From positions 14,932,642 through 14,996,641 of the forward strand of contig OZ037770.1 of the NCBI GenBank assembly GCA_964035545.1: a DNA stretch of 64,000 nt, read 5' to 3'. Source of the stretch: Bugula neritina. Lineage: Eukaryota; Animalia; Bryozoa. Both the position numbers and the translations under genes were made by a program. The notes beneath the pieces were generated by a model. That model saw only the letters and a list, made by a program, of their open reading frames with translations, had not been told where the DNA came from and searched no databases. This document shows positions 1 through 64,000 of this stretch, piece after piece; position 1 is the stretch's first letter, and every line of letters starts with the position of its first letter.

Positions 1-148
1 AAATATACGCAAATTCTTCTAACTCCAGCAGGCATAAGGTAAAACATATGAATTTTATGCTAGAAATGACTGCAAAATAGCAAGCCTGACAATAACAGAT
101 GCTGTATTAGCAAATAGACAATGTAACACGAGAGTTTAGAAAAGTTAC

Positions 149-1775
149 CATAGTTTTAGCTTCTTCAGGAAAGTGTCTGGCCACAAACAGTCTGCCCACC
201 GCCATTCCCATAAAGCTACTTGTGTAATCAACACATTTCTTCCACCTGGCTGGCTTACTCTGTACGCCATAGACAATCTGCAAGCAGAACAACATTTGTA
301 AGTGGACACAACCTCTTCAACAGTAAGTAAGTGGAGATAACTCCTTGAACAGGATGGTAGATACAACTCAGTAGACAGAAACCTATTCATAATTACATCT
401 TACAGAGTAACGCATGAATTTGACCTGGAACATAATTGTATCTAAAGTTAGTATCTTGTATTGCTTAACTGAAACTTTTGTTACATTATTTTGGAGTTGC
501 CCACTCTCTGGTTATAATTATAATTTATTGCTCCTTTTGTATAAATCAATCTACGCTCTTTATTTCTAGAAATTTTTAAAACAACTCATAAACTTTTTGT
601 CCTGAAGTAAATTAATAAATTGCAACAAGCTGTGTTTAAGGAGCTTGTACCTTGTCAAATTTAGCCTCAATTTCTTGTATTGATTTTGGTAAGTTGGAGA
701 CTCTGTTCATGGTAAACCTCCATATAATGTAGTTGGCCAGCACCCTCTTTGGAGTGTTTAAAACTTTCTCAGTCATCTTGATTAAATACTGAGTGGAGTG
801 CACCACCAACTCCGTGTCGTTAGTGACTGTGTAGTTAACAACTTTAAAGAATCCATTCAGGTATCTTAGCCACTCAAACTACAGTGAAATACAGAATATC
901 ATCAGTACTATGCAACACTATCAGTTTATATCCTTCAAATTATAAATTATACTCTCTAAAATCAAATGCATGATGTAAACTCTGCAATACTATGCAATAT
1001 ATTTTGCGTAACCACGGCAACAATCTGTCTACATCAACATCATAATTTAGATTGTTAGTTCTACAAATTTAAAAGAATATATATTTAGAAATATTACAGA
1101 TCAAGAAATGGAAGCCTAGAATTTATAAAATATGGGATTTAATATAAATAAAGTTATTTAGGGTTACATGGTTCAGTGTAGAGATTCAATTCATATAGTA
1201 AAGACAACTCCTATTTTACGCTAGATCTCTTATCATAACGCATTATTTTCAAGTTTGATATATTAGTATAGAGCTCAGCTATGACTCACCTCACTACTGA
1301 TGTTAGTGTAGAGCTCTGAGACTGTATACTTCATATAGTTTGCTTCTGGGTCTCTTGTCTCAGCCTTAGATTGTGACACCTACACGGAAAAAACAGCAAT
1401 TTCACTATACAATTATATAATAGCAATCCGTGCTTTAATAAAGTCTAAACAGGTCATTGTTCAAAATCAACAACAGAATATTAGAAGTCAAAGTTTGTAA
1501 CCAACTGTGCATGTTAGACTTACATTGGCCAAGTAGGTTTCAAATTCAATCAGGTCTTCTGCATCTTGTTTAGCATCAACTTGTGAACTGTTGAAGAAAG
1601 TAGCCACATCTACTATGTACTGTCTGTAGGCATCCAACTCAGCGGTGTATTGCTCATTCAGATAGTATTCCCGGCTAGGCAGTCCAAAATCCTGCTGTCT
1701 AAGCTGCAACCAATAGGAACAAATATCACTGCTCAAAGATTATCAAGTGATTGATTGATTGATTGATTAATTGAG

Positions 1776-1809
<34 letters not shown>

Positions 1810-4044
1810 CCTATCACAGACATGACAACAAGTTGCAAAATTCAGTGTAAATACTAGCTATAATATAAGTAGGCATGAACTAAAATGAAAGAAAAAAAGT
1901 CAAAAGTCAAAAACTCTGTTGGATTATTTATAATAGAAGCTCAAGATGTCGCAAGAAGCTATCTCTGCCCCATGCTCCTTTATATTTGATATCTTCCAGA
2001 GGGGCATTGACTCAGAAAGTTATTGATAAAATAGCTGTCTATTATATCATATTTGTTGGTTATCCTTTAGTGAGTTTCTGAATGGAACATCTTTGGGATA
2101 GCCTGAGCTATTTTTATGTAACAAGGTTTGATATTTAATTTTAGTTTTAGTTATGCAAAGAATATTGGAGCTGCAGACAGGAAAGTAGATTATTTAAAGG
2201 TTACCTGCAAGATGTTTTTAGAGCTGTTCTTGTAATCTGCAGATACATAGCTGTTGATAAGGTGTTTGTTATTGTATAGCCTCAGTGCCACCAATAGATC
2301 GATGGTATCAAATGCCGTCTCGTTCCAGTCAGGATCTATCATAGGAAATCTGCCGAATTTCTCATATGTATCGTGCAGTGGAGTATACCCAATTTTCTCA
2401 ATTTCTTCTACAATCATAGATTTTAATTGCCTAGTAGTTTAGACAGAAAGATAATTAGTCTGATCAATTATGTACAAATCAATCAATCAAATAAAGAGTT
2501 ATCTCTCTGAAAAATTATTATTTCTTTAGAATCAGTGCATATGAAGTTGAACTTATTTTTATTCATGAACTGCAACAACAATACATGATTAATAGCAATG
2601 GAGCTAGCCAGATATATTATCAATGAAGCCTAATGAAATATGTACACAGATATAGGAGCAAAACGTGGCCATCTACAAGTGTTAGTTTAGTGTCAAATTC
2701 CAGTTGCACTAAGTTCATATGCTAATGAGCTGTAAAGTGATTACCACATATGACAAACAATATGCTGGTTAGAATAATGTCATTCTTGTTTTATAGCTTG
2801 TTGCCCTGTAAACAATCAACATTGGCCAGTGTTATTCATATGCTGATAAACCATCTAAAATCTAAATACAGAGTGATCTCATCCAAAATTGTTTATTTTG
2901 TCAAATTGAAAGCAAACCAACTACCAAAGCTGGGGAATTTAAGAGAAGGGATATCAAATAGATATCTTTGCTGTTATAGACTTGAGATAAGCCAATTTTA
3001 AAGTCAATTGTACAGGAATGTTATCTTTCCACTGAGCTGGTAGTGCTGAGCTGGTTATAGTGGGGTAGATGCCCTTAGATAAAGGGAGATAGCAGTACAT
3101 ATAAGCTGGCAGCAACATAGCAGATAATAAATTAGCCTAATCTCGAGTGGTGTGCACTGGAGTTGTGTTTACCCAGCAGATAGAAAGCTTCTACCTGCTG
3201 GTACGGCTATCGGCTATCGCTTCAAGTAGTTATAAGCAGTTTTAATCTCTAAAGCTCTTTCAGCCTAAAAGATGACCCTACAAGGTCACCCCTTGCTATT
3301 TCAAACTGTTATGCAATATTTTACTGGCCCTAGACTATGGTGGAACCAGTGGTCATAGCCCATGATTTGATAAGAGTTTGGGGCTATGGAAGTTGAAACC
3401 CGACTTTCCTAACACTGGTTCATACCCAATGTGTATTAAAACCACTCTTATATGTCTACAGCATTCAGCAGTCAAAAAAATAAAATATAGTAAACATCAT
3501 CAAGGTTTAAAGATTAATGACTAATATATTTTTATTACTAGCTTGAGCTTCTATTGCAGTAATCTTGATTGCTTTTGTAATTCCTTAATAATATAGAAAT
3601 CATCAAACTCAAATGGGTTATTAAGTTTATTGAATTCGACAGACTGCGTTTTGTTGATGTTTATAGAACAGCTTACTTTTAGGACTCTGTGATAACTAAC
3701 AGAAACAGTTGTACTGAAAATCTTGATAGAATCAGTTTACTTACAACCAAGTGATGGATAGAAGTTTTTAAAAATATTTCTAATTGCTTTTAATTGTTGA
3801 GGAATTGCCTAGTTGACTGTGCCCAAAGCTCGAGATTATACCAATTTTTGAACTACAGCCAAGTAAAGCAGGCAGCTTTGAGATTTATGGCAAAAATATT
3901 AGAGCAAAAACGTATTACTAGTATATATGAGGAACTTAAATATTGTAGTATATATTTTAATTAATTAGTGATATCACAATCTGCCAACAGTTTTATTATA
4001 ATGCATAAATAATAATTATTTCTATTGGCAAACTTCTATTAATG

Positions 4045-4112
<68 letters not shown>

Positions 4113-7100
4113 TATATATTACCTTCATCGAAGCACGCCTGATACATTTTCCTACTCTCGGTCACCGCTGTCGGATCACTTACTTTCGTCGGCTCCTCCA
4201 TGAGAGCTGCAAGAAAATCAACAGAATCAACAGAACTAAACACATTAATTATACTTTAGCAGTATACACTATTATCCTGGTAAGATTATATACCTTAATC
4301 TTCCTCATGAAAATTCACTTAGATAATTTATTTAGATTAGACTCAAATATCCATTACCCATTTGAAATCTTGCCTCATTCGGATGGGAATATGTCATTAA
4401 AGTCATTAACAGGCAGAAAAATATGTAGTAATAAGGGATGAAAATAACGGATGTTTGTTTCTAGATACAGGGTCAATGAACTCTGATGCAGATTATACTG
4501 ATAAATAGAAGATTATTAGAAGATGATGTATATATACACATTAAACAGGCAGAAAGTATGAAAACACTTTAATAACACATTCTATTACTGGGAGTTTCAT
4601 ATGAGAAATGATTTGTACAGTTTTAAATAAAAAAACCTGTTCATTACACCCTTACTCTCATGGCAATGACAATGGATAAAAAATTTGCACTGAATTGATT
4701 TTCCTAATCTCTGCATTTTTGCTGTAAATGTTATTGGGCAACTATTCTATGTTGTTTTACATATAATTTTATATTGTATTATAATGCAATAAAAAAGATT
4801 TAAATTATAATTTTGAGCTCAAGTTATAAAACATGCAATCTCCTTCTTGATAAGGTTTCCCAAAGGTTTATTGAACACCTCCTGATCACGCATATATGTT
4901 AATAGTGAGCTGTGGGCAGGTGCTGGGGCGTAACAGTTTTACTGCTACTTGAGCTACTCAAATCTGTTCGAGTATCAGTATAACTCTGATTCATACAGCT
5001 ATTGGTACTCATTTACTGATTGCTAGAGTACCACTTAGAAAACACAAAATGAGACATTTTACTAAAATAGTAAGAGAGAAAGATTTTTAAAAATGAACAT
5101 GAAATGCTGCTGATGACAAAGTTTGGATAGATTGAAAAGTGCAATACCACAAAATAACTGTTGTTCAATTGCAAGAAATCAAAATATCAATTTTTTTCAA
5201 ATTTACCCCAATTACGATTTAGTTCAAACAACTGATGCTGCTCTTACAACCTCACTTTTATAAAAGTATAATGTATAGACTACACCTAAGATCCCTCTTC
5301 ATATAATCAGGAAAGTTGCACATTTTTACTTAACCCTGTGGGCTTATTTCTAAAGTTTTCCATTAACAATTACAATTGTTGTTATTTAAAAACTTAGCCA
5401 CAATTTAATGAGTAACTCCTGATTTTTTACTATAAGGATAAATTTAAAACCGATTTTTAGTTTCCTCAGAATAAATTTACTTATATTATAGTAGCTTAAA
5501 TCGAAGTCAAAATTACCTTTTGAATTAAAAATATTTTGAGTTAATATTGTTTGAAGAGAAAAATTTTGAGCATAAAGTGATGATAGTGTAAACTTTTGCC
5601 CGGAATGAAAAGTAGTACAACAAATATGAAATGCTGTATCTAAATACCATTACCAAACTACCACTTCTATTTATACTTCTATGACTACCACTATGACTGC
5701 TACTTCTATGGCTATATACCACAATCACTGCTACTGCTAATTCCAAAATTAAGCATTATTATTGACAGGAAAACAGCATTGGACACCAAGTTGAAAAAGC
5801 AAACGGCTTTCAGCCCTAATTGATTTTCAGGTATAAAAAATAATTATCTCAAGAAAAACTTGAGAAGGTGAAAGCAAAAGCAGGCTACTTGCTTGAAATA
5901 CTCGCTCTGCATCGACCTATATAGTTTAATTTACACATCGACCTATATAGTTTAATTTACACATCGACCTATATAGTTTAATTTACACATTGACCTATAT
6001 AGTTTAATTTACACATCGACCTATATAGTTTAATTTACACATCGACCTACATAGTTTAATTTACACATTGACCTATATAGTTTAATTTACACAATGACCT
6101 ATATAAGTTAATTTACACAATGACCTACATAGTTTAATTTACACAATGACCTATATAGTTTAATTTACACAATGACCTAAATAGTTTAATTTACACCATG
6201 GTCTATATAGTTTAATTTACATTGACTTATATAAGTTACAGATATTGACTTATATAACCTACTCAGAGACCTATACAACCGGCACTCACTGCCATTGATC
6301 TCTATAAGAACACACCTTTGAGTTGCCCTTTGACCTCTTCAGCGAGTTGAGAGAACCGGGAGTACTGAGATTTGTCTTCGGGAATTATGTTCTTCTTCAA
6401 CCAGTTGCCACAGGAAAACATGTAGAAATCTTCACAAGGGTCAACAGTGTCATCCATGGCTTCCAGGAGATTACCGGCTGAAACCAGGAAACACGTTACT
6501 TGTGAGGAGTTGTGTTTTCAATGTTATTCCAAGAAAGACTTTAGTTACAAAACACAGGAACTGTAGAGCAGCGTTTTGGCACTACTTCAGTTTATTTTAG
6601 AAATTGAGGTTTTCTATAAATTTGAAGCACAATTCTTAGCAACTAAAACAATAAAAATATATTCTAGCGCTAAAGCTAAGCTAGTCTGGCTACAGCAATA
6701 TATGATTGCTATCTAGTAATTAGGCTTTATTATGGGTCGATTGTTTGCTAATAATATTAAACATCTTTACAATATTAGCCTTGAATATTGAACTATACAA
6801 TATTTTAAAACTACTTTAATTGGCTATTGTCTACAAAATTCAATAGCTCATTAAATTTGAAGGAAATGAGATTGTGAATCAAGTCCTGGCTGCTGTGCTA
6901 AAAATATCCCTCCTAAAAAGTAACCAAACAGCATTAGATGTACTCGTAGGAGTTGCATACTCCTGATTTATAAGCTGGGGTGTCTTACCAGCTTTAGCAC
7001 ATCCGGGAGTCGTACACATCTTGAGCTCGTTGCTGATTGGTAAGGGTGAAGGAGTAGTAGATGCTTCTGTAATAATCAGAATTCGATATTATCCCAATGA

Positions 7101-9498
7101 GCCCCGATACCAAAGTCTCAGTAAGTCTGTCTGTTAACAGAACCTGTGCTAAAGTTGTACTGCTGAATTTGTTCAGTGGTCTCTGTGGTGTAATAGCTAT
7201 TGCATGCGCCTGGTTGCCAGCCGTAGGTTGCGGGTTCGAATCCCAGTGGGAGCAAAATTATTCTATAAAAGTGGGGCTCGGTCTAACAAGAACTAAAACA
7301 TTTGGAAGATTTGCGATTGACTATAAAAAATTTCGATTAATTTATCTATGGGATTCTTGATTATGATATGAATAATCAGACAGATGAATTGAAAATACAG
7401 CTATCTCAACTGCTATACAATCATTTACTCTGATGATGGAGAAACTCAATAGTCTAAGTTCTTTAACTTCCTCTTTAAATTACAGGTTGCCGTGTGAGTT
7501 ACAACTGTTGTAAGAACACAACTTTCTCTGTTATAATGTCCAAATTTCTTTTTTATTACACATTTCTTAATGCAGCTGATAAGTATTGTTAAAATACTAT
7601 ATTTTGATGATAGTTAAGTTACTTGCCAAGCAACACTTCACTGAACATCAAAAGCACATCAGAATAAAGATGGCAGATATAAAGAGGCTCTCACTGGCTG
7701 AATAAATGCCAAGGGAGCCAAATAAACACTAGTGCAGAATTCACAAAGACCTGTTTTATCATCACCTAATCAAAAAGACATTGAATCCAGACCTACCCAA
7801 CTCTGATGGAGAAGGAAAGGTTTCAATGACTGCGATACCGATGGCCAGAGCTACCACAGCCAGCAGGAAGAAGAGTGCGAGACACATGGTGACCTTCAGC
7901 CTCTTTTTCAATTTGGAGATCTTTTGTGTAGAGGCGGGATCGTCATCCATTGTCAGCCTACAGATATATACAGGTTCTTGGTTGGTGAAGGTATTAAACA
8001 CTCTGCAGTGTTTTACAAAAGGCTCAATATTTAATACACAATGTTACGGTTACACTGTTCCCTCCATATCTCACGGTTGTAGTTCTCACGAAATTCCACA
8101 GGTCATGAGAAGGGCTTCGACCCCATTCTGTGACTTATATATGTGTGTATAGGGACAAAATGGCCAAAGTTAGCAAATCCATATTCTACTATGTCATGAA
8201 TTGAGGTTCCAAGGCCCGTATAGCTTAGCGAGATATGGGGGGGGGGGGGAGTACGGTATTAAAAGAAATGAACTGATAATATAATTACATGCAGATGAAA
8301 GTATCAAGTGAAAGTTATATTATGTGGATTTAGTATGATTGGGCCTGTTAAAAGAGGGCAATAATAGAAATAGTGAAATCTCTGTCAACTGAATGATCAT
8401 CATGGCAGAAGTATTGAGGTCATTAAATAAGGGCAAGTTGTAATCAAATGTACATTTTGGTGAGCTAATGAAGAGTCCAGAGATGCGTTTTATGTTCTTC
8501 ATTCTAATTTAGCAATGTATCACTGGTTATTACAGAAATCTACGAAGTCCACTTCACAATACATACGTAGTTCATTGAAAACTTTGTGTAGCAGTCAACT
8601 GCTATTTAGTAAAACCACACGGAATAATAATATAGTAACACACCGTCTGGCATTGTAATGGTGTTACATAACTCTGAACGAAGTTTGGCAGACTGCCAGC
8701 AGAGTTGCTGTTTAAACACTCCAATTTCATGGAAGATGCATAATATGCTGAGAACTGCAACTGCCGAAAGTAATAAAACTTGTGAATTCTGATAGGCAGG
8801 GTGGCTGTTACAGTTCACATCAATATTGAAAGCATAACTCGATGTACAAGTATGTTGACGACTGTTTCGAGTGCAGTAAATTACTGTGAAATTTTAATTT
8901 AATTAGTTAAATTATGCCTGTGAGCATTTCTACTTACATGTGAAAATACAGCGAAAGCTATCCATGTGCTATGAATAATTGCAACATCATGTGTAGACAT
9001 TTTTAGTGCAAAATTTAAGTTAGGTGCACAAAAAGTAGACTTAGTAGTTTTCACAGTGAAAGTTGGTTGACTAGTTGAACTATGCTTTTGAACTTTAATG
9101 TTGGTGAAAGAGTTTATTGAAGCCAATTGGGATAATGCTGGTTTTAGGATTTATTGTGTTATAAGAAATAAAATGAGCCTAAAGCTGCAAGTTTCTACAC
9201 TTTGCTATAAAATTAAGTTGTTAATTTATATTATTTAAAAACATAACCCGCTAATTTAACTTTTAAATCATTATTTTTTTAAGAAAACAAGAAAATAACA
9301 TTAAATACATTTCCAACTTTGGTCATTTGAAAAAACTGTTATCAAACATTGTTTAACAAAATGCAAATATTAAAAAAGAGAAAAGAAGTAAAGCTGGATG
9401 AAATTTTGTAGTCCAAACACAAACAGTAGGGTAAGTGTATGCTGATAATATTTGTATACTTACTTGGATATAGATGTACTATTTTGCTCAGTCATCAT
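149..9498 (-). CDS. Neprilysin / endothelin-converting-enzyme-like M13 metallopeptidase, type II membrane protein; 3' part (including HExxH) lies beyond the window start
   Basis: Phase-compatible GT-AG exons: 9498-9464, 7957-7797, 7066-6989, 6477-6316, 4206-4123, 2407-2205, 1703-1524, 1379-1290, 878-651, 277-149. They give a short cytosolic N-terminus, TM (VTMCLALFFLLAVVALAIGIAVI), CTTPGC, the M13 hallmark DPCEDFYMFSCGNW, FGLPSREYYL, VLANYIIWR and RWKKCV...GMAVGRLFV. The first 35-nt coding exon is the least certain. Confidence 0.92.
1747..1809. repeat. (GATT)n microsatellite, intronic
   Basis: Direct reading of about 15 GATT units. Confidence 0.9.
4047..4119. repeat. (TA)n microsatellite abutting a neprilysin splice donor
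   Basis: Direct reading. Confidence 0.95.
5911..6260. repeat. 26-bp minisatellite (ATCGACCTATATAGTTTAATTTACAC), about 12 copies then decaying
   Basis: Unit starts at 5911, 5937, 5963 and so on; lies in a neprilysin intron. Confidence 0.95.
7178..7253 (+). mobile_element. tRNA-derived SINE head or tRNA pseudogene
   Basis: Pol III A-box-like TGGTGTAATAG and B-box GGTTCGAATCCC at tRNA spacing, but acceptor and T stems pair poorly. Confidence 0.55.
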
Positions 9499-10449
9499 AA
9501 GTAATAAAAGACACCCACTACAAGCACCGTGTTGACTGTCTCACCACCAAGTGTCTCCTGCTAACAAATGTGGCACTTGAAGATATGTTAGTGTCCCTGC
9601 TTTAGCTAGCACTGCAAGCCAACTGTTGGCTTATGGTCCAACAGTTGTCAATTCACTCAGCAAAGCTCTGATTGGTTAGAATATTTAAAACCCTAATTTA
9701 GGTCAGATTAATACATTATTATGTCATCAAAATAACGATGGTACCCTGCGATGTGACAGTGTATTAAGTATAGTATAGTATTATAATAGTGTCAACACGG
9801 CTGTTAGCCTTTGGACCCTGGAAAGTGTTTGCCGGGGCTCACCGGCCAGTGCTAAGCTTTTCGATGTATTTGTTTCCTTGATGACTAATAGGCAGCTAGC
9901 TATCCCCTGCTCTCACTACTGGCCTAAACTTAGAAGTCATGCCTTGATAGTTTGCAATAGGGTCTAGAGAAAAGCTGTGCATGAAAGCACTAGAGTGTCT
10001 AGTTATTCCAACAACTTCACCTGTTTGTCTTGTGAACTCTCAGTCTAATTCAATTAATCATGTGACTTTAGGCCGCTTATTGTAGAATTATTAGTTTTAT
10101 TGAGGAAGTTATATATATATTATGTGAAAGGAGGGAGGGGGGAATTACTGTATCTGCTTGTCAAATGGAAATCTCATCACTGCTGTTGAATGATCTTGTT
10201 AAGCCTTTAATGTTTTCTCATTCAGAGAACCGACTTTAGACAAATATTTTCAGGACACATTTAAGAAGTATTTTATTTGATTAATGTAGCTTCTTTGCAG
10301 AAATTCCAATTTGATGGTCTTTAAATGATGATTTATTGGAATAAAATTTCAAATTTTTAAATTAAAAACAACTCACACTGGTTATAGTGCCATCCATGTG
10401 AAAACTCCTGATGGACATGCTGTTTAAGCAGGCTAAGGACTGGTTTACC

Positions 10450-10558
10450 AGAACAAATGCTCTTCCTAACATTACCAATAGTCTTTATGAAGATTTTAAT
10501 TACTGACCTTGCATTTATACTAAGCCAGTGCTCTAACCTCTAGACCACGGCTGCTCCC
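10450..10558 (-). mobile_element. tRNA-derived SINE copy (same family as 48892-49000)
   Basis: Reverse complement GGGAGCAGCCGTGGTCTAGAGGTTAGAGCACTGGCTTAGTA... aligns with GGAAGCAGCCGTGGTCCAGGTGTTAAAGCGCATATGGCTTAGTA at 48893; both are followed by an AAGAGCAT motif. Confidence 0.6.
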
Positions 10559-10756
10559 TGGTTATTAAACACCACAAGTAAGCTAATGCTGTGAATAATT
10601 TGCAGCTTGTGCTCTTAAATAATAAGAAGACAACTTCAGTAATAAACTTCAATTCTGTAACTAGACAAAGTCAAATTAATATTGGTGACTATCACTGAAT
10701 AAGAATGTTTATACCTTATTACTATCTACTTCAAAATATTTTGATATTAGGATACT

Positions 10757-10773
10757 GTAGTTGTAGCAGTAGT

Positions 10774-10808
<35 letters not shown>

Positions 10809-10982
10809 CAGCAGTAGCATGCAGTAGCAGTAGCAGTAGCAGTAGCAGTAGCAGTAGCAGTAGCAGTAGCAGTAGCAGTAGCAGTAGCAGTAGCAGTAGC
10901 AGTAGCAGTAGCAGTAGCAGTAGCAGTAGCAGTAGCAGTAGCAGTAGCAGTAGCAGTAGCAGCAGCAACAGTAGCAGCAACA
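10757..10982. repeat. (CAG)n/(CAGTAG)n compound microsatellite
   Basis: Direct reading; explains the spurious poly-L and CY ORFs. Confidence 0.95.
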
Positions 10983-13900
10983 AACAGACAGACAGCTAAT
11001 CATTTTCAGAAGCAGCTGTTTTAAAGGACTACACCTATCATATGCTGCCACATCTCCTGACTGAAAGTCATCAGCTGATCAAAATCACTTTCAGTAATAA
11101 TTACCAGCTGAGTCAGCAAACAATTTAGCAACTTTAATTGCTGCTCAGAAATAAGTTAAAAACTCAGAAACATCTTAAAGACCTTTTTTAAAAAACTAAA
11201 ATATGCGAAGTAGCCAAGGGGGGACAATCGGTTTGATTGTATGACTCACTTCATTGGTTATAAAACCTATTTCATTAGCATAACCCATTATATTGGTTGT
11301 ACGACCTGTTTCATTGACTTGATATGGTCCAATATAACCAGTCTATCTTACCTTGTCCGTATTTTCTCACACACATGTGTTTGTGGACTGAAACCAGTAT
11401 ATACATGTACATATACAACAGATAATTAAAAAATTATTCAGTTATATTTTAGTGAAGCAGTCAATTTATCAACATATTATAGTAGTATAATGCCTCAACC
11501 CATTAGCTTATAGGAATTCCTACCAAAGAACAAAACAACTAAGATGTGAGAATAATGAGTTTTCCCTGTTTTGACACAACGCCAGTCAATAGAAAGACTG
11601 TCTTCATTAGCAAATGAAAAGGTAGTTACCATTTACACAGCTGCCAAAGACAGCAATCTGGCTTATTGTTAGCAGCCAAAGTAAATTCTGGGTGGCATTG
11701 GCTAAAAATAAATTATATATGTCTATAAGTTTCTAAGTCTTTCCAACTCTGAACTACTTGTCGTTAGAAACAGTTCAAAGCAGAAAAGTGAGTAAAAGTG
11801 CTGACCCTGGGACATAATGTGTAGGTATAAAAAAACTTAACCAGCTGCACAAGTTGTATTAAAACCCTCAACCTTTATTACATATAATATACAGGTTTCA
11901 GCAATTGTAGCCCCAGTGGAGGAATTTGAAGCATTTTAGTATATTGCAAAAATAATCTAAACTATATTTTTTATTTTTTGTTGCTTATCCATTTTTCTGT
12001 CCATGCATATTTTTAATTTATTATTTGTGGGTTATTAATGTCGGTTGGACTATTACAGCGGGCATCTGTTTACCACCCCCATTAATTTGGAGCTTAAATA
12101 GTTTAAGAACAACATCTTTTTACTAATTATATTTCATTAAATCATTTTAACAGATAATATTGCCTATACCACATGTTAAATCAATATTATTTATTAAGCT
12201 TTGGTGCAATTAGGAGTTGTTGACCCCTAAAAGTAGTTTGCATTTGAGAGAGGATAACTTCTAGAGTGGCACCAATAAACATCAATTGCATTTGAAAATA
12301 AAAAGCATTTCGTCTGGTGACTTAAATTGTAACCTTTGTTTATATACTAAAAATCATAAGTTTCAGTATAGCTTGATCAAAATTTAAAGCCAATTGAATC
12401 TACCAAAGTCATGTTATTGTGTTTATTGATTGAGTGGGTGTGTTCATCTAGCAAAGGAGGCGTGGTCTGCTCAAACTGAGACACTCCTACTCAATACGTA
12501 ATAGGTAGCAACCAGTACTTGTCATACACCAATTGTAATCAAACGTGACGCTGTTGTCTGTGTGATTTTTCACTCGTGTATTGTTTCAATGTTATTTGCA
12601 CTTAGTTTACACACTCGAGACTAAAATGATTATTATATGTAAACAAATTGCTAATATATTGTATTGATTTGCTTTACAAAAACATATATATAAAATCAAA
12701 CTTGAAACACAAGACAGATGAACGAGGTACAATGCCGAATGAACCAAGCAAGCAGTAAAAAAAATAGAAATTTAAATTTGAAGTTCACTAGTTCTTTATT
12801 CTTGCCACGTGGCTTTTGCTGTAGATACAGGTTGTTTTCAAATAGTTCCATAATAGCCAAAATCTTTACCTATAAAATTCCATTACAATAAATAATCAAA
12901 AACTTGTTATACGTGCATGTTGCAGAGTTTGCCTTTGGGATTGGTCACATTAATTTGTTAGATCTTACATAGAGTTAGAAAAGTAGAGTGCTTTTCTATC
13001 CGACTTTCACATGGAAAGCTTCTGCATGCTTTACTTTGGTAAATTAGCTATTTTAATCGGCAAATTAACTCTCCATGAATATAAGACTCTACAAAAGTAT
13101 TATTCTACAAACAATAGACTGCATCACTCAAACAATGAAATATTTATCGGTCTGAGAATTAACCTGCGAAAAGGAATTGATTTTATTTATCACCAAGTGT
13201 TAAAACCCTAGAGATGCGAGGTCGTTCATTGCAATACAATGGCAACTTCTTTGATCATAGCTATTTAAATCAGCTCATATAACATTTGAAAACCCACACT
13301 GAATATTGATTATGTACAATTTCACAGTGCACGTCAGATCATCTACATTTTATTACTATTAATTCTCATTAGGTCACCTCGGGCATTTCATCAGCGTTAT
13401 AATCTGAAAATTGAGGCTGGCGGGTGAAGTGATTATTTAGTTAAACTAAAATCAAATTTAAGCAGCTTTTTGTATCTAAAAGTTTATTATTTTTCAAGTT
13501 TCAAAATATTGTTACTAGTGAATCAGTTGAATTTTGTGATTCTGCTTAAATGAATAATCGAGACGAATTACATAGGATAATAAATTATCTATTTGAAAAA
13601 AAACAATTAATTTATTGATGATTTGGGCACTCACTCACTCTGAAAAACTGTCATGCAGCATTTTCTTTCTTTAAACAAAACAAAATAATGATAAATTTCA
13701 TACTCAAAAAAATGTTGTATAGAAAACTTGCTTAGCTGTTGGGAATAAAATTTAGCTGCAATTAGTCATTCGTGTTAACAAAAAGCAATTCATTCATTCA
13801 AGAAACTTTTCAAAAGCATTAAACCTGGTGTTATTCTAAGTTGAAAAAAATTTGATAAGCATTGCTTGATTAATAGATTTCAAATAATTCAAAGCAAAGT

Positions 13901-16505
13901 CCCCACCAGGTAATAATGGAATATCATCGATGATGTATTGAATTGGTAGCATTCAAAGTTAAAGCTCCAGTTGTTTGAGAGTATTCATGCTATACAAAAG
14001 AATTTTCACTACACACATTCTAAGTCTAGAATTAAGAGCCAAGATAAAAAATATCACCTGATTTTTAAGATCCAATCATTGTAAAGAAGTTAAAGTATGT
14101 CAAAAAGTGGAACTAGAAAAACTTTGGCAACGCCAGCTCTAGCACTTGTACCAGGATGAGTTTAAAACTAGCTAGCTAAAGTTATATCTATTTACTGTAT
14201 AAATATTATTATATTATTATTATATATTATATATTTGAACAAACCTTGAGCCTTTAATATTAGCCATGATTGTAGAATTGCTTACATATTATATTATTGG
14301 GTATAAAATATATAGATTGAATTATATGAGGTAGTTGAATAAATTCCAAAAATGGTACGTGAGTTAAAAGGCCTTTATTATAACTGTTATTTTTCTAATA
14401 AGAAAAGTTCACAACTGCCGCCAAAGAGAATTATGGTTTTTATAATATATTTTCTCAAATATAATTGGCAGCTTGTTATATTATCTTTAACAACTCATAC
14501 AAAGCAATATGTTTTGTATTATATCATTTATTATCATCAATCACTAACTACAGCTATTTTTGTGATACTTTTTGTCCGTTATATTTTCATAATGTTTTCA
14601 GTACAGTTGAGAGTTGGCATAATTATATAGTTACAGGCCATCAGTTATTAAATATATTTATCTAGTGTAAACACAAATCACAATGAAGTCAATATTTCTT
14701 ACTATCTAAACTCTAAAGTATCTTCAGTCTATCAAATTTAATTGAACAAAAGCCAACCACTGTTTGAGTGTGTATTGATTGTAGCTTTTAAATTGTATCA
14801 GCAAGCCTAGCTACCTTGTAACTAATAAAGCATTGGTAACAACAATCAAGATAATAATATCGTTTAAGGGTGGCAGTGGAGAAATTTAGGAAGCCTAAGT
14901 TCTTCAGCTTTATTACTAAATTTTGGTTTGGAGTGCGGTTGAAAATGTTCTATAACAGAAATTAAAATTGTTGAAAGAAACTAGGCAACTATTATCTTAC
15001 CTAGTAAGAATATTATATTGTTCGAGAGCTATGCAAGTGTAAGCACTAGGGGAGTAGTGAACTGGATGAGGAAAGAGACGCTATGACTTAGCATTCCTTA
15101 TAAAATGAGGATCGCTATCATACATAGGTTGTTAAATCAGAACTTGTTCTCATCAGCAAACTCATAATGATTTCGAACTAATAAATTATAGGGAAGATTT
15201 TCCAAGATATACGTAACTTCAGCAAAGAAAGTTTATAATATGTCTAATTGCATAAAACAATCATATTGACAATAGTATGTTTTAACAACAATGGGGGAAC
15301 TTGTGTGAAAGCTAGTTACATTAGCAGTGCACTTGGAACAAGCCTAGAAGACTCTGTAACTCTGTTTTGCAAATCAGTTTGAAATATTTATCACGTTGCT
15401 GAGCTACGACTAATGCATGCTTTTGTTCTCAAATATCATTTGTCTATATTTTGTCTTGATAAACAAAGGGGCGTTTGTTTTCCATAACATCATAGAATTG
15501 AACAAAACATTTTTTTCTGACAGCAAAAGCTGGATAGATTAGGACAACAAAAGGAAATGCAATATAACAAAGGTGGTCATCATTTTGTTATTAGCTTAGA
15601 TATATGATATTTCTCTCAGTAAAAGATGCTTTGAAGGGATTGATTTGGAGAAACTGTACATGCAGCTGTGCCAAGCTACACCCAAGTACCAAGGCTTACT
15701 AAGTGTATGGGGGTGCAGGGGGGGGCAGTTTATAGGGGCGTCTTGGGGGTAATGTACTGGTGTGGTGTGTAGGGATAGTGTGTAGGGGTGGGGTGTGTAG
15801 GAGGTGTAGTGTATAGGGGCAGTATGGGATAGCGTGCATGTAGCGAGTTGAATAATAGCAAATGTAAGAAGATGGCATTTTGGTTTATTGTTTTATAAGC
15901 ACTAACAGGTTCAAGTTTGTCCCTTTAATTAACAGCCCAATGACACATTTTCTAATTTTACTTGCACAAGTTTTCGTAGTTTTAAGAAGTGATCTGAGTG
16001 ATCTAGACGGATGATCATACAAAATAAAATGGGACTTTAGGAGCTATAGTGAGATGTCGTCACTAGCATTATGTGACACCAGTGATTAGCTAGGATGTAG
16101 GCTAGAGTTCTAACAGAATCTGTGGTGACCTCAGGAAGGGCATCTACTTGGTGTGACACAGTTCTAACCTAACTTAAAACTCTTACTATCAGGAATGGAG
16201 GATCTAATGGAACAGAGTGATCAAAAATATTGAGACCTGTTGTTCAAGATGCAAAAATAACTATTATTCTTTTCAAAAAGCAACTTAAAAAGTTTTTCTT
16301 TTAGACACAAAATATATTTTTGTTATTTCATCAGTACAAAACAGTAGAAAGGTAAATTTAAAATTATGTTATAAAATTTAATGAAATCACACACAGAACT
16401 TGGTTGAAAATAAATAGTTTACTATACATAACTATCTTTAAATGAATTACCCTACAAAACCAGGATGAATACATTTTGAGTGTCTCAGATTTTACATTTT
16501 CTTGT

Positions 16506-16939
16506 TTAAGATCTCTCAATTTCCGGTAGTCCAGGTAAATCAGCTTCTACTTCCCTAGCCTGCTGGACCATGGCGCAGAATGGACAGAACAAGCTAGATA
16601 CGCAATCACCTCCAAAGGAGCCGTCAATGCCCTGTTTCTCTCTCACCAGTTGTCTTTGTTTGGCAAAGGCGTACCAGTTAAGCAACGGAACCATAGACGC
16701 GCATCCACATTTCACACACGAACCTTCTTCTACCTAAAATAAAATAGTTTTAAGTTTTTGAAAAGAACCTAAGCTAAGGAAAGTAAAGCAAATTTATCAA
16801 AAATAGTTACACAGTTCTAGAAATTAAATTTTACCTTTTCATGTGTTTTTCCGAAAGCGTAACACGGCACGACGTAACTGACTAGGCAAACCTTACAGTT
16901 TCCAAAGCAGCCAAAAAGACCGTTTTTCCATTCAGCCAT
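16506..16939 (-). CDS. PLAC8 / cornifelin family cysteine-rich protein, 110 aa, two exons
   Basis: Exons 16939-16835 (MAEWKNGLFGCFGNCKVCLVSYVVPCYAFGKTHEK) and 16733-16506 (...RQLVREKQGIDGSFGGDCVSSLFCPFCAMVQQAREV...). WxxGLFGCF, R-xx-x-R-xxx-GI-x-GS-xxx-DC and FCPxCAxxQxxRE are PLAC8-domain signatures. Confidence 0.93.
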
Positions 16940-18139
16940 TTTGATTTATCAAGCTCTATAGTTGCAAGGTAATGGCGACTGTTGCTTTGACTGGAGCTTC
17001 AAGGTAAATGTGTGCTCACATATAATATATGTTTATCTTGAATGAGTAACCAAATCCATAGTTCATTGTTAGGAGCTACACGCATCTATTGCCTTTATGT
17101 TTGAAAGAGTATTCTACATTCATTGTCAATAGCAACAGCTAATTATTTTATCAAAGACACATAACACTTGTTAATAAAAAGATAATATTTGTCTATAATG
17201 CTAAAGTTGGCTTTGATGGGAAAGATAACTTCTAAATGTAGTGAATAATGTTACAAGGTAAAATTGGTTTATTGAAAGTATACATGAAATTTCATACTTT
17301 GGAATCATATTTCAAATTAGTATCGTATATGCCAAGATGCTAAATTTAATTTGCAAGTTGGCATTCTAAAAGGAAAAAAAGGCATTACATATAGCCTAAT
17401 ACAATATTTACATTTTAATGTTTACAAACATCTTGACAATGACATATTATATAAATTGAGTGAATGGTGATTTTGATTGGTGATCATGTTAATGTACTGC
17501 AATATAGGCTATATACAGCCTACGTGTGTGGTTAGGTAAAAATCACACACAAGTTTTTTATTGTAGTTTACTTTTATGACAGTGCTTAACATTGAATTAT
17601 ATATGGGTTTGATAGCATGATAGCCCTAATTTGATAAATAATGCTGGTCATATTCTCAGTTCATCATTACCATTTTTGCTGGTTTGCTTCTTAAGATTTA
17701 TTTAAATGTTCATAAAAAACTTGAGGGCCAAAAATAAGTGAAAGTTACTCGAAACATGCAGAATCATAGTTATGCGAGTTTATATTGCACCGAGTTGTTT
17801 GCTCTTTGTTTAGTTAGACGGTGGCTGTGATATTACACTAAATTACTGTCACAAAATTTTAAAATTTCTTAACTTTTTTTGTAGTAAATACATTGTGTTT
17901 AAATTGCTTTAGTTTAAAAAAATTATTATTTAAATTAACTTGTAAATATTATTGCCGATGAAATACGCATATATATCGTTTCCTGCGAGTCTAGTGTTTT
18001 CTACTAAAAAGCGAAAGCCCACTATTTTAAGTTTTTAAGGTTACTTATTCAAGTTATTGCTTAACTTTCTCCTAATATTGTCGTTAATGGTTTATAATTG
18101 TACTAATGGTAATGTTAGATCTAATCTATAATTATCTAA

Positions 18140-18600
18140 TGCTATAAATTAGTACTTTGCCAATAGTAATACTAATACTGAGTAATAGTTTAATAGTAAT
18201 AGTATTAAACTATTATTACTATTACTATTAGACTTAGTATTACTATTAGTATTACTATTAGTATTAGTACAAGTATTACTATTCCTATTAGTATAAATAT
18301 TATTATTACTAATAGTAAGTGCTTGTACTGATAGTATTAGCTTAAGTACTATTATTAGACTAAGTAATACTAATAGTAATACTAGTAATAGTAAGACTTC
18401 TACTTCTAGTTTAAGTTATACCTAATGGCTAATTCTATATTTCTAGACTGTAGTTATAGTTTTACTATTAGTATTAGTATTAGTACTAAAATTAGTTGTA
18501 GTATTACATTTGCTATAACAGTACTACTAATAGTAATAGTAATACTCTATCAGTAAAAAATATAATAGTATTTATATTGTTCATAGTAATACTGATAGTG
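18140..18600. repeat. Low-complexity TAGTAT/TACTAT/TAATAG block
   Basis: Direct reading; the hexamer occurs in both orientations. Confidence 0.8.
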
Positions 18601-18707
18601 ATCCTAATTATTTAAGTAAAATTCAAATATTTTTTCTAAACAGATCAATGATTTGGTTTTCTATTAAATTTTGTTTTCAATATATTTTAGGGTCAACCAT
18701 AGCAGCA

Positions 18708-21700
18708 ATGTCAGTCGCGGACATCATAGACTGTCTACAGAAAATGGTTCAAGCTGGATTTGGTAAAATTCATGATTCGATTTGAATATAAAATTTAAAA
18801 CAGTCTGATTAGGTTGTACTCACTACTTGGCAGTTATTAGCCAATCATATGACATTCTGTAATTCAGTCACTCACCCATTCGCTCACTCATTCAATCACT
18901 CATTTACTCACTCACTCACTCACTCACTCACTCACTCACTCATTTACTCACTCATTCACTCACTCACTATTCAACAGTACTTTATTTTGATATAGACTAC
19001 CTATAAAGTGTAGATTACTATTTATTGTGTGTTGATTGAGTTCTTAGCTACTCATGGAACATATTTCAATAAACTCTGTATTGAGTTTCATATTGATAAA
19101 TATGTTTTTATTTAGTTGATGATTTACAGTTATTCCAATCCTTTAATTTTTTTCTTTTTCTTGTTTTTTAGAAGGACTGAGAGATAAGCAGGACTTGTTA
19201 GTATCAACGTTGACTCAACTTTCAAAGAACTGTGATCAAGCAATTGTCTTACTTCAGCAATATTCTAGTTGGTAGATAAAGATTTTTTCTCCTCATTTCT
19301 GGAATTTTAGCAGAATTTTTTAATAGAATATATTTATGGTAATTAATCAGCCAACTGGGCGTTGATACTTCTTATTCTCATTAGAAATATATTTCTGAAA
19401 TGTTTATGTTGCATAAGGTTTTAACGGGTAACTTAAAGTTTGCATCTACTAGGTCATGCTGCATCTACTATTTCGTATCATATTTAATAATGTGTATTAT
19501 ATTTAGTAGTTAATGTTATATCTAATGGTTTGTATTGCATAAATTTACTAGTTCTTATTATATCTAACAGTTTATGCTATATCTACTGGTTTGTATTGTT
19601 TGTACATGTAAATAAATTCACCATGCCAACCTCTACGTACACAACCCGGAGTGAGCTGAAGCAATTCAAGCATTTCTAGATATGGATGTTCAACTATAGT
19701 CTGACGTATGCAGCCAAGCTTTTGACTCACCCCAAGACTTGACTTGACTATGTTTAATATTGTTTTGTTTACAGTAGAGTGTGGAGCTGAGATATTTGTC
19801 AGTGAAAACTCAGTTGATCATGTGACCCAACCCAGGCATGTGACCGGGAATGATCATGTGACCGGGAATGATCATGTGACTAGTAGATACATACGCTTAG
19901 TCTACTGGCTGCTAGCAAAGTTAAACTCTACAATCAAACAGGAAGTTGACTTGTTTGACGCACGGCAGTCAGAGAATCTGCCCTCCGTAAAGAACGAGCA
20001 CACGGCGCCTCCTCTCCGCCCGGACGTGCTGAGCATAAGTAAGTAATGCTGTGAGACTTGTTATACCTTCTCAACATGTTGTCCTTCTGTGTTTAGTTGA
20101 CGTATTGTGATACCAGCTAGCTGTGGCCATTGAGTGAAGTCATACATGTGTATACCATGCATTATCTTACTCTTACCTGTAGACTGGTAAAACACCAGTG
20201 TTTCTGATAATTATGCCATAGAATGTCGGAGTTATCCTTCCAGTCAATATATTTTTGTAGACCACCAGTCTATCTTGGCCAAAGTGTACCAGTTTGTGAT
20301 AGCTCTTGCAGTAATTCCTCACTTGCCTGCTGGTGTGGGGGTACCCATAGGCACCCGCAGTAAATTTGGGCATATAGTTAGCTCCCTGGTTAAACCAAGC
20401 AAGGAACGTCTGATGTCTAATGTTACTGAACTTCTTGAGTTAATACAACCCAGCAACGTTCGTAAGTGAAGACAACTCCTGTGTTTCTTCATTCATACTC
20501 TGCATAACAAGCATGTCTTGTAAATGTTTTTAGCATCAGCTTTCAATGTTGATTGTATTATTATTTAATATATATTATATTATTGAATATATATTGTATT
20601 ATTATTTAATGTATATTATAATATTGTTTAACATATATTGTATTATTGTTTAATATATATATATTGTAATATTATTTAATATATAATATTGTATTATTAT
20701 TCGTTTTAGGTTCGGTCTTTATGGCCAAGCACACTGGAGATCTCATGGCAGCTCTTGCATGGCTGAGTCAGTCACATGACACATCTAGCGTGTCACATGA
20801 CACATCTAGCGTGTCACATGACACATCTAGCGTGTCACATGACCACTCAGGTGACAAGGAGAAAGCCTCCTACTTCAGACAATGTCTGGAAGATCTTATG
20901 ACCAGGAGTTATCCCCCAGTTATTGTGAAAGAGCTCCTGATTCTGCAGAGTGCGGGCCGGGGAAAAGTAGGAACTCATTCTATAGTACTAGCTGTAGTAT
21001 TGCAGCTTCACATTCTCTGCTGTAAACATAATTCACGATGGTTTTACTTGCTAGTGTTTACTCAACTTTCACGTGATGTAAATAGACTCTCGTTACATAA
21101 CCAATACAGTTCAGGCTGTCCATATAAATACACAAGGCAGTGAAATAATACATGTATATGATGTTGTAGAGAAGATAAAATAGCCAAGTGTTCTAGTTAT
21201 TCATTTCCTTCATAATCATGTCTTTAGGCTGATAAACTGCCACCTTGTTTGACACCCTGCGCTAAGTGTGCGCAGGTTGAGTGACACTGATGTGTTTGTG
21301 TAGACTCCCCACTGGCTGAGGGCGCTGTGTGGGTATCATCTCACTAAGATACTCGTGTCACCAAGCGGTGTCAGCTCTATCATTGCTGGTATGATCACCG
21401 TGGAAACAGACGACTGGCAACAGTTTAAGATGGTGGGGCGTGTGATAGCCACCCCTCCCAGAGGCTGGACAGCTCAGCGGTACTACAAGCTAATTGCTCC
21501 TCAGGTAATTTGCTAAACACTGTCTTCCATATTGACTTTAAATTCTAAATTCTAGTTCATTCTGCCCATAATGCTCTGTAATACTTCATGTGAAATTAAT
21601 GTAAATAGTTATGATGGAGTTATATTATAGTAAAGCTGGAAAAGTATTGAGTATCTATACTGCAGCTGTATGTTGACATGTGTCGCAGGTGCTCTCACTG

Positions 21701-24700
21701 CTCTATAACTTGTCACATGGTGTCTATACTGCAGCTGTATGTTGACATGTGTCGCAGGTGCTCTCACTCCTCTATAACTTGTCACATGGTGTCTATACTG
21801 CAGCTGTATGTTGACATGTGTCGCAGGTGCTCTCACTACTCTATAACTTGCCACATGGTGTCTGTACTGTAGCTGTATGTTGACATGTGTCGCAGGTGCT
21901 CTCACTACTCTATAACTTGTCACATGGTGTCTGTACTGTAGCTGTATGTTGACATGTGTCGCAGGTGCTCTCACTGCTCACCAACGTTGACCACTCCATA
22001 TCTAGACAGTACAGCAGAGTGTGTGCCGCCACAATGTCGTGTGTATCAACTGCACATCCTGACTTGATGCGTCATCTCTTCTGGCAGCCACTAACTTGTG
22101 ATATTCTCTCTACGTCCTCCGACAAACAGGAAGTGTGCTTGAAGACGCTGTGTAAGGTTAGTTATACGCATTGGCTTTGACCTTGACATTTATGCTATAT
22201 ACTTCAACACTTGATTTGTGGTTTTATATTGTTAAATCACATATTTTGTGTATATTTTATTGTCCTGATTGACATGGACATGTAAGAAGTGCGTGTAAAC
22301 CGCTTTTATAATATAATGCTTATTACAGATATGTCTAGTGAACCAACTTTTTAAGTTTGACACGTTTTTGAGTTATCTTTCCTTATTTTAATTTATAATT
22401 TGATAGCCTGAGTAGTATTTAATCTGTTGCTGAGCAACCCTGTGCTGTTTTCAGATAATATGTTTGGCTGCGGAGCCTCGTTCTCATTTACTTCCCCTCT
22501 GCATGCAGATTCTACCCGATATATTCAGTGTTTATCTGCAGAACAAAAGCAGTGTTGTCGTCACTGATACCAGGTAATGTCGTCTTTACCTTTTTACAAA
22601 TGCATTGCTGTTAGACTTGTCTTCTTTCTCCTGTTACCTGCACCTTTTATTCTCACACTAGGCTACTATTTCAGACTATACTGCGAAGAGCTGTTATCGA
22701 CTTGCCTTCAGTTCTCTTCCAACCAATCAGCGAGCAAATTTCTCTATGACATCACCACCACGTCTGCAACTCTTAGTGCAGACGTACTCACTGCTGAGGA
22801 CACTCGCTCTGCGGCCATTTTGTTTTGTGTCAGTAAAGTTAGCGAGTCCAGCGTAGTTCAGAAATTTTTTATTCAACTCTTGGAGGTGCGTTATGTCATA
22901 ACTTCTTGTTTATTTTGGACGTTATTTTTATTAGCACAACTCTAAGAAAGATTCATAACTATTAGCATTGAATTTTAGGTATTTGCTATATAATATCTGC
23001 AAGTGTTTTCAAGTGTGATGTTTACTTTTACCTGAAAATTAGTTGATTTCCTAACTCCTTCCTTAGTCCTTGAACTTGTGCATTTCGTGGAATCGATGTT
23101 TTTTTATCACAAACTAAAAATGTATTTCATTGAATAAAAATAAACATTCAAGTAATAATATTTATGCAATTTCTAGCTTTTCTTGAGCTAATCATTTTTT
23201 TTCCTGTTTTATGTAGAAATTGTCTTCCCTTATGAGTGACTCAACCCCCGATATGGTTAGAACCAATACATTGATAGGGGGAAATAATTCCCCGGATTTG
23301 TCTGGCCTGCTCATAAAATATAGACTCATGTCTTTACTCTCTACTCTTTGCGAGACGGAGAGCAAAGCCTGTCTGCAGCACCCGCAGCATATCATCAAGT
23401 TTGTAAAGGTATAGCCTAACCATTATCCCGTATTACCTCATACTGTATCACATCATACTGTATCACACCATGTCTTCAATATGGAGCCTGCTAAATTGTT
23501 CCCATGGTAACCAAATGTTGTATTCATCTCTTCAAATGTTCTTGTGTTGGGTTTTCAGGCCTCCCTCACCAACTTCATCTCGTGTTGTGAGAATCTCAGT
23601 CTTTCAGCTGATTGCGAGGTTCTGAGTCTCTCTCTCGGTTTGCTAACCGCCATTTTGAGTGGAGCGTCCGATGTCAAAGTGAGTTGCCTTTATGTTTGTC
23701 CTGCATGCAGCCGGAGGGTTTCTTTGTCAGGTCTTTACATATGAAATGTTCTCTTTTCAAATTTATTGCATGACATTCGAAAAGAGCTGATCTGTTATTT
23801 TATTGGTTTGTGAAACATCTAATTTTCACAATATGGTGGAGCTTTAGCTGGTTTTTGACAAAATTTGTTTGAACTAAGCAGGCTGGCACTTGTGACAGGT
23901 TTGTGTCAAAGTTGTGACAGATATCAGTTTGTGTTGACAGTTGAGCAAGGAAGACGTGAATTTGCTGAAAGACCTGGATGATCCCCTCAACAGCATTTCC
24001 CTCTTAGACTGTGTTCCGCCTGATACCAGGGAACTAGCTCTGAATATACGGGTGGCCATAGCCACGCAGGGTCTGGTCTGGTTGAATGATCAACCTCAGG
24101 CAAGCTCACACAAACCGTCTGCTGCAGCATCTGAAGCAGTTGGTCAACTCGTGGAAGAAGTGAAAGACACTTGTGTACCATTTGACGCTAGTATTCAGGT
24201 GCCCTTGTCTGCATGTCAACAGGTTGACACTTCTCAACAGGTTGACACTCCTCAACAAGTTGAGACTTCTCAACAAGTTGACACTCCTCAACAAGTTGAC
24301 ACTTCTCAACAGGTTGACACTCCTCAACAGGTTGACACTTCTCAACATGTTGACACTCGTCAACAGGTTGACACTTCTCAACAAGTTGACACCCATCAAC
24401 AAGTTGACACTCTTCAACAGGTTGACACTTCTCAACAAGTTGACACTCTTCAACAGGTTGACACTTCTCAACTGGCTGACACTTCTCAACAGGTACCAGC
24501 AGATACTGCCTATGGAAAAGCTCTACTGGAACTCAGTGATCATCTAATAGCTGTCAAAGGTCACGCTCTCATTCAAATCACCAGACTCATTCAAAGGTTT
24601 GTCTTTATACTTTGGAACATGGGCTACAAAGGCTCGTTTCTTAAATTTAATGTAAGAGTTGTCTCTCATTTCGCTCCTTTGTACGATGTCTAATGGTGTT

Positions 24701-26238
24701 GTAAAACTTTTTATTGAGTCAAGACATTTGCAAGTAGATTTTACATGTTATTTTTTACATTTCACTTATTTGTTTTTCCCATTTTCAGTAAAGACAAAGT
24801 AACTCTTGACAACAGAAAAGATTTGGTTAATCTATTGGTGCAGCATTTGGCCCATTCTGATACATACATCTACCTGTCGGCTATATCAGGTAACTTATTC
24901 TACCTGTCGGCTATCCTAGATGGGTTATTTCATCTGCTATATATAATTAGACTGCATAGTACAATCTTGCCCTGGCAACTATTTCAACATCCTTTTATTG
25001 TATTCCGTATAGCAGTACGTGTTCCTAATAATGTATTTGTTAAGTTTTGTCGAGTTCAACTAGAAGTTTACTCCACTATTATTCTAAGGGCAGGCAACTC
25101 TGAGTGCTGATATTTGCAGGTCTCGTTGCCCTGGCGGATCATTGTCCTTCTGAGGTGTTATCTGCAGCCTGCAAACAGTACACAGATAATCACCTGGCAG
25201 CTCAGACTAGACTCAAGGTCGGCGAGGTCATAACTAAAGCCACTCGGGGACTCGGTGAGTAGTTACTAAGGCAGCAGCAGTACTAGCAGCAGTAGTAGTA
25301 GTAGCAGTAGCAGTTGTAGTAGCAGTACTAGTAGTAGTAGCAGCAGTACTAGCAGCAGTAGTAGTAGTAGCACTTGTAGAATCTGTACACTATAATTATT
25401 ATAATTTATAATCTCTTCTTTGTAGGAGATTTAGCTCCGGCCTATAGTGATGTAGTTCTACCGGCTGTTCTGATTGGATGCCGTTCAGTAGACGAAACTT
25501 TACGAGCCAGTTCATTGGCTAACCTCGGTGAATTGTGTAAACTCCTCAAGTATGCTATGGGGAATCACGTTCAAGAAGTGAGTATTAACAATCGTCTTTC
25601 CTTTGACTCTAGAAAGTTTCATATTTAGAAGTTGTCCCCTCTGAAGATTTGCATTAGCCTGAGAGCCTATGCTTTGATACAGCACATTGCGGCCGATCAC
25701 GCTTCTCTCTCTTTTTATGAGCTTACAACATGGAGACCCTCCCTCTCTCTAACGTAATCCCAGGATATATATATTCTGTGTCTGACTAGAAACAAACTTC
25801 TGGTGACTTTCAGCTCAGATCTTATTCCTGTTTACTCTCAGGGTCTGCTAGTGGCTATGTGGTTGCTAGCCGACAACAGGCTGCCACACTTCCTATACTC
25901 ATAGTTTTATGTCTCTTATGCAGATTGTGGAGTGTCTCAGTGCCTGCCTCGTCACTTCCTGTCAGTCATCTCGCAAAGGCTCCGCCTACTCCATTTCCTT
26001 GATTCTCACGGAATTGGGAAGTCGCAGTTTCGAGGTACTCGGCGCTGGAAATGTCAGCAAACTATACAAGTCCTTGAAGTCCTGCATCCACTCTGATAAT
26101 GACGAGGTGACTACGCACCATTGTGCAGTGGCAATAGCGTCGCTAGATGCTGTGGTGAAGAAGACATTGTCTGGTGACAGTAGTGGTCGATTAGAGAAGC
26201 GGATATACGTGCTAGATGCCCCGCCTTCTCTGCCCTAA
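18708..26238 (+). CDS. TANGO6: Transport and Golgi organization protein 6 homolog (Rtp1/TMCO7 family, ARM/HEAT repeat), about 16 exons
   Basis: Approximate exons 18708-18762, 19171-19267, 19775-20038, 20261-20461, 20710-20966, 21304-21504, 21965-22156, 22454-22573, 22674-22885, 23217-23408, 23559-23678, 23941-24596, 24789-24889, 25120-25254, 25426-25577, 25924-26238. Family motifs: PDVLSI...QFVIALAVIPHLPAGVGVP, YPPVIVKELLILQ, PHWLRALCG, YYKLIAPQVL, DHLIAVKGHAL...HLAHSDTYIYLSAISG, RLKVGEV, RASSLANLGELC. Confidence 0.9.
18866..18972. repeat. (ACTC)n microsatellite, TANGO6 intron
   Basis: Direct reading. Confidence 0.9.
21653..21975 (+). repeat. 69-bp minisatellite (about 4.7 copies) duplicating a TANGO6 3' splice site
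   Basis: GTCGCAG|GTGCTCTCACT with AG ending at 21688, 21757, 21826, 21895 and 21964. Confidence 0.95.
24217..24495 (+). repeat. 18-bp minisatellite, about 15 copies, in frame as (QQVDTS/P/L)n inside a TANGO6 exon
   Basis: CAACAGGTTGACACTTCT units; frame open throughout. Confidence 0.95.
25270..25375. repeat. (AGC)/(AGT) compound microsatellite, TANGO6 intron
   Basis: Direct reading. Confidence 0.85.
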
Positions 26239-27471
26239 CCCGCCTCCTCTGCTCTAACCCCGCCTTCTCTGCCCTAACTGTTACTTATACAAAGCACGCA
26301 ATTAAGACATTTCTTACTTGTATATACTCTTTTTACGTTTTCTGTCTAAAACTCAAATATTCTGAAATAAAAACTGAAAATTTTGAACAAACGGTTTTAG
26401 CATTTGGTTTATTTTTATAGCCCTGTGACTAGTCATACTGAGTTGATGATGAATTGGCGAGACGTGGTTTATTACACCCGTATGTCTAGTTGTTTGGGGT
26501 AATTGCTTTGTAGGCTACCTTTGTAAGAAAGAAACTGTACAGCTATTATTGCTATTATTCCAACAATATTAAACTTAAGGTTATGAGTTAATTGATGAAC
26601 TTTTCCCACATTTGCTTTATGATAAGCATGAAGCTCGACGTAACCTTCAACATTAAGGCCTTTCTCAATTAGCACTCAGAATGATTATCCTAATTAAACA
26701 TGGCGGTAAGTTGCAACTTCCCTGTTATGTAATGTTATGACATTCACTGTGAAATCAGCTCTTTGATGTTTCACTGTGAAGCTAATAAGATACATGTTAG
26801 GATAACTCCTCAACAGTTAGCACAATAAAACATCTGAAGAATCTTCTTTAGTTCCCACGTTTGTTTTATATTCTGAATATTTAATTATTTTTATAAAATT
26901 AAATAGTTAATGTTATAATATGACTTTCTAGTACAATAATATTATATATAATGTTGCATTATAATAATGCATAAATATAGCATGATAAAATATTACAGTA
27001 AAGTAAGAAAATGTTATATTAAAGTAATATAATGTTAAAGTAATATAATGTTATATTAAGTAATATAATGTTATAGTATAATACTTATAAGCCCACCATT
27101 GCTTTGATATACGTGTACTGTAGAGCTAACACTGATGATATATTCATATAATTGCATAATAGTTTTTTCTAGATATGGCATGAAATATAAATTTATGTTT
27201 TTAATTAAAGCTAACTACACTCAACAAACCATCAGTATAATAAACACAATAGTATTGTATTGCTATCATCTGGTACGGGTATTCCTAAGTCCCAGTCTCA
27301 GCTAGATCACAAGCTACATCAAGATGATTATCTGATCTCAATAGCTTCCGGTCCACAGTAATGCAGCCAACGTTTTGCTTATTTAGTTAAAGTTCATAGT
27401 TTGCTAAATGCTGTGTAATTAAAACAGAGAGACTATAATCAGATGTGAATATCTGTTTATTTTATGTGCAG

Positions 27472-29227
27472 AAGCTGTAGAGCCTTTGCTGGTAAACCCG
27501 GACTGCCCATGTAGACTCTTTATCTCCTACATCCGGGCCAACATACCTCTAATAGATGCCTACGAGATGCACAACGGGGAAGATGGTGAGCTCTCTTAAT
27601 ACTGCTGTCTCTACAATTTGAGTGCTGACTCTACTTAGCTACAAAACATTTAGTTACATTTGGTGCACATGTGTTTTATTATTAGAGCAAAGCTTAACAT
27701 TGAAAGATTTTCAGCTATTTATAGCTGTTGGAATTGGACGTATACTCAATAAGTTGGAAAAACCAACACATAGTTTTTCCGATTTTTCATAAAATGAGAC
27801 CTCATTTAGGACTGTAGAAATGGCTATTAAGAAAAGTGTTTTGTTGAATTTCATTGCCCTTCACTGTTGATGAAATTCTACTTTAACAATTAGATAACAA
27901 ATCATATCAAAGATGGTTTTAATTTCAATTAGTTTTATGATATAAACCTTGTCTAAATAAGTTTTAAGAGAGATGAGAAAATAGTCAAAATTAACTTTTT
28001 CATTTTTTTATCTCTAGCATAGTTGTTGAACTTAAGCTTTGAAAACATAATACTACGAGTATATTATGCTTTGCTGAAAAGCTTATTAACAATGAAACTG
28101 AATACCAATATTACTGAAGATAATTCTTCGTTTTGTTGTAGGATTAAATACTTCTACCATAAATACAGCTATCTGTTAAGGCTTTTTTTATCTCAGGTCC
28201 ATGGCTGTTAGACTTGTGCGATGAACATGGAAATCTAAAGAATCTTCCTGAAAAGTCTCTACTAGAAAACCTAAGCTCAATGTTTGAACACCGCGGGATT
28301 TATATCCCTATACTAGTTGCTAGTAGGTGTTGTGAAGTTGTTGCGTCGCAATTGTCACGTTGTAACAAAATCTGTTGCAGGATTTTAAGTTTTAATTTTG
28401 CTTATAATGCTGTTGGTAACTTGAAATGTAGATTTTATATATTCTGATGAAAATTTTCAAAGCAATAATATTATGCAGACAACTCATATATTATTATATT
28501 ATAGAAACAATTATTATATTATTGTCATATTATAGAAACAATTATTATATTATTGTCATATTATAGAAACAATTATTATATTATTGTCATATTATAAAGA
28601 CAATATTATATTATTATTATTATTATTATTATAGAAACAGTTATTATATTATTGTTATATTATAAATATAGTTCTTATATTGTTATTATATTATAGAGAC
28701 GCCTGATGGTCACTACAAGAACCTTATACCACTTGTTGAGGATGTCAGTGCTGAAATGGATAGTAAGTAAATTACAATAACAGGTGCTCGTTACTAATAA
28801 CTAATACCTGGTGTTGTTTACTCATGAAACGTTGGATGGATTTGGTGTACTTTAAGCATTTGTGTTACAATTTTAACTTATAATTACAATAGCAAGCTTT
28901 TTTTTAATTTGAAATTGAAATTGAAGCCCATATACGAATATTTTATTAATTGAACATGAAATAGTAAGATATGCTGTATTTTAACTATTGTCAGCTGCCA
29001 TCTATGCACTATTGCCATAAATATATTTCATAGAGAGGCTGAAAAAGTATCTCAGAATAAAAGGAAAGGGTGCCAAGTTTGATGATCACTCTAAGAGCAC
29101 CAGTCCATCGTCTCTTCGGGGGCCCAGAAAATCAGATAATCTCCGTAAAGATGTTTCCTCAACATCCGTGTCTGAAGTCTCTATAAAACGAGATAAAAAG
29201 AGTAAATCTGCCCACCGGCACAAATAG
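27472..29227 (+). CDS. CXorf65 / C22orf15-family uncharacterized protein; 5' exons uncertain (candidates 26700-26705 and 27302-27350)
   Basis: Phase-1 exons 27472-27585 (AVEPLLVNPDCPCRLFISYIRANI...), 28197-28322 (PWLLDLCDEHGNLKNLP...MFEHRGIYIPILVA), 28697-28762 (TPDGHYKNLIPLVEDVSAEMD) and 29034-29227 (basic low-complexity tail). LVNxxC...YIR...DLC(D/E)xxG...RxxY...PL matches my recollection of this family. Confidence 0.75.
28487..28700 (+). repeat. About 31-bp AT-rich minisatellite repeating the acceptor context ATTATAG|A
   Basis: TATTATATTATTGTCATATTATAGAAACAAT units leading up to the true acceptor at 28696. Confidence 0.8.
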
Positions 29228-31117
29228 TGCTTTTGTATTTACGGAATCAAACAAAATAAATATCCTTGCAATGTTTGGCACACATGACTATAATCCTGTG
29301 ACTACAATTTGGTATCATATCTTTGTCACATGACAGGTACATGACACCAGCATATTATAATGACACAACTTCTAATCAAGCTGACACAAGACATGGTGCT
29401 TTGCTAGGCCAGCCACCTACACATACGTGCATATGCCGTCAGTTTGCATTGGCACAGAAATCAATTTGTATTAAATTTGATGCTGCAACAAGTACTTGTG
29501 CGACACTTGTGGCAGGTACTTGTAATATGACATTTGTAACACATGCTTGTAAAAGCTAGATTGACAGCACTTGACGAATTGAATTAATTTTTAAGTAATA
29601 ATCGAAAAATATACTATCTGCATCCAATATGAAGAGGCATAACTATAACTGGGTGTTATTCAACAAAATACAACCATCCACCTTTAGCATTGAATTCTAG
29701 TAATGCAATATATGTGCAAATTGGATAGCGTTGAGACCGTGTGGGTCTGTAGCAGCAGGTTCATAGTGTGATGCTCATGAGACGAGGTCTAGTTCCTAGA
29801 CCCAGGAGTAACAAAACAGATATGATTACCATATTTCCCTCTATAGGTTTGTTAATATTTATACTAACATAATGCTACTGTTTGCCTATAAGGAAATGCT
29901 AGATGAACTAAATTTATAAACTGACATTATCCTTCTGCAATTTACACTCCCACACCCTCAGCTGTAGCGTAGACTGTCCTCAGCCTGCTATTACGTCTCC
30001 CTCCAATCGATAGGAGAGCCGTGATGTAATGAGATATCACAGCTAGCTGATGCTAAACTTAAATTAGCTATTGATTGAAGTCTGTTTAAGCACCTTTAGC
30101 TAAACTAATGCATAATTAGCAATGGAGCTTATGCTAAACCTGGTATAATCTTTTTGCTTATTAGCCCTTTGATTCCTCTCAAGTGAAAATGTATCCTGTG
30201 ATTAAATACATCATATTTTAATTAAGAAAATAAATCTATAAACTTTTTCTGCAAACTATTTTTAAGCTAATGCTGGTATCTTCACTGGCAATGATGAGAT
30301 TAGACTTGCAGCAAAAGTTAAAGTAATTTAAGGTTCTTTGGCATCTATAATTTTTTTTCTAAATCTTTAAAATTTAATATTTAGTTTGCTACAAATTATT
30401 TAATATCTAAAAATTTGTCGAGTTGAAAAATTTTAGCAGGTAATTTAAACAAAACTTGAAGTGTGCGTGTGCAGCGTGCAGTGTGTGTGTGTGTGTGTTG
30501 GTAGCCTAAAAAGATGAAGCATTTTGCAGCTCCTACAATTTCAAGCCTAATTTCTTCACTTGTTGAACAAAACTCAATTGTAAGTTGCCTTGTAAGTTTT
30601 GCACTCTCTTTTAAACACCCTTGCATTCAGGTTGATAGAAATTTGATTGATTCAAACCTGTAAGCTGGCAGAAGATTTATGTAGATTAGCGTGATTGAGT
30701 TACAATAGGATCGTCTCAATGGGCCATTTGTTTGTTATAGACATGAGTACGTGCGCGCTGAGGTCTGTATTGATTTGAATTGTTCAGTTTAGAAAAACAT
30801 GGCAGTTAATGTCATTGGGATGACAAGCACTAGTGTTATCCAATTATTCTAACTTGAAGTATGATGAGACGAATATTAGCCAATCAGAGTCGAAAGACTG
30901 GCTAGTTATTGAATCAGTTATTTGTGTACTGGTAGGGAAGCAGCGTGAAAACATTGTTTGTGTACTTCTAATTAGCACCTCGCCCTGGCAACTTCAGCTG
31001 TTTCAATCTGCAAACTTACTTTGTGAAAGAAATCCTTAGCTTACTTCACTCACATGGACGGGTGGACCGTGAGCAGTCCACAATGTGATAATCATTCGGA
31101 ATAAAGGAACTTCTGAC

Positions 31118-34100
31118 ATGAAAATAACTATTCTAGGAGTATTCATAGCTTTAGATCTCTACCAAATAAGTTCTGACAGTGTAACGGCTCCGTTTACTTT
31201 GGAGAACTCGACTTCAACCTACCAGGAAATTTCACCAGGTATGGCTCTACTAGTCACCTATTTTATTATTAGGGAATAAATTGAGTTGCATTTGTGATTT
31301 CAATACTCGTTTGCTTTTATACAAATGTAGTTCTTTTCTTAAGCGAATTCTCTTGACCCATAAAGTCACTGGTTATAGTTATAAATCCTGTTTTATGAAC
31401 TCTACAAGTTGTGTATAGTTGCTCGCTCAACTTCTCTGTTAAAGAAGAAATTTAATAATTTAACTAGTAAAGCTTTTATGAGTAAAAGCTCTTGGCAATA
31501 TATTTTAGAATATTCGAATTATAATAAACTGTATTCCACCACAGTACCAGTTGGTTCACCACATTTCTTGAGTTCTAGATAGATAACACGGCGTTTTGTA
31601 AAAATTATCCCTAATTTGCTTTGCTTCTCTAACTAATTTGCATGCAGTAACAAAGTGTTTTACAAGCTAGTGACTAATGAAGCAATAAACAACATCACTC
31701 AAAAGCTTTCATTGTTCAAAGTTAAAAAGTAATTCCACCAATGCTCCAAATTTTTTATAATAATTATTGTTAAATTGCATCAGCTGATATTTTCCTGCAC
31801 TGTCATTGGGTCTGCAGAGTATTACATTCATTTCACGATTTCAAGACTGAAGACAATTTAAGTGCATGTTCTGTAAATTCATAGTGATGAGTGACCGAGA
31901 AGTGTAAAATGCAAACAATGTAACATAGAACTCTCTAGAGTCTAGGGTCGTTTAACATCAGACACTCTCAGCACAACTGATCAACAGCTTTCACAGCTGC
32001 GCTACTTTTCTCAGCTTCTCAGCTGGTTTGAACAAATTTTTATAAATAATTGATCGTAATTAATTATAGTTAACACACAACTATAATTTGCATATTGATA
32101 TTACAAGTGGCTAGCTGCAGCACGTAGTTAAACTGTAATGCAATAAGTACAGCTACTATACTGTCGTCTTTTCTTTATGTGTTATACTGGCTGTGAAGAT
32201 ACTGACATTTTGTCATCTATAACATGCAAGTGTCTGTTCGTGTTTATAACAACATTTGCACTGCAAACCCTTGGCTTATCATATTTTTATACTTTTTGAG
32301 ATTTAATGTTAAAAAACTTAGATTTAAATTAAGTGCATAGACGAACTTTTAAAAATAGTTATAATTATGTTCAAAAGCAATACACTTCTTTTATTTGGTT
32401 GCAGCAAACAAAAAAGACTTAAAATTATTGTATTTCATTCACTTTATGAAATTAGTTAACAAATAAAATTTGCTGCGTTGATTCCTGTAGATGTACACCT
32501 CATTTCCGCATCATGGTACACGGCTACGATTGGCTGGTCCAGTAATCTTGTATTCCTGAAGTTCATTGAGCTCCACTGCTCTCCACTGACTTCTAACTTA
32601 AAATTTAACACCAGTATCACATTGGACGGCTCCGTTTCTAACTACACACTAAAGGTATTTGTACTAGAGATCGGTTTATTGCAGGGAAGGGCAACTTCTA
32701 ATTGGTTGATTGCTGCCTTTTCTATTTCAAATAAAGAAGCTGAAAATTTGCTAAAACAGTTACGTGCAAACGAGCGGGACAATCAGTTAAAGTTTCAAAA
32801 TATATATTATTTGATTTGGTATAATATTCAACTACATAGCTCTAAATTTTAAACATTAAATAATCAAATCATCAGACTTTGAAAGTTTAAGTCCGTCTAT
32901 AATATTATAATTTTATTGTAAGAAAAATGTTTCGAAACTTGTGAGGGTTACTAAAACCTACTAAATGTTAGATTTTTACACTAACATTAGTTGTGTAATA
33001 GAAGCTTTTTATGCTCCAAAATATATTTCTTTATTTCATTAAATATAACATTATATTTCTATTTACATATTTTATTAAATATATATTTAACTATTTATAA
33101 CCCGTAGAGCCTATACCCAGCAGCCATCTATCAATTGCGTCTGGTCTTTCACTTCACTGACGGCATGGAATCTCTAGAGAGTAACATTCTGCACTTCAAG
33201 ACAGCTGCAGGTAAAGTTTTGTACTTCATTATAGCTGCAGGTAAAAACTACCTTAGCTTTACTCAGGCTATAACTTAGACTGAGAAAAAAGCAATTGTTG
33301 CAGTATTTTTATTTGTTTTGGAAATATTTATAAAGATTTAATAATTATTAATAATATATAAAGAAAGAAATGGGTTGCTTGCAGATTCTCTATGGCTTTC
33401 AGTTTTTGATTAATTGAAATCTTGAAGTTAATTGGTTTCAATAAATAAAGGGTCTTAAAATATACTGCTATGTAAAGTATGACAGAACAAATTATTGCAG
33501 TATCAATTGATCTTCCATGATGCAGTAAAGGATCCAATTACTGCCCTTCTATATTATTAGGCCTACAAATGATAACAAACATATAGCTATTTGGTATTAG
33601 TTATATAATAATAAACTATTCTAAAAAATAATGTCATAATTTATCATATTAAATAACTTGTTTATAATTTTAGCATGCTATACTAAATTGCTGTGTTTTA
33701 TTATGTCATTATAGTATATCATTATATAATGAAAAGAAATATTATATAATAAAAAAATGCAGTATAAGTTGTAATACTTATAGATAACTTATTAATATAT
33801 ACTATATAATATAACATAAGATAATATATAATATAATATAATATGAATATGGTTCAAGAGTTTAAAGATTGAGATACCTGAAATGCATGTGAATTACAAA
33901 TTACATTAATAATGAAACACGAATGTGTAGTGAAATAATGCAATACAGCCTGGAGAGTGATAAAATGTTAACAACCTGATGATATAATGAAGGATAGAAA
34001 TCTAGTAGCGGTGATATGCAGGGCAACTGCTGCAAACCACTGCATTTCCTGTTTGACTACAAACACTTGCACAATATTACACACTGCTGACTTTGTGCTG

Positions 34101-36038
34101 ACACAATACTATACACTGCTGACTTAGTGCTGACACAATACTACACACTGCTGACTTTGTGCTGACACAATACTACACACTGCTGACTTAGTGCTGACAC
34201 AATACTACACACTGCTGACTTTGTGCTGACACAATACTACACACTGCTGACTTCATACTGACACAGTATTACACACTGCTGACTTTGTGCTGACACAATA
34301 CTACACACTGCTGACTTCATACTGACACAATATTACACACTGCTGACTTTGTGCTGACACAATACTACACACTGCTGGCTGAATAGTTTACCAAAGAAGT
34401 AGGCAATCTGTATTTAAGTATTTGAGATGACATGGGAGAAGTGAATGAGGCATGTAGAAACAAAGCTCGTTTCTAGGCACATCTTGTAACCTATATACTA
34501 GTCAAGTTGTTTGACTAAAACGTCATCATGTTGATGAGAAAAGATTAAAACTAAATAACAGACATGCTGTATTGGGAAACTGCTTTATTCAGCACTGTCA
34601 GCTGTCACATCTTCATTATTATATAAGGGAGGGGCTTACATACCAGCATACTGCATATCTATAGAATATGTAGTGTGTCATCTCGAAATTATTATAAAGT
34701 AAACTCGCACATGTTTATAGTCACTACACACTACACACTACATACTACACACTGTACACTACACACTATACACTACACACACATCACTACACACTATATA
34801 CTACACGCTACGCACAAATCACTACACACTACATACTACACGCTACATACTACACACTACATACTATATACTATACACTATACACTATACACTACACACT
34901 ACATACTACACACTATATACTACACACTACACACTATATACTACACACTACTGGTTGAAATTCTTGCTATAAAGTAACTTCCTTTGCTGCATTTCTAGTC
35001 TAGAACCTGGGCTTTTCTAAATCTCTCCATTGCTGAACTTAATAATATACACCCTGTTTTAGTTTTCACTATGCAGTTCAGTTATATGTGTTGCAGTCCC
35101 AGCTAACATTGCGCAGACATTGCTGCTGAGTCAAGCTGTAGACATCGTTCTTATTGGGTGTTTGCTGACGTTTTGGGGCGCGGCTTGCTGCGGATTCTAC
35201 AGGCAATGGAGCTCCTTCCACATTCAACTGCCTAACAGATATACTCATTATAAAAGTGCGCCAAAAGGGCTGGAGCATGTCAAGGTATAATAATATAACA
35301 TTATATGCTTACAAACTTAAATTGTGAAATTACAGTTGCGCGCATCAACAAAATAATTCAAATATCATATACAGTGCTGTAAATTCTTTTTGAGAGGTAG
35401 GTGCAGTAATGGAGAAATTGAGAAAAGCCTGTGTTCTAGATTAGAAATGTAGCAAAAGAAATTATGCTCCCATAAGAGTTTCAACCTGCGCCTCAAACTA
35501 AAATTTGTAAAGAAATCTAAAGAACTTAGGTTATTTCAATTTCTCCACTACTGCTTCTAAATGCTATAATATACATAATAGTTCATTCAATAAACATGGA
35601 GAAGACAACTCTGTAGCACTACATATAATATATATAGTACTACAGAGTTGCCTTCTCAATGAATGAACATTTATTCGCTAAGCTCACACTGGACTTTTAT
35701 TACAAATATTGGAACATTTTTAGTTTTAAAATGCTTGCAATACAACATCACATTAAGCATGACTACTTTTCATAAACTCAGTATTATACAATTGTTATTG
35801 CAATATTTATTGTTGATTGTTCGGCATGTGCTAACATTTGTAGGTTGTCGGAAGGACACAAGACAGCATTATATATCGGGGCCATAATCGGTCTATGAGC
35901 ACAAAAATTGTTGAGAGAAATCGTAAATTAGCCCGAATGCACACATCTCCGGCGGCTATGGTTGAACTACGAAACACGACTCTAGACATCGCTGTTGGAA
36001 AACCTGATTATAAACGAAGGAGCACGACTCTACTCTAG
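31118..36038 (+). CDS. FNDC4/FNDC5 (irisin precursor)-like single-FN3 type I membrane protein, about 256 aa, 5 exons
   Basis: Exons 31118-31238, 32491-32654, 33108-33210, 35097-35284 (or in-frame acceptor 35082) and 35844-36038 join in frame. Product: weak signal peptide, one FN3 (TATIGW...YTLKSLYPAAIYQLRL...SLESNILHFKT), TM DIVLIGCLLTFWGAACCGFYRQW with the same L..W......F.RQ(Y/W) spacing as FNDC5 EVLIIVVVLFMWAGVIALFCRQY, then a cytosolic tail. A 16-codon uORF sits at 31054-31104. Confidence 0.8.
34070..34378. repeat. 32-bp minisatellite (ACACAATACTACACACTGCTGACTTTGTGCTG), about 9.5 copies
   Basis: Period 32 read directly; intron 3 of the FNDC-like gene. Confidence 0.95.
34722..34951. repeat. 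(ACACT)n pentamer microsatellite
   Basis: Direct reading. Confidence 0.9.
35398..35559. mobile_element. Short MITE-like element with imperfect terminal inverted repeats and TA flanks; a partial inverted copy lies at 34953-35038
   Basis: Left end TA-GGTGCAGTAATGGAGAAATTGA versus reverse complement of right end TA-GAAGCAGTAGTGGAGAAATTGA. Confidence 0.6.
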
Positions 36039-37129
36039 TGAAAAGACAGAATTACTTCATAACTGAGTCACAATCTTAAGAAACTTTTCGTAAAAACATT
36101 CATGTTGAACTTTTGATAGAAATTATTTATATCACTTGGAGCACTGCACAAGATTTTTAAATAGAAGATGACTTTCATGTTTATATTCTTATATAATATA
36201 TTATTATGATAGCTTTATTATATATTTATGATAATTTATATTGATGAAACACATGTCTATGTACATAACTTGAAAGATACAAAAACATTATAATTTTGAG
36301 TTGCCTTTGATTCTATTTACTATACACCATATTATATTAAGAAAATTTGCGGTATTTAATCATATTATCAAAAAATTTGAATTTCTTTTGCTGAATTCAT
36401 ATAATACAATGTTTAATGAATAAAATTAAAGTTTAAATGTTATTTAGATATTTTGCATTACTTATAACTTATTTTGCTAAAAAAATTACATAGTTTTACA
36501 TGGTTTTTAGCAGATAAATGTATCATTTATGCTAAAATGTATATACATCAATATAAAACTAAAATGAGTTGTAAAAATGACAATTGTTTTGATTCTTTTT
36601 TACTAAAATTATAAAATTAAGAAAAAGAATAAAAAACAACTGTTAAAATATTTATAAAATAAATAGTAGAATCTATGCATAGAATATTCTGCTAATCAAC
36701 AATATAATAATTGCTTGCAACTTTTAAAAGCATATCTTTAGACAGAAAATAGAGGAAAAACATTACCTAGGTAAAAAAAGAAATATAATACCTGTCAAAA
36801 GCCACTTGCAAAACCTTAGTGCACATAGACATAAACAAAACAGCTAGTATATTATTTACAAAAGTCAAAAATGCAATAACATTTAATGTTTTGCTTTCAG
36901 TATCATAACTTGCAAGAAAAAGCACAACCTCTCAAATACTTTTTTACACTGCATGTGCTAATTAAAACGTCAGTTACTTATTTTACAAAATCGGTTGCAA
37001 TGATTTTGAGTTACTTATTGGCAGAGGGCATAAAAATACTGTTGGTCAAAACTGATGCTAGTAGTTAAACTTAGTACTAGTACTGGTACTAGTTGATTCA
37101 GTTGGTAAGTAAGTCAGTTTGAGACTATA

Positions 37130-37629
37130 TCACGTTTCATCTTCTGATAGAGTCATATTGCCTATACGACAAGCAATCACCAAGCCAAACCATGAAAAGG
37201 TGGTTATGATGCCTCCAGGAATCCAGAGTGGTGTTAGTGGCAGCTGATGAATGGTGCTCGCTACAACGATGACCTACTCTGTTGAGAAGTCATGACCAGC
37301 AACTTTCCTATTTCAACCACTGAATTAAAGAGTTAAATTTCAAAATTCATGCTTCAATGATTTCAACTATGCATGAGAAAATATGCTGCAACTTTATAGT
37401 TTAAAAGCTCAAACAAATTTACTATTGTCTATTTAGATAATTTAATATATTATGAACTTGACTTACCTGTTAAGTTAAAACTCAGCGCCAGACAGTTCAG
37501 TAGCAGTACAGATCCCCAAACAAAGTAATACAGGGCTATCCACCTGCTATCTTCAACATTACATCTGTTTAATGTAAAACTGAATCCAATTGGTTGATGA
37601 GATGAATCATTTTCAGGCTCGTCCTCCAT
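37130..37629 (-). CDS. Putative orphan 97-aa protein with two hydrophobic helices
   Basis: Exon 37629-37467 ends at a strong CAG|GTAAGT donor; a phase-matched acceptor at 37260 gives ...WIALYYFVWGSVLLLNCLALSFNLTASTIHQLPLTPLWIPGGIITTFSWFGLVIACRIG...*. Both exons are GC-richer than the flanks. No family recognised. Confidence 0.4.
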
Positions 37630-38029
37630 TGACAGCTTCCCTCAGCCCTTAAAATATGCACATCGAATTTAATGTAGGCAAAGATTAGCAATTGAGTGTT
37701 TAAAAAAATATTTCAAATTTTTAAGGTTGAAGCTCATTATAAAAAGCTAAATTGTTCTGTGCAGTTCAGGTTTTAACATTTAAGTACGAGCTTAAACCCA
37801 TTAATTATTATCTGCAAGTTGAGAACTCTGAATTATACAACACATCAAGTTCTAAGGCATCGACTTTGCTTTGTATATAAACTTTAGTTTATCGTCCACT
37901 CGCATAAGAAAATAATTTTGATGTAGTACCACTTTTACTTTTTTTATACAAATATACTCAAATTCAAAACACTTATATGTTTTAATTATATAGTTATATA
38001 GGTAATTTAGAATAAAAGTAAAGAAAACA

Positions 38030-38100
38030 TGCAGTGGTCGTAATGATAAGAGCACTAGCCCTATATGTGTGCTAATCATGGATTCGAATCCCTGCAGAGC
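38030..38100 (+). mobile_element. Degenerate tRNA-derived SINE head
   Basis: A-box-like TGGTCGTAATG and B-box-like GATTCGAATCCC. Confidence 0.4.
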
Positions 38101-39700
38101 TGTTAAGGATGTTATAATCAGCTTATCAGATCAGAATCAAGCAGTTGGCACAGCATGCAATGAACAATTCAGGTATCACCAGAGTTTGGGGGCGTTTACA
38201 GTAAACTGCAGTTTATCAAATGTTTCAACCTACTCAGCATTGTTTTTGCTTTCAAGGTTAACGTAACAAGCAAAATTCAATTTCTGATTTCAGTGACTGG
38301 CTATACCTAAATAATGCCTATATAGCTGTTACTTTAGATTAATGAGAAAATGATTGAGAATACTCTATAGTCTTTCTACAGTCTTGATTCTTGTTTGTAG
38401 GTTGGTGTTATTACAGAGAACTGTTTATGTTAGTATGGCAAGAGAAACTATAGGGCAGATTTGCTTCCTGGAAAGTTTGAAGTGCAAAGGAAAATAAAGT
38501 AAACTACACATTTACAAGTAATTGTAATTATAAAGAAAAAAAAAGATATGTATTGACTAACCTTAACCAGTAACTTTTGCACCACACTACAGCCTTGTTC
38601 TTGTTCTAATAATTCACTACTGAGTATCAATGTGCATAAACAAAATGGGTATTATTGCTGTCTATTGTAACTCTTGAATATTGATTTGAAAGAGTTTGAA
38701 TCATCAGTTTGGATAACAAAAGAGTGTTGGCCTGTACAACAACAGCTCGATTGTTATCATATTTGTTTAAGAACAGTTAGCTTTATTCGGCTTTTTATAA
38801 TAATGTTTGCATTTGTCTACAAAAAGTCAATAAAAAACATTTAAACTTTGAATTGTTCTTGTCTCATAACGCTGTGTAGCATACCTCAAGCAAAGAATTC
38901 TAATTAACAACGTCCTAAGCACCAAAAGCGTTAGGTTGAATACAGTAATGTTTGGATACAAAATACGTTTTGTCCGCTATGTTTTAAGAAGACTTTGTAG
39001 TGCAAAGTGTGTAACGCAAGCTTACATAGCTTCTAGAATAGTTTTTATTTGCTTTATCTAATTTCTATTTTACAATTTTTTCAGAGAAAGAAAGCATATC
39101 TTGTTGGTCAGTTAGCAGAATAAGTATTGCCACACCACACTATTGCCATTTAAAATACATGCTAAGTTTAGCTTAGCTAAAGGCACGGATATAATAATTA
39201 TCAAAAAAATTCTTTAAAATTATACATAAGTAAGAGGAGCTTCGATTTGAGAAAAGGTCACACAAATTTTTCTTGGAGAATATATAGAATAAATGATCTC
39301 AGAAGACTGTGCATTGAGATCAAATAATGGTCGTAATAAGCCTTGCATTTAGATTATATTATATGGGTCACAAAAACTTTTCTTTGAGATCAAATAAAGG
39401 TCACAAAAGTTGGGATTTCCTAACTTCAAGTATTACTCACACCATCTTTCTTATTTGTTTACATCACTGCATTATTGCGGCAACTCTTTAGCTGAGGAGA
39501 TTTAAAGTTCTTTGATACTCAATTCACACAAGTTTTATTAATGGCCACACAATCTCACCTATTAAATTAAGTGATCGGGTTTTAGTTTATGACATAGAAA
39601 ACATGGGGGAGGAGGGAAAGGGTAACCAAACAAAGTTACCATTGATTATGTTTCTACTGTCAACAGGAATATGAGTGAATTGAGGTTAAATAATGTAGCC

Positions 39701-44109
<4,409 letters not shown>

Positions 44110-44769
44110 ATTTACACTCTACTCCACAACCACCTGCCTTCAACCATATGTTAGTTTGAATGTGTCATAAACTAACTAAGCTATTTTGGTAGTTATACTC
44201 AAGTATTGTGACGATAGTGTATAGATTTTCAGGACTGATAACACTTGCCAGGATTTCTCAACTATATTATATTCCTCTATAGCATCTGGTCTATTTCTGT
44301 ACTTGAAAACAGGTAATTGTTAGTTAAACACAATCTGTGTGCGTGCGTGTGAGTGTGTGTGAGTGTGTGTGTGTGTGTTATGTGTGTTATTTGGTTACAG
44401 TCTTCGTGATTTGCCGTCAGTCATAAACAGACTGCAAGAACCAACAGCAGTTCAATTTAAAACATTTCATACAAACAGAGCTGATGGATAGTTATAGATT
44501 TTATTATAGATATAAAATATTTTTATAAATTTTGTATAGACCCAGCCCCAGTTGAAAACTAGCATAACAATAAAATGCACTTTTTTTACAATCCAAAGGC
44601 AACCAAAAGCATATAAAATGGCAATACCAGAAATATGTTATATAAATATCAATTTTAAAATATACGAGTTCAAAAAAATCAAAATGCCATAAAAGGTCTT
44701 TAATGACTTGACCCATGGAATATAAATTCCTCAACAAAAGAACGATCTCGCATAACCAAGTAAAAGGAA

Positions 44770-45025
44770 TGCAATATTCACTTGTATCAAGAGTTTTTAT
44801 TGGTTCAACTGGAAGGGCTATGCTAATACCAGTTGTATCACAAATTCCTATTGGTTTAGCTGAAAGGGTAAAGCTATTACCAGTTGTATCATGAGATGCT
44901 AATGATTCAGCCGAGAGTTTAAGAGTTTTACTAATTTGCATTCTCAACCCCTATTGGTGGAGTTGAGATAGCAACGCAATCAGCAAATATATCAATGAAT
45001 TCTATTGGTCGAGTTGAGATAGCAA
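44770..45025 (-). repeat. Degenerate 51-bp tandem repeat, about 5 units, overlapping the CCDC115 stop codon
   Basis: CTATTGGT.GAGTTGAGATAGCAA at 44951 and 45002; CCAGTTGTATCA-like at about 44778, 44829 and 44880. Confidence 0.7.
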
Positions 45026-46069
45026 GGTACGATATTGACACTGAAGAGACATAAGCTGAGACTGGGTGGTAGATAGTTGACTAGTTAGGGGCACACAACG
45101 TTGGAAACAAGCTTTACTATATCGCAACGACTGGGGCACTAGTACTCCAAACATTAGCAGTGGATCCTTAATCTCACTCTTTGGTTTATCAGCTTTTGGG
45201 GAGGACACCGAGTCACCCACTCCACCTATAGTTTGAATACTCTGTTCAGTAAAACGCTTGCGCACAGTTTCTTCTTTATCTTCTGATTGTAGAATAGGAG
45301 CTGATGGAGCGAGGTCAAAGGTCACAGAGTTGTCTTCTCTTCTGCAAGTCAATCTGACACTTGGAGTCATCTCCCTCTCATCATACTGTAATGCTGTTAT
45401 ACTTTTCTGTCCCATATTACTCCTGGCTTTAGCCATGTACAAAAACCCATCAGACAGCTCCTACCAACAAATATATATTCCTACTCATGTGTGCAGTAAA
45501 CTTCCTGTCTCCACCACTAAAGTTTAATAAAAAAACAAAATTTTATTTCTTTTATAACTTACTCACTATTAAAAAAAATTTCTGCCTATTTCAAAGTTTT
45601 TAAAAAAATGTTCAACACAAAAACAACTTGAATCCCACCCTACCCCCACAGCAACACAAGAGGTAAGACTTAGACTACGTGTGAATGAACTTAGGCTATG
45701 TGTAAAAATCAAAGAGGGGCAGACGTGGCAAAACTCAAAGATGCGGAACTCATGTGCTTAAACTAAATATTCTCATTACTTCAGAAATCTATGATTTTCA
45801 AGGATTTGAATGAGAACATTTCTTTTCAAGTCTATAGAACATTATTAGGCAAATATCTACTGATTTTCATTAAAACTAAGACAATGCAAATTGTAATTAT
45901 ATTATGAATTTTTCAAATTAGTATCAAAAATAAAAAAAAGTTATGGGCAATCTCACTTCACTTTACTCACCTTGTCTAGCTGCCTTCGTAGTGAAGACAA
46001 CTCTTGAAGTTTCTCACTTATTTGACGTACCAAAACATCCAACTGCTTAGCTGCACTTTCTGCAGGCAT
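45002..46069 (-). CDS. CCDC115: V-ATPase assembly factor CCDC115 / Vma22, 185 aa, two exons
   Basis: Exons 46069-45971 and 45460-45002: coiled-coil N-terminus, ELSDGFLYMAKARSNMG, LQYDEREM, DPLLMFGVLVPQSLR...F, which are Vma22/CCDC115 signatures. Confidence 0.93.
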
Positions 46070-47199
46070 GATCGACGATCAGGAAAGAAGTAATCCTACA
46101 ACATTTCCAGTTTTACCATTTTATAACTTTTTCACACTAGATATCAGACTAGGAGTGAAAAAATTGGGTAGCAAGCAAACAATATCAGACACTCAAATAT
46201 AAATATAAAACTTCACTATTACTTACTTGGCCTATCAATAGTAGAGTAACATAGCAAAAACTAGATTTGTTATAAAAACCTGAATCATTGCGAATTAGCA
46301 TCCAATTACAAGATTAAGTAATTTAATTGGAATATTTTGTTCTGTTATATTTAAAATGACAGTTTTGGTATTTAAAACAGCGTAGAACAGACAATCTATA
46401 ATGGTTTTTTACAAGCTGTACTCAATTTTTAGAGTAAATGACTGCGAATTGGTTACTTGATTTTTTTAAAAGGGATTCAGTTTGAATTGAAATTTGATAT
46501 ATTTAATTTCGATAATTCTTGTCTGTCACTGGAACTGGCTAAAAGTGATGAATGATTACCAAATAGTTCTGATTCAAGCTGTTGTTATTATTGTAGAGAG
46601 TAAGCTGAACCAAAATCTGTGAATAGCAGTTTATCAATTTGACTTTTTACTCGTTAGAAAGTTTAACTCAAAGTCAATAACTTGGAGGTTAAGTGCAGTA
46701 TCAATATCGGCAACTTATAGTAGTATCAGTAACAATGCTTTTTTTCAGTATAATAGTAAGCCTAGCATCTTACTGGGAAGCATCTATCTGGGTTAAAACT
46801 GATTATAAGTGAGACAGCATTTAGATAAATAAATATTACATTAGTAGATAAGAAAACTCATTGTAAGAGAAAGAGTGTTAAGTTTGTTTCTCAACTTCAA
46901 CTAAGTCACTATCTCAACAAGCAGAATAAATTAATTGTTAGAATTTTTATTTTAAATGCTGCTTTACTATGGTAGTAATAATTATTGGTAAAACTTCAAC
47001 TTCATAAGCCACTACAGTAAAACTGATTACAGGAAAACTATTCATTGTCAAACATTTCAGTTGTGATAAAAGAAAGTATAAGCCTATGTTATCATTATCA
47101 TTCATTTTAATTATTCATAGCATGATCGGTCAGTAATAAATGTTTATGAAAATGATAGTCTTAAAAGTAGATAATTATAATTACAAAACCAACTAGTTG

Positions 47200-48145
47200 C
47201 TAGCAAGTGTACTAAGAGTTAGTTATAGTATTTACTATTAGTATAAACCAACTACTATTAAACTACGACTCATTTTAACTTATACAGGATAACTAAATCT
47301 ATTACTATAATTCATACCATAGTGATATATATTTATACTAACACTTACATTTAATATTATAGTTATACTATTACTAACCCGCTACATTTCAACTATCATC
47401 ATTTTAATATTTATCATCAAAATTCCCCTTACAGTTAGTTACTAACTCTTTGTACTAAATTTGCAACATAAATGATATTATCAATAATTTGGATATTACA
47501 TTTACTATCGGTATCACTATTGGCATCGCTACGAATATCACTATCAGTATCACTATAACTATAAGTATGTCTACGAGATTGAGTATGACTATGGTCTATG
47601 ACTTATGACTTGAGCATCAGTAAGACTAAGTGAGGATGATTATCACTATCACCATGATAATGAAGTATAAGTATCCCATATAGCCTATGGCTATAGGTAT
47701 TCGACATCAAACTCATACCCAGTATCAGTATCAGTATGACTATGAGTTTGAGTACGAGTATCACATTCACCGAGTATCAATATTGTCAATATGTATGAAT
47801 ATGACTGTCTGACATCTGTCTATCACTATTAGTATTAACTATCATACTGTCACTATGACTATGAGTATGACATTGACTATCACTATGAGTGCACCAGTAT
47901 TACTATTACTATTAGTAATACAGAGTAACAGTATTACTATTAGTATTACTACCACTAGTATTACTGTATTGGTATTACACTATTAGTATTACTATCAATA
48001 TTAGTAAATTAGTATTACCATTACTATTAGTATTACTATTACTAGTATTAGTATTAGTATTAGTATTACTATTAGTATTACTATTACTAATAGTAATACT
48101 AATAGTAATACTAATAGTAATAGTATTAGTATTAGTTTTAGTATT
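47200..48145. repeat. Long low-complexity hexamer block (TAGTAT/CACTAT/GAGTAT)
   Basis: Direct reading; resembles 18140-18600. Confidence 0.75.
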
Positions 48146-48891
48146 TCTTGACTTTATTGAGAATATATTCGTTTAATTGGTTGAGAAACATTGAACCCAG
48201 ACCAAATTATGTAAAACCACGACGTTGTAATAAATGCAATAATAATTTCAAATAAATAACTAACTTATGGCAACACCGTGACAAAATAGATTTAGAAACG
48301 AATTTCATGAAAATGACGGGTCATAATGAGTTTGACTACAATAGAAAATGAAAGTGAAACTACTCGATTAGCCTAGCTCATCAGGACTAAATATTTATCG
48401 GTAAACTCTAGAAATACTTTTGAACCCTTAGTGATTTCTTCGGGGGGAAACAACTCTAAAAATATATAGTCCAACTTAAATCTTGTTTTAATTGGCAATT
48501 TGTGAAAGATAACAATATTTTATTATTTACTAGTTACTATTGTTACTAAAAACTCAATCAAACTTTGAATTCAACTACCATACTAAATAATAAACAGCCC
48601 TCAGTATAAAATGAGGTTATTTTTAGTAGCCTAAATAAGAAGAAATAAACAATTTTTTTGGTGATGCTACCTATGGTTTAAAATATTCAATTTAAGAATA
48701 GATCTATATATATTATTCAAAAATTGACAAAACTGATGACTATAAAATATGTTTGCAGGTTAAATTTATCAAAAGCTTAAGGGACTTTGAACGTGCCCAA
48801 TATACACTGTATATATATAGAATACAGTACATATGATATCATGCATATGCATGTTTGGAGTTAGTTTATGATACTACATAGGAGAATACAT

Positions 48892-49000
48892 GGGAAGCAG
48901 CCGTGGTCCAGGTGTTAAAGCGCATATGGCTTAGTAAACATGGAGTCATGGGTTCAAACCTCAGTAAAGGCTAAAAAGAGCATCCAGTCATAGTTTCTCC
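48892..49000 (+). mobile_element. tRNA-derived SINE copy
   Basis: A-box-like TGGTCCAGGTG and B-box GGTTCAAACCTC; homologous to 10450-10558. Confidence 0.6.
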
Positions 49001-50051
49001 AGTGCCACATATATATGAATATATATAAGTCTTCAGCCCCCCCATAAACATTGTTTCCACATGAATGGTAACTATAAATATGCTTGAGTTGCAGGAGTTA
49101 TTATATATAGTAAAATATAGTAAATCGTATATAATATCATACAGTACAAAGCGCATAGTATGTGACATATAGTATACATAGATTCACAGCATTAAACAGC
49201 ATGTAGTCATATCTGTTAGCTAACTTCCATGATAAAGTACTCAGATGATTTAATACAGGTGTGGTGTAGTGTAGCTAGATGTGGCTAGAAGTCATAATTT
49301 AAATTTAAATATTAAAGTCTCTTGAGAGAATACAAAGTTTGAATACTAATATGTTTCATCGTGCAATGTGTAATAAATGTACATTAATTATGCACATACT
49401 GAAGTAAAGCGTATTATGTTTGAAATTCCTACACTTCTAGTAGGTAAAAGAGTAAATTGTAAAAATCGGCCACCAGTTCAGAAATGTTAACTGATTCCAA
49501 TAAGAAAAATGTAATAAATAATAATTATAGTTAATTAAGAAGTAGTTAACCATGTCAATAAATAGAGGTACACAATATATATTATATATTTTTCATATTA
49601 TATGTGCTTAAATGTTAGAGAAATATAAATATGAATGTTTATATAATCATAGATACAGAATAAAATGATGGAAATAAAATATTCCAACAATTCAGAGTAA
49701 AGTAATACATTATAATATTATGCAAAGACCCAGGATAGTTAAGTGTAAGTATATGTAATATGATGGTGTTTTGTAGCGTTACAAAGCTTTTAGTAACCAT
49801 ATATAGCTGGTAACAAATAAATATTTTTATACCAACTAAATTGAAATTCAAATAATATATAAGTAAATTAATTTAACAGAAAGATTAATTAAATAGCACA
49901 TTAAGTATAAAAACACAAAAGTTGCACCGGCACAAAAGCCTATGCACTTTATAATGCTGCCAATAGCCTGCAGTAGTAGCTAACAAGGCAGCATATCACA
50001 GCTAATCTCTTATGTTTTATTCTTCTTACAAAAGTTATTTATAAATTTTAT

Positions 50052-50616
50052 TGTAGTAAACTGTGGGTTCTGAATGCAACTAGTGCCTACATGCTCTAGA
50101 AAGAATAAGCCAAGTATTTGAGTACAAATGAGGATAACCTTTATTGTATCAGATACAGCTCATGTGGTCCTACTACCAGCGAGCTCCAGTAGTAGTCTGA
50201 AGCTACACTGGAAACTCGCCTGCTTTTATACACAAGAATTCACATCTAGAATGTTCCAACAGACAAAAGAAAGTTAAGCTTGACAGTAACAAAAGAAAAA
50301 TAGACAAAGGAGAATGAATAATTCAATAGGCCAAGAATTTAGCTATAATAACAACCTATTGAAGGCATTCATAAAAGCTACACAAATTTCCAGTATCAGT
50401 ATTAATGCAAAACGATGAAATAGCAAAAAGGGAAAATAACTCTGGAAATGCGTATTTAATAAAAATTACATTATACTGAAAGCTTAATCACAATAATAAG
50501 GCATTAGAAAGCTAGTGCAACTTAGCTATAATTACAGCATTCAAAACGATACGCAACAGTAGTTGTAATACTGACTCACGCAGTTAAAAACTAATAGAGG
50601 GTGAAAATCCATTACA
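50052..50616 (-). repeat. 3' LTR of element 1
   Basis: TATAAAAG at 50230-50223 and AATAAA at 50145-50140 on the minus strand. Confidence 0.97.
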
Positions 50617-50626
50617 TTCTCCCCCC
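50617..50626 (-). other. Polypurine tract of element 1
   Basis: GGGGGGAGAA immediately before the 3' LTR. Confidence 0.9.
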
Positions 50627-50803
50627 ATCGAAAAGCATCCCCTTTTCGATAGCAAAACAATGATTCCACACACAAAAAATAAAACACAAACGTAGAAAAA
50701 TATGCGGTTAACAGGAAAGTATTATGATTAATCACACGTAACACGAGAATATTTACAGTTCAGTTGGCTATTGCCAGCGGCCCCTGGTTGTCCGGTTTTA
50801 TCA

Positions 50804-53800
50804 TTAGAGGTAGTGCACCAGGCTTCCTATCTCTTCTGTACTTGGATCGAGGATACGGGACCAGGCCTCGATTGCGCTATCCAGGATGCACTCTCGGTAA
50901 GGAAGTGCCATACTCTGCCCGTGACGGGGCAATTGTGGGTGGGTTGGCTGAGTCTGTTCTTCTATCTGGCTGCCTGGTGCTCCAGATATCCAATACTGGC
51001 GGGCGACCAGGGCCCGAGGCATTGCCAGTATTGGAGAGTCCTCTTCGTCTCTGCCTGCGAGGTGGTCGCCGTATAGAGTGCCCTGCTCCTCCCCAGCTGT
51101 GAGCTGGAGCTCAACCGGTTCGGGGTCAGGGCCACTAACGCTGGCGGAACACACCTCGGAAGAGGGGGTGTCGTACTGCTGGCTGCGGGGAGCCGAAACA
51201 GGAGCTGGTGGGGGAGGGGAGTCGGATCGACTGGCCTCCTCGGTATCCTTACGCTCCTCTGTTTGGGTATCTGGCGAGGTAATTCCCATAGCTGATGCTA
51301 GTGTCTGAATAACAGTGTTTAAATTATACTTAGGGGTATCAGGATTAGAATTCAACTTGAGCTGTAACTCACGTGCTAGCTGTGTGAAATCTTCTTCTTG
51401 GTGGAATTCTCCGGGGTGATGGAGGGAATTTCCAGCCAAGATGGGGTGGTCGTCCGTACTGGGTGGGTTGTCCTCATGAGGGGGCCACTCCAGGTGCCCT
51501 ACAGCATAGTCTGCCAGATACCTGGGGGGTCTTCTTGACCGCTGGCTCCTCTCAATTGGAACAGGCACCGGTGGTGTTGGTGGCTCCTGGGCTACCCTAG
51601 TAGGGGGGTCCCCGCCTTCACCCAACACGGGGGTGGGGGTGTCCTCCCCCAGGGAGGGTGGTGGTCCTAGGGCTTGCCGCTGTTCCTGTTCCCGCTCCTC
51701 TCTCTGCTGTCGCTCCAGCTGCTCTATCAAGGCGGCCTGCTCCTGGTCCGACTCTCTGGGAACCATAATTTCCACCTCTCGGGGCTGGGTGGCCCGTCCT
51801 CGACGGTTGGGCTGACGGTGGGGCTCCAGGAGGGGTGGAGCCTGACCCACCGCGTCTGGGCTGGCATGGTAAGGTTTGAGGCGCTGCTCGCTCTGGACGG
51901 AGATCTGTCCAGAGCGCTCCACACGGTACGTGTGGTTGGGCAGCACCTCCACTACGCAGTAGGGACCGACGAACTTGGGCTGAAGCTTAGCCGACTGTCC
52001 GCGTCGCCTACGGTAGCTCACCATCCAGACCCAGTCTCCCACCTGGTACAACGGGGGCTCCTCTGAGTCCTCTGTGCGGGTCTGCCACTGCTGGGTGCGC
52101 AGCGCATCATGAGCTTTGCCCATGATGTCCATCAGACCCTCCACATATTCGTGTACCGGTGACTCGGGGGCAGGAACATGGTATGTCAGGTGTTCCGGGA
52201 CCCGCGTCTCTCGGCCTAGCATCAGGAAGTTTGGGGTCTCCTGTGTGGCGGAGTGTGGTGTGCTGCGGTAAGCCCGCATGATCTGCGGCAGCACCACGTC
52301 CCATTCTTCCTGACCTCGACCAAGGAGCAGGCTCCTGAGCGCGTCACCCAACATCCTGTTGTTCCGCTCGACGACTCCGTTCCCTTGCGGGTGATATGGG
52401 GTGGTCCGACTCTGGTTCACCCCCCATATCCGGCAGAGGTCTCCCATGAGCTGGGACTGGAACTGGGCGCCCTGGTCCGTATGTATCTGCTCGGGCAAAC
52501 CGAGGTAACAGAACACATTTTGGTCCAGGGTCCGGGCCACCGTGGGGGCGGTTGCGTCTGGGATAGCCAGAGCATCCGCCCACCGGGTAAAGTGGTCCGT
52601 GAGCACCAGTATCCAGGTGTTCCCTCTGGCGGATAACGGCATAGGCCCGACGAGGTCTACCGCCACTACTTGCCACGGTCGACCAGCGTACAGCCGGCGT
52701 CGACCAGTGGTTTCCGTGGGGCGGCCATGCTTGCTAGCTTGGCAGACCTCGCATTGCCGTACCCGCAGTCGTACGTCCCGAGTCATTCCGGGCCAATACC
52801 AACGCAGCCGCAGACACCTGATGACCCGACTGACTCCAGAATGAGCCTGCTTATGGGTGTCCCAGATCAGTTCCCGTCGGAGGGCGCGTGGACAGACGAC
52901 GCGGTCCCTCTCCTGCTGACGGTTGTCTGCTGCTAACGTTATCATCAGGAGGCCATCAGGACTGACCTTGAGGGCATCCCAGCGACGACAGAGGAGTTGG
53001 AACTCAACGTCTCCCTGCCGCTGCTGTTCCTCGCTAGGTCGTCGGCCCTCCTTCTTGGCCCGGAAAATGTCCGCTACCGCGCCGGGTAGCGTCTCCTGGA
53101 GTCGGCACAGCTCCTTGACATTCTGGTACAGAGTGGGGTTGGCGTGAAGCGCCTGGACGTCGTCTGAGTGGGTTTCGGTCCGAAGATGGCCGTGCTCCCA
53201 CCGATAGACGGCGCCCTCCCCTAACTCTGTTTCCACGTCAAGGCGAGCGGGTCCCCCGTCTCGCTTCTCAATGTGCAGGCATTGCTTACAGTCCTCTACC
53301 GGCCGGCGGCTCATGCCGTCGGCGTTCCCGTGCTTCCGGCCAGCACGGTGCTCTATCCGGTAAGAGAACTCGGCAAGAATCTCTAGCCAACGAGCCACCT
53401 GGCTCGAGGGCTCCGCACGTTTACACAGCCATATCAGTGATGCATGGTCTGTTCGCAAACGGAACGTTCTCCCATACAGATATGGCCGAAAGTGCTTGAC
53501 CGCCTTGACTACTGCTAGGAGTTCCTTCCTAGTGGTGCAGTAGTTCTTCTCGGCAGCCGCGAGAGTCTTGCTGTAGTAAGCCACGACCACCTCACTTCCA
53601 CCCTGGACTTGAGACAGGACAGCTCCCACGCTGTGGTCGCTGGCATCGGTGTCCAGGATGTACTCTTGGGCTGGATCAGGATACGCCAGAATTGGCGCCT
53701 CCATTAGCCGCTGCTTGAGGTGGTCGAATGCCTGCTGCTCCTCCTGTGTCCACTGCCACCGGACCCCCTTTGCGGTCAGCCGATTCAACGGCTGAGCCAC

Positions 53801-55903
53801 TCCTGCGAAGCCAGGTATGTACTGCCGGTAGTACCCTACTAGGCCCAGGAACGCGCGCAACTCAGGGAGGTCACGGGGGACAGTCCACTCCTTCACAGCC
53901 TGTACCTTCTCCGGGTCGGTAGCGACCCCATCACGGCCAACCACATGGCCCAGGTACGTGACTTCCGGCTGCAGGAGTGCACACTTGGAGGGCTTCAGCT
54001 TCAGTCCAGCTGCCCGGAGACGGTCAAAGACCTCCCGCAGACGACTGACATGAGTCGAGAAGTCTGGGGAGATGACAATGACGTCGTCCAGATAGATGAG
54101 GAGGGTCTTCCAGTGTAACCCACTGAGGACCTGCTCCATGAGCCGTTGGAAAGTTGCCGGAGCGGACGTTAGTCCAAATGGCAGTACTTTCCACTTCCAG
54201 AGCCCGTCGCGGGTGATGAACGCTGCTTTGTCCTGGGCATCAGGACTGAGGGGTACTTGCCAGTACCCGCTAAGCAGATCCAAAGTACTGAAGTACTTGC
54301 TACCCGCGAGGGCATCCAGAGACTCATCTATCCGTGGGAGAGGGTAGGCATCCTGGATGGTAACGCTGTTGAGTCTGCGGTAGTCCACGCAGAATCTCCA
54401 GCTACCATCCTTCTTCTTGACCAGGACTACTGGAGAGCTCCACGCACCGTGGGCAGGCTCAATCAGATCCCGGTCGAGAAGATCCTGTACCTGTCGGCTC
54501 ACCTCCTTCTCCTTCTCCGGGCCTAGACGCCGGGTAGGCTGCCTGATGGGAGTGGTGCCGGCTGCCAGGGGTATCTCGTGGGAGATGACCTTGGTCAGCC
54601 CCATGTCTCTATCGCCACGACTGAAGACATCACTGTACTCCGCAAGTAGTTGAGCCAGTACTTGGCGTTCAGTACTACTTGTACAGTTTCCACACGCTCC
54701 ATCATACAGGTCAGCCATATGCTCCGGGACTGCTCCTCGTCTGGTGTGAGGGGGGTTCCCCTGGGTGTCGGCCACTGTCTCCAGTGCTGGACCCACATCC
54801 GCTTCCTGGATGGAGTGGTACTTCCCCACCAGCGCTCCAGCCGATAATCGGACAGGTTCCGTGAAGGGGTTGATGCACTGCACGAGGAGCTCCTGCCGAC
54901 AATCTAGCCGATTTAGGCTGTTTGCTAGTCGGATCGCTCCGTGCGTTCCCTCAACCACCCCCAGGTCGGCGATCCCCTTGCAGTTGACTCTGCAGCGAAG
55001 AGTCGCCTGGGATCTCCCCGGAACCGTGCAGTCCCGCACTACCTGGACTCCGCCCACCAAGGGCCTTCCGAACTTGTCGACGCAGACAAGTTCCTTCCCA
55101 GCCATCACCACCACTGACTTCTGGAAATCCATGTGACACTGGTGTTTCTCCAGAAACGGCATTCCCAGGATGGCGTCCTCCTTCAGCTGGCTGACTATGA
55201 ACGTCTCGTGAATTGCTTGATCACGGACGCGTCCAGGTAGTGAAATGACGCCGTAGAAAGGAATGCATGATCCGTCCGCCAACGTACCATGCGCACCTTC
55301 ATACGGCTCGAGGCTCGCCCGCTCTCGTGCACCAAGAGTGTCAAAGAGACGCCTACTCAGCAGGTTGGTAGTGCACCCAGTATCCAGTAGGAATGTGGCA
55401 GCTTTACCCGAAATCTTTCCGGGTAGGAAGTAGCTGCTTCCATACGGCTGGGTGCTCCTGGAGCGGTCAGTCTCTGGGGGAGACACAACTTGGGTCCGCA
55501 CAGCGGGCCTCCTCTTCGTCTTAGAGACAACGGGGGTTTTCTGAGGTCGGGAGGGTAGCTTGGGGTACTCTTGCGAGTAAGCTGAATCCTCCTCCACAAC
55601 CTCCTCGGGCAACCCCGCGAACCGGTTCTGGAGTGGCCAGGCCGGAGGATCGGGCAGACCTTGCGGTCTCCGAGATCTCCGAGGTGCCTGCCATCCTGCT
55701 TCTTCTAGCTGCATCCGGGTCTCGAGTGGCACGGCCGGAGGATCGGGTAGACCTTGCGGTCTCCGAGATCTCCGTGGCCTCTGCCACTCGGTATCGGCAG
55801 ACCCTGTGGAGGTCTCTTCTTCTCCTCTCCGAGTCCTATCCCGGATGGGATTGGCGTGAGGCCCACGGTTGGCGGAAGTTACCGTGAGCCTTGGGTGTTT
55901 AAA
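50804..55903 (-). CDS. pol: Pol polyprotein of element 1 (protease, RT, RNase H, integrase), entered by -1 frameshift from gag
   Basis: FLLDTG (PR), YLDD (RT), TDAS...ELLA...TDH (RH), H-H-C-C, D-D-E and GPY (IN). The frame is open from the slippery site at 55903-55897; the ORF track start at 55732 is a GTG. Confidence 0.95.
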   Translation of the reverse strand, partial: FKHPRLTVTSANRGPHANPIRDRTRRGEEETSTGSADTEWQRPRRSRRPQGLPDPPAVPLETRMQLEEAGWQAPRRSRRPQGLPDPPAWPLQNRFAGLPEEVVEEDSAYSQEYPKLPSRPQKTPVVSKTKRRPAVRTQVVSPPETDRSRSTQPYGSSYFLPGKISGKAATFLLDTGCTTNLLSRRLFDTLGARERASLEPYEGAHGTLADGSCIPFYGVISLPGRVRDQAIHETFIVSQLKEDAILGMPFLEKHQCHMDFQKSVVVMAGKELVCVDKFGRPLVGGVQVVRDCTVPGRSQATLRCRVNCKGIADLGVVEGTHGAIRLANSLNRLDCRQELLVQCINPFTEPVRLSAGALVGKYHSIQEADVGPALETVADTQGNPPHTRRGAVPEHMADLYDGACGNCTSSTERQVLAQLLAEYSDVFSRGDRDMGLTKVISHEIPLAAGTTPIRQPTRRLGPEKEKEVSRQVQDLLDRDLIEPAHGAWSSPVVLVKKKDGSWRFCVDYRRLNSVTIQDAYPLPRIDESLDALAGSKYFSTLDLLSGYWQVPLSPDAQDKAAFITRDGLWKWKVLPFGLTSAPATFQRLMEQVLSGLHWKTLLIYLDDVIVISPDFSTHVSRLREVFDRLRAAGLKLKPSKCALLQPEVTYLGHVVGRDGVATDPEKVQAVKEWTVPRDLPELRAFLGLVGYYRQYIPGFAGVAQPLNRLTAKGVRWQWTQEEQQAFDHLKQRLMEAPILAYPDPAQEYILDTDASDHSVGAVLSQVQGGSEVVVAYYSKTLAAAEKNYCTTRKELLAVVKAVKHFRPYLYGRTFRLRTDHASLIWLCKRAEPSSQVARWLEILAEFSYRIEHRAGRKHGNADGMSRRPVEDCKQCLHIEKRDGGPARLDVETELGEGAVYRWEHGHLRTETHSDDVQALHANPTLYQNVKELCRLQETLPGAVADIFRAKKEGRRPSEEQQRQGDVEFQLLCRRWDALKVSPDGLLMITLAADNRQQERDRVVCPRALRRELIWDTHKQAHSGVSRVIRCLRLRWYWPGMTRDVRLRVRQCEVCQASKHGRPTETTGRRRLYAGRPWQVVAVDLVGPMPLSARGNTWILVLTDHFTRWADALAIPDATAPTVARTLDQNVFCYLGLPEQIHTDQGAQFQSQLMGDLCRIWGVNQSRTTPYHPQGNGVVERNNRMLGDALRSLLLGRGQEEWDVVLPQIMRAYRSTPHSATQETPNFLMLGRETRVPEHLTYHVPAPESPVHEYVEGLMDIMGKAHDALRTQQWQTRTEDSEEPPLYQVGDWVWMVSYRRRRGQSAKLQPKFVGPYCVVEVLPNHTYRVERSGQISVQSEQRLKPYHASPDAVGQAPPLLEPHRQPNRRGRATQPREVEIMVPRESDQEQAALIEQLERQQREEREQEQRQALGPPPSLGEDTPTPVLGEGGDPPTRVAQEPPTPPVPVPIERSQRSRRPPRYLADYAVGHLEWPPHEDNPPSTDDHPILAGNSLHHPGEFHQEEDFTQLARELQLKLNSNPDTPKYNLNTVIQTLASAMGITSPDTQTEERKDTEEASRSDSPPPPAPVSAPRSQQYDTPSSEVCSASVSGPDPEPVELQLTAGEEQGTLYGDHLAGRDEEDSPILAMPRALVARQYWISGAPGSQIEEQTQPTHPQLPRHGQSMALPYRECILDSAIEAWSRILDPSTEEIGSLVHYL
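55859..55903 (-). promoter_or_regulatory. -1 programmed ribosomal frameshift signal
   Basis: U UUA AAC in gag frame, 5-nt spacer, then an 11-bp stem AGGCUCACGGU/ACCGUGGGCCU; pol is in the -1 frame. Confidence 0.85.
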
Positions 55904-56784
55904 GGCCCTTGGCCTCTAGGGCAGTGCCTCCTCACGTGCCCTTGCGCCCCGCACCCCCAACAGGTTAGCAGAGATGGGCGGACAGGGTTGTCCCGTGATC
56001 GGGGAGCCCGCCTATCCGCCTGTTCGCTCTGCAACTTCGTCACCGTAGCCTGCAGGCCTTTCATCATGTCCATTAACATGGTGAGCTGCATCTGCTCGGG
56101 TGATTTAGTTGCAGCTGCTGCTACCTGTGGAGTTGGAAGTGGGGTGGTCTCCTCATGCTCCTCGACCACTTGGCGGGCTGTATAGCTCGGTCGCCTAGGC
56201 TCTTCCACCTGGAAGTAAGCCTTCCCCATTTCCAGTGCTTCTTCTATACTGTTGACCTTGGCGGCCAGCCAGTATCGCTGCAGGTCCGGGTGATTAACGC
56301 TCCGGAAGAACGCGTTATAAACGAGGCGCTTCCGGGCGTCGCCAGTGGCTTGACCGAAAGCAGCCTGAGCCAGGCGCTCTACCTCGTTAGCGTGATCTTC
56401 CAGAGGAGTCCTCCGGTCCCTCCTCATTATCTGCAAATGATCAGCTGCTTCTTCGGCTGTTAGGCCAAACCGGGCTCTGAGAGCCCGCATGATGTGCTCT
56501 TCATCAGGCCCAAGAGCGAAGCTCTTGGCCCGGCCTGTCAGACAGGCCCGGAGTTGGAGGATGCGCACCCGTACTGGCCATTCAGCGATGGTGGCCACAT
56601 CCTGGAACTCCCTGATGAATTGCTCTACGTCTCCTTCTCCTCCGAAATTCGGGGGCTGGAGGCGATACCTGTCACCAGGTGATGCCTGTCCTTGACCCCG
56701 CAATCTCTGGAGGGCTGTGACCAGCGCCTCAACAGTGAGGGCTGGTGGTGTTGCTGCCTCAGGGGCTGAGTCCCCTGGGGCCAT
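55879..56784 (-). CDS. gag: Gag of element 1, 301 aa
   Basis: Capsid-like PPNFGGEGDVEQFI...LRACLTGRA; single zinc knuckle CWGCGAQGHVRRHC. Confidence 0.93.
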   Translation of the reverse strand: MAPGDSAPEAATPPALTVEALVTALQRLRGQGQASPGDRYRLQPPNFGGEGDVEQFIREFQDVATIAEWPVRVRILQLRACLTGRAKSFALGPDEEHIMRALRARFGLTAEEAADHLQIMRRDRRTPLEDHANEVERLAQAAFGQATGDARKRLVYNAFFRSVNHPDLQRYWLAAKVNSIEEALEMGKAYFQVEEPRRPSYTARQVVEEHEETTPLPTPQVAAAATKSPEQMQLTMLMDMMKGLQATVTKLQSEQADRRAPRSRDNPVRPSLLTCWGCGAQGHVRRHCPRGQGPLNTQGSR

Positions 56785-56814
56785 TGCGCGCCGCTCGGCA
56801 ACTAGTTATTCGAA

Positions 56815-56833
56815 AATCCCACCGCTGCCACCA
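56815..56833 (-). other. Primer-binding site, tRNA-Leu
   Basis: TGGTGGCAGCGGTGGGATT, complementary to the 3' end (AATCCCACCGCTGCCACCA) of animal tRNA-Leu(AAG/TAG type). Confidence 0.88.
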
Positions 56834-56834
56834 A

Positions 56835-57399
56835 TGTAGTAAACTGTGGGTTCTGAATGCAACTAGTGCCTACATGCTCTAGAAAGAATAAGCCAAGTAT
56901 TTGAGTACAAATGAGGATAACCTTTATTGTATCAGATACAGCTCATGTGGTCCTACTACCAGCGAGCTCCAGTAGTAGTCTGAAGCTACACTGGAAACTC
57001 GCCTGCTTTTATACACAAGAATTCACATCTAGAATGTTCCAACAGACAAAAGAAAGTTAAGCTTGACAGTAACAAAAGAAAAATAGACAAAGGAGAATGA
57101 ATAATTCAATAGGCCAAGAATTTAGCTATAATAACAACCTATTGAAGGCATTCATAAAAGCTACACAAATTTCCAGTATCAGTATTAATGCAAAACGATG
57201 AAATAGCAAAAAGGGAAAATAACTCTGGAAATGCGTATTTAATAAAAATTACATTATACTGAAAGCTTAATCACAATAATAAGGCATTAGAAAGCTAGTG
57301 CAACTTAGCTATAATTACAGCATTCAAAACGATACGCAACAGTAGTTGTAATACTGACTCACGCAGTTAAAAACTAATAGAGGGTGAAAATCCATTACA
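56835..57399 (-). repeat. 5' LTR of element 1
   Basis: Copy of 50052-50616, adjacent to the PBS. Confidence 0.97.
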
Positions 57400-58120
57400 T
57401 TATTAATTTGCAGTTGCATTGTAAAATTATGGCTTATAGTAAATGACAACTTTCATTTTAACAAACTGTAAATTTCTAAATTATTGTCAAAGTTGTAGCC
57501 TTTTTATTTGTAATATTTTAAAGTTGACATATTTACTGACTTCATATTTACGGGGCATTAGCTTACCGGGGAGCGTATATAGAGCAGACAGTTGCTTGCA
57601 AATACCATAAAGTTTTGACGTCGCATTTAAGCTCTCAGAAAGAATGATACCCATCCCTCTCTTTGAGTAAACTCAGTACTATTTTAATTTGGATAAGCCT
57701 GATTAAACACGCATTCAACAGACTCAAAAAACTAAAAGAAAGGATGTGAAAAAATAGCCATCAATCAATATATAATTTTGCAGTTCATGTGAGACTTTTA
57801 AATGCAGTTATGGCGTTTAAAATTCAATAATAACAAAAACACTGGTGCGAGGGTCTTGTATACACAAAGAGACAGATATAAATATTAATGAAACATTTTT
57901 ATAGTGTTTTAGCAAATATTTTGCCACAATGAGGGACATGAAGAAGTGAAAAATTCATACTAGCTTTTTAAAGTACCGTTAGTTGAGTTACAATGTAATT
58001 TGTTTATCTTTAGTATTTTTAGTAGCCTATACTAGCAAAGTCTGCAAAACTCTCAATATGAGTTCAAATAAATAAAATAAAGATGATATTACAGATTTAA
58101 GATGTTTAAGTCCTTCAAAG

Positions 58121-58447
58121 TGTTATATTATTATGTGTCTTTTGTTTATCACTAATTACGGACTAGCGAGATGCTACGTTATAATGTCATGTGCATTTGT
58201 TATTAAAATACATATTGGGTCAAGGACGAACGAGAGACTACGAGATGAAAGATGTCAGCCTACAGTAGATAAACACGCCGATAGACTTTGTGATAAAATA
58301 ATTATAAATCAGTACTATACTTTTGGTCCTTGTATTTCCCCTGGCCGGCCAGACCCCACTTTATTGTTCTTTCGATACTTCAATGTCATGCCTACATACT
58401 TCGAGTAACTCTCAGGTAATTATATACTCACTATACTTAATGTTTCA
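58121..58447 (+). repeat. 5' LTR of element 2
   Basis: Direct repeat of 62622-62948. Confidence 0.97.
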
Positions 58448-58555
58448 TGGTGGCAGCTAGATCGTACTCGCACCCTACTTTGCCACTGGAGTGGTGATTG
58501 TTTAGCTTTTAGTTGTTTGTTGTTGTGGACTGTGTTGGTCTGCCTTGGAGCTGTC

Positions 58556-61500
58556 ATGGAAGGTTTGAAGGCCCCTGGAGAATTATCATTTGAAGGTAAT
58601 GTGTCAGACAATTGGAGGAAGTGGAGAAGGGCCTTGGAAAATTATTTGCTTGCAATTGATTTGGTTTTGAAGCCTCAAGAGAGTGGCCAAGAGCCTCCTC
58701 CTGAGAATGCGGGTATTAATAGACGTCAGGTTGCTATACTTCTGAACCAGGCTGGTGAGGAAGCTACTGAGATTTATGGTCAATTTGACTTTCCCGCAGG
58801 TAAAAGCAAGGATGTTATGGCTGATGTTTTGGAGCAGTTTGAAGCCTATTGCAATCCCCGGCGTAACGTGTTGTATGAATGGTTTGTTTTTTGGTCTCTC
58901 AGTCAGAGTGATGGAGAGCCCATTGACACCTTTGTGAAACGTCTAAAAACTCAAGCTACAAAATGTGATTTTGGCGAATTGCGAGACCGAATGCTTCTCT
59001 GCAGAATTGTGTTTGGACTCACTGATGGAAAGCTGAAGGAGCGGCTACTCCGTGACAAAAACGTTAAACTTGAGAGTGCCTTAGATGACATCCGTGCTGC
59101 TGAGATTACCAAACAGCAGATGTCAAGGATGGCTGCCGGTGATACTACTATGAAGACAGTCAATGAGATAAATGATGCTGCAGTCAGCACTGTGCAGAGT
59201 CAGCCTGGCGCTACGCAAAATAAAACCAGAAGTAACACACGTAAGGACAACATAGATTGCAAATTTTGTGGATATACACATGCCAAAGGTAGATGTCCTG
59301 CTTATGGCGAGACATGTCATAACTGCGGGAAGAAAAATCACTTTGAGAAAGTCTGCAAAGGCAAAGCTCTAACAGAGAAACAAATGAATAGCTTGTTCAT
59401 AGGTGCTGTTGGTGCTCTTTCTAATGAATCTAAATTGAAATCTTGGATTCTTCCGATGAAGGTCAGTGACAAAGGAAAGGCCAATGATATTCAGTTCAAG
59501 ATTGATACTGGAGCTGAAACAAATTGCATCAACCTAAGAACCGTTCAGTCACTTGGTGCTACTCTAAAGCCCACTTCTGTATGCCTTTACGGCTATAATA
59601 AGACCAAGGTCAAGAATGTGGGTGCAGTTCAACTCACCGTGAACCACAAGGAGCATAGCCAGAGTGTCCACTTCGAGGTGGTTGATGAGGACCTTCCTCC
59701 CATACTTGGCCTCGAGGCTGCTGAATCTTTTGGTCTGATCCGCAGAGTTGATCAGTTGTCAACCTCGATACTTCAGGAGTTCCCTGAGGTGTTTGAAGGA
59801 GTTGGCAGACTTGATGGAGAGCACGAGATATGTGTTGACGAGAATGTGAAGCCTGTGGTTCATCATCCAAGACGTGTCCCACTCAGTATGTTAGACAAAG
59901 TGAAAAAGGAGCTGGATGATATGGAGGCATCTGGAATCATATCTAAGGTTGACGTACCAACCAACTGGGTGAGTAGTATGGTATGCGTTGAAAAGAAAGA
60001 TGGGTCGGTTCGTATATGCCTAGACCCCAAGGACCTGAACAGAGCAGTGAGACGAGAGCATCACAAGATACCCACATTAGAAGACATTGCCTTCAGATTC
60101 AATGGTATGCAATACTACACCATCATGGACATGAAACATGGATACTGGCATGTAGCCTTGACCAAAGAGAGTAGTCTGCTCACAACGTTCAACACCCCAT
60201 ATGGTCGCTACTGTTTTGATAGACTTCCATTTGGTCTTCACTCAAGTGCTGAAGTCTTTGAGAAGAAGGTGGAGCAAATATTTGGAGACTTGCCTGGTGT
60301 CTCAGTGTATTTTGATGACATCATTGTGGCTGGAAAGACACAACAGGAACATGATGCCAATCTGAGAAAGCTATTGGTAAAGGCCAAAGAGGCTAATGTG
60401 AAGTTTAATCGCAAGAAGATTCAGTTGAATCAGACGGAGGTACGCTATTTAGGCCATATAGTATCGAAAGATGGTCTGCGTCCTGACCCAGACAAGATAG
60501 CTGCTATTGAGGCCATGCCTGACCCAACAGACCGAGAGGGAGTACAAAGACTGATTGGTACTCTCAATTTTCTAAGAGCCTACATACCCAACATGTCAGC
60601 CTGTACTGAGCCCTTGAGAGTGCTACTGAAGAGTGATAGTCAGTGGGTGTGGTCCAAAGAACAAATGGAAAGCTTCCAGGTAATTAAACGCTTGCTTACA
60701 TCCGAACCTGTCTTGCAGTATTTTGATGTTACCAAGGATGCGCATTTACAAGTTGACGCTTCAAAGTCGGGACTTGGTGCAGTGTTACTACAGGAAGGTA
60801 AACCTGTTGCATACGCTTCACGCAGCTTAACTGAGACTGAGTGCAACTATCCCCAAATAGATAAGGAGCTGCTAGCAGTTGTGTTCGGCTGTGAGCGCTT
60901 TCACAGCTACCTCTATGGACGTGCTGTTCACATACAGACGGATCATAAACCTCTCGTCCCGATAATGAACAAGTCGTTGCACAAGGCATCCCCAAGGCTG
61001 CAAAGACTACTTCTGCGACTACAAAGATACCGGATAGCTGAGTTCACATATGTTCCGGGCAAGTATTTATATATTGCTGACACACTATCCCGAGCCTACC
61101 TTCAGCGCGTTACAAATGATCAGTGTGATCTCGAAGGTGAAGTTGTGATGGTTCATGCCTTAGAAACCGATGATAGCACCATGAATGAGATGAGACAGTC
61201 ATATGCTGAAGACCCGACAATGGACAGTCTGAAAAAAGCACTGCAAGATGGTTGGTCATGGAGTAGACGGAGTCAGGCCCCCACAGAAATCCAACCCTAC
61301 TGGAATGTTAGATCTGACATCTATGATGTGGATGGATTTCTTTACGTTGAAGAGCGGCTTATAGTTCCGAAGTCACAGAGGAAGCACATTCTAAAGTCGC
61401 TACACATGGGCCACCTGGGCGTTGAGAAATGCAGAGAGCTTGCGAGGAAATCATTCTATTGGCCTGGGCTATCTGCTGATATACGGAATGAAGTGTCAAG

Positions 61501-62470
61501 TTGCCTCACCTGCGCTAGGTTTTCCAACCGTCAACAGAAAGAGCCGTTAATGTCCCATGAGCTGCCAAGTCTACCATGGAATAAAGTGGCTATGGATATA
61601 CTGTCCTATAAGAATAATGATTACTTGGTAGTTGTGGACTGTTACTCTCACTTCCCCGAGCTGAGATTACTCAAGAGAAAGACTGCTGAAGACGTGGTTT
61701 TGGCATTGAAATTTATATTTGCTGTACACGGGGTACCAGTGTCCATTCTGGCGGACAACATGCCTTTCAGCAGTAGAATCATGCAGACTTTTGCATCAAG
61801 CTGGTGCTTCACCATTGTAACATCTAGTCCGCACTACCCTAAGTCCAATGGAATGGCTGAGCGTTATGTGCAAACGATGAAAGCCTTTCTAAAAAAATGT
61901 GAGGATGAAAGAGAGGATATATACAGGTCACTACTCAGATACAGGCAATCTCCTATCACTGGCTGTGCTTTCAGTCCAGCTGAGCTTCTGTTCAACAGAG
62001 CCCTAAGAAGTGATTTGCCAATCACTGCCGAGTCGCTTAAACCAGTTGTTATTGAGGCTAGCCAACAACTAATAGCCAACCAAAACTTGCAGAAGAAGTA
62101 CCATGACCGCCATGCACGGCCGTTGGCTGATCTGGAACCTGGGACTCCTGCACTAATCAGGTCAAGCACTGACAAAGAATGGTCGCCAGGAATGATTGTC
62201 GAACAGCATGACTCCCCCAGATCCTACTTGGTTGACAACGGTCAGTCTATAGTGCGCAGGAATCGTGTTCACCTCAAACCAGATAACACACAGACCCTTG
62301 GTGTCGCTGATGCTGCTGATACTGATGTTGGAGATGCTCCTAATGAATCCCCCCATATGCCTGCCCTGCCTGCAACACCTCTCAGGAACGCGGCACCACC
62401 ACCAGAGCGTCAACCCAGAAGCAACCGTGGAGTCCTCCCCGCTAAATACAAGGACTTCCACATGGGATAA
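58556..62470 (+). CDS. gag-pol: Single gag-pol polyprotein of element 2, 1304 aa from the first ATG
   Basis: Paired knuckles CKFCGYTHAKGRC/CHNCGKKNHFEKVC (Mag-clade pattern), FKIDTGA (PR), YFDD (RT), VDAS...KELLA...TDH (RH), HMGHLG...CLTC and D-D-E (IN). The ORF track start at 58517 is a TTG. Confidence 0.95.
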   Translation: MEGLKAPGELSFEGNVSDNWRKWRRALENYLLAIDLVLKPQESGQEPPPENAGINRRQVAILLNQAGEEATEIYGQFDFPAGKSKDVMADVLEQFEAYCNPRRNVLYEWFVFWSLSQSDGEPIDTFVKRLKTQATKCDFGELRDRMLLCRIVFGLTDGKLKERLLRDKNVKLESALDDIRAAEITKQQMSRMAAGDTTMKTVNEINDAAVSTVQSQPGATQNKTRSNTRKDNIDCKFCGYTHAKGRCPAYGETCHNCGKKNHFEKVCKGKALTEKQMNSLFIGAVGALSNESKLKSWILPMKVSDKGKANDIQFKIDTGAETNCINLRTVQSLGATLKPTSVCLYGYNKTKVKNVGAVQLTVNHKEHSQSVHFEVVDEDLPPILGLEAAESFGLIRRVDQLSTSILQEFPEVFEGVGRLDGEHEICVDENVKPVVHHPRRVPLSMLDKVKKELDDMEASGIISKVDVPTNWVSSMVCVEKKDGSVRICLDPKDLNRAVRREHHKIPTLEDIAFRFNGMQYYTIMDMKHGYWHVALTKESSLLTTFNTPYGRYCFDRLPFGLHSSAEVFEKKVEQIFGDLPGVSVYFDDIIVAGKTQQEHDANLRKLLVKAKEANVKFNRKKIQLNQTEVRYLGHIVSKDGLRPDPDKIAAIEAMPDPTDREGVQRLIGTLNFLRAYIPNMSACTEPLRVLLKSDSQWVWSKEQMESFQVIKRLLTSEPVLQYFDVTKDAHLQVDASKSGLGAVLLQEGKPVAYASRSLTETECNYPQIDKELLAVVFGCERFHSYLYGRAVHIQTDHKPLVPIMNKSLHKASPRLQRLLLRLQRYRIAEFTYVPGKYLYIADTLSRAYLQRVTNDQCDLEGEVVMVHALETDDSTMNEMRQSYAEDPTMDSLKKALQDGWSWSRRSQAPTEIQPYWNVRSDIYDVDGFLYVEERLIVPKSQRKHILKSLHMGHLGVEKCRELARKSFYWPGLSADIRNEVSSCLTCARFSNRQQKEPLMSHELPSLPWNKVAMDILSYKNNDYLVVVDCYSHFPELRLLKRKTAEDVVLALKFIFAVHGVPVSILADNMPFSSRIMQTFASSWCFTIVTSSPHYPKSNGMAERYVQTMKAFLKKCEDEREDIYRSLLRYRQSPITGCAFSPAELLFNRALRSDLPITAESLKPVVIEASQQLIANQNLQKKYHDRHARPLADLEPGTPALIRSSTDKEWSPGMIVEQHDSPRSYLVDNGQSIVRRNRVHLKPDNTQTLGVADAADTDVGDAPNESPHMPALPATPLRNAAPPPERQPRSNRGVLPAKYKDFHMG

Positions 62471-62621
62471 GCTATTAGCCGTTTCCCACCCTGTACATAG
62501 TTATTTAGTTTCATTGTTAATCCCAAATCCATATTAATCATGTATACTCGTATCATATTATTAATCTCAGCAACCTTAATCACAATGTTATAGAAGGAAG
62601 TCACCTGCTTAAGAAGGGAGA

Positions 62622-62948
62622 TGTTATATTATTATGTGTCTTTTGTTTATCACTAATTACGGACTAGCGAGATGCTACGTTATAATGTCATGTGCATTTG
62701 TTATTAAAATACATATTGGGTCAAGGACGAACGAGAGACTACGAGATGAAAGATGTCAGCCTACAGTAGATAAACACGCCGATAGACTTTGTGATAAAAT
62801 AATTATAAATCAGTACTATACTTTTGGTCCTTGTATTTTCCCTGGCCGGCCAGACCCCACTTTATTGTTCTTTCGATACTTCAATGTCATGCCTACATAC
62901 TTCGAGTAACTCTCAGGTAATTATATACTCACTATACTTAATGTTTCA
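62622..62948 (+). repeat. 3' LTR of element 2
   Basis: Direct repeat of 58121-58447. Confidence 0.97.
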
Positions 62949-64000
62949 CAAAGAGCTCAATTAGGCCTTCAAAGTGTTAAAGTTCTTCAAGTCCTTCAAG
63001 ACATTTGAGTCTAGTGCAAGAATCTGTAATAAAGGCTACATTATAAATTATACAAATACTCCAAAGGAAATTAATTAAATTGCATCAGTAAATTTTTCAA
63101 GTAGCATTGTCTGACCAATATTGTACTCAATGTTTGTTTGTTTGTTTGTTTTTATTTTGTCATAGTCGGGAAAAAATTAATTGAGAAAAAAAAATAAACA
63201 AAATGACAGGGCCTATGGCGCAATAGCACTGTAGCTAGTCGAGGCACCAAGCCATGAATGGTTGACAGTTATATAAGATTTTTGTTTAGGTTTTTGGAAG
63301 TTTTAGCAACTAGAAAAGTATTATTTTTTTTTTTTTTTTTTTTAGGAATCACTCTTTGTTTTAGCTTTTACAGTGACTTGTTATTGAATATATTATACAT
63401 TATTTGAACAGCTAAGATAGATAGGGCTTAGCATTGCATCATTACAGTTGTTTCATATTGCATTTAGAGTAAATGACTTTCAAGTACTTTAGTAATATGC
63501 AATCGGAAGTATGATGTATCATAATGCACTCTAATATTGTTTATTATACAACAACTTATATATTTTTTTCTTTTTTAAAAATAAAAGTTGAAAATGTATA
63601 ATTATTTTAAACTGTATTTTATATTTACTTTGACAACTGCACTTTTTTATAATTTACTGGTAATAAATATTTCATATGATTATTTGATGACTGAGGTAAG
63701 TAGTACAGTAGTTGTAAAGAATATTATTTACATTTTGCTAATACGAAATTGTGCACTTATTTATAATCAATGTCTCCATGACAACGGCGCAAATGCTACT
63801 CTTGAGGTTCCCATACTCTCTGCTACTCATGATAATGAGATGTGCTACTTGAATAATATTATGTAAGCATGAAATGCATAGCCAATGAGAGGGCTGCAAA
63901 TTTGTAACCAGCTGCAATGATAAATACTCATAGACACATAATTCACAACAAATTCGACAGCGCCTTGAGCAAAGATTCTAATATTCTTAAACTTGTTTGA

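Follow-up and report, generated by a model that had tools for sequence, protein, structure and literature searches.

In the bryozoan Bugula neritina, introns 3 and 4 of a conserved gene each contain a copy of the same MITE family, inverted relative to one another and placed on either side of the exon that encodes the transmembrane (TM) helix. They most probably derive from two independent insertions, with their pairing in the pre-mRNA being incidental and unselected. The initial annotation of the window (the 64-kb stretch of DNA analysed here, whose positions are used throughout) had instead read these repeats as the arms of an RNA switch, by which skipping of the TM exon of an FNDC5-like gene would produce a soluble, irisin-like protein.

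A single-copy gene for a predicted membrane protein

The gene was read exon by exon, and its exons were searched individually. The gene model comprises the following features:

31118-31238, + strand: exon 1, coding part, with the start codon and a signal-peptide-like N-terminus (Kyte-Doolittle maximum 1.33 over residues 1-19; GC 0.38 vs 0.31 in the intron), ending in phase 1 (CAG/gtatgg)
32491-32654, + strand: exon 2, encoding the N-terminal half of the one FN3 (splice sites read; weak FN3 similarity; orthologous exon with the same 3' boundary)
33108-33210, + strand: exon 3, C-terminal half of the FN3 (35% match in the orthologue), ending in phase 1 (CAG/gtaaag)
35097-35284, + strand: exon 4, 188 nt (cag/TCC ... 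AAG/gtataa), with a linker of ~12 residues, the TM helix (Kyte-Doolittle maximum 2.03) and a conserved cytoplasmic juxtamembrane motif
35844-36038, + strand: exon 5, coding part, with the cytoplasmic tail and the stop codon TAG at 36036-36038 (39-40% match in the orthologue, its start strongly conserved)
36419-36424, + strand: AATAAA, a candidate polyadenylation signal ~380 nt after the stop, read from the sequence

The splice sites are consensus-like, and exon GC (0.38-0.49) exceeds that of the introns (0.26-0.32). The full product of ~256 codons is a predicted type I membrane protein with a signal peptide, one FN3, a TM helix and a cytoplasmic tail, and its ectodomain carries three N-x-S/T sites. 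Exon 4 is single copy in the genome, and own-genome scans found no paralogue of the gene.

When exon 3 (end 33210) is joined directly to 35844, the frame shifts and reads (G)CRKDTRQHYISGP, 14 codons that end at a stop at 35885-35887, for a predicted skipped product of 143 codons (40+1+54+34+14). The arithmetic of skipping in the initial annotation, including the position of the stop in the apparent terminal exon, is thus the same as ours.

The repeats flanking exon 4 belong to one MITE family

The 188-nt exon at 35097-35284, bounded by AG/GT splice sites, lies between two arms. Counted without gaps, 34953-35038 and the reverse complement of 35401-35486 are identical at 66/86 positions, a recount that gave the same figure as the initial annotation, and 74/86 positions are pairable when G-U is allowed. 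An inverted-repeat search of the window returned 34975-35041 paired with 35398-35464 (67 nt, 82% complementary, 356 nt between them) and a second inverted pair, 35398-35426 with 35531-35559 (29 nt, 83%). The upstream arm ends 51 nt 5' of the exon-4 acceptor and the downstream MITE begins 109 nt 3' of the exon-4 donor; as in IRAlu-type pairing, complementary inverted repeats are present in both introns flanking the exon. Only one public run (X1) includes the locus; one of its DNA contigs spans 34922-35416 with zero differences, and the arrangement of the arms is therefore not an assembly artefact. We read a joint between 34906 and 35398 in the DNA run, which has a 28-nt side, as probable repeat-to-repeat mapping from another locus and not as a deletion allele.

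Searches of the species' own genome (216 Mb, 321 contigs) gave 288 first-look candidates for the upstream arm, at 80-85% identity, and at least 2,343 for 35398-35600; among the matches listed for the latter, similarity ended sharply after ~166 nt, at 85-91% identity. We built a consensus from 20 fetched copies aligned with their flanks, and placed the window copies on it by blastn. The element is ~170 bp long and non-coding, with terminal inverted repeats (TIRs) of ~26-29 nt (83%), as befits a short TIR element, and 8-bp target-site duplications (TSDs), exact or near-exact, border copies L009, L011, L015, L017 and L018. Its length of ~170 bp, its ~26-nt TIRs and the 8-bp TSDs in several copies therefore mark it as a hAT-like MITE, with the putative superfamily assigned from TSD length only. 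The TSD of the window copy itself has decayed (3/8 positions match). The family is abundant: a 23-nt TIR word, with at most one mismatch, had 685 matches in the genome as compared with 0 for the reversed control, and the summed contig word depth was 413,304 over the element vs ~125 for flanking single-copy sequence, for a depth-based estimate of ~3,300 copy-equivalents. The 40 copies that we sampled were mostly full length. Repeats in the region of exon 4 are listed below:

35394-35567, + strand: complete MITE copy (blastn 35394-35563, extended to 35567), ~170 bp, 92% to consensus
35398-35426, + strand: 5' TIR of the complete MITE (inverted-repeat search; alignment of 21 copies)
35531-35559, + strand: 3' TIR of the complete MITE, the "arm 3" of the initial annotation (inverted-repeat search; own fold)
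34953-35045, - strand: upstream arm, an inverted half copy (blastn 34953-35041), consensus positions 5-93, 83% to consensus (three-way alignment)
34070-34377, unstranded: 32-nt tandem repeat, 9.6 copies, in intron 3 (Tandem Repeats Finder)
34722-34951, unstranded: 7-nt microsatellite, ~33 copies, adjoining the inner break of the upstream half copy (repeat search and Tandem Repeats Finder)
35595-35661, unstranded: single-copy hairpin with a 33-bp stem, in intron 4, unrelated to the MITE (fold -39.5 kcal/mol, z -8.45)

No Rfam family matched the hairpin at 35595-35661 or any other part of the 64-kb window. Two more fragments of the MITE occur in the window, at 7437-7524 and 14875-14963.

The 5' half of the complete MITE constitutes the downstream arm of the inverted repeat, and the complementarity between the arms, which is far above the chance level, exists because both are copies of one repeat family. 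That the arms are MITE-derived, as the initial annotation had suggested, is therefore borne out. Its further observation, that pairing of the downstream arm with the upstream arm and its pairing with "arm 3" exclude one another, likewise holds, except that "arm 3" is no separate third arm and belongs to the complete element as its 3' TIR. The initial annotation had also set high-copy MITEs without effect against its own proposal; the first half of that description, the high copy number, applies here. Judged by divergence from the consensus, the upstream half copy is the older of the two. The same consensus position marks the end of another of the sampled copies (L052), and the half copy may therefore be a recurrent short form of the MITE rather than a unique truncation.

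A distant orthologue retains the TM exon and lacks the repeats

When exon 2 was searched with HMMER against 1.84 billion representatives, one true match (P0002) came back, a 94-aa ORF fragment that is 40% identical and reads on into an intron at the boundary where exon 2 of the window also ends. The contigs that carry it are metagenome-derived host scaffolds, on which we matched exons 2-5 of the orthologue, at the locus termed L021. The comparison covers this one relative, a distant one, with the following exons:

L021:10073-10225: orthologue of exon 2, 38-40% identity
L021:13048-13140: orthologue of exon 3, 35% identity (E 0.005)
L021:13218-13403: orthologue of exon 4, 63% identity over all 62 residues (E 3e-25)
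L021:14088-14294 (or to 14282): orthologue of exon 5, 39-40% identity

Exon 1 had no homology support in L021. The TM exon of the relative is likewise 188 nt long (13216-13403) and occupies the same position in the gene, and the conserved block starts at the helix's cytoplasmic face and continues past the exon 4/5 junction. No part of the protein is better conserved than the TM and juxtamembrane region, with 63% identity as compared with 35-40% in the FN3. An orthologue with conserved exons, together with the lack of a paralogue, shows that the gene is real and single copy and that its membrane-anchored form is under the strongest constraint; on this sequence comparison, the membrane-anchored protein appears to be the selected product.

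The arms are absent from the orthologue. An inverted-repeat search found none around the L021 TM exon, the MITE consensus had no match in the 20-kb L021 locus, and tblastx of L021 against the window gave similarity limited to the gene's own exons. Intron 3 of L021 measures only 67 nt (13149-13215) and is therefore too short to hold an arm, and intron 4 measures 684 nt. Conservation of the arms in relatives, to which the initial annotation had looked as a check on its proposal, is accordingly not seen in this distant orthologue. In L021, too, skipping of the exon would change the reading frame and lead to an early stop, with a short tail possible there as well; this is also what chance would predict.

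These data bear on a further explanation, in which 34953-35486 would be one composite transposon that brought the exon in, so that the "TM exon" would not be a host exon at all. Inverted repeats that enclose an exon do superficially resemble a TIR-bounded element. However, the inner 356 bp are single copy in the own-genome search, the exon has an ortholog of the same length and gene position in a repeat-free relative, the arms differ in age (83% vs 92% to consensus), and the downstream arm belongs to a complete element with TIRs of its own. Given the single-copy interior and the orthologous exon, we rejected this origin, which has practically no chance of being correct.

The gene shares the domain order of FNDC5

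FNDC5 (the irisin precursor), FNDC4 and Drosophila Iditarod have the same domain order as the window gene, namely a signal peptide followed by one FN3, one TM helix and a short cytoplasmic tail, and the Iditarod assignment in Drosophila uses the same kind of domain-order argument (PMC10523451). The window gene shows this combination of a signal peptide, a single FN3, a TM helix and a short tail, with an FN3 assignment that is itself weak; it differs from these proteins in having no sequence-level link to them and in an FN3-to-TM linker of only ~12 residues.

Pfam searches of each exon found nothing above threshold, nor did any Pfam family match the conserved cytoplasmic motif. The family DUF4808, which we take to be the marker of the C-terminal TM/cytoplasmic region of FNDC4/5, scored 12.9 bits on the TM exon (E 0.17) and 15.9 bits in the orthologue (E 0.021), both below its cut-off of 27, and the unrelated TM families LRR19-TM and MASE5 scored alike. 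A scan of the species' own genome with DUF4808 gave no match, as did the controls of that scan. DUF4808 is among the domains of FNDC genes listed in PMC8615036.

In sequence searches of the PDB (E<=10), exon 2 matched only the FN3 of human fibronectin (E 0.87) and exon 3 had no match; irisin was absent for both halves of the FN3, each of which was searched separately and therefore with lower sensitivity to irisin. By the same separate searches, the FN3 was not closer to irisin than to generic FN3. The ESM Atlas gave weak fn3-cluster leads for exon 2 (0.78-0.83) and no usable match for the TM exon, a word-index protein search with the TM exon yielded no candidate, and no FNDC protein was among the HMMER matches to exon 2 in the 1.84 billion representatives. 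The other HMMER match to exon 2, a bacterial Big_9/cadherin repeat protein (P0001), was rejected as spurious, its score being the sum of six short repeats. As far as these searches reach, "FNDC5-like" would describe the domain order only, and no sequence evidence ties the gene to irisin: with irisin not found and DUF4808 below threshold, the FNDC5-like, irisin-like identity of the initial annotation comes down to architecture.

The pairing is strong, unbalanced and without signs of selection

Folding of the region had been suggested with the initial annotation, and the long-range duplex indeed appears in the MFE of 34940-35580 (-184 kcal/mol, z -6.9), which it dominates. The predicted energy of the arm-arm duplex is -98.7 kcal/mol, vs -49.5 kcal/mol for the MITE's own hairpin, and blocking arm 1 changed the MFE of the region from -184 to -129 kcal/mol, a cost of ~55 kcal/mol. 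The two pairings are exclusive yet, in these models, unbalanced by ~50 kcal/mol; a switch would need balance, that is, two exclusive structures of comparable stability, which we did not find. The RNA would therefore not be poised between long-range and local hairpins, as the initial annotation had it.

Selection on the pairing would be expected to leave co-variation between the arms or conservation in relatives, and neither was seen. In a three-way alignment of the half copy, the full copy and the consensus, 68/89 positions were identical in all three; 15 changes were private to the half copy and 6 to the full copy, and shared-derived or compensatory changes numbered 0. The identity observed between the arms (76%) is close to the 77.5% expected from independent decay (0.83 x 0.93 = 0.775), supporting that their complementarity was inherited from the family consensus and then decayed. 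Inverted pairs of the family are, moreover, common. We took 40 copies in order from the start of the list of TIR-word sites on contig C1, each with 1.2 kb on either side, and an inverted partner lay 0.4-1 kb away in 3/40 of them (L035, L037 and L048). The confidence interval of this proportion (7.5%) is wide; should the same rate apply across the genome, such pairs would probably number on the order of a hundred or more. We infer that the pairing is neutral.

The selected switch, in which long-range pairing would loop out the TM exon, the local hairpin would restore its inclusion and regulated skipping would yield a secreted FN3 irisin-like ligand, draws on the mutually exclusive pairings, which do exist, on the skipped frame, which does stop in the apparent last exon, and on the frameshift to an early stop that L021 would share, itself also the chance expectation. 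It is opposed by the lack of any compensatory change, by an orthologue without arms and with a 67-nt intron 3, by the frequency of inverted pairs in the family (3/40), by energies ~50 kcal/mol apart, by the placing of the strongest protein conservation in the TM and cytoplasmic region, and by the lack of irisin-specific similarity. We therefore hold a switch of this kind to be very improbable. Just as little likelihood attaches to a co-option within the lineage, whereby pairing tuned by the MITE hairpin, helicases or ADAR would give a regulated skipped mRNA for a secreted FN3 protein of 143 aa, alongside a circRNA of 188 nt.

Possible by-products of the pairing and comparison with known systems

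The incidental reading can be cast as a sequence of events. The downstream insertion would be the complete element at 35394-35567, and the upstream one the older inverted half copy at 34953-35045, in an intron swollen with tandem repeats. The complementarity of the arms would come from the family consensus and would not be kept by selection. In the pre-mRNA, the two copies could form a long imperfect duplex with the 188-nt TM exon looped out and, like inverted Alus, this duplex may incidentally cause the exon to be skipped in some transcripts or give rise to a circular RNA of 188 nt. By analogy with those systems, low-level mis-splicing or circRNA may arise from the pair.

A measurable effect of this sort that is not under selection, with the pair promoting back-splicing of exon 4 (35284 to 35097, giving the 188-nt circRNA) and/or its skipping, along with A-to-I editing, is possible, though we think it the less probable outcome. 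The 86-nt duplex is strong and lies near both splice sites; on the other hand, helicases and co-transcriptional splicing often prevent intronic inverted repeats from pairing. Inverted repeats in flanking introns promote back-splicing, in competition with pairs formed within an intron (reviewed in PMC11263572). In rice, however, MITEs occurred in both flanks of only 72/2,354 circRNAs (PMC4647462), and flanking MITEs alone are therefore a weak predictor of circRNA. Because the potential to loop out the exon is physically real and matches the inverted-Alu mechanism, we grant an unselected circRNA or skipping event this limited chance, and a selected switch only the very slight one given above.

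Several observations speak against an incidental reading. The MFE fold is dominated by the strong arm-arm duplex (-98.7 kcal/mol), the splice sites are close to the arms, at 51 and 109 nt, and inverted-repeat systems with comparable geometry do alter splicing (PMC11263572). With divergences of 8% and 17% from the consensus, both copies are old, and the resulting persistence of the pair also counts against that reading. The arm pair may have a genus-specific function, the comparison above being with one distant relative.

A close parallel is with the IRAlus in introns that flank circularised or skipped exons of primate genes. There, too, two oppositely oriented copies of a short and abundant mobile element can form a long imperfect duplex that brings splice sites together, and pairing across introns competes with pairing within an intron (PMC11263572). 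The window pair differs in that its element is a DNA-transposon MITE and not a SINE, in that the within-intron competitor is the element's own TIR, and in that the pair is known here from DNA alone. Plant MITEs offer a second parallel: in the rice (PMC4647462) and mulberry (PMC6593561) reports, flanking-intron MITEs are likewise considered drivers of circularisation or alternative splicing, whereas the window pair lies in an animal genome. With MITEs of the hAT superfamily, the element shares its length of ~170 bp, its non-coding nature, TIRs of ~26 nt, 8-bp TSDs in several copies and a copy number in the thousands.

Regulated skipping driven by the pair would mean that two DNA-transposon copies had given a membrane protein a soluble isoform, and would be an invertebrate counterpart of the inverted-Alu mechanism. 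Our data make it far more probable that this inverted MITE pair is ordinary and incidental, and it bears no sign of selection. Caution is called for in reading such arrangements, since exons enclosed by inverted repeats are common in the Bugula neritina genome as a matter of background. The more durable result is the gene itself: a single-copy FN3-TM gene with no detectable annotated homologue in the searches made and with a TM and cytoplasmic segment strongly conserved with a distant relative.

Repeats within and around the gene

Intron 3 of the FN3-TM gene measures 1,886 nt in the window versus 67 nt in the orthologue at L021, a metagenome-derived host locus of a distant relative, and has thus grown mostly by repeats, among them the following tandem array.

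34070-34377: tandem repeat in intron 3, unit 32 nt, 9.6 copies, 90% identity

Fragments of the ~170-bp hAT-like MITE also occur elsewhere in the window, covering consensus positions 66-155 with 72-79% identity.

7437-7524, minus orientation: MITE fragment
14875-14963, minus orientation: MITE fragment

A genomic copy (L052:1195-1287; G000:C1:22895099-22895191) stops at consensus position ~93, as does the upstream arm at window position 34953, and this common end point suggests that either a short form recurs or a subfamily exists with only the 5' half in common. In the genome-wide list of matches to the 23-nt word from the terminal inverted repeat (at most 1 mismatch), several pairs of sites are spaced by 2.5-2.7 kb, three of them given below as examples; the MITE may be carried there by some larger element or by a segmental unit.

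Contig C1, 7365693/7368418: terminal-repeat word pair
Contig C1, 5315263/5317978: terminal-repeat word pair
Contig C2, 6590796/6593339: terminal-repeat word pair

Immediately 3' of the complete MITE, intron 4 holds a further hairpin.

35595-35661 (context 35575-35674): near-perfect hairpin, 33-bp stem, loop 1-3 nt

Its predicted fold reaches -39.5 kcal/mol (z -8.45). The hairpin matched no Rfam family and no second copy was found in the animal's own genome, making it single-copy; it may be a palindrome, a transposon footprint or a small-RNA precursor.

Neighbouring genes and retrotransposons

Exon-sized ORFs on either side of the gene are parts of neighbouring animal genes, and two long, open pol-type ORFs, both with protease, RT, RNase H and integrase domains, are Ty3/gypsy-type LTR retrotransposons, lying in a block of 43-61% GC as compared with ~33% in the remaining window.

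20721-21143, plus strand: TANGO6 N-terminal domain match (E 8e-9)
45005-45442, minus strand: Vma22/CCDC115 match (E 1e-10)
50804-55732, minus strand: pol-type ORF, 1,642 aa
58517-62470, plus strand: pol-type ORF, 1,317 aa

A conserved juxtamembrane segment

The cytoplasmic juxtamembrane segment crosses the exon 4/5 junction.

35099-35284 + 35844-35930: juxtamembrane segment (counterpart L021:13218-13403 + 14088-14174)

Its conservation with the distant relative is far above that of the FN3 ectodomain (63% identity across exon 4, as compared with 35-40%). The segment, which matched no Pfam family, is a conserved motif in an otherwise orphan, single-copy gene.
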